Source: Cyanophyceae cyanobacterium (lineage in GTDB: Bacteria; Cyanobacteriota; Cyanobacteriia; Cyanobacteriales; JBHJGN01). Taken from it: a stretch of 58,774 bases of DNA. Position 1 is the first letter of the stretch, and every line of letters starts with the position of its first letter. A model generated the notes under the pieces. It did not search any database. It had not been told where the DNA came from and was given only the letters and a program-made list of their open reading frames with translations. Below are positions 1 through 58,774 of this stretch, one piece after another. Position numbers and translations under genes: made by a program. The stretch covers positions 1 to 58,774 of the forward strand of contig JBHJGN010000033.1 of NCBI GenBank assembly GCA_050331735.1, read 5' to 3'.

Positions 1-104
1 GCTTCTCTTGATGAGGGGCAAGGACTTGGCTTTTGGTAGTTGAAGATGACCTATGTAGTTTTGTCATCTGAAACTATTGCTGGAGGCAAGGTCTGAGGAG
101 AACT
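1..104 (+). promoter_or_regulatory. Putative CRISPR leader (partial, cut by the window edge)
   Basis: Repeat-free stretch longer than any spacer, directly 5' of repeat 1. Repeats end in GAAAC on the + strand, consistent with the leader on this side. Contains the inverted repeat AGATGAC(44-50)/GTCATCT(63-69). Confidence 0.6.
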
Positions 105-1662
105 ATTTACCGATTAATTGAAATCGGAATTGTTGGAAACGGAGGGATTGCTTAACTTCAAGAGATAACTCGTACATTTCCTATTTACCGATTAATTGAA
201 ATCGGAATTGTTGGAAACATGTCTTGTGCTGTCTGAACCCTCGCTGAAAACTGTGTAACTATCAGAATTTACCGATTAATTGAAATCGGAATTGTTGGAA
301 ACCTTTGAGACCACTGTTGTTACAGATCCAGTTTTCAAGTGACCATTTACCGATTAATTGAAATCGGAATTGTTGGAAACAAGCTTAGTTTCAACGTGTC
401 ATCATCAACTAGCTCAACCTTGAATTTACCGATTAATTGAAATCGGAATTGTTGGAAACGGAGATGTTCCCACTCTCTCGCCGCAACAAAGACCGAATAG
501 ATCGTGTCGATTTACCGATTAATTGAAATCGGAATTGTTGGAAACCATTTAAGTCTACGGAAGAAACTATCAAGTTTGCAGCGGAAGTCTTGTATTTACC
601 GATTAATTGAAATCGGAATTGTTGGAAACGAAAGAAATATCTCCAGTTTCACGATTTTTACGAATACCAGAAATATTTACCGATTAATTGAAATCGGAAT
701 TGTTGGAAACTCAAGCGTATCAAGCTGAAGCTTGACTTTGACGTTCTGTCGAACTATTTACCGATTAATTGAAATCGGAATTGTTGGAAACAATCATACA
801 TCTTGTACACGTCGACCGTTTGTTGAGCCGACATTTACCGATTAATTGAAATCGGAATTTTTGGAAACCTCACGACAGCAACGAGCTCTCCCCTGGAATA
901 ATAAAGGGTTTTAATTTACCGATTAATTGAAATCGGAATTGTTGGAAACCAACTCGAAGCAGGAAACAGTATCATACATTACACGTACGATTTACCGATT
1001 AATTGAAATCGGAATTGTTGGAAACGAGCAAATAATTTCTATAATTGAGGGCTTTTTTGAAAAAGACACTATTTACCGATTAATTGAAATCGGAATTGTT
1101 GGAAACTGTCAAACCATGAACGTAGGTAGACGAAACTAAAAGACCATTTACCGATTAATTGAAATCGGAATTGTTGGAAACGTGCCATTTCAAGAGCTTC
1201 ATCTGAAGAAACCGGCAAGTAGCGGAAGGCGAATTCACCGATTAATTGAAATCGGAATTGTTGGAAACCAACATTCTCATCCATTAATTCCGCATAGTGT
1301 GGAATCATTTACCGATTAATTGAAATCGGAATTGTTGGAAACGCACCGCCGCCTTCGAGCTAAAGAATTTTTTCCAGCTATAGTATTTACCGATTAATTG
1401 AAATCGGAATTGTTGGAAACAAACTTGTCAAAGGGACTACTTTGGAAATTCCATTGTCCAGTATTTACCGATTAATTGAAATCGGAATTGTTGGAAACTT
1501 CTAGACTCTTCATGAGCTATTCGAGCATGGTTGAAGATGTGGGTGCATTTACCGATTAATTGAAATCGAAATTGTTGGAAACATCGATGTCTTCCAGCAA
1601 CAGACCTTTCTGAGAAAAGTTGTGCCATTTACCGATTAATTGAAATCGGAATTGTTGGAAAC
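105..1662 (+). CRISPR. CRISPR array: 20 x 36-bp repeats ATTTACCGATTAATTGAAATCGGAATTGTTGGAAAC, 19 spacers of 38-51 bp, plus a probable 20th spacer at 1663-1703
   Basis: Repeats start at 105, 183, 267, 345, 424, 510, 594, 675, 756, 833, 914, 990, 1071, 1146, 1233, 1307, 1385, 1463, 1547 and 1627. Internal stem CCGATT/AATCGG and 3' GAAAC. Single-base variants at 860, 1236 and 1569. Long, variable spacers fit type III. Confidence 0.99.
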
Positions 1663-1703
1663 CCTGTGCTTTTACGAATCCTTCTTGAAGGCTGTCGTAA
1701 AAG

Positions 1704-3219
1704 GTAAGAATTAAGGGAGAGGGGTTGACAAGAGAGAAAAAGTGGATAGAGTAGCCAGTGATGAGTGAAGCCAATCCAGCACAAAACTCCAGAGATTTAA
1801 ACCAGTTGCCGCCGGAAAAACTGGTAGAAATCATAGTGGCTCAACAAACTCAAATTGAGCAGTTACACCAAGAAATAGAAAAACTCAAAGGCAGCTTGAC
1901 CCTGGATAGCCAGACCTCATCAAAACCCCCTTCAAGCGACTTACTCAAGAAAAGCGAAAAGGCGAACAACCAGACAGACCCCCAAAACCAATCAGAGAAA
2001 CGCCGACCGGGAGGACAACCCGGACACAAGGGCAAAACTCGAAAAGGATTTGGGCGAGTAGACCGCTACTGCATTATCGCTCCAGAAATTTGCCCCACCT
2101 GTGGCAAGCTAGAAGTAAGCCGGGAAGTTGTTAAAGTAGAGACTCAGCAAGTCGCGCAACTAGTAGAACGACCGATAGAGATAGTTGAGTATCAGCGACA
2201 CCACTGCCGATGTCTGACTTGTGGTAGAACAGCACTAGAGGATTGGCCAGCCGAAATCCTACCGGGACAGGATCTTGGAGTCAGATTACAAGCCTTGTTA
2301 GTGTGGTTAGGGAACTATGGACATTTATCCTACGCCAAGCAGCAAGAGTTACTGTGGGAATTAGAGGAAATCGAAATTAGTCCAGGGACTCTAGTGACGA
2401 CAAACGAACGAGTTGAAGCAGCGATTGCTGGGAGTGTTGAGGAATTAAAGGAGTGGATAGTTCAGGCTCAGCCCCATCTCCATAGTGACGAAACGCCCTG
2501 GTCAGTCAGAGGAGTCAAAGAATGGCTGTGGGTCTTAGCTGGTGTTGACTTTTGTTGGTTTCATGCTGGAGATACCCGTGCCAGGAAAGAACTCGAAGCC
2601 GTATTAGGGTCACAATATGGTGGAGTTCTCATTAGCGACGATTTCAACGTCTACAATGGTTACCCTGTTGCCGGGCAACAAAAATGTTTGGCCCATCTAC
2701 GCCGTCATTTCCGACGTTTGTTGCAAACCAACGGCAAGCATAATTAGGTGATTGCCCAAACATTTCTCAAGCTGATTGATGAAGCTTTTGAGCAACATCG
2801 AGGTTGGCGAGAAACCGCTGATGAGAAACAATACGCTCCTGGGCGCAAGACTTTCAAGAAAGAGTGGCTCACTCGGTTGCCCACTGGCTCACTTCAGCCG
2901 GATACGCTGCCGGAAAGCTGTTACGCTCCTTGAGGGATAAGGCGGCTCAGTGGTGGTATTTTCTCAAGTATCCCGATGTTCCTCCTGATAACAACTTGGC
3001 AGAACGGTGTCTGAGAACCGCTGTGGCTAAGCGAAAAGTTTGTGGTGGCTCTCGGAGTCTGGAGAGGTTTCGCCATACGGCTCACTTACTAAGTGTGATT
3101 CAGTCTTGTCGTCTTCAAGGTCGTTCCGTCCTGCGTTTCTTTGAGCAGGCTTTACAGGCTACTGTTAAACCTTATTTTTGTCCTTCTCTTGTTCCTTGAT
3201 TCAACACCTGAATCCTTAC
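1704..3219 (+). mobile_element. IS66-family insertion sequence (single-ORF type), ~1.5 kb
   Basis: Terminal inverted repeats GTAAGAATTAAGG (1704) and CCTGAATCCTTAC (ending 3219) match at 11/13 and begin GTAA, as in IS66. They enclose the transposase. No 8-bp target-site duplication (cgtaaaag vs caacagac). Confidence 0.88.
1758..3199 (+). pseudogene. IS66 transposase (TnpC-like), disrupted
   Basis: Motifs SSKPPSSD, PGGQPGHKG, CPTCG, DETPW, CLAHLRRHF and PPDNNLAERCLR. In-frame TAG at 2745-2747 and a frameshift near 2835-2865 split it into three ORFs. Confidence 0.9.
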
Positions 3220-3623
3220 CAACAGACAACATTTTTCTAGGTAAAGACTCCATTGAGTTCGGCTTTTTACCGATAGACGTTCTGCCTGTCGTTCGCTGAT
3301 GGTCACAGCTCCAATAATACTTTTTATTTTTCTCTTTCTGCCTGATTTTGTTCCACTGCTTTTCTGGATCAAATTTTTGCTATTTCTGGGTTTACGTAAT
3401 TAAGCAGATGACCTCTAACTGCCTCTTCTATTCCTCCCAATGTTTGTACTTGCTCAGGAGCGGTTTCTTCGTACAATAATTCGGCGAGCGCCTGAGCGTG
3501 TTCTTGAATCTTCGTTAGCTTGTCAGCCTTCATGTTCACTACCTTCACTATTCTTTCAGGATAATCATTTGCCTTCTTGAGTTCACTAGGTCTTTCTACT
3601 TACTACATAACTGGGAGGCACTC
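3220..3623 (-). mobile_element. Truncated ISKra4-family-like element (left end plus transposase N-terminus)
   Basis: From ATG 3533: MKADKLTKIQEHAQALAELLYEE...GGIEEAVRGHLLNYVNPEIA, then a frame change into ...GRKRKIKSIIG...LEKCCLL, cut at the IS66 end. Resembles cyanobacterial ISKra4 transposases, which use a programmed frameshift. Putative element end GAGTGCCTCCCAGTT at 3623. Confidence 0.7.
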
Positions 3624-4081
3624 GGTGCCGATTTGGTGAGGCTGCTGGACTCAAGTGGAAGCATATTAGCGAAGACTGTAAATCAGTTTGGATCGGTGAA
3701 TCTGTCTCAAGAGGAGTTAGGACGGCGACTAAGACAAATCGTGCTAGGACTATTCAGTTAACGCCAAAAGTTATTGAGATATTGAAGTCGCGCCGCCACC
3801 ATCGTCATAGTTTTGAGGATTTAGTGTTTCCTGCCCCAAAGGGTGGAGAAATTAATGACTACACCTTTCGGCGTCGTGCGTGGAAAAGTGTGCTTGAGCA
3901 AATTGCTGTTGATTATCGGAAACCTTACACTACAAGACACACTGCCATCAGCCATGCGTTAGCTGGAGGAGCGAATTATTTGCAAGTTGCTGATGCGACA
4001 GGCCATGACCCTCACCCTCAGATTTTGCACGAACACTACGCTTCTGTTATTGAGCAAAAGTCGGTCTTCGTTGAATTCTAA
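3624..4081 (+). pseudogene. Tyrosine recombinase/phage integrase, C-terminal fragment
   Basis: The frame extends upstream of the listed ORF: (G)CRFGEAAGLKW...TKTNRAR...YRKPYTTRHTAISHAL...TGHD...HY, the catalytic R-K-R-H-Y pattern. The N-terminus is removed at the IS boundary at 3623. Confidence 0.85.
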
Positions 4082-4245
4082 GTTTTCTTTGCTGTTTTTC
4101 TTATTCTGAATCTTAGTAGCATGAACTGGACTAGAGACATCAAAGCAATTGCCCTCTGTCACCTTAGCGTTTCAGATGACCGTGTCATAAACAATGCTGT
4201 CTTTACTAGACATAGTATGGGAAGGCTGAATTAGTCGCGTCAAAC

Positions 4246-4270
4246 TTGGGCGGAGGCGACCTCCGCCCAA
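4246..4270. terminator. Perfect 11-bp GC-rich hairpin (terminator- or REP-like)
   Basis: TTGGGCGGAGG-CGA-CCTCCGCCCAA, between the converging integrase fragment and the cluster operon. Confidence 0.5.
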
Positions 4271-4317
4271 CAACATGAATGAAACCATGATTTTAGAGGT
4301 CTTTGGGTTAGAATGTA

Positions 4318-4461
4318 ATACCATTTACCGAAAGTAGTCAGATAGTTCCTTAAACTAACCAAACATTAGAGGTTCAAGGGCAAAGAGCTGCTGTGCTTCC
4401 CTTTCCCCTTTCCCCTTTACCCCAACTCATCAAGTCTCCGATTACTTTTTCTAATTGGTAT
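4318..4461. repeat. MITE-like element with imperfect terminal inverted repeats and an internal CTTTCCC heptamer (STRR-like) tract
   Basis: The left end ATACCATTTACCGAAAGTAGTCAGATA is an imperfect inverse of the right end ...CGATTACTTTTTCTAATTGGTAT. Heptamers at 4401-4421. A related copy lies at 15130-15258. Confidence 0.55.
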
Positions 4462-4628
4462 AAAACTATTCCCAATCCGGTTGCGGGAACACCGACGTGC
4501 GTGCCGATTAGCCGCAGACACAAGATGAGGCAACAACGCTGCGATTTAGGGAAATACCAAGCTAAACCTACCCGTCAGGGAGAGCACCGTTACGAGGAGC
4601 GCTTGGACAAGTCTTTCAAAAACTACAG

Positions 4629-4835
4629 CTATCGCTCTTCTGCCATTTTCAGCCGTAGGCTTAAGGGACGCATATCTGTCCATACCGTCTCAATGTACTC
4701 CAAACACTCGGATTTCGTGCCGACTTTGCCAGCATCTTGCCACCCCGAAGGATTCGAGCGATCGCTCAACCAGATTGAATACTGTTCTTCGTGGTTGATA
4801 ACAACTTTGTATTTGTTTTCTTCTGCGTTCATCAT
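4629..4835 (-). CDS. mbtH: MbtH-like protein (NRPS adenylation activator)
   Basis: [12 protein letters not shown]...P.GW...[19 protein letters not shown] is the MbtH signature; AAGGAG ribosome-binding site upstream. Confidence 0.97.
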
Positions 4836-4874
4836 TATCTCCTTAGTTGATTAGTTGCTAAAATTCAAGCAGTT

Positions 4875-5204
4875 TTAGTCTTCAGTAACGGTAGTGGCAA
4901 TATTGGCTGGCGAGGCTGTGTGCTGGGAAGGCTCAAACTTCAGATAATCGTGGCAGAATGCAACCCACTCAGGGCAAACGCGGTCAAAAACAACGTTTTC
5001 ATCTAAATAAATCCCATCGGTAACCACATAATTTTCTTGAAGATAGAGAAAATCTTCATCCGTTAACACTCGACTGACTTCAACAGTTTGACCATCAACA
5101 ATCTGTTGCACCTTGCGAGTATTATCAGTTTGTTCGGCCCACTGGCTGAATTGACGAAGCTGATGGAGAGGATAAGCTTTACAGTAAGCTCCCATTGTTT
5201 TCAT
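4875..5204 (-). CDS. Hypothetical ~109-aa protein in the NRPS operon
   Basis: Co-oriented between the terminal NRPS and mbtH. AGGAG precedes ATG 5204 (the ORF track extends it to 5228). Motifs MGAYCKAY...FLYLQENYVVTDGIYLDENVVFD...PEW..FC...LKF. Confidence 0.8.
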   Translation of the reverse strand: MKTMGAYCKAYPLHQLRQFSQWAEQTDNTRKVQQIVDGQTVEVSRVLTDEDFLYLQENYVVTDGIYLDENVVFDRVCPEWVAFCHDYLKFEPSQHTASPANIATTVTED

Positions 5205-5260
5205 CGTTAACACTCCTAAATTGAACATGAATTGGAAACCAAGTTGCCATCGCCAGATGA

Positions 5261-8200
5261 CTATGACAAGCGAGCTAAGGGCGATTCTAAGAAACCACTG
5301 CGCACGAAAAACGAGAAATAAGTTTGCAGTAGTTTATCATTCGCAGGAGGACAAGAAATCGCCGTTCCTTGCAGTGCGGTCATGGTATTTTGGCAGTCAA
5401 ACCTAGACTCCAAGGATGGTGAGAGGCGATCGCTATTCGAGTCGAGCGAGGGGGCGACCGTTGGAAAGCGAGGCAGCATGGGATAGAGAACGTTCTGCTG
5501 AGATTGCAGCAGTTGCTCTCGCCAGCGCTCGTAAGGCAGTAACTCCAGGGATTGTCCCGATTGCTCAACTAACCAATCTACTAACTCTTGCACTGGTATG
5601 GGATGAGGGTTGACAAGATGAAAAGCTTTGCCTAGCGCCTCTGGTTGTCTAGAAATATAAACAATCGCCCGACTGACATAATCTACCGGAGTCATGTCGA
5701 TTAACCGCTCGCTATCAGGTTTTGGTAAGCTTCCCAGTTGAAGACAACCTTTGAGGGTCAGCGAGATAAAATCGTGAGGATTACCGCATCCCGTTCGACT
5801 GTCACCCGTTACTCGACCAGGACGATAGATACAAATAGGTAACCCTCTCTCTCCGGCGGCGCGAACTAGCTTTTCTGCGACCCATTTACTCTGGGCATAT
5901 CCACTTTGTAGGCGATCGCCATATAGTGGATTGTCGCCCTCATAAATAAAAGCGGACTTGTTCAGGTCGGCTGTGGCAAACACACCAAACGTAGAAATAA
6001 AGTGAACGGGTTTGGTTTTCTTGGAGCAAGCCAACCGCAAAACCTCCTGAGTGCCTAAAACATTAATGGCCTTGAGGACAGAATAGGAATAGACAAAGTT
6101 AACGAGCGCTCCACTGTGATAAATGACATCAACTTGCTCAGCAAGGCGGTGAGACTGTTCCCCGCTCAGTCCGAGTTTTGGTTTTGACAGATCGCCTAAA
6201 ACTGGAATAATTCGAGGTTCAAACTCACTGCTCCATAGAGCGTAAGTCTCTAAGCTGGCTCGCAGTTTAGAATGCGCTTCGTGTAGACTAATAGCTCGTA
6301 CTAAGCAGTAAATGGTTGCATCAGTTTGTTGCAATAGCTCGTAGAGCAAAAACGCTCCTAAAAATCCGGTGGCACCCGTCAAGAAAATGGCCGTCGGTTC
6401 TCCAGAAGCAACTTGTTGCGTGGGGATAATGGCAGAATCGAGAATTGCTTCTCGCTCTAAATCGATAGAATCCCCGTTAGGCATAGGGAGACCCGCACGC
6501 AGGTCGGCAATAAAACTCGCTTGCTCGGCTAGGGTTGGCATTTCAAACAAGTATTTCAACTGCACATCTACTGCAAAGGTCTGTTGAACGAGCGTTAATA
6601 ACTGAATAGCGAGCAGAGAATGACCGCCGATTTCAAAGAAGTTATCGGTCAAGCTGATTGCTTCTAAATTCAGCAAAGTTCTCCAAATCTCCGCAAGCTG
6701 CCGTTCGACTGCCGTGTGAGGGACAGTTTGTGGTTCGACATCGCTTGCAGTCAGATAGGGAGCGGGGAGCGATCGCCGATCGACTTTGCCATTCGGAGTG
6801 AGCGGCAAAGCCTCCAGATAGACAAAGCGACTCGGAATCATAAACTCAGGCAGCCGCGATCGCAGAAATTGCTGTAGTTCCCGCGCTTCTGGAGGAGACG
6901 AAGGCGTAAGCGAGATGCCGTAGGCAACAAGCTGCTCCTCTTCTTGGAACTTCCGCGTTACCACTACAGTTTCCCGTAGCTGGGGATGCCGAGCAAGCTG
7001 AGTTTCGATTTCCCCAAGCTCGATCCGAAAACCGCGAATTTTCACCTGAGAGTCGAGTCGCCCTAAAAACTCTAAACTGCCATCCCGACGGTAGCGAACC
7101 CGATCTCCGGTGCGGTAGAGCCGCGTTCCGGGCTGGTTGCTGAAGGGGTCGGGAAGGAATTTTTCAGCCGTCAAGCCGGGGCGGTTGAGATAACCACGGG
7201 CAACCCCAACCCCGCCGATGTAAAGCTCTCCCGGTACTCCAATCGGCACGGGATACTGTTGAGCATCAAGCAGATAAACTTGCAGGTTAGCGATCGCCTT
7301 GCCAATCGTGACCTGACCGACCAATTCCTGGTGCGTCGCCCAGATCGTCGCTTCCGTTGGACCGTACAGATTCCACACCTGACAGCGGGAGCGCAACTGG
7401 TCGGCTAAATCCTGAGCAAGGGACTCCCCACCGCAGAGAATTTTCAGCGATGAATCCGGTTCCCAGTGCGCCGCCAGCAGCATGCGCCACGTCGCCGGAG
7501 TGGCTTGCATGACGGTCGCCTGGGAGCGCTGGAGGAGTTCGGCTAAGCGGAACCCGTTAGCCGCTACCTCGCGGTCGGCAAGAACGATTTGTGCGCCGAC
7601 TGTCAGAGGCAGAAAAATTTCTAAGACGGCAATGTCAAACGAGAGAGACGTGACCGCCAGCAGAATATCCGATTGAGCGAGTCCCGGACTGTGGCGGTGG
7701 GCGTGTAGAAAATTGACGACGGCGCGGTGAGAAATTTGTACGCCTTTGGGGTGTCCGGTAGAACCAGAGGTATAGATAATATAGGCGAGATTGCTTGGGT
7801 GCAGAGGAACTTGGAGATTAGCGATGTTCGGTTGTGGTTCTTCAGTTGAATCGAGACAGAGAGTTTGACCGGAATAGTGAGGAAATAAAGCCAACAGATG
7901 GGATTGCGTTAGCAAAATTCCGATGGGAGCGTCCTCTATCATATAAACGAGGCGCTGCTGTGGATAAGCTGGATCGAGGGGAATGTAAGTTCCGCCAGCT
8001 TTCAACACGCCGAGCAGGGCGATTACCATAGCTGGAGAGCGCTCTAGGCAAATTCCGACGCGGACTTCAGGAGTCACCCCTAGCTGTTGCAGTTTGACGG
8101 CGAGGTGGTTGGCGCGAGCGTTGAGTTCTCGATAGGTTAGAGGGGTTTCCCGATGGGTGAGGGCGATCACCTCTGGAGTTGAACTGACCTGAGCTTCAAA

Positions 8201-9589
8201 CCCGTGATGAATGCAGTGCTGAGGATAGTCAGCATCAGTCTGGTTCCAGGCGGCGATCTGCTGCTGCTCTGCGGGGGTCAGTTTCGGCAACTGAGCCAGA
8301 TGCTGGGGATGGGCGGCGATGCCGTCGAGGAGGAGTTGGAGGTAGTCTAGCATTTGCGCGATCGTCTCCTCGTCAAAGCGATTGCTGTCGTAACTCAACT
8401 CTAGATAAGGGGCTCGTCCCCCCGCTGCATAAAGACTGAGGGGATAGTGGTTGTGATTTTCACTTTCAAAATTGACCACCTGTAGCGTCTCATCCGGCTC
8501 CCGCAAAGAGGCTACGGGATAATTCTCGAAAACGACCAGGGTATCAAAGAGCGGTGTCCCTGGCGGCAAGTCGCTCCAGCCCTGAATCTGAACCAGGGAG
8601 CTATATTCATACTGCCGCATCTCCACCTGGCGAGCTTGCAATCCTTGCAACCAAGTTAGCAACGACGCATCGGGTTGAACTTGGACACGCATCGGTAAAG
8701 TATTGACGAACGAGCCGACGATAGCCTCAACGTGGGGTAACTCGGCAGAACGTCCCGACGATGTGACCCCAAACACCACATCTGTCTCCCCGCTATAGCG
8801 ACTTAATAGCAAGCTCCAAGCCGCCAGCACGAGGGTATTCAGCGTCAGTTGATGCTGGCGAGCGAGGGCGTAGAGAGCTGCCTCTCGGAGCCCCACGCGC
8901 TGGGTAGCGTGGGGTTGCTCTGGGGGTGAGGGGTGAGGAGTGCTTCGAGAGAGGTGCAACTGAGTCGGAGTCGTGAAGCCTTGAAGGGTTCTGCGCCAAA
9001 ACTGTTCAGCGCGATCGCGGTCCTGCTGCCGCAGCCAGGTGATGTAGTGGCGGTAGGGAACGGGAGTGGGTAATGGGCAAGGCTCATCCCGAACCAGACT
9101 TTTGTACAGCGCGAAAACTTCCTTGAAAACTGTCAGTCGTGACCAGCCATCTAGCAAGATGTGGTGTTTGCTAAAAATAATGTGGTAGGTATCTTCGGTT
9201 AGGCGAATGACCGTCAGACGCAACAGAGGCGCTTGGGTGAGGTCGAATCCCCGCTGACGATCGCTCTCCAACAGGGCTGACAACGCCGTTTGTCTGTCGT
9301 CGGCAGGGCGATCGCGCCAGTCGTATTCGCTCCAGGGCAGCTCTACCTGGCGGTGAACCACCTGCACGGGTTTCTTTAATTCCCAGTGGAAAGATGTCCG
9401 CAGGATCGGATGACGAGCGATTACCTGTTGCCAAGCAGTTTTGAATGCGTGGCTCTTAAACGCTCCTGTGACAGTGAGCTGGTTGCGGTCAAAATAGGCT
9501 CCAGAGTGCGGCGAGTAGAGAGCGTGAAACAGTAAGCCCTGTTGAATGGGGGCGAGTTCGTAGATATCGGCAATTTGCGTCTTCATCAC
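5261..9589 (-). CDS. Terminal NRPS: C(DCL-like)-A(Gly)-T-R (thioester reductase)
   Basis: C HHILLDGWS; A-domain code read manually DILQLGLIWK (Gly); T GGHSL; R domain FLTGATGFLG and YAQSKWVAE. No thioesterase. Confidence 0.95.
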   Translation of the reverse strand: MMKTQIADIYELAPIQQGLLFHALYSPHSGAYFDRNQLTVTGAFKSHAFKTAWQQVIARHPILRTSFHWELKKPVQVVHRQVELPWSEYDWRDRPADDRQTALSALLESDRQRGFDLTQAPLLRLTVIRLTEDTYHIIFSKHHILLDGWSRLTVFKEVFALYKSLVRDEPCPLPTPVPYRHYITWLRQQDRDRAEQFWRRTLQGFTTPTQLHLSRSTPHPSPPEQPHATQRVGLREAALYALARQHQLTLNTLVLAAWSLLLSRYSGETDVVFGVTSSGRSAELPHVEAIVGSFVNTLPMRVQVQPDASLLTWLQGLQARQVEMRQYEYSSLVQIQGWSDLPPGTPLFDTLVVFENYPVASLREPDETLQVVNFESENHNHYPLSLYAAGGRAPYLELSYDSNRFDEETIAQMLDYLQLLLDGIAAHPQHLAQLPKLTPAEQQQIAAWNQTDADYPQHCIHHGFEAQVSSTPEVIALTHRETPLTYRELNARANHLAVKLQQLGVTPEVRVGICLERSPAMVIALLGVLKAGGTYIPLDPAYPQQRLVYMIEDAPIGILLTQSHLLALFPHYSGQTLCLDSTEEPQPNIANLQVPLHPSNLAYIIYTSGSTGHPKGVQISHRAVVNFLHAHRHSPGLAQSDILLAVTSLSFDIAVLEIFLPLTVGAQIVLADREVAANGFRLAELLQRSQATVMQATPATWRMLLAAHWEPDSSLKILCGGESLAQDLADQLRSRCQVWNLYGPTEATIWATHQELVGQVTIGKAIANLQVYLLDAQQYPVPIGVPGELYIGGVGVARGYLNRPGLTAEKFLPDPFSNQPGTRLYRTGDRVRYRRDGSLEFLGRLDSQVKIRGFRIELGEIETQLARHPQLRETVVVTRKFQEEEQLVAYGISLTPSSPPEARELQQFLRSRLPEFMIPSRFVYLEALPLTPNGKVDRRSLPAPYLTASDVEPQTVPHTAVERQLAEIWRTLLNLEAISLTDNFFEIGGHSLLAIQLLTLVQQTFAVDVQLKYLFEMPTLAEQASFIADLRAGLPMPNGDSIDLEREAILDSAIIPTQQVASGEPTAIFLTGATGFLGAFLLYELLQQTDATIYCLVRAISLHEAHSKLRASLETYALWSSEFEPRIIPVLGDLSKPKLGLSGEQSHRLAEQVDVIYHSGALVNFVYSYSVLKAINVLGTQEVLRLACSKKTKPVHFISTFGVFATADLNKSAFIYEGDNPLYGDRLQSGYAQSKWVAEKLVRAAGERGLPICIYRPGRVTGDSRTGCGNPHDFISLTLKGCLQLGSLPKPDSERLIDMTPVDYVSRAIVYISRQPEALGKAFHLVNPHPIPVQELVDWLVEQSGQSLELLPYERWREQLLQSQQNVLYPMLPRFPTVAPSLDSNSDRLSPSLESRFDCQNTMTALQGTAISCPPANDKLLQTYFSFFVRSGFLESPLARLS

Positions 9590-9598
9590 GGTATTGAA

Positions 9599-12500
9599 TT
9601 AGCCTAGTTGTCCGAGGAGTTTGTCAAGGTCAGTTTGGTCGAGGGCGGCATCCGGGAAATCTGAGGGAGTATAGCCGCCCGCCTCTGGAGACTGACAGTG
9701 CTGCACCAGCGATCGCAGTGCCCGCCCATACCCGTCTGCTAACTGGGCGACGGTTTCTGGGTGCAGGGCAGCGCCGTAATCCCAGCGCCAGGTGAGCTGA
9801 CTTTTGCTAACCCAGCCGTTAATATCCAGCAGGTACGGACGCAAACTCCGAGGACTGCGACCTAAACCGGGAGATTCAGCAGCCGGACTCAGCCATGCTG
9901 GTTCAGCGAAGGTAGCGTCGATTTGTCCGAGGTAGTTAAAGCGAATTTGGGCTGTTGAGGCACGAAGCTGGTATTCCGTTAAGTAACGCAATACGCCATA
10001 CCCAATTCCCTGCTGGGGAACGCAGCGGAGCTGTTCCTTGATAGATTTGATGGTGTTGCCTAGGTGATCGCTGGGACTCAGGCGCAGCGCCACGGGGAAA
10101 AGAGTGGTAAACCAGCCCACTGTTCGAGACAGATCGAGATCTTCAAACAGGGTTTCCCGCCCGTGACCTTCTAAATCGACCCGCAGCACCGCTTCGCTAT
10201 TCGATTGACACGCTATGGGGGAATATTCCGGGTCGAGAACGGCCATCGCTAACGCCGTCAGCAGAATCTCGTCAATCTGGGTCTGATAGGCAGCGGGAAC
10301 CTCCTGGAGTAACGCGGCTGTTTCTTGAGGAGAGAGGGAGATAGAGAGCGATCGCGCATCAGCCACTCGATTTTTGACATCGGACTCCACCGGGAGACTA
10401 ATCGTGGGGAAGGTAGCGACAGTCCGCCAGTAGTCAAGTTGCTCTTGCAGGTGTTTAGAATTAGCCCAAACTGGCAGTTGCTCTGCCCACGTTTTAAACG
10501 CCGTCGTTTTAGGGGGAAGTTGAACAGCTTGCCCCTGCTGGAGTTGTTGATAAATCTGCTGCAAATCTGCCAAGAGAATCCGCCAGGAGACCCCATCAAT
10601 AACCAAATGATGCGCCAGAATCAGCAATCGCCAGGAGCCATCCAACTTAAATAGCACGATCCGCAGCAGCAGGTTTTCTAGATCCAAACTGGCCTGTAAC
10701 GCCGCTGCTGTGGCTTCGAGGGCAGGGAGCTGTGCCGATTGGGGCAGAGCAGACAAGTCGATGTAGAAGAACGGCGTGTCAGCCGGCACTAGTGCGTTCC
10801 ACTGCTGCCACCCCGTTAGTTCCTGCTTAAATTGGAGCCTCAAGGCATCGTGATGCTCGATGAGATGATGAACAGCTTGTTTTAAGAGGGCGGGATCTAG
10901 CGGGTGTTGGCTTTGCAACAGCACTGATTGATTCCAGTGATGGGCATCCTCGCCGGCTTGCTCGAAAAACCACTGCTGAATGGGAGTGAGCGGAACCGAC
11001 CCCACGACAGGAGTTTGAGCGGCTGAGGGTGTTTGGGTAGTATCAACGAGGGGGGCAAGTTCGGCAATAGTAGGATGCTCGAACAACTGTTTAGGAGTAA
11101 AACGCAGTCCGGCTTGGGTGGCGCGGGCAACGACTTGAATGCACAGGATCGAGTCGCCACCGAGTTCAAAGAAGCTGTCGTGAAGTCCTACTCGCTCGAC
11201 CCCCAACACCTGACTCCATAATTGGGCGATCGCCACTTCTACAGAGGAGCGGGGAGCGACAAACTGGCGGGACGACGGCGGGACCAGCTCTCTCTTCAAC
11301 AAAGCTTGGCGGTCGATTTTGCCATTGGGCAATAGCGGTAAGGTGTCGAGAATGGCGATCGCAGGCGGAATGGCTGCTTCTGGCAGCCGCTCCTGGAGAA
11401 ACTGACGGATATCGCTAACAGAGGGCGGCGGGGAACGGTGGGTGAGCGCGTAAGCAGCAAGCTGCCCTTCGCTGCGGCACAAAACCACGGCAGTTTGAAG
11501 GTGGGGGTGCTGTTGTAGGGTGGCTTCAATTTCTCCCAGTTCGACCCGATGGCCTCGAATTTTCACTTGGGAGTCGCTGCGTCCGAGGAATTCTAGCGTA
11601 CCGTCCAGTCGAAACCGGGCGCGATCGCCGGTTTGATAAAACCGCGCTCCAGCTTCTTCACTAAAGGGATCGGGAAGAAAAACCTCCGCCGTCAAACCCG
11701 GACGCTGCCAGTACCCGCGACCGACTCCTGCACCGCCGATGTAAATTTCTCCTGCTGCCCCAATCGGGACGGGCTGTAGGGCTTCATCGAGCAGATAAAC
11801 CCGCGCGTTTGCCAAGGGAAATCCGAGGGGGGCTGTTTGGCTATCGAGCGCTGCCTCCCGTCCTCGCACGGCATAGGTCAGCACCCCCACCGTCGTTTCG
11901 GTTGGACCGTAGTGATTAAGAATGGCGCAGTGGGGCTGTAGCTGTTGCAGTCGAGCCAGATCGTCCCAATAGCTCACTTCGCCGCCAAGGATGAGGTGTT
12001 TGGGCAGAATGGCTTGCGGACGCGAGCCGCTGAGGAGTCCCTTTAAATGGGAGGGCACAATTTTGAGATAGTCGATGGGGTGAGCTTGGCAGTAGTCAGC
12101 GAGGGCTTCGGAATCGAGGGCGCGATCGCGGCTGATAACGTGAAGACAACCGCCTGAACATAGGCTCGCAAACAGGATAGTGTGACCTACATCCGCTGCT
12201 AAAGTTGAGATCAGCGCAAAGTTTGCCTTGGTGTCGTTGCCGAGAGCAAGCTGAGGCAGAATGCTGTGAACGTAGCTTGTCAGTTGGCGATGGGCGATCG
12301 CCACTCCTTTCGGCGTTCCCGTCGAGCCAGAGGTAAACAGAATATAGGCTAGATTATCGGCGTTAACGGTACTATTAGGAGTGGTTTCTGGTGCGTGACA
12401 AATCTTGCTCCAATCGGCATCAAGACACAATACCTGGGCAGACGCAAGAGCTGGACCAGATAGACTCCGAGCTAAGCTGAACTGAGTAACGATCACCGTT

Positions 12501-14065
12501 GCTCCGGTATCTTGAAGGCGAAACTGAACTCCCGATAGCGGAAGGTCAGGATCGATAGGAACATAAGCTCCTCCTGCTTTAAGAATCCCCAGTAATCCTA
12601 CGATGGCGGCTGCCGAGCGCTCGATGTAGAGGGCTACAGGGGTTTCGGGTCTGACTCCCCCCTGTTGTAAGACGTGGGCTAGCTGATTGGCGCGAGCATT
12701 GAGTTCTGCGTAGGTGAGTGAGTGCTCCTCAAAGACAACGGCGCGAGCATTGGGGTGCTGCTGAGCTTGGGCTTCAACCCACTGATGCAGGCAGACATCG
12801 AGCGGTGGTGGGGTCGAGGGAGGAGCCAGCAGGCGTTGACGCTCCTGATGATTCACCAGATTGAGCTGACCAATAGGCGCGGTGGGAGCGGCGAGAACGG
12901 CATCGAGAGCTGTCTGAAACGTCCTCGCTATTTGGGCGATCGCCGCTGGCTCAAAACGATTGGCGCTGTAGTGAAATTCCAGCTCTAAGCTACCCTGTTG
13001 AATGACTGTCAGTTTCAGTGGGAACGGTTCGAGGCAGAGGTGGCGTTGCTGAACGGAAAACGTCACCCCGGCATGGGTCAACTCAGAGAAACCCGTTACC
13101 AACTCGAAACCAACCGGAATCGGAGTGGGAGTTCCGCTGAAGTACGCTTGCCACTGGCTAGCGTCGAGGCGCGATCGCTCAATCTCCTCAAAGAATTCAC
13201 AGCAAGTCAGTTCAGGAGTCCAGTTGGTGGTGAGGGGCAGCGACTTTGCCAGCAATCCGAGAGCATTTTCCAATTCTGCGTAGTGGCGACCGTTGGTCGT
13301 TACGCCGATGGTGAGGCGCTGAGGCTGTGCTAGTCGAAACAGAACAATTTTCCAGAGCGCTAGCAAAATGCTTGACAACGATATCTGCTGCGCACGACTG
13401 AGAGCCGTTAACTGCTCGCTCTGCGAATCGGTCAGCGAGTGATTGAGGCAAGCAGGTTGAAACGGCGGAGTCTCTGACAAATTAAATTCAAACGGTAGTC
13501 TGAGGGCTGCCTCAGTGCGATCACTTTTTTGCCAGTAGTCTCGACCTTCTCTGGTGTCCTCAGATTCGAGGAGGTCGTTCTGCCACGCCGCTAAATCGGC
13601 ATACTGCATCGGGTCATCCTCGCTCGCCTGTCCTAGTACGACTCCATACTCTTGAGCGATCGCCTGACTCAAAAGCTTGAGGGTGGTGGCATCCGCGCAG
13701 AGGGTCGGCAGTGTTAAATGGAGTAAAGTTTTTTCTGTGCTCAACACCTCAAGGGTGGCTTGCAAAGTCCTCTGTTGGCGAGGGTGCGTCGCTGGTTTAC
13801 CGAAGTTGATGTCAACCGATCCCTCCTCGTCAATGACCTGTAGCGGCAGCGTCATCTCCGGTAACTGTTGAAACGTCGTGCGGAGGATCTCATGGCGCTG
13901 CACCACCTGTTTAATGGCCTGGATGAGAGCAGAAATCTCTACACGACCCTCACACGCCACCGTCACCCATGCCTGTTGGGGCAGAGTCGGATGTTGCTGC
14001 TGTAACTCCCACAGATAAGCCTGTTGGGGAGAGAGACGATAGCCTGCAATTGAATTTAATGACAC
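9599..14065 (-). CDS. NRPS: interface (degenerate C)-A(Asp)-T-E
   Basis: C-like domain has LPTLCADATT in place of HHxxxDG. A code DVTKLGHVGK (Asp-like). T GGDSI. E domain HHLVIDGVSW, EGHGRE, RTVGWFT. C-terminal TPSDFP docking tail. Confidence 0.93.
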   Translation of the reverse strand: MSLNSIAGYRLSPQQAYLWELQQQHPTLPQQAWVTVACEGRVEISALIQAIKQVVQRHEILRTTFQQLPEMTLPLQVIDEEGSVDINFGKPATHPRQQRTLQATLEVLSTEKTLLHLTLPTLCADATTLKLLSQAIAQEYGVVLGQASEDDPMQYADLAAWQNDLLESEDTREGRDYWQKSDRTEAALRLPFEFNLSETPPFQPACLNHSLTDSQSEQLTALSRAQQISLSSILLALWKIVLFRLAQPQRLTIGVTTNGRHYAELENALGLLAKSLPLTTNWTPELTCCEFFEEIERSRLDASQWQAYFSGTPTPIPVGFELVTGFSELTHAGVTFSVQQRHLCLEPFPLKLTVIQQGSLELEFHYSANRFEPAAIAQIARTFQTALDAVLAAPTAPIGQLNLVNHQERQRLLAPPSTPPPLDVCLHQWVEAQAQQHPNARAVVFEEHSLTYAELNARANQLAHVLQQGGVRPETPVALYIERSAAAIVGLLGILKAGGAYVPIDPDLPLSGVQFRLQDTGATVIVTQFSLARSLSGPALASAQVLCLDADWSKICHAPETTPNSTVNADNLAYILFTSGSTGTPKGVAIAHRQLTSYVHSILPQLALGNDTKANFALISTLAADVGHTILFASLCSGGCLHVISRDRALDSEALADYCQAHPIDYLKIVPSHLKGLLSGSRPQAILPKHLILGGEVSYWDDLARLQQLQPHCAILNHYGPTETTVGVLTYAVRGREAALDSQTAPLGFPLANARVYLLDEALQPVPIGAAGEIYIGGAGVGRGYWQRPGLTAEVFLPDPFSEEAGARFYQTGDRARFRLDGTLEFLGRSDSQVKIRGHRVELGEIEATLQQHPHLQTAVVLCRSEGQLAAYALTHRSPPPSVSDIRQFLQERLPEAAIPPAIAILDTLPLLPNGKIDRQALLKRELVPPSSRQFVAPRSSVEVAIAQLWSQVLGVERVGLHDSFFELGGDSILCIQVVARATQAGLRFTPKQLFEHPTIAELAPLVDTTQTPSAAQTPVVGSVPLTPIQQWFFEQAGEDAHHWNQSVLLQSQHPLDPALLKQAVHHLIEHHDALRLQFKQELTGWQQWNALVPADTPFFYIDLSALPQSAQLPALEATAAALQASLDLENLLLRIVLFKLDGSWRLLILAHHLVIDGVSWRILLADLQQIYQQLQQGQAVQLPPKTTAFKTWAEQLPVWANSKHLQEQLDYWRTVATFPTISLPVESDVKNRVADARSLSISLSPQETAALLQEVPAAYQTQIDEILLTALAMAVLDPEYSPIACQSNSEAVLRVDLEGHGRETLFEDLDLSRTVGWFTTLFPVALRLSPSDHLGNTIKSIKEQLRCVPQQGIGYGVLRYLTEYQLRASTAQIRFNYLGQIDATFAEPAWLSPAAESPGLGRSPRSLRPYLLDINGWVSKSQLTWRWDYGAALHPETVAQLADGYGRALRSLVQHCQSPEAGGYTPSDFPDAALDQTDLDKLLGQLG

Positions 14066-15123
14066 GATTCTTCCTCCATCAGCGACGACATCAACACGGT
14101 ACGACCCAAGTTGCGACTGCCCCAGGCATCGCCCATCCCTGCCAGCACCCGCCGAGAACCGGAAAACGCCTCGCGTCCGTGGGCGACCAAGAGGTTGTCG
14201 AGCAGCAGCACGTCCCCCGCTTGCCAGAGGAATTTAACCGTCTCGGCAGCGTAAGCCTGACGGATATGAGCGAGAACTTCGGGCGGAATGTCGGAACCAT
14301 CGCCGTAGTAGGCATGGCGCGGAATCTGACCGACTCCCGTTCCGAGCAGCAAATCTCGCAGGTGGGTGTCGAGGGTATCGGTGTGAAATAAATGAGCCTG
14401 ATTAAACCAAACCAGTTCTTGGGTGTGGGGATGAATGGCGATCGCCTGACAGACCTGCCGCGTTTGCAAGCCGTCTTTCCCCTGCCAGGTCCATTCAATT
14501 CCCGCTTGTCGGCAGTAATTCTCCACCGCTTGACGCTCTTGAGTTTGAAACACCTCCTGCCAGGACAAATCGAGACCGCTGCCGTAGTTGCGAACGTAGA
14601 GCACGCCCTGTTCCTGGAAGCGCGAGCGGATCTGGGCATCAATCCGAGATAGCACCCGCCGACTGTCTGCAATGGGAGTTTCCCCTCCCGTCGGAGCGGG
14701 TGCGACACAGTAAAAGGCAATTTTTGAGGGCCACTCACGGGCATAAGCCATCTCGTTGTGGAGGGGAATGACGCGATTGGCAGGATATTCTGTAGAGGTG
14801 TAAACACGATCACCAACCTGAGTCCGAGGTGTAGAGCGGTAGGTATAGGACATCGGCGTTCGAGCGATCGCTCGGATAAATGCGCCAAAGTCCGCCACCA
14901 CAAATCCGCGAAAGAGAATGCCCCCGTGATGTTGAAGCCATCTCTTTACCGTCTCGTGATGGTGCTGCACCCACGCCGTTAAATTCAGGGACGTAGTCGG
15001 TTGCACCACGAGCGGCAGTGCCGATGGGTGGAGGAGAGTCGTGCGGACGAGCTGTTCTGAGGAAAGACTGACACGCCGACGTTGGGGCTTACGAATGCTG
15101 AGAGGGGGTTTTGTCGGTTTCAT
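14056..15123 (-). CDS. Stand-alone TauD/SyrP-like Fe(II)/2-oxoglutarate dioxygenase (putative aspartyl beta-hydroxylase)
   Basis: YRSTPR...VYTSTEYP...IPLHNEMAY (HxE), GGETP, WFNQAHLFH, DNLLVAHGR. Start uncertain (ATG 15123 preferred; 15159 or 15180 possible). Confidence 0.93.
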   Translation of the reverse strand: MKPTKPPLSIRKPQRRRVSLSSEQLVRTTLLHPSALPLVVQPTTSLNLTAWVQHHHETVKRWLQHHGGILFRGFVVADFGAFIRAIARTPMSYTYRSTPRTQVGDRVYTSTEYPANRVIPLHNEMAYAREWPSKIAFYCVAPAPTGGETPIADSRRVLSRIDAQIRSRFQEQGVLYVRNYGSGLDLSWQEVFQTQERQAVENYCRQAGIEWTWQGKDGLQTRQVCQAIAIHPHTQELVWFNQAHLFHTDTLDTHLRDLLLGTGVGQIPRHAYYGDGSDIPPEVLAHIRQAYAAETVKFLWQAGDVLLLDNLLVAHGREAFSGSRRVLAGMGDAWGSRNLGRTVLMSSLMEEESCH

Positions 15124-15129
15124 TGGGGT

Positions 15130-15258
15130 ATACCGTTGCTCAGAAGTAGTTAGATACATTTCTCGGTTGGTAAGTAACAAGGCATTAGCGAGTCGATTTC
15201 TGTCAGTGGGTAAGATGTCTCTTTCTTCTCCTCATCTCATTACTTTTTCTAATTGGTG
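15130..15258. repeat. Second copy of the MITE-like element, between the Ser NRPS and the hydroxylase gene
   Basis: ATTACTTTTTCTAATTGGT at 15239-15257 is identical to 4441-4459. The other end, ATACC...AAGTAGTTAGATA at 15130, resembles ATACC...AAGTAGTCAGATA at 4318. Confidence 0.6.
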
Positions 15259-18200
15259 TTAGACCTCCGGGCTGGAGCGAATGGCTTTACGTCGAGTTCG
15301 CTGTAACTTGTTTAAGCTTCTTTTGGTGAGAACCTGAGCCTGTTGCTGTTGCTGTTGCCGCGACTGAGCGATGAGGTAATCCTGCCCCTTCGCCACTGTT
15401 GCATCTAAGTGTTCGACCAGCCATCGCAGTAACGACGCGAGCAGCTTGAGCCAGCGCTCGCCCGTTTCTGGGGCAAAAGCGCGATCGCTCAAGATCTCTA
15501 GGGAAAACTCTGTTCCCGGTATGGCGCGAATGGTGAGGGGATAACCGTTGTTGACCAGCGACTGTACGCTTTCAACCTGCAGGCTGTGGGGTTTATCGAA
15601 GTCAGCCTCGATGGGATAGTTTTCAAATACCACCAGGCTGTCAAAGAGCCGCGTTCCGGGAGGAACGTCGCTCCAGCGCTGAATCTGACCCAGGGGCGCG
15701 TACTCGTACTGACGGGCCTGACTTTGCTGAGTTTGAAGCTCTTGCAGCCAGAGACGACAAGCAGCGGCGGGCGTAATTTGAACGCGGACGGGCAACGTAT
15801 TAATAAATAGCCCTACCATCCGCTCAGATCCCTCTAAATCGGGAGGTCGTCCGGCGGTCGTGGCTCCAAAGACTACATCTGTTGTGCCGCTCAGATGACC
15901 GAGCAGTAAGGACCAAGCGCCCTGAACCAAGGTGTTGAGGGTCAGGTGAGCGCGTTGCGCCAGTGCTTTTAACTCGGTGGTGGTTTCTGAGGGAAAAGTC
16001 AGCCTCTGCACCGAGCAGTCTGAGCCGGCTGATTGATACTCCTTGGAGACTAAGGGCGTTGGCGTGTTAAATCCCCGTAACCTTTGCCGCCAAAAGTCTG
16101 CGGCTCGAGCGAGGTTTTGCTGGGCTAGCCAGGCAATATAATCGCGGTAGGGGCGAGCCGGCAGAGTGACTGTCTCTCCTTGGCACACTCTGTGGTAGCC
16201 CAGCAACACGTCTTGAAAAACTAGGGGCAGCGACCAACCGTCGAGCAGGAGATGGTGAAAGCTCCAGAGTACTTCGGTGATGTCCTCTGCCAGTCGCAGG
16301 ACGCGCAAGCGCATCAAGGGAGCAACGTTGAGCTGAAAACCCCTTTGCCGATCGCTCTGGAGAAAACGCTGCCGTTCCTCCTGCTGTTGGTTGGGAGTGA
16401 GCGATCGCCAGTCGCTCACCCGCCAGGGAACGGTGGCGTAGGGCTTGACAATTTGCAGAGGAGTGTCCCAGAAAAAGGCAGTACGCAGAATCGAATGGCG
16501 ATCGCTCACCTGTTGCCAGGTCTGCTGAAGTGCAGACAGATTCAGCGCTCCTCGCAGCCGATAGCACATTTGAGTGACATACACGCCCGAACTCGGCGCA
16601 TAGAGAGCGTGAAACAGGATGCCTTGCTGGGTAGGAGAGAGCGGATAAATATCTGCAATAGGAGCGTAATGCTCGACGAGGCGTTCTAGAAGTGGCTTGT
16701 TGAGGGAGGCGAGGGGAAAATCGCTAGGCGTGTAGTCGTGGGAAGAGCGACAGTACGCGAGCAGCGATCGCAGTTTTTCAACACAGGCATGGGCGAGGGC
16801 TTGTACCGTTGCTCGATACGGTGCCGAATACGTCCAACACAGCTGAAGTTGACCTTGTGTAAGGCTGCCGTCAACGGTCAGGGGGTGCGTTTGTTGATTG
16901 GCTAGTCCCTGGTTAGAACCGGCGGACTCCGGCGCGAGGGAAAAGAGCTTCGTTGTGTCGGACCCCCTGTCAACGGCGGTTTCTGTCCAGCCGCGATCGA
17001 GCTGTCCGAGGTAGTTGAAGCGAATATGGGGTGTGGGATCTTCCTCTGAGGTACGGCTGAGATAGCGACGCACCCCATAATCTAGCCCTCGGTGGGGCAG
17101 GCGGCGGAGTTCTTCTTTAACGGCTTGTAAAGCTTTGCCAGGAGAAGCGTTGCTTCCATCAAACCAGACTGGAAAGAGGGTGGTAAACCAGCCCACCGTG
17201 CGCGATAGGTCAATATCATCAAAGATACTTTCTCGCCCGTGCCTTTCAAGAGCGATCGATACCTGCGAACATTCCGTTCCCTCAGCATAAGCCTGTACGA
17301 CAGCAGTCAGCAGCACCTCGTCAATTGATGTCGGAGAGGCGGCACTCACCTGTAAGAGGGTTTGGGTGTCTTCTAGAGAGAGGCTAACCGTTACCGTAGA
17401 GCTTGTGGCTACGGTATTGTCTTCGTTGGGGAATACAGGATACGCCTCCGGCTTTCGAGCTTCACAGCGCTCCTCTGGGGAAAGTTCCTGGGCGTAGGTT
17501 TGCAATCGTTGTGCCCACTGTTGAAACGAGGAGGTTTTGGGCGGTAGTTGCAGATTTTGACCGCTTACTTTCTGACGGTACAGCATCTGAAAATCTTCCA
17601 GCAAAATCCGCCAGGATACTCCATCAATGGCTAAATGATGTACGACGAAGAGAAGACGAGGCTCAAAACCAGTCTCAAACAGCACAAACCGACATAGACC
17701 GTCAGCAAGACTTAAGCTCGCCTGGACTTGGGTGGCAGCGGCTTCGATAGCTTGAGTTTGTTGAGTCTCTGGGAGGGCAGAAACATCGACCCCATGACAG
17801 GGAACGGTGTCTCTCGGCGGTAAATTTGTCTGGGTCCACGTTGAACCGTGGTGAAAACTCAACCGCAGCGCATCGTGATAGTTGAGTAGGTAATGGGCGA
17901 TCGCTCTTAACTGAGCCAGCGTCAGCGGCTGATGTAGCGTCAACAACAGGGACTGATTCCAGTGGTGGCGTTCGACGAGGGGCTGCTCGAAAAACCAGTG
18001 TTGAATGGGGGTCAACGGCACTGCCCCCGTGACTGGCTGCTGATGAGCCACTGTCTTCACCCTCCCCACAACCTGGGCTAGGGCACGAATGGTTTGCTGC
18101 TCAAAAAGCTGCTTAGGAGTTAGTTGAATTCCAGCCCGCTGCGCCCGCGCCACCACTTGCAGACTGAGGATTGAATCTCCCCCCAGCTCGAAAAAGTTAT

Positions 18201-21200
18201 CGTCGATGCCCACCGTTGGTATGCCGAGGAGTTCGCTCCAAATTGCCGCTAGCTGTTGTTCTACAGGCGATCGCGGGGCAGTCTCTTGAGGGGGGCGCGA
18301 TCGCGGGGGCGCGGGCAAAGCACGGCGATCGACTTTGCCGTTGGGATTTAGGGGAAGAGTTTCCAACTCGACAAACGTCGTCGGAATCATGTATTCAGGG
18401 AGTCGTGCTTGCAGCCACTTCTGTAAAGTTTGTCCTAATTCCGCCGTATCTTTTGGGAGGTTCCCGTTGCCAGGATGCCGCACCAGATAGGCCACCAGAC
18501 GCTTTTGTGCACCTGTCTGATCCTCCCGCGCCACCACCACGACCTCATGCACCTGGGGATGCTGTTGCAGCACCGCTTCAATTTCCCCCAATTCGATGCG
18601 GAAACCACGAATTTTAACTTGATAGTCGAGTCGTCCAAGAAATTCAAGGTTGCCATCGGGGAGGGTGCGAGCCAGATCCCCCGTTTTGTAGAGACGCTGG
18701 GCTTGGGCAAAAGGATGGGGAACGAACCGCTCCGCAGTTAAGCCGGGTCGGTGGTCATAGCCTCGCGCCAATCCCACTCCGCCAATGTACAGTTCTCCAG
18801 GAACGCCGACAGGAACTGGGTTGAGATGACGATCGAGCAGGTAGATTTGGGTGTTAGCGATCGCCCGACCGATGGGGATGGTTGCCCCTTGAGAATCGGA
18901 ATGTTGGGGAGACCGTTGACAAGCCCAGTAAGTAACATCGATAGCCGCTTCTGTGGGACCGTAGAGATTGTGCAGTTGGGCCTGTAAACGGCTGAAAAAG
19001 CCTGCTTGAAGCTCCGTCGTCAGCGCCTCGCCGCTGCAAAAGACCTGTCTCAGACTCCGGCAGGCTTCAAGTCCTGGAGCTTCGAGAAACGCCCGCAGCA
19101 TCGACGGCACAAAGTGCAGGGTGGTAATTTGCCGTTCGACGATCGTGCGCACAAGATAGTCGCTGTCTTTATGACCTCCCGGCTGAGCAATATGAAGGCC
19201 GGCTCCCGCCATCAGCGGCCAGAAAAACTCCCATACCGATACATCAAAGCTAAACGGAGTTTTTTGCAGGACGCGATCACCGGCGGTGAGAGAATACTCA
19301 GCCTGCATCCAGTGCAGGCGGTTGCAGATTCCTCGGTGGGTGTTGGCGGCTCCTTTGGGCGTACCTGTCGAACCGGAGGTATAGATAACGTAGGCTAGGT
19401 TATCTGGCGCAACTCTACTACTGGGATTGGTAGGCGCACATTCGGCTTCAGGAGCATCCGGGGAAATAATTTGCAGAGATGGCGACTCTCCCAGAGAGAT
19501 AGCGGTGTCGGGGGAGGCGATCACAAGTTTGAGGCGAGCATCGGCAACGATGAACGCTAAGCGTTCCTGGGGCAAAGCTGGAGCGAGGGGAAGATAGGCT
19601 CCCCCTGCTTTGAGAATGCCCAGCAGGGCGATGACGAGATCCAAAGACCGTTCCAGGCAAACTCCGACGACAACTTCAGCACTCACCCCTAAGCTTTGTA
19701 AGTGGTGAGCTAGTCGATTCGCTCGCTGGTTGAGTTCGGCATAGGTAAGCTGCTGGTTCTCGCTGGTAAGAGCGATCGCCTCTGGGGTTCTAGCGACTTG
19801 GGCTTCCACCAACTGATGCAGGCAGCCACTCTGGGCATAGTGCGTTTCGGTTTGATTCCACGCCTGAAGTTGCTGCCATTCTGGGACCGTTAACAGGGGT
19901 AAATCCCTGATCAGACAGTCGGGGTTGGCAACAATGGCGTTCAACACCGTGAGCAAGTGCGATCGCAGGCGTACCACAGTAGCGGCATCAAACAGGTCGC
20001 TGCTGTATTCGATCCTCCCTAACAATTGACCTGCTCTTTCTGTGAAAATGAGGGTGAGATCAAATTTTGCTGTTTGAGTGGTCAGGTCGAGAGGCGCGAT
20101 TGTCAGTCCTGGCAAGCTCAGCGATGCCGAAGGTGCGTTTTGGAGGATTAACATCACCTGGAAGAGAGGCGTGTGGCTCACCTCCCGCACCAGTTGCAGT
20201 TCGTCGATAAGCTTTTCAAAGGGTAAGTTTTGGTGAGTATAGGCTCCCAGGGCCGTTTCCCGAACGCGAGCCAGCGCGGTCCGAAAGCTCAGTTCCCCCG
20301 CGACAGCAGTACGGAAAGCCAAGGTATTAATAAACGCACCGATCAAGCCCTCGGTTGCCTTATGGGTGCGATTGGCCACGGGGGAACCTACGGTAATGTC
20401 AGTTTGCCCTGTGTAACGGTACAGTAAAACCTTGAACGCACAAAGCAGCGTCATAAATAGGGTAGCATTGCTGTCCTGACCGAGTTTTTTCAAGGCTGTC
20501 GTTAGCTGGGCATCCAGTTCCAGGGGCAGCCTCGCACCGCGAGTCGGCACTGGCGGACGGGGATGATCGCTAGGAAGTTGCAGCACGGGGGGCAGAGTCT
20601 TAAACTGCTGTTGCCAGTAGCGGAGGTGGGGTTGCAGGGTCTGCTCAAACAGCGGCTGGCGCTGCCAAAGCGCAAAGTCGCCGTATTGAATCGGAAGTTC
20701 AGCCAAGGAGGCGGCTCGGTTTTGGCTAAATGCCTGGTAAAAAGCCGTCAGTTCCCGCACAAAAATTCCCGTTGACCAGGCATCGGAAATAATGTGGTGC
20801 AACGTTACCAACAGCACGAACTCCGTCGCGCCCAACTCCAGTAAAGTGAGGCGAAGCAGGGCATCGCGGGTTAAGTCGAACGGCTTTTGCCCTTCCTGTT
20901 GGGCGAGATGTTGAAACTCAGCTCGTGCCCGTTCGGGGAGTTCTGAGAGGTCAACCCGAGCACAGGGAACGGTGAGATGCTTACGAACGAGCTGCTGGGG
21001 TTGTCCGTCTACCGCCACAAAGTTGGTTCGCAGGATTTCGTGGCGAGCGATAATGGCGGTGATCGCCTGTTCCAGCGCCTCAACATCAAGGATTCCTTGG
21101 ATGTGGAGGGCAAAGGGAATGTTGTAGAGGGCACTGTGCGGCTCAAGCTGGTCGAGAAACCAGAGGCGTTGTTGGGAAAACGAGAGCGGCACCATCGTTC

Positions 21201-21312
21201 CCGGTTCTCGCCGAGGAATTGTGGTCTGTCGCGGAGGCTGACCCCGCAGTCGTTTGGCGAGGAGGGCACGCTTAGCGGCGGAAAGTTGGTGGGTCGAGGC
21301 TGGTTTATTCAT
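15259..21312 (-). CDS. NRPS: C-A(Ser)-T-E-C(DCL-like)
   Basis: C HHIISDAW; A code DVWHFSLIDK (Ser); T GGDSI; E HHLAIDGVSW and RTVGWFT; terminal C HHLLLDGWS. Confidence 0.95.
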   Translation of the reverse strand: MNKPASTHQLSAAKRALLAKRLRGQPPRQTTIPRREPGTMVPLSFSQQRLWFLDQLEPHSALYNIPFALHIQGILDVEALEQAITAIIARHEILRTNFVAVDGQPQQLVRKHLTVPCARVDLSELPERARAEFQHLAQQEGQKPFDLTRDALLRLTLLELGATEFVLLVTLHHIISDAWSTGIFVRELTAFYQAFSQNRAASLAELPIQYGDFALWQRQPLFEQTLQPHLRYWQQQFKTLPPVLQLPSDHPRPPVPTRGARLPLELDAQLTTALKKLGQDSNATLFMTLLCAFKVLLYRYTGQTDITVGSPVANRTHKATEGLIGAFINTLAFRTAVAGELSFRTALARVRETALGAYTHQNLPFEKLIDELQLVREVSHTPLFQVMLILQNAPSASLSLPGLTIAPLDLTTQTAKFDLTLIFTERAGQLLGRIEYSSDLFDAATVVRLRSHLLTVLNAIVANPDCLIRDLPLLTVPEWQQLQAWNQTETHYAQSGCLHQLVEAQVARTPEAIALTSENQQLTYAELNQRANRLAHHLQSLGVSAEVVVGVCLERSLDLVIALLGILKAGGAYLPLAPALPQERLAFIVADARLKLVIASPDTAISLGESPSLQIISPDAPEAECAPTNPSSRVAPDNLAYVIYTSGSTGTPKGAANTHRGICNRLHWMQAEYSLTAGDRVLQKTPFSFDVSVWEFFWPLMAGAGLHIAQPGGHKDSDYLVRTIVERQITTLHFVPSMLRAFLEAPGLEACRSLRQVFCSGEALTTELQAGFFSRLQAQLHNLYGPTEAAIDVTYWACQRSPQHSDSQGATIPIGRAIANTQIYLLDRHLNPVPVGVPGELYIGGVGLARGYDHRPGLTAERFVPHPFAQAQRLYKTGDLARTLPDGNLEFLGRLDYQVKIRGFRIELGEIEAVLQQHPQVHEVVVVAREDQTGAQKRLVAYLVRHPGNGNLPKDTAELGQTLQKWLQARLPEYMIPTTFVELETLPLNPNGKVDRRALPAPPRSRPPQETAPRSPVEQQLAAIWSELLGIPTVGIDDNFFELGGDSILSLQVVARAQRAGIQLTPKQLFEQQTIRALAQVVGRVKTVAHQQPVTGAVPLTPIQHWFFEQPLVERHHWNQSLLLTLHQPLTLAQLRAIAHYLLNYHDALRLSFHHGSTWTQTNLPPRDTVPCHGVDVSALPETQQTQAIEAAATQVQASLSLADGLCRFVLFETGFEPRLLFVVHHLAIDGVSWRILLEDFQMLYRQKVSGQNLQLPPKTSSFQQWAQRLQTYAQELSPEERCEARKPEAYPVFPNEDNTVATSSTVTVSLSLEDTQTLLQVSAASPTSIDEVLLTAVVQAYAEGTECSQVSIALERHGRESIFDDIDLSRTVGWFTTLFPVWFDGSNASPGKALQAVKEELRRLPHRGLDYGVRRYLSRTSEEDPTPHIRFNYLGQLDRGWTETAVDRGSDTTKLFSLAPESAGSNQGLANQQTHPLTVDGSLTQGQLQLCWTYSAPYRATVQALAHACVEKLRSLLAYCRSSHDYTPSDFPLASLNKPLLERLVEHYAPIADIYPLSPTQQGILFHALYAPSSGVYVTQMCYRLRGALNLSALQQTWQQVSDRHSILRTAFFWDTPLQIVKPYATVPWRVSDWRSLTPNQQQEERQRFLQSDRQRGFQLNVAPLMRLRVLRLAEDITEVLWSFHHLLLDGWSLPLVFQDVLLGYHRVCQGETVTLPARPYRDYIAWLAQQNLARAADFWRQRLRGFNTPTPLVSKEYQSAGSDCSVQRLTFPSETTTELKALAQRAHLTLNTLVQGAWSLLLGHLSGTTDVVFGATTAGRPPDLEGSERMVGLFINTLPVRVQITPAAACRLWLQELQTQQSQARQYEYAPLGQIQRWSDVPPGTRLFDSLVVFENYPIEADFDKPHSLQVESVQSLVNNGYPLTIRAIPGTEFSLEILSDRAFAPETGERWLKLLASLLRWLVEHLDATVAKGQDYLIAQSRQQQQQQAQVLTKRSLNKLQRTRRKAIRSSPEV

Positions 21313-24300
21313 GACCGTTCTCCATCAGGTTTTGAGCTTCTTCGTCTGAGAGGGCTTCGATTTCTGCCAGCACGGCTGCTTCCACCACGGCTGCCATCTC
21401 CGCCACTGTATGAGCTTCAAACACCTGACGCAGGGGTAATTCCACCGCAAAGGTTTCGTGCAGTCGGGATAACACTTGTGTGGCTAACAGAGAATGACCC
21501 CCCAGCTCAAAAAAGTTGTCGCCAACGCCAACCTTTTCTACCCCCAGGAGTTGTGACCAAATGGCGGCGATCGCCTCTTCTGTTGGAGATTGCGGTGCGA
21601 GGTACTCGGAGGCTTCCACCCTGATTTCGGGAGCGGGCAGGGTCTGACGGTTGACTTTGCCATTGGGAGTGAGGGGCAGGGTTGACAGGAAGACAAAGTG
21701 ATTGGGGATAGCGTAGGTGGGGAGGAACTGCTGTAAAAATTCCCGCAGTGCTGAAGTTGAGGTTGCCTGTTCCCCGTTGCCCTCGGTCGGCACGATATAG
21801 GCAACGAGTTGAGGGTGATTGGAGTCATTTTTGCGAAGCTGAACGACAGCCTGTTGCAGGTCGGGATGCCGTCCGAGGTGCGCTTCAATTTCTCCGAGTT
21901 CGAGGCGAAAGCCGTGAAGCTTGACCTGTAAATCCGTTCGGCGGAGAAACTCGATCGTGCCATTGGGGAGGGTCCGTGCCCAATCTCCAGTGCGATACAG
22001 GCGATCGCCGGGAACATCAGCAAAGGGATTGGGGATAAAGCGCTGCGCCGTCAGGCTTGGGCGCTGCCAGTAGCCTCGCGCCACACCCGCCCCACCAAGG
22101 TAGATTTCTCCAGGAACTCCCATCGAGACGGGGTGGAGATGCTCATCCAACACCCAAATTTGGGTGTGGGCGAGTGCCCGTCCGAGGGGCACAGTGACCG
22201 CTATTTTGGAGTCGAGGGCTTCCCACTCTAGAGCACCAGCGATCGCCCCGACGGTGGTTTCGGTCGGTCCGTAGTGGTTGAAAATCCGGCAGTAAGGAGC
22301 GGAGTCGCGAATCTGCTCGACGAGACTCCAGTGACAGGTTTCTCCCCCTAGAATGAGGCACTGACAGGGCAGAATCGCCTGAGAGTCAGGGCAGTTCAAG
22401 AGAGCCTGGAGGTGAGAAGGAACAATTTTCAAACAGTCGAGCGGCTGCTGGCGACAGGTGGCGGAGAACGCCTGAGCGTCCGCAGCCCGTTCCGGGGCGA
22501 TCAGGTGCAGCGTTCCCCCTCGGCATAAGCTGGCAAAGAGCGTAGTGTGACCCAAGTCAGCAGCGAGGGTTGACACAACCCCATAGTGGGCGGCGGCGGG
22601 AAGCTGGCAGCGTTCCACGATACTGTCGAGATAGCTTAGTAGCTGGCAGTGGGCGACCGCCACGCCTTTCGGCTGCCCGGTAGAACCAGAGGTATAGATA
22701 AGATACGCCAAGTTGTCAGGAGTGACGGCAGCGGTTGGATTCGTTTCCGGTTGCTGAGCAATGTTGGGAGCTGCTTCCCCATCGAGAACAAGAGCCGTTA
22801 GGGGCACGAACTCTTCTCTAAACAAGGACTTCTGCGTGACTAGCAGGGGCACTTGAGCATCCCGCAGCCGGAAATTCACGCCGTCGAGGGGCAAGGCGGG
22901 CTCGAGGGGCAGATAAGCACTCCCCGCTTTGAGAACGGCTAGTAGAGCAACCAGCAGTTCTGGAGAGTGTTCTAAATAGAGGGCAACGGGAACTTCTGGC
23001 GCAGCTCCTAACTGCTTTAGGGAGTGCGCCAGTTGGTTAGCGCGATGGTTGAGTTCTCGATAGGTCAGTTGCTGCTCCTCAACCACCAGCGCTACACGGT
23101 CGGGAGTGAGGGCCGCCTGACGCTCGAAGCGGTGGTGAATACAGTCTTCAGGGGGAATGAAGCACTGGTTTTGTCCCCGTCGTTGAGGCGCGTTAAGTTG
23201 GGCGATAGCAGCTATGGGGTTAGCTATAACGCTCCTTAATAGGTCTGGCAGTTGCTGCTCCCACTCCGCAATGACCTTGGCATCGATCCAGGCTTCATCG
23301 TAGTGGAGTGCAACGCTCACTCCTTGGCGCTCTTGAATTGCCGTTAACCGCAGTTCGCTGCGGTCGGGATAAATGTCTCGTTCGGTCAGCTCAAACCTAA
23401 CTCCATTGACGGTGAGAGCCTTTGGTCGCGCTATAAACTCAAAGCCAACCGGAAGCGATGGCGGGAGGAGGTCGTTAGGGACGTAATCTTGCCAAGCAGC
23501 CAGCGTTCGCTGCTTCATTTCTACCTGCCGCAGTAAAGCGGAGAAAGGGGTAGAGCTTTCTAACTGAATGCTTAGAGGCAGTGATCGCGTTATCGGTCCG
23601 CAGGTCAAGGTCAATTCCTCCTGTCGTCCGTCACAGTAAACTCCGATCGTAAAAGCGCTTTTCCCGGCGTATCGCCAGAGCAGCACGAGCCAGCTTGTCA
23701 GCAGCAGAGTCTCCAGGGATTCGGAGCGAACGAGGGCTTGGGCGAGGTCGGCATCGAGGGAGAAACGACGCACTTGGGGGGTAAACGAGTTTTGCTGGAA
23801 GTGGCGGTAGCGTAAGGGGGGCAGTAGCAGTGGGGAGAAATCTTGCTGCCAAAACGAGCGAGCGGCGATCGCTTCTGCGTCCGTTTCCGTCAGTAGCTGG
23901 TTCTGCCATTCGGCAAACTGGACGTACTGCACCTCCTGCGTTCGCAATGTCCCTTGACCGTAGTGCTGGCACAGTTCGCCGCAGAGAATTTCGTAGGTTT
24001 TGCTATCGGCACACAGAGCTGGAAGCGTTAGCAGCAGCCAATGTTTCCGTTCTGCTTCGCGGTTAAGCTTCACCAACAGCGCTCGCAGCAAGGGCAGCCG
24101 CTCTAGGTGCCACTGGCATCGTTCGCTTTCTCTAAATTGAGCGATAGCGGTCTCTTTCTCAGTCAGCGACAAACCGCTCAAATCTACTTGTTGCCAGGAC
24201 ACAGCTCCCTTATTTTTAACGACTTGTAAAGGCTGTTTCGCGCCGGGGGTTTGTTCAAAGGTCGTGCGGAAGATCTCGTGGGTGTCGGCGATCGCTAACA

Positions 24301-24445
24301 GGGCAGCCCGTAGCGCCTCTATCTGAAGCGCGCCGTGCAGTCGCATCGTACACTGAGCAGGAAGCACGTTCCCCGTAGCTTGCTGCTTCCAGATGTGTTG
24401 TTGAATGGGGGAAAGTTTGTAACCCGTAATGGCAGAAGAATGCAT
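21305..24445 (-). CDS. NRPS: interface (degenerate C)-A(Asp)-T
   Basis: LPALCADSKT replaces HHxxxDG; A code DLTKLGHVGK (Asp); T GGHSL. Confidence 0.93.
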   Translation of the reverse strand: MHSSAITGYKLSPIQQHIWKQQATGNVLPAQCTMRLHGALQIEALRAALLAIADTHEIFRTTFEQTPGAKQPLQVVKNKGAVSWQQVDLSGLSLTEKETAIAQFRESERCQWHLERLPLLRALLVKLNREAERKHWLLLTLPALCADSKTYEILCGELCQHYGQGTLRTQEVQYVQFAEWQNQLLTETDAEAIAARSFWQQDFSPLLLPPLRYRHFQQNSFTPQVRRFSLDADLAQALVRSESLETLLLTSWLVLLWRYAGKSAFTIGVYCDGRQEELTLTCGPITRSLPLSIQLESSTPFSALLRQVEMKQRTLAAWQDYVPNDLLPPSLPVGFEFIARPKALTVNGVRFELTERDIYPDRSELRLTAIQERQGVSVALHYDEAWIDAKVIAEWEQQLPDLLRSVIANPIAAIAQLNAPQRRGQNQCFIPPEDCIHHRFERQAALTPDRVALVVEEQQLTYRELNHRANQLAHSLKQLGAAPEVPVALYLEHSPELLVALLAVLKAGSAYLPLEPALPLDGVNFRLRDAQVPLLVTQKSLFREEFVPLTALVLDGEAAPNIAQQPETNPTAAVTPDNLAYLIYTSGSTGQPKGVAVAHCQLLSYLDSIVERCQLPAAAHYGVVSTLAADLGHTTLFASLCRGGTLHLIAPERAADAQAFSATCRQQPLDCLKIVPSHLQALLNCPDSQAILPCQCLILGGETCHWSLVEQIRDSAPYCRIFNHYGPTETTVGAIAGALEWEALDSKIAVTVPLGRALAHTQIWVLDEHLHPVSMGVPGEIYLGGAGVARGYWQRPSLTAQRFIPNPFADVPGDRLYRTGDWARTLPNGTIEFLRRTDLQVKLHGFRLELGEIEAHLGRHPDLQQAVVQLRKNDSNHPQLVAYIVPTEGNGEQATSTSALREFLQQFLPTYAIPNHFVFLSTLPLTPNGKVNRQTLPAPEIRVEASEYLAPQSPTEEAIAAIWSQLLGVEKVGVGDNFFELGGHSLLATQVLSRLHETFAVELPLRQVFEAHTVAEMAAVVEAAVLAEIEALSDEEAQNLMENGHE

Positions 24446-24480
24446 AAGCAGAAGGAGGCAGAGGACAGGAGGAAAAGCGT

Positions 24481-27400
24481 TTATGATCTAGCGTCTAATT
24501 TCGCCTGAGTCATCATTTGACCCATCGCCACGAGAATCTGACGCGGACCGACGTAGGGCTGCCGTCCGTGGGCGACAAGCATATTGTCGAGCATTAAAAT
24601 GTCTCCCGGCTGCCAGGAAAACACCCGCTCCGACTCGCTATAAGCGGTATCGAGGGCGGCAAGTACCTCCGGCTCGATGGGAGAGCCATCGCCGTAGTAG
24701 ACCTGACGGGGAAAGCACTCCGTGTCGCTGACGCGGTCCCCTAGAAGAGAACGCAAAGATTTTTGAGTCGCCGGGTCAAGATAGGCCGGATGATGGAGCT
24801 GGAGCTGGTTAAAGACTAGCCATTCCCCGGTTTGGGGATGAGGTGCGATCGCTGGACGCACCTGCCGAGTTTGCAAGCCGTCGTCGTCTAACCACTTCAC
24901 CGTCATCCCCAGCTCCCGACTGCGCTGCTCGACCACCGCCCGCTCCCTGGTGCGGAAAAAATCCTGCCAGGATACGTCTAACCCCTTGATGTAGTTGCGC
25001 ACGTACAGCAACTGTTTTTGCTGTAAACGTTTCCGCACCTGCCAGGGCAGGGCTTGATACACCTGGCGACCATCTACCGTGGGAGTAGCACCGCCTTGCT
25101 GAGCAGCTTGCTGGCAGTAGAACCAAATTTTCATCGGCCACTGAGCCAGGTGAGAGCTTTCGTTGTGGAAGCGGATCGCTTTGTCTGAGGGGTAAGGCGT
25201 AGAACCATAAACCTTGCCGCCTGCGCCCGCGCGGGGCAAGTCGCCGTAATCTGCAAATAAATCGGGGCAAAGACCCTGAACCACCTGCTCAAATTTTTGG
25301 GCTGTCGGCACAGAAAAACCGCGCCAGAGAATTGCACCGTGTTGAAGGAGTTGAGTTTCCAGAGGCGATCGCTGAGCCGCTGCCCAGGTTGCTAAGTCTA
25401 CTCCATCGCTCTGGGGCTGAATCATCAGCAGCCCTGACGGTTGAACTGCTATTTTTACTAAATCAGCGGTAGCCTGCTGGACGGCTTGAGGAGTGACGCG
25501 CTGAAACTTCCGTCTTGGCGGTGGCACTGGCTGATGTTGGGGAGGAGACGAGGCGTAAGCGTTTGACGAAGTCAACGCTTCAATCTTCTGATCGGGGTGG
25601 TTCACGAGTCGTTCGAGTAAGGTTTCAAATTGGTGAGCCATGCGGTTTATAGTGGTAGCCGCAAACAAATCGGTGCGGTAATTCCAGGCCATCGAGATTC
25701 CTGTTGGGGTTTCGTGGAGAAACACCGCCAAATCGAATTTAGCCGTCCCCATATCCAGTTCCAGAGGAGTCAGCGTGAGGTTTGGTAGCTCCCAAGAGGG
25801 GACAGGCGCGTTTTGCAGGACGAACAGCACCTGGAAGAACGGCGTTGTCCCGGCTTGGCGGGGGGGCTGGAGGGCGTTAACTAAATGGGCAAAGGGCAGA
25901 TCTTGATGGGCGTAGGCTTGGAGAGCCACATCCTGCACGCGCTTCAGTAACTCCCGAAAACTGGGATTGCCAGCTAAATCAGTACGCAGCACCAGCAAGT
26001 TCACAAAAAAGCCGATCAGTCCTTCAATTTCGACCGAGTTGCGGTTGGCAATATCGGTGCCGACGATAATATCGGTTTGCCCTGTATAGCGATACAGCAG
26101 CAGGTTGAATCCCGCCAGCAACGTCATGAACAAAGTGACTCCAGAGGCTTGAGTTAAGGCAGTCAATTTGTCCGTTAACTCCGGCGAGAGCGTCAATCTG
26201 ACCGTCGCGCCTTGAACGTGCCCGGTTGAGCGAACAGAGTCCGTCGGCAGAGACAGAACAGGCAGCGGTCCCCCAAGCTGTTGCCGCCAATAGGAAAGCT
26301 GCCGCTCCCAAGCCTCACTGCCGAGCTGCTGGCGCTGCCACCAGGCAAAGTCAGCGTACTGAATAGGAAGAGGCGGTAGTGTGGGCGACGAGGTGGTGTA
26401 GGCGGTGTACAGGTGGGCAAGTTCCCTGATTAAAACTCCCTTCGACCAGCCATCGGAAATGATGTGGTGGGTAACAACAAATACTACGTGTTCGCCCTCG
26501 CTTAAGCGCAATACCAAGACGCGCAACAGGGGAAGGTGGGTGAGGACGAAGGGGGAGCGAGCAACCGCGATCGCCAAACGCTCTACTTCTGAGGCTTGTT
26601 CGTTAGGAGCGAGCCTTTGCAGGTCGATCAGGGGCAGCTCTAGCTCTACGCTGGCAACAAGCTGAACGGGTTGCCCTTGGTGAACAGTAAACCGGGTACG
26701 CAGAATTTCGTGCCGCTGCACAATAGCCCGAAAACTCTGGTGCAGGGCTGCTAAATTTAAGGCTCCCGTCAACCGCACAGCAGACAGCTCGTTATAGTCT
26801 CCAGTGCCGGGTGCGAGCTGCTCCATAAACCACAGTCGTTCTTGGGCAAAAGCCAACGGTAGAGGCTGGTCGCGGGAAACGGGTTCGATGGTTGGTAATT
26901 TGAAGGGATTGGCGTGGTTTTGAACCCAGGCAGCAAGTTCGGCAATGGTAGGAGACTCGAAAAGCTGGCGCAACGGCACTTCTACAGCAAATGTCTGACC
27001 AACGCGGGTGATAACTTGTGTAGCTAGGAGGGAGTGACCGCCCAGGTCGAAGAAGTTTGCTGTCACGCTCATATCCTTGACTGTTAGCACAGACTGCCAA
27101 ATGCGAGCGATTTTAGCTTCAGTAGGGGTGCGGGGGGGAACGTGGTCCTCCGACGAAAGCGGGGTAGGAGCCGGTAAAGCGCGGCGGTCAATTTTACCGT
27201 TAGGCGTGAGGGGCAGAGCCTGGAGGCGCACAAACTGTTGGGGAATGGCGTAGGATGGCAGTCGCTGCTGTAAAAACTCGCGGAGTTCTGCTGATTCTGT
27301 CGGCGCTACGGGAACGATGTAAGCCACTAGAGAATCTCCGGCTGCCACCGCTACCGCCGTCTCCACACGGGGATGGGCTTGCAGACAGGTTTCAATTTCT

Positions 27401-30400
27401 GCCAATTCCAGGCGGTGCCCCCGGACTTTCACCTGGCGATCGCACCGTCCCAGAAATTCTAAAGTCCCGTCCGGTTTCCAGCGAGCCAAGTCCCCAGTCC
27501 GATAGAGTCGGCTCCCCGGCTGGTCGCTGAAGGGATCGGGGATAAACTGCTCGGCGGTTAGTTGAGGACGCTGAAGATAGCCCCGCGCCACTCCCTTCCC
27601 GCCAATACACAGTTCTCCGGGAACACCGATGGGCACGGGATTGTCAGCGGAGTCGAGCAGGTAAATTTGGGTGTTGGCGATCGCCCGACCAATGGCCACC
27701 GCGCCGTCCCCCTCGACAACTGGGTGGATGGTCGACCAGACGGTGGTTTCCGTCGGTCCGTACAGATTCCAAACGCAGCGAGCGCGAGAACGAAGCTGTC
27801 GGGCGAGTTGGGGAGCCAAGGCTTCCCCGCCACACAGAAGCTGCAAATGCCGCTCTCCCGACCACCCCGCCGCCAGCAACAACCGCCAGGTAGCCGGAGT
27901 GCCCTGCATCACCGTGACCCCGGCCTCCTGCATCTGCGTCATCAGTAACCGCCCGTCCGCTACCATGTGTCGAGGGGCTAACACCACCGTCGCTCCCACC
28001 GTTAAGGGCAGAAATAGCTCTAAAACCGCAATGTCGAAGGACAAAGAAGTAACGGCTAGCCAGACATCCTGCTCCTTGAGCTGTAGGTGTTGCTGCATGG
28101 CACAGAGGAAATTGGCAACGGCTCGATGGGGAATTTGAACACCTTTGGGTTTTCCGGTGGAGCCGGATGTGTAGATGATATAGGCGAGCTGTTCGGCGAT
28201 AACGGGATGGGAATTGCTGATGCTACGGTCCGCCTCAACGCGATCGACACAGATCACGGTTGCCTGATGCTTAGGGAGAGCAGAGAGCAAGTCCGTTTGA
28301 GCAAGCAGTACCGATACCTGAGCGTCGCTCAAGATCGAGGCGATGCGTTCTTGAGGATAGCTTGGGTCGAGAGGGATATAGGTTCCGCCTGCCTTGAGAA
28401 CAGCCAGGAGGGCAACGAGTAGAGCTGGCGATCGCTCTAGATAAATCCCCACCCGCACTTCTGGTCGTACTCCCTGCTGGCATAAATAGGCGGCGAGTTG
28501 ATTGGCGCGACGGTCGAGTTCAGCATAGGTAAGCTGTGCTTCACCACAGCGCACCGCTACTCTTTCAGGAGTTCGTGCGACCTGACGCTCGATTTGCGGC
28601 AGAAACAGCTCGTCAGTGTCCCGGTCGGTTTGATTCCACTCCACCAGAAGCTGCTGCCGTTCGCCGTCCCTTAACAGAGGCAAGGTTTGTAAACGTTCGT
28701 CAGGTCGAGCAACGATTCCTTCTAGGAGCGTTTGCAAGTGACCCAACAGGCGCTCGATCGTTGTTCCCTCAAACAAATCGCAGCTAGATTCAATCTGAGC
28801 AGCGATTCCGGCATCGGTGACGGTGATTTCTAGGGTGAGGTCAAATTTTGCCGTTTGGCGCGGGACGGGGAGATGAGTGAGGGTGAGTCCCGGCAGGGAG
28901 AGCGCGGCGGTAGGAGCGTTTTGCAGGACGAATAACACCTGAAAGAGCGGCGTATAGCTAAGATTGCGGTTGGGTTGCAGATCCTCAACGAGCTTCTCAA
29001 AGGGGAGATCCTGATGGGCGTAGGCTCCAAGAGCCGTTTCGCGGACCTGCCCCAAAAACTCGCGAAAGCTCAGTTCTTCAGAGGGATAAGTGCGCAGCAC
29101 TAAGGTATTGACAAAAAAGCCAATTAGCCCTTCGATTTCTCGGTGATTGCGGTTGGCAATCGGAGTGCCGACGGAGAGATCGGTCTGACCAGAGGTGCGA
29201 AACAGCAGGACTTTAAAGGCCGCCAGCAAGGTCATAAACAAGGTAACGTTCTGCTCTTGGCTGAACTGCTGTAGGGCTTTGGTCAGCGTCGGCGGGAAGG
29301 AGCGCGAGCGCACGTCGCCCCGGAAGGATTGCACTGGGGGACGGGGGCGATCGCTGGGTAAGGACAACAGAGGCAGTGCGTCTTGAAGCTGCGAGCGCCA
29401 GTAGCTCAGTTGAGCCTCCATTTCCCCCTGGAGCCACTGCTGTTGCCAGTGGGCAAAATCTACGTATTGAAGGGGGAGTTTCGGGAGCGGGTCGGGCTGT
29501 CCCTGAGAGAAAGCGTTGTACAGCACCGCTAACTCCCGCGTGAGGATTCCCAAGGACCAGCCATCGGCAATAATATGGTGGAGCATGACGAACAGCACAG
29601 ACTGCTGGGCTTGCCGTCGCACCAGGGTTAAGCGCAGCAGCGCTCCTGCTGCCAGGTCAAACGGACGCTCCTGTTCCCGGTGCGCTAAACGTTGGACTTC
29701 TAGCTCCTGTTCGTTCGGGGTCAACGCCTGTAAATCCACCACTGGAATTGTCACTGCCCCCGTAGGAGAAATGACCTGTACGGGCTGACCGTCGGCAGCG
29801 GGAAAGGTCGTTCGGAGGGTGGCGTGACGTTGAATGATGGCGTTGATGCTCTGCTCTAGGGCAGCAACATCCAGATGACCTCGCATCTCGATGGCGGCGG
29901 GAATGTGGTACGAGGATTCGGGTTCGAGGCGGTGGAGAAACCACAGCCGCTTTTGGGCAAAGGACAGGGGCAGTGCTCCCGTGTGGGGGATGGGGGTAAT
30001 GGTTCGCTCCGAGGCAGGTGAGGGCTGACGGGACTGGAGAGCTTGAATGCGCTCGGCGAGTTGGGCAATGGTGGGAGACTCGAAGAGGGTACGGAGGGGC
30101 AAAGTTACCTCAAACTGCTCCTCAATACGAGAGACGAGCTGAGTGGCGAGGAGCGAGTGTCCGCCGAGCTTGAAGAAGTTGTCCTCTACACCCAGCACAT
30201 CCTGCCCTAACACCGCTTGCCACAGGCGGACTAAAGCCTCCTCCATGGCTGTACGCGGAGGGAGAAACGCCGTGGCGACCGCCGCCCTTAGCTGGTGAGG
30301 ATCGGGGTCAGGGAGCGCTCGCCGATCGACTTTGCCGTTGGGAGTGAGAGGCAGAGTTGCCAAGGAGACAAACGCTGCCGGAATCATATATTCTGGAACC

Positions 30401-33210
30401 CGGTTTTCCAGAAACGCCCGTAACTCATAAGGAGCCAGCGCTTCTCCTGGTTCAGGAACAACGTAGGCAACCAGATGCGTATCTTTAACAACCGCGATCG
30501 CTGCCTGAACCGCCGGATGTTTTTGCAGCTTGGCTTTCAGTTCCTCTAGTTCGATGCGGAATCCCCGCAACTTCACCTGAGTGTCTAAGCGACCCAAAAA
30601 CTCAATCGTGCCGTCTGAGCGGTAGCGAGCGCGGTCGCCGGTTCGGTAAAGTCGCGCTCCCGAATCGCCAAATGGATGGGGAATAAAGCGCTCCGCCGTC
30701 AGTCCGGGTCGGTTTAAGTACCCCCGCGCTAGCCCAAGACCGCTGATGTAGAGTTCCCCGGTCACCCCGATGGGAACTGGCTGAAGCCATTCATCTAAAA
30801 TATAGGTTTCCGTGTTGGAGATGGGGCGACCAATAGGAGCCATCTTGTCATCGGGCTGGCAGCGATGAAGGGTAGCGCAGACGGTGATTTCGGTCGGTCC
30901 ATAGGCATTCCAAAACTGACGCTGGTCGCTCCATCGAACGAGGTGCGGCGGACAGGCTTCTCCGGCGACCACGAGCGTGTTGAGGTGGGGCAGGTTGGTT
31001 GGCGGTAAAGTCGCTAACGCAGACGGAGGTAAAGTAGCATGAGTGATGCGGTGTTCCTGAAGCAGTTGCCCTAACTCCGCTCCGGCGATTCCCTGACTCG
31101 GACCCAAACAGAGTGCTGCGCCGCGCCGCCACGCCATGACCATTTCCCAAACCGAGGCATCGAAGCTGAGGGAGGCAAACTGCAACACCCGCGAGGAAGA
31201 ATCAATGTCAAACTGATTTTGAGCTTCGCTGAGGTGGCACAGTCCGCGATGGCTGAGCATTACCCCTTTAGGCTGTCCGGTCGAACCGGAGGTGTAGATG
31301 ACGTAGGCTAAATTGTCGGGGGAAACGGGGCTTTCCGGCGGTTTAGTGGAGTCTTCTAGACGAACTGTGTCCAGATCCAGGAGCGTTCCGGGGTAGTCCT
31401 CGAAGCGCTGATGCCACGGCGATTGCGTCAGCAGTAAGGTCGCTCCCGAATCGGCGAGCATAAACTGTAAGCGTTCTTCAGGATAGGTCGGATCGAGGGG
31501 AAGGTAGGCTCCTCCAGCCTTCCAAATAGCCAGAATAGCTACCATTGCCAGGGGCGATCGCTCCACGCATAAACCCACCAAGGTGTCAGGACCGACTCCC
31601 CAAGTCTGCAACGTTTGCGCCCAGCGGTTAGCAGCTCCGTCGAGTTCTCGGTAGGTGAGGGTTTGAGACGGGGAGACCAGCGCGATCGCCTCTGGGGTTA
31701 ATCGAGCTTGACGGGTGAATAAGTGGTGGAAGCAGACTTCGGGGTAGTCGCGGCGGGTTTGGTTCCAGTCTAGTAGCTGCTGCTGGTGGGCAGCAGAAAG
31801 GAGGGGGATGTGGGCGATCGCCTGATTGGGGTTGGCGATGCTGTCTAGAATGGAGTGCAGACCATCTACTAGGCGGCGAATGGTGGCGGGAGTAAACAGA
31901 TCGCAGCTGTACTCGCACCATCCTGTCAACCCGTCGGCGGTTTCCAGCAGATTGAAAACGAGATCGAACGAGGTCGTTCCCGTGTGGAGGGGGAGCAGTT
32001 GAAGCGTGAGTCCGCCACACTGGGCGCGATCGAGGGGGGCGCTTTGAACGCTCAGCATTACCTGAACGAGGGGGGCGTGACTTGGCGATCGCTCTAGATG
32101 AAGGGCTTCTATGAGCTGCTCAAAGGGCAGATCTTGATGGGCGTTAGCCTCCACAACGACCTCCCGCACTCTTCCCAGCAGCGTTCGCCAGCTCCAAGAG
32201 CCGTCTAGAGAGGTTCGTAGGGCGAGAGTATTGACAAGCACGCCCAAAAGTTTTTCGGTTTCAGAGCGATTCCGATTGGCAACCGGGGTTCCGATTAAGA
32301 AATCGGTTTGCTGGGTATAGCGGTAGAGCAGCACGTTCAAAGCTGCCAAGACGGTCATAAAGAGGGTCGCTCCCTCCTGCTGTGCCCGGTGCTTGAGGGA
32401 TTGCGTTAGCGCTTGCCCAACCTTAATCGGTTCAGTCGCGCCGCGAAAACTCTGCACCGCCGGACGAGGGTAATCTGTGGGCAACGGCAGCAGCGTCGGA
32501 ACATCCCGCAACTGCGACCGCCAGTAGCCCAGAAGGCGATCGCGCTGTTTGTGAAGTTCCTGTCGCTGCCAAACGGCGTAATCGACGTACTGAATGGGGA
32601 GCGGAGGCAGGGGCGATGGACGGCTGCCCTCGTAAGCTTCGTACAGGGCAATGAAGTCTCGCACGAACACTCCCAAAGCCCAGCCATCGGCGATGATGTG
32701 GTGGAGGCTGAGGCAAAGCACCGCCTCGGTGGAACTTAATTGCAGTAACACCGTTCTCCATAGCGGATGCGATAAATCGAAGGGAGCCACCGCAATTTCA
32801 GCGGCGATTCGTTGCTGTTCTAAGTTCCGTGGCGCTGACGGCAGTTGCTGTAGGTCAATCACCGGTACCGTCTGAGACTGGGGAGGAAGAATGGTTTGTC
32901 TGGGTCCAGAGCGATCGACGGTAAAACGGGTCCGCAGAGATTCGTGGCGAGCGCACAACGCCGTCAAAGTTTGTGCCAACAGTTGGCGGTTAACTGCACC
33001 AGAAATGTGAATGGCGGCAGGAACATTATGTAGGGGACGCTCCGGTGCTAGCTGGTGTAGGAACCACAGCCGCTGTTGAGCAAAGGACAGGGGAAAGGAA
33101 CGAGCGTCACGAGGCTGAAGGGGAATTTGGGGTTGGCTCTGTAGTCGTTGTGTTAGCCGCGCTAACTGTGCCGATGACAGGTTAGCAATGCGATTAGTAA
33201 GATTTTCCAT
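24481..33210 (-). CDS. NRPS: C-A(Phe-like)-T-C-A(Gly)-T-C-TauD (fused beta-hydroxylase)
   Basis: Three HHIIxDGW C domains. A codes DAWTVAAVCK (Phe-like) and DILQLGLVWK (Gly). Two GGHSL T domains. C-terminal TauD with YGDLP, FHNESSH and DNMLVAHGR. Confidence 0.95.
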   Translation of the reverse strand: MENLTNRIANLSSAQLARLTQRLQSQPQIPLQPRDARSFPLSFAQQRLWFLHQLAPERPLHNVPAAIHISGAVNRQLLAQTLTALCARHESLRTRFTVDRSGPRQTILPPQSQTVPVIDLQQLPSAPRNLEQQRIAAEIAVAPFDLSHPLWRTVLLQLSSTEAVLCLSLHHIIADGWALGVFVRDFIALYEAYEGSRPSPLPPLPIQYVDYAVWQRQELHKQRDRLLGYWRSQLRDVPTLLPLPTDYPRPAVQSFRGATEPIKVGQALTQSLKHRAQQEGATLFMTVLAALNVLLYRYTQQTDFLIGTPVANRNRSETEKLLGVLVNTLALRTSLDGSWSWRTLLGRVREVVVEANAHQDLPFEQLIEALHLERSPSHAPLVQVMLSVQSAPLDRAQCGGLTLQLLPLHTGTTSFDLVFNLLETADGLTGWCEYSCDLFTPATIRRLVDGLHSILDSIANPNQAIAHIPLLSAAHQQQLLDWNQTRRDYPEVCFHHLFTRQARLTPEAIALVSPSQTLTYRELDGAANRWAQTLQTWGVGPDTLVGLCVERSPLAMVAILAIWKAGGAYLPLDPTYPEERLQFMLADSGATLLLTQSPWHQRFEDYPGTLLDLDTVRLEDSTKPPESPVSPDNLAYVIYTSGSTGQPKGVMLSHRGLCHLSEAQNQFDIDSSSRVLQFASLSFDASVWEMVMAWRRGAALCLGPSQGIAGAELGQLLQEHRITHATLPPSALATLPPTNLPHLNTLVVAGEACPPHLVRWSDQRQFWNAYGPTEITVCATLHRCQPDDKMAPIGRPISNTETYILDEWLQPVPIGVTGELYISGLGLARGYLNRPGLTAERFIPHPFGDSGARLYRTGDRARYRSDGTIEFLGRLDTQVKLRGFRIELEELKAKLQKHPAVQAAIAVVKDTHLVAYVVPEPGEALAPYELRAFLENRVPEYMIPAAFVSLATLPLTPNGKVDRRALPDPDPHQLRAAVATAFLPPRTAMEEALVRLWQAVLGQDVLGVEDNFFKLGGHSLLATQLVSRIEEQFEVTLPLRTLFESPTIAQLAERIQALQSRQPSPASERTITPIPHTGALPLSFAQKRLWFLHRLEPESSYHIPAAIEMRGHLDVAALEQSINAIIQRHATLRTTFPAADGQPVQVISPTGAVTIPVVDLQALTPNEQELEVQRLAHREQERPFDLAAGALLRLTLVRRQAQQSVLFVMLHHIIADGWSLGILTRELAVLYNAFSQGQPDPLPKLPLQYVDFAHWQQQWLQGEMEAQLSYWRSQLQDALPLLSLPSDRPRPPVQSFRGDVRSRSFPPTLTKALQQFSQEQNVTLFMTLLAAFKVLLFRTSGQTDLSVGTPIANRNHREIEGLIGFFVNTLVLRTYPSEELSFREFLGQVRETALGAYAHQDLPFEKLVEDLQPNRNLSYTPLFQVLFVLQNAPTAALSLPGLTLTHLPVPRQTAKFDLTLEITVTDAGIAAQIESSCDLFEGTTIERLLGHLQTLLEGIVARPDERLQTLPLLRDGERQQLLVEWNQTDRDTDELFLPQIERQVARTPERVAVRCGEAQLTYAELDRRANQLAAYLCQQGVRPEVRVGIYLERSPALLVALLAVLKAGGTYIPLDPSYPQERIASILSDAQVSVLLAQTDLLSALPKHQATVICVDRVEADRSISNSHPVIAEQLAYIIYTSGSTGKPKGVQIPHRAVANFLCAMQQHLQLKEQDVWLAVTSLSFDIAVLELFLPLTVGATVVLAPRHMVADGRLLMTQMQEAGVTVMQGTPATWRLLLAAGWSGERHLQLLCGGEALAPQLARQLRSRARCVWNLYGPTETTVWSTIHPVVEGDGAVAIGRAIANTQIYLLDSADNPVPIGVPGELCIGGKGVARGYLQRPQLTAEQFIPDPFSDQPGSRLYRTGDLARWKPDGTLEFLGRCDRQVKVRGHRLELAEIETCLQAHPRVETAVAVAAGDSLVAYIVPVAPTESAELREFLQQRLPSYAIPQQFVRLQALPLTPNGKIDRRALPAPTPLSSEDHVPPRTPTEAKIARIWQSVLTVKDMSVTANFFDLGGHSLLATQVITRVGQTFAVEVPLRQLFESPTIAELAAWVQNHANPFKLPTIEPVSRDQPLPLAFAQERLWFMEQLAPGTGDYNELSAVRLTGALNLAALHQSFRAIVQRHEILRTRFTVHQGQPVQLVASVELELPLIDLQRLAPNEQASEVERLAIAVARSPFVLTHLPLLRVLVLRLSEGEHVVFVVTHHIISDGWSKGVLIRELAHLYTAYTTSSPTLPPLPIQYADFAWWQRQQLGSEAWERQLSYWRQQLGGPLPVLSLPTDSVRSTGHVQGATVRLTLSPELTDKLTALTQASGVTLFMTLLAGFNLLLYRYTGQTDIIVGTDIANRNSVEIEGLIGFFVNLLVLRTDLAGNPSFRELLKRVQDVALQAYAHQDLPFAHLVNALQPPRQAGTTPFFQVLFVLQNAPVPSWELPNLTLTPLELDMGTAKFDLAVFLHETPTGISMAWNYRTDLFAATTINRMAHQFETLLERLVNHPDQKIEALTSSNAYASSPPQHQPVPPPRRKFQRVTPQAVQQATADLVKIAVQPSGLLMIQPQSDGVDLATWAAAQRSPLETQLLQHGAILWRGFSVPTAQKFEQVVQGLCPDLFADYGDLPRAGAGGKVYGSTPYPSDKAIRFHNESSHLAQWPMKIWFYCQQAAQQGGATPTVDGRQVYQALPWQVRKRLQQKQLLYVRNYIKGLDVSWQDFFRTRERAVVEQRSRELGMTVKWLDDDGLQTRQVRPAIAPHPQTGEWLVFNQLQLHHPAYLDPATQKSLRSLLGDRVSDTECFPRQVYYGDGSPIEPEVLAALDTAYSESERVFSWQPGDILMLDNMLVAHGRQPYVGPRQILVAMGQMMTQAKLDARS

Positions 33211-36200
33211 CCGTCTGCCCTCCGTCTAAGGTCAATGATGCCCCCAGCTCAGAACGGTCCGGTTCTCCGCTGCCATCGAGTTCTTCAAGCACCGCCCCAT
33301 CGATTTGAGCGGCGATCGCCTCCGCGATTGCTTGCGCCAGGGCTGCCACCGTCGGTTGCTCAAATAACGTTCGTAACGGCACGTCCACCGAAAAGCCTTC
33401 CCGCACCCGCGTGATCGCCTGAGTGGCCAGTAGAGAATCTCCCCCCAGCTCGAAAAAATTGTCCTCAACCGAGATCTCCTGCCGTTGGAGCACCGCTTTC
33501 CAAATGTCGGCTACAGCTTGCTCTAGAGCGTTACGGGGCGGCTGGCGCTCGGCAGGAGCGGGGGCGGTAAAGCTCAAGTCCTTCTGGAGAGTGCGCCGAT
33601 CGACTTTCCCATTGGCGGTGAGCGGCAACCGCTCCAGAGGAACATAGGTTTGAGGAACCATGTAGACGGGAAGTTTGCGAGCGAGGTAGTCTTTGAGGGG
33701 AGCAGGGGTGAACGAGCGCACGGCTGAGGGTCCGCGGACCAAAAACACATCAAACCCCAAACGATCGGCGGCGGTATTTAGCTGTAACCGCTGCACCTCG
33801 CTAAATCCGGCATTTAGCAGAGCCTGTTGCCACTGTTTTCGAGATAGCAACGGATGGTGCTGTCGCAAGGACTCATCTTCAAAGCGATCGAACCCCTGCT
33901 GTAGTCCCATCGTTAGCTCGAAGGCACTCTGAAACTTCGTTTCTTCGAGCAGCAGCAATACGCCCCCTGGTCGCAGGAGCGATCGCACATGGCTCAAAGT
34001 TTCGGCAATATTGCGGGTGGCATGGAGGACGCTAGCGGCGATGACGACATCGAAGCTATGCAGCTCGTAGCCCTGGTTTTGAGGAGGCTTCTCCAGATCG
34101 AGCCGCCTAGTTTGCAGGAACGGATACTCGTAATTCTGCTCAGCTAGCTGAAGGAAGTAGGGAGAAATATCGGTGAATACGTAGGTTGTGCGTTCTGTCG
34201 GTAACAGCGGCAAAACGTGAGTGGTCGTTGCCCCCAACCCCGCGCCAACTTCAATCATCCGTAGCGGTGCATCGGACGGCCACCCCTCTACTAAAGCGGC
34301 GATCGCTGTACGCATCACGGCATGACTGGTTTGGAACTGCTGCTGGTACACTTTAGGAACGGCTGCGGCTGTATAGATTTGAGCAGAATGACGCTTTTCC
34401 GTGAGGATGTCCGCCAGATGGGTGGCGATATCGGTTAACAGGGCGAGCTCTGCTTCTCCCAGAGCTAACGACTGACGGGCGCTGGTGTGGATTTGAACCA
34501 GCAACTCCGGCGGTAACTGCTCCGGGAGCGATCGCACCAAGAGATAGTCGCTGCCGACTTTCAGGTATCCGTGACGAACCAGTTCCCCAAGCGCACGACG
34601 AGTCCAGCGGCGGTAGCGGGGGGAAATCTGACTGCGCTGCATCAGCCCATCGAGGGAGTAGCGCTCGTCCCTAGCATCGCCCTGCCAAATCCCTAACCGC
34701 TGTAGCGCGACACCAACAGCGCAGATATAGAGCTGTTCTAACTCCTGCCAAAACGCTAACATCTCCTCAGCTCCCGTCTCGCCGATTTGGAGTTGGGAAG
34801 CTTTCTCTACCCAGGTTTGCCAACGGCTGAAGCTATCCGGGGCATCCTGCTGCACCCGCACCGTTGCGCCGGAGTCTGCTGCCAGCAGCACGAAGGCGAC
34901 CAGTTTCCGTTCCCCACTGAGCACCACCGCCCGCTTGACTTCTGGGTGCTGTTCGAGAACCGTCTCGATTTCCCCCAGTTCGATGCGATGACCGTTAATT
35001 TTAACCTGGTCGTCAGCCCGTCCGAGAAACTCAACATCTCCGGTGGGTAGATAGCGTCCCAAATCGCCGGTGCGATACAGGCGCTCTCCGGTACGGGGAT
35101 GGACGATGAAGCTGGCTGCGGTTTTCGCCTCGTCGCGCCAGTAGCCCTGAGCTAGCCCCACCCCGCCGATGTAGAGCTGTCCGGTGACCCAAAGCGGGCA
35201 GGGTTCGAGGTGGTCGTCAAATACGTAGAAGCGTTGATCAGCCAGAGGTTTGCCGTAGGGAATACTCGTCCAGTGCGGCTCGACTTCGTCCACGGGATAA
35301 ACAATCGACCAGATCGAGGCTTCTGTAGCACCGCCCAAGCTGATTACTTGAGCACTAGGGCTGAGCGCTCGGATCTGGTTGGGAAGGCTGAGGGGCAGCC
35401 AGTCGCCGCTGAGCAGCACTAACCGCAGGGATGGCAGCAGGCGCTCAGAACGGTGGTTTCTGTCGGCCACTAACATCTGCATTAAGGTCGGAACGGAGTT
35501 CCAAATGGTGACTTCCTCACGGACGATTAACTCTCCCCAAACGGCAGGATCTCTCGCCGCATCTGCGGGCGGCATGACGATCGTTGCCCCCGCCGCTAGC
35601 GTTCCGAAAATGTCGTAAACCGACAGGTCGAAACTTAACGAAGAAAGGGCAAACACGCGATCGCTCTCGCCGATCTCGAACCGCTCATTGATGTCCAAAA
35701 TCGTGTTGACCGCGCCGCGATGGTCGATGGCTACCCCTTTGGGTGCGCCGGTGGAGCCGGAAGTATAGATGACGTAGGCTAGATCGGTGGCTGCCTGTAC
35801 AGACAGGGAGAAGGAAGCAGAGACGGTGGGCAAGGCAGTATCAATGGCTAGCGTTTGCAGTCCAGGAGGAAACGTCCCCTCGCTCTGAAGCCAGCTTTGG
35901 GTTAGTACGATGCTCACCTCACCCCGTTCAAGCAGATGCCAGCGACGCTCCTGGGGCAAACACGGATTAACGGGCAGATACGCGGCTCCAGCCATGAGAA
36001 TTCCTAAAGCGGCAACAACTTGCTCCCACCCTTTTTCCATGGCGATCGCCACTAGCTGATTGGGTCGGACGTTTTGATGGCGCAGGTATTGAGCGACTCG
36101 TTGGGCTTGAGCGAGCAGTTCTCCGTAGGTTAAGGTCAGCGAGGAGGTCACGATGGCTGGATGCTGAGAACGAGCCTCGGCTTGGCTCATGAAGAGGGTA

Positions 36201-39200
36201 TGAAGCAGCGCGTCCTGCTGAGAAGAGGCGGTTGGTTCGGCTGAGGGCGCGTCGGGGAGGAGAGCGAACCGCTGTTGCTGCCACGCCTCCGGTGCCGTTG
36301 CCAGGCAGTGTAACAGTTGCTCGTAGGCAGCGAACATGGCTGCCACTGTTCCTGGCGGGAATAACTCCTCCACCGCATCCCAATTGAGCACCAGCGCTCC
36401 TGCTTCTTCATAAACCTGGTGGTCTAGCCAGACCTGGGGGGTTTGGGCAATGCCGTAAACCATCTCCCCCAGCCAAGCGGTAGAAAATGCCGAGTCGCCC
36501 TTAAGCTGAGGGGTGGCTAACAAGCTAGTAAACACTACTGGCATGGTGGTTTCTGAGGATTCAGACCGCGCCAGGTCTCGCATCACTCGGACTCCGTTGG
36601 TGTAGCTGTGTTCTAAGTCTTGCCAAAGCTGCTGCTGTAACTGCTGCGCTCGCACCTCAAAGCACTCTATAGCGGTGTAATCGACAGCGAGTAACGTCAG
36701 CGAGGTAAAATCTCCCACCACCTGCTGAACCTGGGGGTGAATCGGCAAACGGTTAAAGGTGGTGAGGTTGAGGGTAAAGCGCCGCGTCTTGCTCCACATG
36801 GCTAACACTTCAGCGTAGGCAGCGACGAGAATGGCGGAGGGAGTCAGTCCAGCGCGGCTGCCATTCTGTTGCAGCTTCTGCCAAGTTTCCGCCTTCAGCT
36901 CGAACGTGCGGCGAGTAAAGCGCGGCTGCTGGTGTTGGGCAGGCGCGATCGCCAGCGGCAGTTCTGGAGCGCGGGGCAGTTCCCGCAGGCGGTTTTGCCA
37001 ATAGGTCAGCGAGCGCTGGTACACCTCAGACGACTCAAACCCTTTCACCGCCAGCACGTAGTCTCGGAACGACAGTTCTAGCGGCGGCAGGGATGCCTCT
37101 AAGTTGTGATAAAGCTGTCCCCATTCTTGGCAAAGCAAGCCCAAACTCGCGCCGTCGACGAGGAGATTGTCAAAGCTCAAGCACACCCTAACCCGTTCGT
37201 CGAGACGCACTGCCCGCACTGTAAACAGGGGCCATTGACCCTCGGCGTGAATTTGATGGGAGAGATGCTCGCGCAGCTCGACCAGTTGGCGCTCCCGCTC
37301 TGCTGGCGCCGCCGTCCGCAAATCGAGAACGTCAATGGTGTAGGGCGGGACGGAAGCTAAAATTTGCTGCTGTCCGTCGGGCAACACGATCGCCCGTAAC
37401 ATATCGTGGCGGTCGATGAGCTGTTGAAAAGCCTTGCTGAGGCGATCGCCATCAAGATTTTCTCCCTCAAATTCGGCATAGACATGAGCCGCAATGTTGC
37501 CCATGTCAAACAAGCCGCGCCGTCCGAGCCAGTAGGCTTGCTGAATATCGTTGAGCGGAAAAGGTTGGTGGCGTTCCGGTGCTGGTTTAAGCTGTGGCAG
37601 AGCCGTGGTGGGGGTGTCGGCGAACCCGGCGAGAATCCGCCTCGACAAAGCTGCTATATCAACGCTCTCCAGCAGGTCCGTGAGCGGAATCGTGCTGGCG
37701 AAGCTCTTTTCTAAGTCAAACTTCAGCTCTAGCGCCACAATTGAATCTAGGGCGAGGCTACTGAGGGGAGTGTCTGGCGCGATCTTATCGGGAGCGATGC
37801 CGAGGGCGGTAGCAAGGCGATCGCCCAAATCAGCGGCTAATCGCGCCTGTCGCTGGGCTGGATCAATCGCCAGCAGGGCCGTTCGCGTCAGCGACGCTTC
37901 TCGACGGGAGGGGAGGATGAGGTCGGACTCAAGTGACGCGCCCCGTTCGGCTAAGGCACTCCAGTAACGCTGTCGTTGGAAGGGATAGGTCGGCAGCACA
38001 ATCCGCTGACGAGAAAACCCGCGCTCAAACCCGACCCAATCGACTTTGGCCCCCTGTTGGTATAGCTGGCTGAGGTCGGCGAGTAAAGTTTCCCAAGTAG
38101 CCCGCTGGGGATGGATGTTGAGGGACTGATATTCCTGGACAGACCGCAGCGGCGGACTCTGAGAACCAGCCGTTCCGCCCAGATTCTGCCAGCGTTCGAG
38201 AACCTCGACTGGGGTAAGCATCTGTCCGGTACGACGGCACCATAGTGGACAGACGGGAGTTGAAGTGGCGGCAACGGGAAGACTTGCGTTCGTAATCACT
38301 GATATTCCTTGTTCCAAGCTGAAAACTCCTGCCACACAAGCCGCGACGATTTCTCCAACTCCTTCCCCCCAAACGCCATCGGGCTTTATTCCCCAAGTCT
38401 TCCAGAGTTCGGCGAGGGCATATTCGACAACGAACAGCATCCAGGGGGCGGCAGGAGGGTCTACCGGAGAAGCTGGATAGAGACGGTCGAGGACAGCCCC
38501 TTCGTGGCATTGAGCCAATAAGGCGAGACAACGAGTGAGCGCCTGTCGAAAGGTTGGAGATGTTTTGTAGAGCTGACGACTATCCACCACTGAGGATATC
38601 GGGTGGGGGAAGGCGAAGACGAGCGGGGGGGATGCAAGCGAGGCGGTGGCTCTGCTTGCCAAGGACAGAGACTCCGTTAACTGCTGCTGCAAGGATGAAA
38701 TTGAATCTGCTACCCAAGCCTGTCGGTACTGAAAATGCGATCGCCCAACTCCAGTCGTAAAACAGAGATCGCCGAGATCCAGTTGCGGACGATCGCTCAG
38801 ATACTGTTGAAACCGTTCGACCAACTCCCGCAGGGCTTGAGGGGTTTTGGCCGATAAGCTCAGCAGATGAAGAGGACGGTCATCAGCTTCGCTTTGGGAT
38901 AGCGTTTGCGGTTCTGGGGCGGCGCGGACGACAACGTGGGCGTTTGCCCCGCTCATTCCAAAGGAGTTAACTCCGAAAACAGGATGCTGAGCAGCGGGTA
39001 AGGGAACGAGAGTGGTGGGGATGCGAGCGGGAATATCGTCGAGAGCAATTTCAGGATTGAGGTGCTGGAGGTGGAGGTGAGGCGGCAGCGCCCGCTGCTG
39101 TAAGGCCAGCACCACCTTGATCAGGCTGGCTAACCCGGAGGCGGTTTCCGTATGACCGATGTTGGTCTTCACCGAAGCGAGCCAGAGGGGAGCATCGGGC

Positions 39201-40336
39201 GATCGCCCTTCCTGGAATACCGCCCCCAGCGCCCGCACTTCCACGGCATCGCCGATGGGGGTTCCGGTTCCCTGGGTTTCCACATACTGCACCTCTGCTG
39301 GCTGGACCCCGGCTTGGCGGAGTGCCTCTCGCACAACCGCTTGCTGGGCGGAGCCGTTGGGAATCGTTAAGCCGCCGCTGGCTCCACTGTGGTTGGTGGC
39401 TGAACCCGCAATCACCGCTAAAACGTTGTCGCCATCGGCGGTCGCCGCTTGGAGAGGCTTGAGCACGATTGCCGCACAGCCTTCGGAACGAACGTAGCCG
39501 TCCGCTGCTGCATCAAAGGTTTTACAGCGACCGTCCGCCGCCATCATCTGTGTTCGAGAAAAGATGATGTTCGTCTCCGGCGAGAGCATCAGATTGACTC
39601 CTCCCACCAACGCCATCTGACACTCCCGATTGCGCAAGCTCTGACACGCCAGATGGACGGCTGTGAGGGAGGACGCACAGGCAGCATCTAGGGCTAGACT
39701 GGGACCTTGCATCCCCAAAATATACGACAGCCGACCCGCCGCAAAGCAAAATCCCGTCCCAAATCCGGTATAGGGATCGATTCCTGCAAGATCTCGTCCT
39801 CTGGTTTGCAGGTTGGCATAATCCGCTGTACCGATCGCCACATAAACCCCCGTCTGTCGGGTTTTTAAGCTCTGCGGGGCATACCCGGCTCGCTCCAACG
39901 CCTCCCAACTCACTTCCAGCAACAGACGCTGTTGAGGGTCCATCTGAGCCGCTTCGCGGGGACTAATCCCGAAGAAGTCGGCATCAAAACGATCCACCTC
40001 TGAGAGAAAGCCGCCCCAGCGTGTATAGGTTTTACCGGGGGTGCTGGGATCGGGGTCGTAGTAGGCATCCACGTCCCAGCGTTCTGGAGGAACTTTGGTC
40101 ACGGCATGGCGACCGTCCTGTAACAGTTGCCAGTAGGCGGCGGGGTCTTTCACGCCACCGGGGAAGCGGCAACCGATGCCAATGATGGCAATTTCTTCTG
40201 TTGGTGTGTTGCTAACACCGGGGACAGGCTCTTGAGATGATTGAATCGCTTCGAGTTGGTGATAGAGTTCGTCGGCTAGCAGCGCTAGCCGTTTGGGGGA
40301 GAGATCCTTAATGCGATCGAGAAACGTACTACTCAC
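33194..40336 (-). CDS. Hybrid PKS-NRPS: KS0-AT0-ACP-Cy-A(Cys)[MT]-T
   Basis: KS has DAACASS but QGTGT. AT has GEGVG (no catalytic Ser). ACP LDSI. Cy DNLLVDGAS (DxxxxD). Cys-type A domain (DLSVYDIF, LGGATEASIWS). SAM motif IEVGAGLG inserted in the A domain. T GGDSL. Confidence 0.94.
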   Translation of the reverse strand: MSSTFLDRIKDLSPKRLALLADELYHQLEAIQSSQEPVPGVSNTPTEEIAIIGIGCRFPGGVKDPAAYWQLLQDGRHAVTKVPPERWDVDAYYDPDPSTPGKTYTRWGGFLSEVDRFDADFFGISPREAAQMDPQQRLLLEVSWEALERAGYAPQSLKTRQTGVYVAIGTADYANLQTRGRDLAGIDPYTGFGTGFCFAAGRLSYILGMQGPSLALDAACASSLTAVHLACQSLRNRECQMALVGGVNLMLSPETNIIFSRTQMMAADGRCKTFDAAADGYVRSEGCAAIVLKPLQAATADGDNVLAVIAGSATNHSGASGGLTIPNGSAQQAVVREALRQAGVQPAEVQYVETQGTGTPIGDAVEVRALGAVFQEGRSPDAPLWLASVKTNIGHTETASGLASLIKVVLALQQRALPPHLHLQHLNPEIALDDIPARIPTTLVPLPAAQHPVFGVNSFGMSGANAHVVVRAAPEPQTLSQSEADDRPLHLLSLSAKTPQALRELVERFQQYLSDRPQLDLGDLCFTTGVGRSHFQYRQAWVADSISSLQQQLTESLSLASRATASLASPPLVFAFPHPISSVVDSRQLYKTSPTFRQALTRCLALLAQCHEGAVLDRLYPASPVDPPAAPWMLFVVEYALAELWKTWGIKPDGVWGEGVGEIVAACVAGVFSLEQGISVITNASLPVAATSTPVCPLWCRRTGQMLTPVEVLERWQNLGGTAGSQSPPLRSVQEYQSLNIHPQRATWETLLADLSQLYQQGAKVDWVGFERGFSRQRIVLPTYPFQRQRYWSALAERGASLESDLILPSRREASLTRTALLAIDPAQRQARLAADLGDRLATALGIAPDKIAPDTPLSSLALDSIVALELKFDLEKSFASTIPLTDLLESVDIAALSRRILAGFADTPTTALPQLKPAPERHQPFPLNDIQQAYWLGRRGLFDMGNIAAHVYAEFEGENLDGDRLSKAFQQLIDRHDMLRAIVLPDGQQQILASVPPYTIDVLDLRTAAPAERERQLVELREHLSHQIHAEGQWPLFTVRAVRLDERVRVCLSFDNLLVDGASLGLLCQEWGQLYHNLEASLPPLELSFRDYVLAVKGFESSEVYQRSLTYWQNRLRELPRAPELPLAIAPAQHQQPRFTRRTFELKAETWQKLQQNGSRAGLTPSAILVAAYAEVLAMWSKTRRFTLNLTTFNRLPIHPQVQQVVGDFTSLTLLAVDYTAIECFEVRAQQLQQQLWQDLEHSYTNGVRVMRDLARSESSETTMPVVFTSLLATPQLKGDSAFSTAWLGEMVYGIAQTPQVWLDHQVYEEAGALVLNWDAVEELFPPGTVAAMFAAYEQLLHCLATAPEAWQQQRFALLPDAPSAEPTASSQQDALLHTLFMSQAEARSQHPAIVTSSLTLTYGELLAQAQRVAQYLRHQNVRPNQLVAIAMEKGWEQVVAALGILMAGAAYLPVNPCLPQERRWHLLERGEVSIVLTQSWLQSEGTFPPGLQTLAIDTALPTVSASFSLSVQAATDLAYVIYTSGSTGAPKGVAIDHRGAVNTILDINERFEIGESDRVFALSSLSFDLSVYDIFGTLAAGATIVMPPADAARDPAVWGELIVREEVTIWNSVPTLMQMLVADRNHRSERLLPSLRLVLLSGDWLPLSLPNQIRALSPSAQVISLGGATEASIWSIVYPVDEVEPHWTSIPYGKPLADQRFYVFDDHLEPCPLWVTGQLYIGGVGLAQGYWRDEAKTAASFIVHPRTGERLYRTGDLGRYLPTGDVEFLGRADDQVKINGHRIELGEIETVLEQHPEVKRAVVLSGERKLVAFVLLAADSGATVRVQQDAPDSFSRWQTWVEKASQLQIGETGAEEMLAFWQELEQLYICAVGVALQRLGIWQGDARDERYSLDGLMQRSQISPRYRRWTRRALGELVRHGYLKVGSDYLLVRSLPEQLPPELLVQIHTSARQSLALGEAELALLTDIATHLADILTEKRHSAQIYTAAAVPKVYQQQFQTSHAVMRTAIAALVEGWPSDAPLRMIEVGAGLGATTTHVLPLLPTERTTYVFTDISPYFLQLAEQNYEYPFLQTRRLDLEKPPQNQGYELHSFDVVIAASVLHATRNIAETLSHVRSLLRPGGVLLLLEETKFQSAFELTMGLQQGFDRFEDESLRQHHPLLSRKQWQQALLNAGFSEVQRLQLNTAADRLGFDVFLVRGPSAVRSFTPAPLKDYLARKLPVYMVPQTYVPLERLPLTANGKVDRRTLQKDLSFTAPAPAERQPPRNALEQAVADIWKAVLQRQEISVEDNFFELGGDSLLATQAITRVREGFSVDVPLRTLFEQPTVAALAQAIAEAIAAQIDGAVLEELDGSGEPDRSELGASLTLDGGQTDGKSY

Positions 40337-40342
40337 GGCAAT

Positions 40343-43300
40343 CTACCTAGGAGTGGATTGGGACTTTTCTGCAAATAAGCGCTCGACCTCGTCATCGGAA
40401 AGCTGGGCGATGCGGTCGAGAGGTTCATCTGGGGTTGAGGGGGCTTTGGTCTCAGCGGCAGGCGCGCTTGCCCAGCCGAAAATTTCTTGGGCGATGTAGC
40501 TAGAGAGGGCGTTGACCGAGGGGTGCTCGAAGGTGGCAGCCACAGGAATGACCGCTCCCAGACTCGCTTCTAAGTGGTTCTTCAACTCCAGCGCCATCAG
40601 GGAATCCATCCCCAATTCAAACAGTCCCCGCTGGCAGTCGAGGTGGCTCGGTGGCAGCCCCATGACCCTAGCCACCTGAGCCTGGACGTGCTGGCGCAGG
40701 CGAGACTGACGAGTGGCGAAGGGCAGATGGTGCAGTTCCTCCAGCCAGACTCGGTCAGTGCTAGCGGTGTTGGGGTCAGTTCGTGCAGGCGATCGCAGCG
40801 CCTCTAGAAACGGCTGAGCGGCGGCTTGGGGAAACACCTGGAAAAATTCCGACCACGGTACGGGCAAAACTCCCATCTGCGGAGGGACAGAAGAGGCGAG
40901 GAGATATTCGAGCGACCGCAAGCCCTCGGCAGGAGACAGCGTCCAGCCCTCCGGCAACAGTTGCTGCCCTGAGCGAACGTGGCGGGCGCGCATGCCCACC
41001 TCTGCCCAATCCCCCCAATTAATACTGAGGGCGGGCTGACCGAGCTGCGAGCGGTAGTGGGCCAGAGAGTCGAGGAACGCATTAGCCATGCTGTAGCCCC
41101 CAAGCTGTTGTCCCACCGGACCTAGCAGACTCGCCCACGAGGAAAACAGCACAAAGCAGTCGAGATCCCCTCCGAAAATCTGATGTAGGTTCCAACTGCC
41201 CAGTACCTTGGGTCGCAAAACGTTCATCAAGGTGGAGGGAGCGAGCTGAGTGAGGGGCTTTAGCCCTTGAGGAACACCCGCTAAGTGGAACACGCCGCGA
41301 ACCGGAGGACAGCCGCCCTCGCCAACGGTAGCGATCGCCTGCTCAATTTGCTCGCGGTGGCTCACGTCGGCGCTCGCTAGATAGACGCGCACTCCCCGCT
41401 CTTCTAAAGCTTGAATAGCCGCCACTTGTCGCGCTTTGCGGCTGTCGGCGGGCAACTCTGTCCAGGTGGCGCGAGGCGGTAAGGGCGATCGCCCAAGCAG
41501 AATTAACTGCTGTACTCCCTGTTCAGCTAACCACTGGGCGACGAGCAAGCCTAAATCGCCCAGTCCACCTGTAATCAGATAGCTACCCTGGGTAAATGCT
41601 TCCAGCTTGGAGGGAGGTTGATGATGGCGGAGTAACCGGGGGGTATATTGGGTTCCCTGACGGAAAGCAGACATCTCTGAGTTAGTCAGGATAGCTTCGA
41701 GCAGTTCCGCCGCCGCTTGCGTGGTGGAGGCTTGCGGATCGAGATCCACCACTCCCCCCCGACGGTGGGGCTGTTCGACCGCGAACACTTTCCCCAATCC
41801 CCACAGCAACGATTGAGCGAGCGCAACGCTGCTAGAGCTGCTGGCGGTCACAGACTGTCCGCCACGAGTCACCCACCAAATCGGCGCGGACTGAGAATGC
41901 TCCACCGCTTGGAGCAGTTGGAGGGGCAGTTGAGTAACGGTCGCTAACGCCGCGTCCCAGTTGTCTGGGATGGAGTTGAGGACGGGGGCATCGAGTCCCC
42001 ACAGATAGAGGAGACCGTGATAGGACTGGGACAGTAGGGCGGGTAAGGCAGACACGTCCTCACTCCCCGCCAGCGTCGTTACCCGATCGCCCTGCTGCTC
42101 AAAGAGAGGGGTTAACGCGGCGGCAACCCCAGTGCGATCGGCCAAAACGAGCCAGTGCCGCGCCGCTGGTTTGGCAGTTTTTGCCAGCACGATGGCTTGG
42201 GAACACTGGGTTTCGTCTGTATGCCCAATCGCCACCGTATCAACAGCCCAGTGCTGGGCTTGCAGCAGCGATCGCCAGCGCAACGCAGACAGCAAAGGAT
42301 AATCAGGACGCAGTTCTAAGTCCGTAAACCGCCACCACCCTTCAGTTAAGCCAAAGATGAGGTCGAGCCAGCGTTGGGGTTGGGTTCCCTCCAGCAGCAC
42401 TAACAAGCCACCGGATTTCAGTAAGGCTTGAATATGTTGCAGACTCTGTTGCAAATTGGCGGTGGCGTGAAGGACGTTGGCAGCGAGGACGAGGTCGAAC
42501 TGCTGGGGGGCAAATCCTTGGGCTTGAGGAGCTTGCTCGATATCAAGGCAGCGATACTCCACAAAGGGATAGGCAGCGAATTTCTGCTCGGCTTTTTGAA
42601 CGAAGAGCGGGGAGATATCGGTGAAAACATACTCGGTGTGCTCGCTCTTGAGCTGAGGCAGAATCGAGGTGGTTGTTGCCCCAGTGCCTGCACCGATTTC
42701 TAGAATGCGAATTGGGCGATCGCTGGGCTGGTGTTCGAGGGCGAGAGTGATGGCGTACTGCACCAGCTGATTGACCCTGTTGGCGGCAGGAGAGTCCTGG
42801 TAGAGACGCTCAACCGCAGCAAAAGAGCCGTTGGGAAAGAGGACTTGCCGGGGATCGCAACGTCCTTGCAGCACATCAGCAAGAACTTGACCACATCGAT
42901 GCAAAAGCTCTAGTTGGGGGGCATAGTCGGGATATTGGGCTTTCAGCCGAGAAAAAGTTGTCTCAGGGTCGCTGACGAAGGGGCGCTTAACGCTCCACTC
43001 ATCTCCCGATGCTTGGAGGGCACCCACTTCGCTGCCAATACGCAATAACCGCTTAAAGAGGCGCTGGTGGGAATCGACCACTTGAAAGCGGTGCAGCAAG
43101 TCTGCGGTTGTCACCGCTCCGGGCTGCGCAATGCCTCCAAGCTGCTGCAATGCGTGAAGAACGTACTCGGCGCTTAACGCTTCAAGCTGGGGGAGGAACG
43201 CTCTATAGTCTTCCCACTGTTGCTGCATCGACGGTTGGGCAGCGTAGGCGCGGGTGCGATCGCCAATAACGTCAGGGTCTAACAGGGAGGCAGAATCCTT

Positions 43301-45007
43301 CGTTCGTGATGTCGGTTCTTGACGTTGGCAAGGCTGCCAGTCAACGGTGTAAAACCAGTTGTCAGCGCTCTTGGTCGGAACTGAAGAATCAACAAACGCT
43401 TGCTGTAAGCGGATTCCCGTTACTTCCATCAGGAGCTGCTGACCGTCGCGGTCGAAAATCCGCACGTTGCCTTCGTAGTGAGGTGCCGCAACCAGAGGTG
43501 ACGTGAGTTGAGCATGGCTCCAGAGGCGAGCGCTGAGCGGGGCATAAACCTGTAACTGCCCCAAGCCAACGGGTAAATATTGGCGGCGGTTCTCCATCAG
43601 GGGGAGACAGGCGAAAAAGACCTGTAAACAAGCATCCAGAAAAGCAGGATGGGTGTCATATCCCGGCTCCGAGAGGGATGCTGGCAATCGCACTCTGCCC
43701 AGGGCTTCTCCATCTCTGCGCCAGAGCCGTTCGATGCCCTGGAAGCTCTCACCGAGTTCCACTCCTTGGTGTTGCAGCTGCTGGTAAAACTCCGCTCCTG
43801 ATAACGGTTGACAGCGCGCTTGAATGTCGGCGATGGCAGGCGGCTGCCCTTTAGTGGCGCGGCGGTTTTCTATCGGTAAGGGGGCGCTCTCCGTCTGACA
43901 AGCTCGACGCAGACGGTCGAGGTGGGGCAAGTTGGCTAAAATCAGGTCGGGGTCGGGACCAAAATCGAGCAGACACGCCAATTCAGTGATGCCGATTTGC
44001 TGAAGCTGTTCGACTAAGCCCAAACAGCTTTCTGGCGTTCCCAGTAACGCCCGGCGATCGCTAAAAAACTTCTCGAACACACGGACGGCTAAACTATCTA
44101 GATCGGCTTTGGAGAGAGCATCGACCTGAATATCAAAGCCCCGGCTATAGCTCAACCCCTGGAGGAGATGGATGTGAGATTTCAAATAAGAGCAGTAGGG
44201 TTGGCGAACTTGTTCCCGCACGACATCAAGGGCCTCGCCTACAAAGGTATGCAGAGCTACGGTAATTTCTCCTCCATGAGGATCGAAACCGCAAGCCGCT
44301 CTAGCGCTGCGATAGAGGTCAAGCTTTTGAGCGAGGGCATCCACTTCTTGGTCGAAAAGATGGGTTAACAAATTCGCCCCGCTCTCTCCGGCTTGAATAA
44401 AGGTGTTCGGATTGCTGGCGGCAGTTACCCAAATGGGGAGGGATGTCTGCACCGGAGTGGGGTAGATGCGAACGCTGGCGGGCTGAGCGTTGCCCGCAGT
44501 TCTGGAAATGCTTTCTCCCTGCCAAAGACTCTGCACCGTTTGCATCGCCTGGAGCAGGTCTTGATGGCGGTTACTGTAGCGATCAGGAGCCAGAACAAAA
44601 TCTTGCGGATTCCATCCCGAAGCAAAGGAAACTCCCACCCGTCCCCCCGATAGGTTATCCACCATTGCCCATTCCTCCGCCACCCGAATCGGATCGTGAA
44701 GGGGCAGCACCACACTCCCCGCCTGAAGGCGCACCCGTTGGGTTTCACGCGCGAGGGCAGCATGCAGAACGGCGGGATTGGGGTAGAGACAGCCCAACTG
44801 GGTAAAGTGTCGTTCTGGAATCCAAATGCTGGAAAAACCTTGGCGGTCAGCGTACTGGGCGCTTTCGAGCACCAACCGATATTTATCCGCTCCCAGAGAC
44901 TGCTCGCCGCTGGCAAAAAACATCAGACCAAACTGTATCTCTCGCCGTGGGGCTAGGGTTATCGGTTGGTTTAGGGCTGTTGAAGCGGGGGACTGAGTCA
45001 TGAGCAA
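40343..45007 (-). CDS. PKS half-module: LLM monooxygenase-DH(C-half)-cMT-KR-ACP
   Basis: LLM motifs FGLMFF, WIPERHF, RVAEEWAMVDNLSGGRVGVSFASGW. DH second hotdog HPAFLDACLQ. MT LEIGAGTG. KR ITGGLGDLG and YSMAN. ACP GMDSL. ATG 45001 is an alternative start. Confidence 0.93.
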   Translation of the reverse strand: MLMTQSPASTALNQPITLAPRREIQFGLMFFASGEQSLGADKYRLVLESAQYADRQGFSSIWIPERHFTQLGCLYPNPAVLHAALARETQRVRLQAGSVVLPLHDPIRVAEEWAMVDNLSGGRVGVSFASGWNPQDFVLAPDRYSNRHQDLLQAMQTVQSLWQGESISRTAGNAQPASVRIYPTPVQTSLPIWVTAASNPNTFIQAGESGANLLTHLFDQEVDALAQKLDLYRSARAACGFDPHGGEITVALHTFVGEALDVVREQVRQPYCSYLKSHIHLLQGLSYSRGFDIQVDALSKADLDSLAVRVFEKFFSDRRALLGTPESCLGLVEQLQQIGITELACLLDFGPDPDLILANLPHLDRLRRACQTESAPLPIENRRATKGQPPAIADIQARCQPLSGAEFYQQLQHQGVELGESFQGIERLWRRDGEALGRVRLPASLSEPGYDTHPAFLDACLQVFFACLPLMENRRQYLPVGLGQLQVYAPLSARLWSHAQLTSPLVAAPHYEGNVRIFDRDGQQLLMEVTGIRLQQAFVDSSVPTKSADNWFYTVDWQPCQRQEPTSRTKDSASLLDPDVIGDRTRAYAAQPSMQQQWEDYRAFLPQLEALSAEYVLHALQQLGGIAQPGAVTTADLLHRFQVVDSHQRLFKRLLRIGSEVGALQASGDEWSVKRPFVSDPETTFSRLKAQYPDYAPQLELLHRCGQVLADVLQGRCDPRQVLFPNGSFAAVERLYQDSPAANRVNQLVQYAITLALEHQPSDRPIRILEIGAGTGATTTSILPQLKSEHTEYVFTDISPLFVQKAEQKFAAYPFVEYRCLDIEQAPQAQGFAPQQFDLVLAANVLHATANLQQSLQHIQALLKSGGLLVLLEGTQPQRWLDLIFGLTEGWWRFTDLELRPDYPLLSALRWRSLLQAQHWAVDTVAIGHTDETQCSQAIVLAKTAKPAARHWLVLADRTGVAAALTPLFEQQGDRVTTLAGSEDVSALPALLSQSYHGLLYLWGLDAPVLNSIPDNWDAALATVTQLPLQLLQAVEHSQSAPIWWVTRGGQSVTASSSSSVALAQSLLWGLGKVFAVEQPHRRGGVVDLDPQASTTQAAAELLEAILTNSEMSAFRQGTQYTPRLLRHHQPPSKLEAFTQGSYLITGGLGDLGLLVAQWLAEQGVQQLILLGRSPLPPRATWTELPADSRKARQVAAIQALEERGVRVYLASADVSHREQIEQAIATVGEGGCPPVRGVFHLAGVPQGLKPLTQLAPSTLMNVLRPKVLGSWNLHQIFGGDLDCFVLFSSWASLLGPVGQQLGGYSMANAFLDSLAHYRSQLGQPALSINWGDWAEVGMRARHVRSGQQLLPEGWTLSPAEGLRSLEYLLASSVPPQMGVLPVPWSEFFQVFPQAAAQPFLEALRSPARTDPNTASTDRVWLEELHHLPFATRQSRLRQHVQAQVARVMGLPPSHLDCQRGLFELGMDSLMALELKNHLEASLGAVIPVAATFEHPSVNALSSYIAQEIFGWASAPAAETKAPSTPDEPLDRIAQLSDDEVERLFAEKSQSTPR

Positions 45008-45040
45008 AGCTTGAAAAAGATTTCTAGCGGGGGGTTTCCG

Positions 45041-48000
45041 TTAGTTGAGGTCTGACCAATGCAGAGTCGCCGTGGCGTGCAGAATCCAGGGAGAAGCGGC
45101 GGCGGAGCAGGTGCGGCTGTGAGTTTGAAAAGTGGCGGAGTCGGGGGATTGTTCTAAGAGGGCAATTTGAACCTGACAGTTGCCGTCCCGCGACAGAAAC
45201 AGCGGTTGGTGTAACGCTAAATCTCGCAGTTGGTAGCGACGCTCACCCCAGGTCTCTCGCGCTGCCGCTAAAGCCATTTCGATATAGGCTCCCAGGAACA
45301 GCGTCGGAGTTCCCCATACTTGATGCTCGCCGAGATAGGACAGGCGATCGCCATTGAGGTTAACGGTCCACAGGCGATCACTCGGTCGGTGCGCTAGGGG
45401 GGCTAAACGCTTTCCCAGCAGGGGATGCTCGGAGCTAGCGGCGGACCCAAGAGGTGGTCGCACCGTCGCCGACCGTTGAAACCAGTAAGACTGTCTTTCA
45501 AAGGGGTAGGTGGGCACCGACACTAGCTGACGGCGATAATCGCGGTCAAATCCCCGCCAATCGATCTTGAACCCAGCGCTCGCTAACCGTCCCAAACTCG
45601 TCAACATCACTTGCCAGTCCGATCGGCTGGGGCGCAGGCTTGGCAGCCACTGGCTAGTATCGGCGAGCGCTGGTGGCAAACACTGTCGTCCCAGCCCCAA
45701 CAGCGTGGGCTTGGCACCAATCTCCAGGAACCAGCGGTATCCTTCACGGTGTAGCGTTTCCATGCCCTGGCTGAACCGAACGGGCTGGCGAATGTGCTTC
45801 ACCCAGTATTCAGGAGTGGCGATCGCCTCCGTAGCCCACTGTCCGGTCAGATTACTGACAAGGTTAATTCGGGGTTGAGTCCAGGGAATTTTGCTCGCCT
45901 CTGCTCGAAAAGGCTTCAATACTGGCTCCATCAGAGCGGAGTGGAACCCGTTGGCAACCTGTAGCCGAGTGGTGCGAATTCCTGCGGCGGCGAGGTGAGT
46001 AGCGATCTCCTGCACATCTTCCCGCAGACCCGACAGCACCGTATTGCGAGGTCCGTTAATAGCAGCAATAGCAACGGGCGCATCGGCGACGATAGCGGCG
46101 GCTCGTTCAGCCTCCACCGCCGCAACAACCATCGCACCGTTGTCAGGAAGGGACTGCATCAATCTCCCCCGCGCAGCGACCAGTTTCAAGCCGTCTTCGA
46201 GGTCGAATACCCCGGCTAGACAAGCCGCTACGTATTCCCCAACACTGTGACCCATCACCCCGTCCGGCTGGATGCCCCAACTCTGCCAGAGTTTAGCTAA
46301 GGCGTATTCCAACGCGAACAGTGCTGGTTGGGTATAGGCGGTTTGCTGGAGGAGATGACGATGGGAAGGTTCTGGGTAGAGAACCGCTAGCAGCGAGGGT
46401 TTAAGATCCGCTCGCAAAATGGCATCGCAGTGCTCTAAAATTTTCCGAAACGTTGGCTGGGTTTCATATAATTGTCGTCCCATGTTGACCAGTTGGGTTC
46501 CCTGTCCAGAAAACAAAAAGGCGATTTTCGGCTTCAACTGACCTTGCTTCTGAACGAAACCGAACTCCTCGCCAGCTTTGACCCCTTGGAGTTGTGACTG
46601 AAGGTGTTCCTTCGAGCTAGCCACAAAGCTCACACGATGGGCAAAAGACGATCGCCCAGCATTGGCGGTAAAGCAGATATCTCCAAGGCTGTGGGGTGAG
46701 GTGGAAAGAAACGGACAGTAGCGTTCGACGAGCTGCCGCAGGGCGGCATCAGTTTTCGCCGAGAGGGTTAGCACATGCAGGGGACGTTCTGGGTCATTAG
46801 ATTCCCTTTGCGGGGAAGCGGGTTCGCCTTCTACAACGAGATGGGCGTTGGTGCCGCCAAATCCAAAGGAACTGACTCCAGCCAGCCGTCTACCCCAATC
46901 TTTCCAGGGTTGTCCTTGGGTAGCAATCGTAAACGGAGTCCCGTCGAGGGCGATATGGGGGTTAAGCTCATTTAAATGGAGGTGGGGCGGAATTTCTTGG
47001 TGTTGTAGAGAGAGCACTACTTTAATTAGTCCGGCAATGCCCGCCGCTGCTTCTAAATGTCCGATGTTGGTTTTCACCGACCCGATGACGCACGGCTGGT
47101 GTTCTGGGCGATTCCCCAGCGCCGCCTGAATCGCCTTCATCTCGATCGGATCGCCGAGCGCCGTTCCTGTGCCGTGGGCTTCGACGTACTGAATGTGGGC
47201 AGGGTCAATTCCGGCATTGTTCAACGCCTGCCGAATTGCGGTCTGCTGAGCAAGTCCGTTGGGGGCACTGAGTCCGTTACTGTGTCCATCCTGGTTAATG
47301 GCTGAGCCGCGCACAACCGCCAAGATCCGATCGCCATCGCGCTGAGCGTCCGCTAGTCGTTTTAGAATCACGATACCGCACCCTTCGCTACGCCCGTAAC
47401 CGTCCGCCGCCGCATCGAAAGTTTTACAGCGACCATCTGCCGCCAGCATGCGAGCCTGGGAAAAGGCTACGGTCAGTTCGGGGGTAAGTAACAGATTGAC
47501 TCCCCCCGCTAGAGCGAGGTCGCATTCCCCCTGGCGTAAACTTTGACTGGCAAGGTGAACGGCAACGAGCGACGAAGAACAGGCAGTGTCGATGGCTAGA
47601 CTTGGTCCCTGTAGGTTTAAGCAGTAAGATAACCGATTGGCCGCAATGCTCGCCGCTGTCCCCGTTCCCAAGTAGGCATCAAGGCAAGCCGGCTCCTGTG
47701 CCAGCAACCGAGCGTAGTCACTCCCGCTCGTACCGATAAACACTCCAGTGGAACTTTCGGCTAGATGTTCCGGCGGCGTTCCGGCATGTTCCAACGCTTC
47801 CCAGGCTACTTCTAAAAGCAGACGCTGCTGTGGGTCTATTTTTTCGGCTTCGCGGGGCGTAATGCCGAAGAAAGACGCATCGAACTGAGCGATGTGGTTC
47901 AAAAATCCTCCCCAGCGGGTGGTCATTTTTCCTGGAGTAGGAACTTCAGCATAGTATGCCTCTACATCCCAGCGCTCGCGGGGGACTGAAGTAATGGCAT

Positions 48001-50107
48001 CGCCCCCGGTGTGCAGCAGGTGCCAGAACGCTTCAGGATTCTCGGCTCCTGGAAAGCGGCAGCCTAAGCCGATGATGGCAATGGCTTCTTCTAAAGGGCG
48101 ATCGCTTTTCACCCTCGGTATCTCTGCCTCGGTCCCGTCTGCTAAACGCTGCGAGAGGGCGGCAATGGTGGGATAGTCGTAAAGCAACGTGGGGGAAAGA
48201 CGCTGCTGCAACCGCTGCTCCAGCTCTCCCGAAAGCCTCACGGCGTTAACGGAGTCAATGCCGTAGCTAGCAAAGGATTGATGCGGCTCGATTTGACTAG
48301 GATCTAGGTGCGCCGCGCGGGCTACCTGCTCGACGAGCCATGTTTGAATGCTGGGTTGGGAATTACCGGCTGGTCTGTCTTCCGGCTGCGCCGCAGTCCA
48401 CTCGCCGATGACGGCTAAGGTCTGATCTAAAAACTGCTGTTTACAGGCACGCCGCTGAATTTTGCCGCTCGATGTTTTCGGAATCCCGCCGGGTTTGAGG
48501 AGAGCAATGGCGTATATCGGCAAATCGTGATGGTAGACGATCGCCTCTCGGATTGCCCTAGCAATCTCCTCAACGTTGAGGTTGCGCCACACCTGCCGCT
48601 CGACTTCACTGACAATCACCATTTCTGCTTCTTCAATGGTGAATGCGGCTCCGTTGGCGGCTCGCAGCGCTGGATGAGCCTGCTCTACCGTCCGTTCAAT
48701 ATCTTGTGGGTAGTAGTTCTGTCCGCGAATAATAATTAAGTCTTTGAGTCGCCCGGTGATAAACAGTTCGCCATCGTTGAAAAACCCTAAATCACCCGTT
48801 TTGAGAAACGGTCCCTCGCCCTCGGCTAGATAGGCCTGGAAAGCTTCGGTGGTGGCTTTCGGTTGGTTCCAGTAGCCTTGAGTCACGCTCGCTCCGGCTA
48901 CCCAAATTTCCCCCACGCTATTGGGAGCGCAGGGACGCAAGTCAGGATTAACGACGACGACGTGGGGAGCACCGCGCCCGCAACTGACGAGGGTTTGGGT
49001 GCCCTCGGCTTTATCGCTCACCACCGCGTGATCGCTTCTGAGAGCCTGTTTTTCTACCGTTCGATAGCGGGGCGACGTGTCCTTGTCCCCCCCAGTGACG
49101 AATAGAGTGGCTTCTGCCATGCCATAACAGGGATAGAACGCCGTTTTCTGAAAGCCGCAGTCGGCAAAGGTGGCGGTAAACCGCTCTAAGGTTTCTGCCC
49201 GCAGAGGTTCTGCGCCGTTGAAGGCGACCTTCCAACAGCTCAAATCTAGGCGGGAAAGCATTTCTGGCGAAATCCTCTGGCAACAGAGGTCGTAGGCAAA
49301 GTTTGGTCCTCCGCTCACGGTTGCCTGGGTTTGGGCGATCGCCTGTAGCCAGCGAATCGGCTGCTGAAGAAAGGCAACGGGTGACATAAAGGTGACAGAG
49401 GCAGAGGCGTAGAGCGGTTCGAGCAGCCCACCGATCAACCCCATGTCGTGGTAGGGCGGCAGCCAGCTAACCACCTGACTCTCCGGGGAAAAGCCAAATT
49501 TGTCGTGGATGAGTGCTAAGTTGTGCAGTAAGTTCTGATGGCTCACCATTACTCCTTTGGGAGCCGCCGTTGAACCGGAGGTGTACTGCAAAAAGGCGAG
49601 AGCATCCCCTGTTAGGTGGGGGTCTTGCCATTGAGCGGCTAATTCGAGAGCCAGCGTATCGGTAGTGAGCCAGTCTAACTCCTCAACGCCAAGCTCTTTG
49701 CCCTGGATGTCTGCGCGTAAAGCGTTATTAGTAAGTACAGTGCGGGGCTGTGCGTCTTGAATAATTGCCTGTAAACGGGACAGCGAGCGTCGGTGCGAAC
49801 GAGGCGGATAGAGAGGCACGGCGATCGCTCCAGCATATAAACAGCCGAAAAACGCCGCAACGTACTCAGTTCCGGGGGGGAGCAGCAACACAACCCGCTC
49901 TCCTTGGTTGTATTTGCCTTGGAGATGCGCGGCGATCGCTCGGGCCTGCCGCTCCAACTCGCGATTAGTTAGGCACTGCTCGATCGTTTCGCCGTCTTTG
50001 AGAAACCGATAGGTTTGGCAATTCGGTTGAAACTGGGAGCGATGGCGGAGGAGATCGACTAGAGTCGTTCCTGCACCACAAAATTTTGGGGTTAAACAAT
50101 TGACCAT
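45041..50107 (-). CDS. Initiating FAAL-ACP-KS-AT-DH(N-half)
   Basis: FAAL FLQYTSGST, WLPPYHDMGLIG, YGMAE, PKTSSGKIQR. ACP GIDSV. Active KS (DTACSSS, HGTGT, NIGHLE). AT GHSVG. Ends in the first DH hotdog, HPLLG...EHQVWG. Confidence 0.95.
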   Translation of the reverse strand: MVNCLTPKFCGAGTTLVDLLRHRSQFQPNCQTYRFLKDGETIEQCLTNRELERQARAIAAHLQGKYNQGERVVLLLPPGTEYVAAFFGCLYAGAIAVPLYPPRSHRRSLSRLQAIIQDAQPRTVLTNNALRADIQGKELGVEELDWLTTDTLALELAAQWQDPHLTGDALAFLQYTSGSTAAPKGVMVSHQNLLHNLALIHDKFGFSPESQVVSWLPPYHDMGLIGGLLEPLYASASVTFMSPVAFLQQPIRWLQAIAQTQATVSGGPNFAYDLCCQRISPEMLSRLDLSCWKVAFNGAEPLRAETLERFTATFADCGFQKTAFYPCYGMAEATLFVTGGDKDTSPRYRTVEKQALRSDHAVVSDKAEGTQTLVSCGRGAPHVVVVNPDLRPCAPNSVGEIWVAGASVTQGYWNQPKATTEAFQAYLAEGEGPFLKTGDLGFFNDGELFITGRLKDLIIIRGQNYYPQDIERTVEQAHPALRAANGAAFTIEEAEMVIVSEVERQVWRNLNVEEIARAIREAIVYHHDLPIYAIALLKPGGIPKTSSGKIQRRACKQQFLDQTLAVIGEWTAAQPEDRPAGNSQPSIQTWLVEQVARAAHLDPSQIEPHQSFASYGIDSVNAVRLSGELEQRLQQRLSPTLLYDYPTIAALSQRLADGTEAEIPRVKSDRPLEEAIAIIGLGCRFPGAENPEAFWHLLHTGGDAITSVPRERWDVEAYYAEVPTPGKMTTRWGGFLNHIAQFDASFFGITPREAEKIDPQQRLLLEVAWEALEHAGTPPEHLAESSTGVFIGTSGSDYARLLAQEPACLDAYLGTGTAASIAANRLSYCLNLQGPSLAIDTACSSSLVAVHLASQSLRQGECDLALAGGVNLLLTPELTVAFSQARMLAADGRCKTFDAAADGYGRSEGCGIVILKRLADAQRDGDRILAVVRGSAINQDGHSNGLSAPNGLAQQTAIRQALNNAGIDPAHIQYVEAHGTGTALGDPIEMKAIQAALGNRPEHQPCVIGSVKTNIGHLEAAAGIAGLIKVVLSLQHQEIPPHLHLNELNPHIALDGTPFTIATQGQPWKDWGRRLAGVSSFGFGGTNAHLVVEGEPASPQRESNDPERPLHVLTLSAKTDAALRQLVERYCPFLSTSPHSLGDICFTANAGRSSFAHRVSFVASSKEHLQSQLQGVKAGEEFGFVQKQGQLKPKIAFLFSGQGTQLVNMGRQLYETQPTFRKILEHCDAILRADLKPSLLAVLYPEPSHRHLLQQTAYTQPALFALEYALAKLWQSWGIQPDGVMGHSVGEYVAACLAGVFDLEDGLKLVAARGRLMQSLPDNGAMVVAAVEAERAAAIVADAPVAIAAINGPRNTVLSGLREDVQEIATHLAAAGIRTTRLQVANGFHSALMEPVLKPFRAEASKIPWTQPRINLVSNLTGQWATEAIATPEYWVKHIRQPVRFSQGMETLHREGYRWFLEIGAKPTLLGLGRQCLPPALADTSQWLPSLRPSRSDWQVMLTSLGRLASAGFKIDWRGFDRDYRRQLVSVPTYPFERQSYWFQRSATVRPPLGSAASSEHPLLGKRLAPLAHRPSDRLWTVNLNGDRLSYLGEHQVWGTPTLFLGAYIEMALAAARETWGERRYQLRDLALHQPLFLSRDGNCQVQIALLEQSPDSATFQTHSRTCSAAASPWILHATATLHWSDLN

Positions 50108-50357
50108 TTTTTGACCCTCTCATTAACTCGAGCCGCGAACGCGGTTGGAGTTTGGGTTGGCTTTTCCTCGCTCAGGAAGCGATCAGAAGGCTTCCTAAAG
50201 GATGGAGGACTATGTTAATGGGGCCGGATGCCTCGTCAAGGCAAGCTCTCCGGTGTGAAGACTCTCATCACACCCCCTCGGCTGACTCTCATTTCGTCGT
50301 TCTCTGGCGAGAAACCTTACAAGTAGCAGCTCAATCGCCACTAAGTTCTTTTAGCTA

Positions 50358-50377
50358 GCTGAAAATATTCTCAATTG
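50358..50377. promoter_or_regulatory. Candidate Fur box (biosynthetic operon side)
   Basis: TGAAAATATTCTCAAT, an AT-rich near-palindrome with an ATTCTCA half-site, in the divergent intergenic region. Confidence 0.5.
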
Positions 50378-50560
50378 GCAACAGAGCTATCCTAAACCTA
50401 ATGACTAAATTTAGCAAGACTAAAAATTTAATATCTATGGTGTTTTCTCCAAGATTACCGTAAGTCAGGGCTTTTATTGCCAGGGAATGCTACTGTTGTA
50501 GTGACTTTTACCGAGTAGTTTCTGATATTTTTGAGTGATCGCGCTTGAGACTTTGCGCGA

Positions 50561-50585
50561 TTTAATGAAACCTATTCTCATTAAA
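50561..50585. promoter_or_regulatory. Candidate Fur box (receptor side)
   Basis: TTTAATGA-AACCTATTC-TCATTAAA has perfect 8-bp inverted arms and an ATTCTCA half-site. Confidence 0.55.
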
Positions 50586-50711
50586 TGTGATAAGCTAGCC
50601 CGTGGCATTACCCACACAATGGTTCGAGGTCAGCAAGGAGATGGCTTCAGTAGCGGGTATGCCTGCTCAAGCTTAGTTATACAGACGAAAACAATTGGTG
50701 AGGAGTATTTA

Positions 50712-53360
50712 GTGAAATCGTTACTATTCCTGAACCCCACACTCTGGCTCAATTCCTGTGGGATAGCCGTTATACTTCAGGTTATTTTTATGCACTCAAC
50801 TCGTGCAGAAGTCGAATTAGCAGAGCCTCACTCTCATGATCTAGTTAGTCCCCCCCTGACGGTTAACCATTCACGTCCAGATATTGTTACTAGTTCTCTT
50901 TTTAATCTTGACGGAGGGCATAGAATCGCTCAATCGCTGGTTGAGATTATTGGCGTGCAGGTCAATTCGACCGAGGCTGGAGTGGAAGTAATCTTAGACT
51001 CGGCGGGAGAACTGGCTAGCCCTTCTACATCAGTCGTAGGCAATGCGCTGATCGCAGAGATTCCTAATGCCGTGCTCGCCCTTCCAGAAGAATCGTTTGA
51101 GCAGTTTGACCCTGCCGCAGGAATTGCCCTGATCAGCGTGACAAATTTACCAGGAAACCGAGTTCAGGTAGCGATTACCGGAACGGATACCCCACCGACG
51201 GCGGAGGTTAGCACGGAGGCTCAAGGGCTGGTTTTAAGCGTCACTCCCGGAACCGGCGTTGACAGCGCAGAGGAAGAAGCCCCGGAGATTGTTGTGACCG
51301 CTACTCGTACCGAGGAAGCAGAGGCAGAAGTCCCCAGGGCGGTAACAGTAATTCCCCGAGACGAAATTGAGGATCAATCCCTGCTAACCAACGATTTGTC
51401 TGGTTTTTTGGGAATTTTAGTACCAGGATTTGGACCGCCTAACCCCGAAGGCAGAACCCGCGCTCAGAGCCTGCGCGGACGGGAAGCTCTCATTTTGTTA
51501 GATGGAATTCCGCAAAACTCTAACACCTCTTTTGGCACCGAATTAAGCAACATTGACCCCGCCGCGATTGAGCGGATTGAAGTGGTTCGCGGTCCTAGTG
51601 CGATCTATGGAGACGGTGGTACGGGTGGCATTGTGAATGTGATTACTCGCGCTCCTGCTGAGGAAGGGTTTGAGCAAAGTTTTGCCTCGGCACTACGCTT
51701 GGATCTCAGCAATTTAGACGAAACCGATCCCGGATTTAAAGGACAGTACGGTCTCTCCGGTCGTCAAGGCAGGTTTGATTTTCGCATCAATGGCGCTTTC
51801 GACGGCGATCCCACCCACTTCGATGCCGACGGTGATCGCATTCCCCCAGATGGACTCTCCAGCGACAACAGTTCCGTTAATCTGCTTACTAAGTTGGGCT
51901 TCAATTTCACCGAAACTCAACGCCTACAGTTGACCTACAACCTGTTCAATAACGATTTTGAAAGCGAGTTTATTTCCGATCCAGAAGTGTTCGCCATTGA
52001 GGGTCTGCAAACAGCAAGAGCCTTGGACGTGGGAGATATAGACTACGACGACGATCCTGAGCAAACCATTCAGAATTTAGGGTTGACCTATCGCCACGAA
52101 GATATTTTGGGATCCCAGCTAGATGCCCAATTCTACTACCGCGAAACCGATTTGACTCAGCTTCCGCGCGATATTCGCGGGCAGTTCCCCGACGAAGCTT
52201 TTCCGGCTGCACCCCGACTGTTTCAAACCACCCTGGACTCTAGCGAACTGGGGTTACGCCTGCAAGTAGATAGTTCCTTCTCCAACTCGCTGAGTTTACT
52301 GTGGGGGGTAGATTATGCTCAGGAAGAAAATGAAGCCTCGTTTAACGCTCTCGATCCGAATGCTTTTGACCAGGAGAGAGAAGGAGCGGTTATCGATACG
52401 CCCACTCAAAGCCCCTTTTATACCCTCGAAAACCTGGGGGTGTTTGCCCAACTGCAATGGAAGTTGGGCGATCGCTGGCAGTTTCGGGGCGGAGCGCGCT
52501 TTGAAAACATTAGCGCTGACGTTGATGACTATACAGCCTCCCCATTTTCCAATCCCGCAGGACCGCCACCCGAAGTCGAAGGAGGAACCGTTGACGATGA
52601 CGATGTGGTGTTTAATGCGGGTTTAGTCTTCGATGCTAGTCCTAATGTGAACTTGTTTGTGAACTTCTCCCAAGGATTTTCAATTCCGCAACTGGGAATT
52701 ACGTTAGGGTTGGCTCCCTTTGGTACAAGTATTGAAGATAGCGTTGAACTGGAATCTCAGAAAGTTGACAACTACGAACTAGGGATTCGCGGCAATTGGC
52801 AGGATGTTGAAGTCAGTCTCGTCGGTTTCTATAACGAGTCGGAACTAGGCTCAGCTTTAACCGTTAGTGAGGATGGCATTACCCAGGTCGTGCGCGCTCC
52901 CCAGGAAAACTATGGTTTGGAATTCAGCGTTGACTGGACACCGAGCGCTCGCTGGCGACTGGGGGGGGATTTGACCTGGAATGAAGGGGACTTTGATCCC
53001 GAAGATGCGGGCGACTTTGTTGCCCTTAGTTCCGTTGACGTTCAGCCCCTCAATCTCACCCTATACCTAGAAAATGAAACCTTACCCGGCTGGCGCAATC
53101 GCCTGCAAGCCCTGATCGTTGCTGATCGCGATCGCGCTTTTGAAGATGAGGTGGACGAATTTGAGATCGATGGCTACACCGTTCTTGACTTGATCAGTAG
53201 TATAGAAATTGGAGCGGGAAGACTAGAGCTGGGCATTGGCAACTTGCTTGATGAAGAATATTTGCCTGTAAGCTCCCAGGAACGGATTGGAGTGCAAGAA
53301 AATCTCCGGTTTGCCGGTCGAGGACGCAACATCACTCTGCGCTACTTACTAGACTTTTAA
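50712..53360 (+). CDS. AMIN-domain TonB-dependent siderophore receptor
   Basis: AMIN-like segment (GNALIAEIPNAVL), EIVVTATR, plug motif IERIEVVRGPSAIYG, NLLDEEY and terminal Phe. GTG 50712 follows GAGGAG (the ORF track starts at 50535). Confidence 0.95.
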   Translation: MKSLLFLNPTLWLNSCGIAVILQVIFMHSTRAEVELAEPHSHDLVSPPLTVNHSRPDIVTSSLFNLDGGHRIAQSLVEIIGVQVNSTEAGVEVILDSAGELASPSTSVVGNALIAEIPNAVLALPEESFEQFDPAAGIALISVTNLPGNRVQVAITGTDTPPTAEVSTEAQGLVLSVTPGTGVDSAEEEAPEIVVTATRTEEAEAEVPRAVTVIPRDEIEDQSLLTNDLSGFLGILVPGFGPPNPEGRTRAQSLRGREALILLDGIPQNSNTSFGTELSNIDPAAIERIEVVRGPSAIYGDGGTGGIVNVITRAPAEEGFEQSFASALRLDLSNLDETDPGFKGQYGLSGRQGRFDFRINGAFDGDPTHFDADGDRIPPDGLSSDNSSVNLLTKLGFNFTETQRLQLTYNLFNNDFESEFISDPEVFAIEGLQTARALDVGDIDYDDDPEQTIQNLGLTYRHEDILGSQLDAQFYYRETDLTQLPRDIRGQFPDEAFPAAPRLFQTTLDSSELGLRLQVDSSFSNSLSLLWGVDYAQEENEASFNALDPNAFDQEREGAVIDTPTQSPFYTLENLGVFAQLQWKLGDRWQFRGGARFENISADVDDYTASPFSNPAGPPPEVEGGTVDDDDVVFNAGLVFDASPNVNLFVNFSQGFSIPQLGITLGLAPFGTSIEDSVELESQKVDNYELGIRGNWQDVEVSLVGFYNESELGSALTVSEDGITQVVRAPQENYGLEFSVDWTPSARWRLGGDLTWNEGDFDPEDAGDFVALSSVDVQPLNLTLYLENETLPGWRNRLQALIVADRDRAFEDEVDEFEIDGYTVLDLISSIEIGAGRLELGIGNLLDEEYLPVSSQERIGVQENLRFAGRGRNITLRYLLDF

Positions 53361-53374
53361 GTGTTCCTACTGCT

Positions 53375-54403
53375 ATGGGGTTTTCAATTGCAAGTATCAT
53401 CTTAGTTCTTTGGCCTGTTTTGGCCGACATCAGCGCCTTTGGTTTAGCGAGCGTGAGTCTAAGACCGAGAGTGCGATTTCCTGCCCTGACAATACTTTCC
53501 TGCTGCTTCTGTCTTTTGGTGAGCTGTGGTGGCGGTCCCTCTCAGGAACCGCCGTCTCCTAACGCTCGCCTCGTCGAACACGCGATGGGAAGCACTTACG
53601 TCCCTGAGACAGTTGAACGAGTCGTGACGGTAGACACGGCTGCTTTAGATGCCTCTCTTGCCCTGGGAATTAAGCCAGTTGGTTCGGTGGTTTTTGGGGA
53701 TTTTCCCAGCTATCTCGGCGATCGCGGGTCAGGAATTCAGTCGGTTGGGGACGGCAATCAACCAAACCTGGAAAAGATCTTGCAGCTACAGCCCGATTTA
53801 ATCCTCAGCAACAGGATTAGCTCAGGCAGACTCTATAACCGTCTCTCGCGCATTGCCCCGACGGTTTTAAGTGAGGGCAGCGGGCGTTCTGGTGAGTGGC
53901 AGTCTCATCTGCGTCTTTTTGGAGAAGCTTTGGGGCGCACAGAGACAGCAGCAGAACTTCTCCAGGACTACGAACAGCGAGTGGCGCAACTGCGGGGAAA
54001 ACTTGGTGACACGAGCGATACCGTCGTTTCCGTTGTCACCACGGGCCGGGGGCGGGTAGGATTTTACACCGTCGAGAGTTTTCCTGGCTCGGTGCTGCAA
54101 GATTTAGGATTTGCCCGTCCTCCCCTGCAAGCAGACTCGCGCCAGTGGGCAGAGATGGTTTCTCAGGAAAACCTCGCCAGCTTAGATGGCGACATCATTT
54201 TTCTGATTCGTAATCAGGTTTTCTCGGACAGTTTGGGTCAGGAAGAGTTGGTTAGCGACCCCATTTGGTCTCAGTTAGGAGCAGTCAAGCAAGGTCGCCT
54301 CTACCAAGTCGAGGGAGAAGCGTGGATACAAGGTCGGAACATCTTGGCGGCTCACCAGATCTTAGACGATGTGGCTCAAGCGTTGGAGGGCGAGCGTGAG
54401 TAA
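53375..54403 (+). CDS. Iron-siderophore ABC transporter periplasmic binding lipoprotein (FecB/FhuD-like)
   Basis: Lipobox LLVSC; VEHAMGST..P....RVV; QPNLEKILQLQPDLI; LSRIAPTV; W..L.AVK.GR. Confidence 0.93.
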   Translation: MGFSIASIILVLWPVLADISAFGLASVSLRPRVRFPALTILSCCFCLLVSCGGGPSQEPPSPNARLVEHAMGSTYVPETVERVVTVDTAALDASLALGIKPVGSVVFGDFPSYLGDRGSGIQSVGDGNQPNLEKILQLQPDLILSNRISSGRLYNRLSRIAPTVLSEGSGRSGEWQSHLRLFGEALGRTETAAELLQDYEQRVAQLRGKLGDTSDTVVSVVTTGRGRVGFYTVESFPGSVLQDLGFARPPLQADSRQWAEMVSQENLASLDGDIIFLIRNQVFSDSLGQEELVSDPIWSQLGAVKQGRLYQVEGEAWIQGRNILAAHQILDDVAQALEGERE

Positions 54404-55757
54404 GCCGCAATCAAGACTAGCGAGTACAGAAGCACCGCCCCCAAGCCTCAAGACCTTTGCCATGCTTTGGAGTGGGCAGCTTGTATCTAGTATCGGTTCG
54501 GAGATGACCACCTTTGCCCTCACGCTCTGGGCTTGGGACCGCACCGGGCAAGCTACTCCCTTAGCCCTCATTCTGTTCTTTACTCAAACTCCCAAGGTCT
54601 GTGCCGCTGTCTTTGCTGGGGTTCTGGTTGACACCTACGATCGCCAACGCTTAATGCTTGTCAGCGATTTGATGGTGGGAATCATGACAGTCATTCTACT
54701 ATTACTATTTCTTTCCCAACGCTTAGAGATTTGGCAGCTCTACGTTACGAGTATCGTCAATGGGTTATCCGGCTATCTCCAGAACTTAGCTTACTCTACG
54801 ACCATTCCCAGCATCGTGCCGAAGGTTCACTATGCCCGTGCTACGGCTATGGATGCTCTTAAACAAGCCAGCGCCTACGTATTCTCGCCAGCCATCGCCG
54901 GAGTTCTCTATCCCCTAATTGGCTTTGTGGGGATTCTGAGCATCGATTTGGCTACCTTGGCGATCGCCATGATTTCTCTCGGACTGGCAGTGATTCCCAG
55001 GAGGAAAGCCACTTCTTCGGTTCGCTCCTGGCAGCCTCGTCAGTTAACTTTCGGCTTTCAATATATCTTTCAACGCTCTGGGCTGTTGGCAATCTTGCTA
55101 TTTCTGCTCGCCGCCAACCTGTTTACGAGCGCTAGTTTTGCTTTGTGGCCCGCTTTCATTCTCGCTCGGAGTGGCAACGATGCAATGGCGTTAGCGAGCG
55201 TACGCTCAGCGTTTGGCTGTGGGGGGTTGCTGGGAGCTGCCGTCCTCAGCATCTTTGGTAGCCCTCAACCTCGAATTCATGGTCTATTGTTGGGGGTGGC
55301 CCTTCCACAAATAGGATTAATTGTTTTGGCTTTGGGGCGCAACCTATCGATTTGGATTGGGGCTGCTTTTATTGCTGCTTTTTTTGTGCCTATGCTGGGG
55401 AGTGCTAATCAAGCGATCTGGCTGGCAAAGGTCGAATCGACCGTTCAAGGGAAGGTATTTGCTGCCCGATTTGTGATCGCCCAGCTCTCTTCGCCCCTCG
55501 GCTACGCCATCGCCGGACCGCTTGCCGATCGCCTGTTCGAGCCAGCCCTGGAATCGGGAAGCTGGCTCGCCTCGGTATTGAGTCCCTGGTTGGGAACAGG
55601 AGCAGGGACTGGCATCGCCCTGCAGTTAATTTTGTTGGGAATTTGTAATCTAACGGTTGGCTTTGGCGGGTATGGGGTTCCCGTTCTCCGCAACGTGGAG
55701 GCGATGCCGGATTGCGAGTCGCCCCTGGAATCTAGTTTTAACAGTGAGAGGAACTGA
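54396..55757 (+). CDS. MFS transporter (putative siderophore exporter)
   Basis: LWSGQLVSSIGSEMT, AGVLVDTYDRQRLMLVSD, QGKVFA and many hydrophobic helices. GTG 54396 follows GGAGG (ORF track: 54369). Confidence 0.9.
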   Translation: MSKPQSRLASTEAPPPSLKTFAMLWSGQLVSSIGSEMTTFALTLWAWDRTGQATPLALILFFTQTPKVCAAVFAGVLVDTYDRQRLMLVSDLMVGIMTVILLLLFLSQRLEIWQLYVTSIVNGLSGYLQNLAYSTTIPSIVPKVHYARATAMDALKQASAYVFSPAIAGVLYPLIGFVGILSIDLATLAIAMISLGLAVIPRRKATSSVRSWQPRQLTFGFQYIFQRSGLLAILLFLLAANLFTSASFALWPAFILARSGNDAMALASVRSAFGCGGLLGAAVLSIFGSPQPRIHGLLLGVALPQIGLIVLALGRNLSIWIGAAFIAAFFVPMLGSANQAIWLAKVESTVQGKVFAARFVIAQLSSPLGYAIAGPLADRLFEPALESGSWLASVLSPWLGTGAGTGIALQLILLGICNLTVGFGGYGVPVLRNVEAMPDCESPLESSFNSERN

Positions 55758-56836
55758 TGTCTGCTCAAGCCACACTCGATTTGAGTCGCTGCCGTTTTTG
55801 TTCTGAGGTATCGAAAGCAACCGGAGAAGACCCAATTGGAACCGCAGGAACTTGCCAACACTGGCTGATTGTGGAGCTGCCGCTTCCTTGGTCAGAGAAA
55901 TTACTGCTCGAACCCCGCACTCAGCCACTGATAGCGGCCCTTAAAGAGTTGATCTTTAAGCAGGGCGTATTAATTCGTCCTTTGGCGATCGCCCCCGATC
56001 CGGAGTACTCCACGCCTGGTCACATCCGCACGCTCTACTATAGGCAACCGTCTCGATGCTTCGCTCACTACAGCAAGCAAGAATTTATCGTGCCAGAAGC
56101 GGAGTTTCCCCAGCTCGTTTCGGCACTTCTGCAGCAACTGCGACAGCAACCAAACGAGCTTCCCCGTTTTGAGCGCTATTTACAAGCGACAGACACTATT
56201 CGAGAATTGCTGGTTTGCACTCATGGAAACGTTGATGCTGCCTGCGCCCGTTTCGGCTACCCCATCTACAAACAACTCCGCCACGATTACGCCCCACAGT
56301 CTGAAGGAAAGTTGCGGGTCTGGCGCTGTAGTCATTTTGGCGGTCATCAGTTTGCGCCAACCCTTATTGATCTGCCGGAAGGTCGGTATTGGGGACATTT
56401 AGAGCCGGAGGTATTAGATGCGCTGGTCTATCGCCAGGGGGATGTGGGGAAACTGCGCTCGTTTTATCGAGGATGGGCTGGTTTGAGTAAGTTTGAGCAA
56501 ATTGTCGAGCGCGAAATTTGGATGCAGGAGGGATGGAATTGGTTGAGCTACCCTAAAGCTGGGCAAAGCCAGCCGAGGGGGATTTGGGGACTGCTTGATC
56601 GTGCTCTCAGCTGGATTCCTGTCCCAATGTTGCAGCTTTGGTGGCGATTACAACGACAGAAGGCAAAGCAGATGCGGGTACGGATCGACTTTCGGCGTTC
56701 GGATGCCGCCGTTACTGAAGGCTACGAAGCTCAGGTAGTTGCAAACGGTCAGGTAATGAGTGCCCTGCAATCGGGTAAAGAAATGGCGTTGCAACCGATT
56801 CAGCAATTTCTTGTCCGCAATCTTCGCAAGGTTTGA
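55757..56836 (+). CDS. Sucrase/ferredoxin-like (thioredoxin-like 2Fe-2S) protein
   Basis: CRFCS...GEDPIGTA, LVCTHGNVDAACARFG and WRCSHFGGHQFAPT (2Cys-2His pattern). Start overlaps the MFS stop (TGATG). Confidence 0.9.
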   Translation: MSAQATLDLSRCRFCSEVSKATGEDPIGTAGTCQHWLIVELPLPWSEKLLLEPRTQPLIAALKELIFKQGVLIRPLAIAPDPEYSTPGHIRTLYYRQPSRCFAHYSKQEFIVPEAEFPQLVSALLQQLRQQPNELPRFERYLQATDTIRELLVCTHGNVDAACARFGYPIYKQLRHDYAPQSEGKLRVWRCSHFGGHQFAPTLIDLPEGRYWGHLEPEVLDALVYRQGDVGKLRSFYRGWAGLSKFEQIVEREIWMQEGWNWLSYPKAGQSQPRGIWGLLDRALSWIPVPMLQLWWRLQRQKAKQMRVRIDFRRSDAAVTEGYEAQVVANGQVMSALQSGKEMALQPIQQFLVRNLRKV

Positions 56837-57410
56837 TCGGTTCGATAATTGCTTCGACCAGTGCAGCTTTAAGATCTTCTGGCAGCCTCCTTTCCCTAGC
56901 TGTAGCAGCCTGCAAACAAGCGAATTTTCAGCCCGAATCATGGCTCTTGTCAGGTTTTGGTGATGCCGAAAGCAAAGGGCGATCGCTGGCGATTAATGAA
57001 TCCTGCGGTTGTTAAAATGAGAGCCCTGAGAACAAATCAAAGTTTTACAAGGTTTTTTAGAATTGCTACTGCTACGACTGTTGCCGTGGGTATTTTTAGC
57101 AGCAGTAAGCAGCAGTACAACCCACATTTCGCATCTGCATTTATCCCTAGAAAATTTGCCTCCGCAGGTTGCTTCAACGAAAAAAACAATTAATCTGAAA
57201 TGCTTACAACTTTTATTTAATAAGCTTTCCAGCTTTTTTACTCCTAGAGAGCTAATTCACTGATCACACAGCCCCATTAACCCCTGTTAGTTGTCATTAG
57301 AGAAACTTAATTGACAATTTGTTGAGTTTTTGCCTCTTCAAATAACGACCTCGATTGGGAGAAATGCGATCGCGCTACCAACAAAAACATACGAGGAGTA
57401 ACTCATCTTT

Positions 57411-58253
57411 ATGTACCAAAAAGCTTATGGAATTATAGAAACCCTCGCGCCGCTTCATGTTGGGGCGAGTGCGGGAGAAGAAACAGGTAATCTCAATCTA
57501 ATTTTTCGCGATCAGTTTACCCAGACGGGGATTATCCCTGGTAGTTCTATCCGAGGGCGTTTTCGGGCGAATATGCGATCGCAATCTCACGAAAGAACTG
57601 CCAACTGGTATGGACACGAAGCTGTTACCGGACAAGAAGACGGAGGGACAACAGAAGCTAAAGTTAAGTTTGAGTATGCTTCTTTAGTCTGGCTGCCAGT
57701 CTTTTGCCCTGGTCAACCGATAGTATGGGTGACGTGTCCCTGGTTGCTAAAGCGGTATAAACAAATTACGGGTATCAACGCTGCTATTCCCGCACCCTAT
57801 AGTGCCACTAAAAGTTTAGAAGCTAGGGATATCGGTAACAATCGCAAGATTCTGTTTTTTAACCTCGGTTTCCTGAAGATCGAACACACCAATGTAGATT
57901 TATCTCCCTGGCTTCCCGATGGGACAAGTATTCCTCAATCTCAGCTAGTGGTAGTAGACAACAACGATATAGCCATGATTCACGATATGGCACTGTATCG
58001 TCAGAGTCGAGTTGCATTGGAAGAAGAACAGAAAAAAGCTAAGCAGAGAGCGTTTTTTAATGTCGAAGCTTTACCGGAGGGAAGTGTATTAATTTTTCCC
58101 ATCGCTTTAAGGGAACCAGGATGGCAACCCTTTGGTGGAGAAACTTCGGAAGAATTGTACTTTGGTGGTTTAGAGTCCATTGGTTTTGGTCGCTGTCAGG
58201 TAATTATTAACGGAGAAGCGATCGCCGATACCAGTCAACAGGAGGCTGCATAA
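57411..58253 (+). CDS. cmr4: Type III-B CRISPR RAMP protein, Cmr4-like (Cas7 group)
   Basis: LAPLHVGA, IPGSSIRGRFR, VWVTCPWLL, E.LPEGS and the Gly-rich loop FGGLESIGFGRC. GAGGAG upstream. Confidence 0.88.
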   Translation: MYQKAYGIIETLAPLHVGASAGEETGNLNLIFRDQFTQTGIIPGSSIRGRFRANMRSQSHERTANWYGHEAVTGQEDGGTTEAKVKFEYASLVWLPVFCPGQPIVWVTCPWLLKRYKQITGINAAIPAPYSATKSLEARDIGNNRKILFFNLGFLKIEHTNVDLSPWLPDGTSIPQSQLVVVDNNDIAMIHDMALYRQSRVALEEEQKKAKQRAFFNVEALPEGSVLIFPIALREPGWQPFGGETSEELYFGGLESIGFGRCQVIINGEAIADTSQQEAA

Positions 58254-58684
58254 TGGGTTGGAAGTACTACGGTTTAGATTGAGAAGCACAACGGTTGGTC
58301 TTAGCTGCTAAACAGCGCGACGACTCATCTCTCAATCAAGCTTTCAAAATGCGAGAGTCTGTAGCCTACGGCTTAGAGAGATTTTGGGGCGAACATTTAA
58401 GATTGCAGGGCAAAGAAGAAACCAAATCTCAGTATTGGAAGGAAACTTGGGATACCTTGGTCGCAATTATGAATAACGCCAATGTCTCAATTCCTAATGA
58501 TCGCGTTAATGCCAACGATACTGAATCTATTCGAGGTATGGCAGAACGGCTGTGGACGCTAGAAATAGAAACCCAGCGTGTTGCTTTAGCCGTGTTAACG
58601 CAGCTATGCGACTGTTTGGTTTGGTGGACGCAAAAATATACAGCGCTTTGCAGGTTTATGAGGGACAATAACAGCAGTGGGTAA
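58253..58684 (+). pseudogene. Probable Cmr5-like (Cas11) small subunit with a premature stop at codon 10
   Basis: ATG 58253 overlaps the cmr4 stop (TAATG). Reads MGWKYYGLD*EAQRLVL..., with TGA at 58280-58282 in frame with the listed 129-aa ORF (AYGLERFWGEHLRL...LCDCLVWWTQ). The Cmr5 identity is inferred from size, helical character and position. Confidence 0.65.
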
Positions 58685-58774
58685 ACCAGTTACGCAAATG
58701 CTGAGGATTTATGAGATACATCGCTATTTTGATGAGCAAATCAACTTTTTTAGCGGTCTTGGGAGAAAACTGTC

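Follow-up and report, generated by a model that had tools for sequence, protein, structure and literature searches.

A dehydratase-like fold divided between two genes around a luciferase-like monooxygenase in a cyanochelin-type cluster

Closest described systems and identity of the cluster

Cyanochelin clusters were reportedly first described by Galica et al. in 2021. A 2,3-dihydroxy-2-methyl acyl unit is part of cyanochelin B; the available passages of PMC12628792 attribute it to an "Ox" domain, and it retains the C-3 hydroxyl, a difference from modules with a canonical dehydratase (DH). The same source labels CcsC as Ox-cMT-KR; no DH is listed there, and the word 'dehydratase' is absent from the available passages of its text and supplement. 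The A-domain specificities given for cyanochelin B are Cys, Phe, Gly, Asp, Ser, Asp and Gly (PMC12628792, available passages).

Two described monooxygenases are close to the one considered here. MupA alpha-hydroxylates an ACP-bound beta-keto thioester and requires an external FMN reductase; it is free-standing and acts in trans, outside any DH fold, and its docking is proposed to occur through contacts with ACP and KS0 (available portions of PMC10952193). The Ox domain of the puwainaphycin synthetase PuwE has been assigned the C-2 hydroxylation of a fatty acyl chain. It lies after an aminotransferase, between PKS and NRPS modules, and no DH is named in the portions of PMC4219810 available.

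The DHs CurF, CurJ and CurK (3kg6, 3kg8, 3kg9) are canonical double hotdogs. In mycobacterial HadAB and HadBC, two single-hotdog chains pair into one double-hotdog unit, but these enzymes belong to type II fatty acid synthesis, have no inserted domain and play no role in megasynthase docking. A description of a luciferase-like FMN monooxygenase (LLM) nested between DH hotdogs was not found in the literature searched, in which few subscription journals were covered. The 'DHt' domain of palmerolide was considered as a case of the same layout and rejected; it sits in a different module, and the authors of that paper do not regard it as hotdog-like.

The large ORFs of the window (the whole stretch of DNA analysed, 58,774 nucleotides) were all assigned domains with Pfam. 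Their nine-gene order and domain set equal ccsAB-C-DE-FGH-I-J-K-L-M in Fig. S2 of PMC12628792, as far as that source was available, and the cluster is adjoined by siderophore transport genes, namely for a TonB-dependent receptor, a periplasmic binding protein and an MFS transporter. The window yielded no identifiable flavin reductase. By gene order and domain content, the junction discussed below is that between ccsAB and ccsC in a cluster for a cyanochelin-type lipopeptide siderophore. The cyanochelin B cluster of Leptolyngbya sp. NIES-3755 (plasmid 2, AP017310.1), Phormidesmis sp. 146 strains and Myxacorys almedinensis A has the same gene order and domains (PMC12628792, available passages). 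The NIES-3755 sequence shares the split point and the in-frame stop, but it differs in stop codon and spacer. The CcsC proteins compared, from NIES-3755 (P0031), Phormidesmis 146-12 (P0032) and Myxacorys (P0034), are just 56% identical to that of the window, LLM-first and 1532-1536 aa long, and the identity to that of NIES-3755 spans window residues 1-560, the LLM and hotdog part. The window cluster may well make a product other than cyanochelin B. An LLM match at E <= 1e-30 was present in 8 of 61 genomes (G000 and 60 of the same order), and because the best match besides G000 was 53% identical, that set provides no close relative's junction for comparison.

The two genes and their junction

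Both genes lie on the minus strand (table). The ccsAB-like product contains AMP-binding/FAAL (residues 44-413), PP-binding (590-655), KS (674-1045) and AT (1197-1508) domains followed by PKS_DH_N, which is matched over positions 1-103 of the 103 in the profile (E 4.6e-21); Pfam detected no C-terminal hotdog downstream of PKS_DH_N in this protein. This agrees with a preliminary description of the sequence, which held that the first PKS ends with the N-terminal hotdog only, and the order it gave for the next ORF (LLM, C-terminal hotdog, cMT, KR, ACP) was the same in Pfam. Neither ORF has a complete or unrelated hotdog domain by Pfam; each holds one half of the fold. The four motifs reported earlier were all found in the translations. 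HPLLG and EHQVWGTPTLF occur in the ccsAB-like protein, where His1595 is retained and the Pro of HxxxGxxxxP is replaced by Phe, while GESFQGIERLW and HPAFLDACLQ occur in the ccsC-like protein, the latter including the retained Asp458.

The LLM was detected as Bac_luciferase (residues 28-341, E 1.1e-49, Pfam) and as TIGR04020 'MupA/Atu3671', with a score of 476.2 bits against a cutoff of 244.45 and a match to profile positions 1-341 of 341. MupA belongs to the same TIGR04020 family. The closest solved structure is the Ox domain of PuwE (PDB 6KET), matched by residues 20-374 at E 1.5e-111. In a structure-database sequence match, the C-terminal hotdog aligns with residues 149-292 of the CurK DH.

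Features of the two genes and the remainder of the cluster
Feature	Position	Strand	Evidence
ccsAB-like gene, FAAL-ACP-KS-AT and N-terminal DH hotdog, 1688 aa	45041..50107	-	ORF list, translation, Pfam
N-terminal hotdog of DH-like fold, PKS_DH_N (PF21089), residues 1561-1665	45113..45427	-	Pfam
Catalytic-position His1595 codon	45323-45325	-	His column of alignment
TAA stop of ccsAB-like gene, in frame with ccsC-like gene	45041..45043	-	Sequence; same in Logan contig of run X1
39-nt spacer, TAA to ATG (33 nt to TTG)	45002..45040	-	Sequence
ccsC-like gene: LLM, C-terminal DH hotdog, cMT, KR, ACP; 1554 aa from TTG	40343..45007	-	ORF list, translation, Pfam
LLM domain, TIGR04020, residues 26-367	43907..44932	-	NCBIfam
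C-terminal hotdog, PS-DH (PF14765), residues 395-536	43400..43825	-	Pfam, E 7e-32
Asp458 codon	43634-43636	-	Asp column of alignment
C-methyltransferase (cMT) domain, residues 769-869	42401..42703	-	Pfam Methyltransf_12, E 4.9e-23
Ketoreductase (KR) domain, residues 1141-1336	41000..41587	-	Pfam KR, E 8e-54
ACP, PP-binding residues 1441-1505, then ~50-aa C-terminal tail	40493..40687	-	Pfam, translation
Rest of assembly line: ccsDE, ccsFGH, ccsI, ccsJ, ccsK (TauD), ccsL, ccsM (C-A-PCP-reductase)	5261..40336	-	Pfam compared with Fig. S2 of PMC12628792

The junction, read as the reverse complement, is ...AAC TAA CGG AAA CCC CCC GCT AGA AAT CTT TTT CAA GCT TTG CTC ATG. It offers a TTG at 45005-45007 and an ATG at 44999-45001 as starts for the ccsC-like gene, the ATG being the probable one. 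The two ORFs share a frame with no second stop between them, and no GGAG-like Shine-Dalgarno sequence precedes the ccsC-like start within the junction sequence, so the shared frame, single TAA and lack of a clear Shine-Dalgarno sequence noted in the preliminary description are borne out. The TAA was also re-examined in a separate assembly. The Logan contig of run X1, which is probably the source sample of the window and hence not independent of it, covers 44700-45400 with 0 differences at a word depth of 47, the stop being unchanged; run X2 covers 45039-45219 only, at a depth of 2. The NIES-3755 genes are split at the same point and are likewise in frame across the stop. That stop is TAG, however, and the 12-nt spacer (QEFL) is unrelated to the 39-nt spacer of the window (RKPPARNLFQALL), so the two junctions differ in length, sequence and stop codon.

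By reading alone, the residues available for docking segments number 23 after the PKS_DH_N match in the ccsAB-like protein and 25 before the LLM in the ccsC-like protein, which would seem to leave no room for a docking domain. The ACP end of CcsC differs from its junction with CcsAB in this respect, as it carries the tail listed in the table.

Conservation of the split layout and of the catalytic-position residues

A search of genome contigs yielded 80 loci that were kept, from hosts in Cyanobacteria, Ktedonobacteria, Burkholderia, Streptomyces, Myxococcota, Acidobacteriota and Bacteroidota. The match extends through the C-terminal hotdog in 21 of them; in 16 of these the gene split comes immediately ahead of the LLM, and the other 5 are fused. 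PKS_DH_N lies directly upstream in 20 of the 21 (16/16 split and 4/5 fused, with L010 missed by Pfam). The fused forms are single chains of about 2800-2970 aa with the order FAAL-ACP-KS-AT-DH_N-LLM-PS-DH-KR-ACP. Among 18 split junctions, 13 are overlapping or out of frame, six of them ATGA, and 5 are in frame, close to the third expected by chance. The split layout is widespread and conserved, and it is very unlikely to be a broken or read-through gene.

The earlier alternative, a single protein of about 3,250 aa that has lately been broken or else arises by read-through, is not supported by these data. A recent nonsense mutation or assembly error in a fused gene, leaving a pseudogene, would find some backing in the existence of fused homologs. 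However, the constancy of the split point and the nature of most junctions, together with the same split in strains shown to make cyanochelin B, the producer NIES-3755 among them, argue against a recent break; both ORFs are intact (1688 and 1554 aa), and the probable source run agrees in its separate assembly. We give this explanation almost no weight. Read-through of the in-frame TAA into one long protein would suit the shared frame, the one stop and the lack of a Shine-Dalgarno sequence, and the in-frame stop of NIES-3755 also counts for it. It is nevertheless very improbable, since in-frame junctions occur at about the chance rate with the others overlapping or in another frame, the spacers of the window and NIES-3755 are unlike, and neither a recoding signal nor a selenocysteine- or pyrrolysine-type stop codon is present at the junction.

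When the LLM and C-terminal hotdog were used together as a query, thousands of homologs were returned, and most among the top matches listed have the LLM-first layout. The view that the architecture is unusual has to be moderated: it is common and present in a characterised cluster, but the available passages of the paper on that cluster name an 'Ox' only and no DH halves (PMC12628792).

A second characterised pathway may share the layout. The lipid residue of occidiofungin carries a 5,6,7-triol. In the occidiofungin cluster of Burkholderia contaminans/ambifaria, ocfI (3324 bp, 'flavin-dependent monooxygenase') adjoins ocfJ (4428 bp), according to the portions of PMC9494966 available. Burkholderia locus L009 has a 1467-aa ORF encoding FAAL-ACP-KS-DH_N and then a 1107-aa LLM-PS-DH-KR-ACP protein, sizes that fit ocfJ and ocfI, and 1107-aa B. 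ambifaria proteins are among the homolog matches listed. Judged by size and genus, L009 is likely of the OcfJ/OcfI type and occidiofungin is likely a second characterised pathway with the layout. L009 differs from the window in having no cMT, no AT match and an ATGA overlap at the junction. The stretch of a Burkholderia arboris plasmid record that was examined has no annotation.

Alignments were used to assess the positions corresponding to the DH catalytic residues. In the split rows the His is kept in 16 of 17 and the Asp in 16 of 17; among LLM-first proteins in the database, 119 of 123 have the Asp. Four of the five rows that lack the His carry Glu in place of the Asp, and this joint loss hints, at the sequence level, at a functional dyad. 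Retention in the split forms is not explained by a purely structural role. Among single-chain LLM-interrupted DHs, by comparison, both residues are present in just 5 of 24 and at least one is missing in 19 (a gap-filtered count, so that canonical DHs located elsewhere in long proteins are left out), which indicates that the DH fold persists without its catalytic residues. A further motif of DHs is GYxYGPxF (YGP). The position of its Tyr, the role of which in DH is covered by PMC13638107, is Leu in the window (GVELGESF); YGP is kept in Streptomyces relatives L019, L039 and L080.

These patterns bear on whether the reassembled DH is catalytic. In that case KR and DH would generate a 2-methyl-2-enoyl thioester, which the LLM would epoxidise or oxygenate, and opening of the epoxide would give the 2,3-diol, or else the His and Asp would play another catalytic part in forming the diol. 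The retention of both residues in split rows, of the Asp in LLM-first proteins and their joint absence in four rows speak for such a role. Against it, 19 of the 24 single-chain relatives that share the domain set have lost one or both dyad residues, and the window has the Tyr-to-Leu (ELGESF) and Pro-to-Phe replacements. The family's founding member, MupA, hydroxylates beta-keto-ACP directly (PMC10952193, available portions), and a quaternary C-2, once hydroxylated, cannot be dehydrated. We regard a catalytic DH as unlikely.

Predicted reassembly of the halves and proposed role of the fold

The two halves from the window were modelled together, as the preliminary description had suggested. They gave an ipSAE of 0.89 in three runs compared with 0.00 for the best of 3 controls. 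Of 157 solved complexes 116 pass the mark applied, as do 2 of 215 mismatched pairs; the pass of the window's halves may reflect likeness to solved single-chain DH structures. The predicted complex has 109-118 contacts and a partner pLDDT of 78 or more, and the runs agree in at least 78% of contacts. His1595 contacts positions 418 and 422 of the C-terminal half in this complex and adjoins the GESF segment, as in canonical DHs, a point that favours catalysis.

A fused homolog, L014, was also modelled (708 residues, mean pLDDT 85.6, pTM 0.65), and low confidence was confined to linkers 148-167 and 525-531 and to the ends. The CurF DH (3kg6) aligns with this model over 274 of 278 residues, distributed across model positions 18-689 (Z 32.2, rmsd 2.5 A), and PuwE Ox (6KET) aligns with positions 172-518 over 346 of 348 residues (Z 45.4, rmsd 2.4 A). 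The model therefore predicts a complete double hotdog with the LLM TIM barrel inserted, the halves of L014 together superposing on the double hotdog of the canonical DHs. The window His and Asp fall at the catalytic positions of those enzymes. The window differs from them in that a TIM barrel of about 350 residues interrupts the fold, which is divided between two polypeptides, and in the replaced YGP Tyr and motif Pro. For the window, association of the hotdog halves into a double hotdog and the inserted-domain topology are both predictions from modelling; a docking role of the split hotdog is a proposal.

If the halves instead stay apart, the CcsAB hotdog would be a vestige and docking would use other contacts, for instance between ACP and KS or through the LLM, in the way suggested for MupA. 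The MupA monooxygenase shows NMR interactions with neighbouring ACPs and KS0 (PMC10952193, available portions), which lends this some credit. A vestige should decay, however, and PKS_DH_N is full-length in all 16 split loci across phyla; the complex prediction against its controls, and the single canonical double hotdog formed by both halves in the fused L014 model, also weigh against separate halves. We consider this quite unlikely.

The DH-like fold probably acts as a scaffold and docking interface for a split module in which the LLM alpha-hydroxylates a beta-ketoacyl-ACP. One PKS module, KS-AT-DH*-cMT-KR-ACP (DH* being the DH-like fold), preceded by FAAL-ACP, is split over two genes, and the LLM, of the MupA/Atu3671 family, would be inserted where a loop joins the two hotdogs. 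The gene boundary would then fall in the flexible linker from the first hotdog to the inserted monooxygenase. After translation the hotdog halves would pair non-covalently into a complete double hotdog, which would dock CcsAB to CcsC, where separate docking elements are not evident, and would also keep the monooxygenase among the processing domains.

From MupA, a free-standing trans-AT enzyme, and the structure of cyanochelin B we infer that the window LLM would use FMNH2 and O2 to alpha-hydroxylate a beta-keto thioester on the ACP; by analogy with MupA, methylation would precede hydroxylation and reduction. The fatty acyl starter would be extended by the KS, C-2 methylated by the cMT, C-2 of the 3-ketoacyl-ACP hydroxylated by the LLM and C-3 reduced by the KR. 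The outcome would be a 2,3-dihydroxy-2-methylacyl unit, as in cyanochelin B, the DH-like fold leaving no double bond. The earlier suggestion of reassembly in trans for on-line alpha-hydroxylation gains partial support from the conserved split, the complex prediction, the L014 fold and the acyl unit of cyanochelin B. A more specific form, in which the double hotdog is an obligate heterodimer serving as a docking device with an inserted monooxygenase and the His and Asp act in diol formation or interface stabilisation, is put forward tentatively, at somewhat less than even chances.

The layout accommodates an additional tailoring enzyme within a module and divides that module between two proteins at the same point. 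It recurs in many phyla and, among characterised pathways, in at least one. Should the halves complement each other, nature would have supplied a case of split-domain docking for PKS engineering to imitate, and annotations such as 'beta-ketoacyl synthase', 'SDR' and 'PpsC' would be corrected. Intersubunit docking by split-domain complementation would, if true, constitute a class not found described in the literature searched, and FAAL-ACP-KS-(AT)-DHn / LLM-DHc-(cMT)-KR-ACP would form a portable cassette that installs 2,3-dihydroxy lipid starters. For the cyanochelins, a family of photoreactive beta-hydroxyaspartate siderophores, the window itself represents a divergent addition.

Split dehydratase fold in the window

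The preliminary description reported a PKS dehydratase (DH) divided over two genes with a luciferase-like monooxygenase (LLM) domain between the halves, and the Pfam domains of both ORFs confirm this layout. PKS_DH_N (PF21089) lies at residues 1561–1665 of the upstream protein, with the whole 103-position profile covered (E 4.6e-21), and the C-terminus follows 23 residues past the match. In the downstream ORF, Bac_luciferase occupies residues 28–341 and the second hotdog, PS-DH, residues 395–536 (E 7e-32); NCBIfam places the LLM in TIGR04020, ‘MupA/Atu3671 family’ (476.2 bits vs a cutoff of 244.45). Every motif quoted earlier was found in the translations: HPLLG, EHQVWGTPTLF with His1595, GESFQGIERLW, and HPAFLDACLQ with Asp458. 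The reported in-frame TAA is present as well, with AAC TAA followed by 13 sense codons and ATG in a single frame throughout; positions 44700–45400 recur with 0 differences (word depth 47) in another assembly, made from what is probably the source run.

Features of the window and their counterparts in the cyanochelin B (ccs) cluster
Feature	Positions	Strand	Content	Counterpart
IS66-family transposase piece (flank)	1758–2747	+		
NRPS/PKS ORF	33194–40336	−	KS, AT remnant, C-A-MT-PCP	ccsDE
Downstream ORF	40343–45007	−	LLM, PS-DH, C-methyltransferase, KR, ACP, in that order (Pfam)	ccsC
Upstream ORF	45041–50107	−	1688 aa; FAAL, ACP, KS, AT, then PKS_DH_N alone (Pfam)	ccsAB
NRPS ORF			two NRPS modules with terminal TauD domain	ccsFGH
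NRPS ORF			C-A-PCP	ccsI
NRPS ORF			C-A-PCP and extra C/E-type domain	ccsJ
TauD ORF			free-standing TauD	ccsK
NRPS ORF			C-A-PCP and C/E-type domain	ccsL
NRPS ORF			C-A-PCP-reductase	ccsM
TonB-dependent receptor	50535–53360	+	~260 residues ahead of Plug domain (Plug 264–366)	
RAMP-superfamily (CRISPR-associated) protein (flank)	57411–58253	+		

Cluster identity and proposed chemistry

Counterparts were assigned from the window’s large ORFs against Fig. S2 of PMC12628792. Beyond the cluster, the opposite strand encodes a TonB-dependent receptor, a periplasmic binding protein and an MFS transporter; AMIN-domain TonB-dependent transporters for cyanochelin uptake are reported in a 2026 preprint (10.64898/2026.07.30.741596). 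Among the matches listed, CcsC of NIES-3755 (a Leptolyngbya producer of cyanochelin B), Phormidesmis 146-12 and Myxacorys are 56% identical to the window’s protein, LLM-first and 1532–1536 aa long. This type of cluster has already been published, as has the function of its Ox (LLM) domain, and the window’s locus is one more member. In the available parts of PMC12628792, CcsAB is labelled FAAL-CP-KS-AT and CcsC Ox-cMT-KR-CP, and ‘dehydratase’ has 0 occurrences in text and supplement. No description of the nested, split-DH layout, with the LLM between the DH hotdogs, was found in the parts of the literature searched.

The ccsDE-like protein has only an AT fragment after its KS (profile positions 16–114 of 319), which fits the non-elongating KS0 drawn for cyanochelin B in PMC12628792. 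A second TIGR04020-type LLM in the window’s own genome (C4:196923–198032) lies on another contig inside a 3688-aa open frame; its match is limited to the LLM (query residues 6–388), without the C-terminal hotdog.

LLM domains of this family have been assigned to alpha-hydroxylation in several pathways (PMC8739492), PuwE being another case (PMC4219810). As the module also has a cMT and a KR, the simplest route would start with extension and methylation at C-2, after which the 3-keto thioester would be hydroxylated at C-2 and finally reduced, an order of steps that we infer. The product would match the 2,3-dihydroxy-2-methyl acyl unit attached to methylthiazoline in cyanochelin B, whose fatty chain ends in an O-bearing methine carbon beside a quaternary carbon with O and methyl (PMC12628792).

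Conservation of the split across loci

Scanning one genome per species for the pattern yielded 600 matching stretches, of which 596 were confirmed as relatives; the 80 best were retained as loci. The 21 in which the match extends through the C-terminal hotdog were used; 59 with an LLM-only match were left out. Split and fused homologs both exist: a separate upstream ORF stops just ahead of the LLM in 16 of the 21, and five are continuous. PKS_DH_N lies immediately upstream in 20 of 21 (16/16 split, 4/5 fused; Pfam), the fused locus L010 giving no PKS_DH_N match at E ≤ 0.001. Fused versions are common too, many 2800–2970-aa chains among the longer proteins listed reading FAAL-ACP-KS-AT-DH_N-LLM-PS-DH-KR-ACP; KS and DH_N stand ahead of the LLM in 2 of 120 near-length matches listed (P0043 and P0051).

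The split junctions comprise six ATGA overlaps (L009, L011, L019, L021, L039, L080), one TGATG overlap (L013), three longer overlaps (L001, L002, L016), three out-of-frame spacers (L004, L005, L028) and three in-frame spacers (L006, L020, L071). That a single ~3,250-aa protein was recently broken, or is read through, had been proposed from the shared frame of the window’s ORFs. The same split point in 16 of 21 loci argues against this, as does the share of in-frame junctions, 5 of 18 (16 loci, the window and NIES-3755), which is about the third expected by chance, so that the window’s in-frame TAA is incidental. The producer NIES-3755 is split too (...WIRHATAVLLP, stop, QEFLMQFGFMFF), with TAG and a 12-nt in-frame spacer unrelated to that of the window. 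The split is old, found in many phyla, and functional in strains that make the compound.

In the Burkholderia locus L009 (1628–9351) the upstream protein is FAAL-ACP-KS-DH_N (1467 aa) and the downstream protein LLM-PS-DH-KR-ACP (1107 aa). Because no AT was detected between KS and N-terminal hotdog by domain search, the domain order suggests loading by a trans-acting acyltransferase. The ORF sizes fit ocfI (3324 bp, ‘flavin-dependent monooxygenase’) and the adjacent ocfJ (4428 bp) in the occidiofungin gene table (PMC9494966), a likely counterpart by size and genus.

Fold and role of the DH-like domain

A natural fused homolog from Bradyrhizobium (L014; 708 residues, 39-row alignment) was folded with mean pLDDT 85.6 and pTM 0.65, with low confidence only at the ends, a short 219–222 segment and linkers 148–167 and 525–531. 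The PuwE Ox domain (6KET) superposes on model residues 172–518 (Z 45.4, rmsd 2.4 Å, 346/348 residues), and complete PKS DH domains span residues 18–689, across the insertion; CurF DH (3kg6) gives Z 32.2 and rmsd 2.5 Å over 274/278 residues, and CurJ, CurK and PksJ DH behave similarly. On this model, the LLM is predicted to be a domain inserted in the loop between two hotdogs, and the gene boundary of split genes to fall at the first flexible linker.

Reassembly of the halves in trans had also been suggested. Complex prediction with the window’s halves (149 and 186 residues, 22-row alignment each) reached an ipSAE of 0.89 in each of three runs, against 0.00 for the best of 3 controls, with 109–118 contacts, at least 78% common to the runs, and partner pLDDT of at least 78. 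In the predicted interface, chain residues 85–93 of the first half form a strand that pairs with one of the second (104–113), and His1595 lies against residues 418 and 422 of the second half. Of the solved complexes, 116 of 157 attain the ipSAE mark, as do 2 of 215 mismatched pairs, counts that hold only roughly, as our own alignments were used. Reassembly is thus favored by the prediction, the score showing likeness and not binding; the pass may reflect memory of the DH fold, since single-chain DH structures have been solved.

Residue columns were read over 22 aligned rows (the window and 21 loci; 17 split). The catalytic-position His is present in 17/22, replaced by Tyr in four (L003, L015, L021, L033) and missing in L010; Asp is present in 18/22, with Glu in four (L010, L015, L021, L033). 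Both are lost together in 4 locus rows, which are interrelated and not independent events. In the window, Leu stands in place of the YGP-motif Tyr, and Phe in place of the Pro of HxxxGxxxxP. With hotdog matches paired at 300–520 residues apart, only 5 of 24 single-chain LLM-interrupted DHs (database proteins P0043–P0151) retain both dyad residues.

A catalytic role for the DH-like fold of split forms is the main rival to a scaffold, and the dyad speaks for it: 16/17 split rows have the His and 16/17 the Asp, and Asp is found in 119/123 LLM-first (split-type) database proteins, a retention that the scaffold reading leaves unexplained. Nevertheless, the role common to the family appears from sequence comparison to be structural, as both hotdogs outlast the dyad and the homologous module’s product retains the hydroxyl at C-3. 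From the sequence, the CcsAB/CcsC junction appears to leave no room for separate docking segments, whereas CcsC has a tail of ~50 residues after its ACP. We take the DH-like fold to be a scaffold that holds the LLM; where the module is split, it would also join the two proteins.
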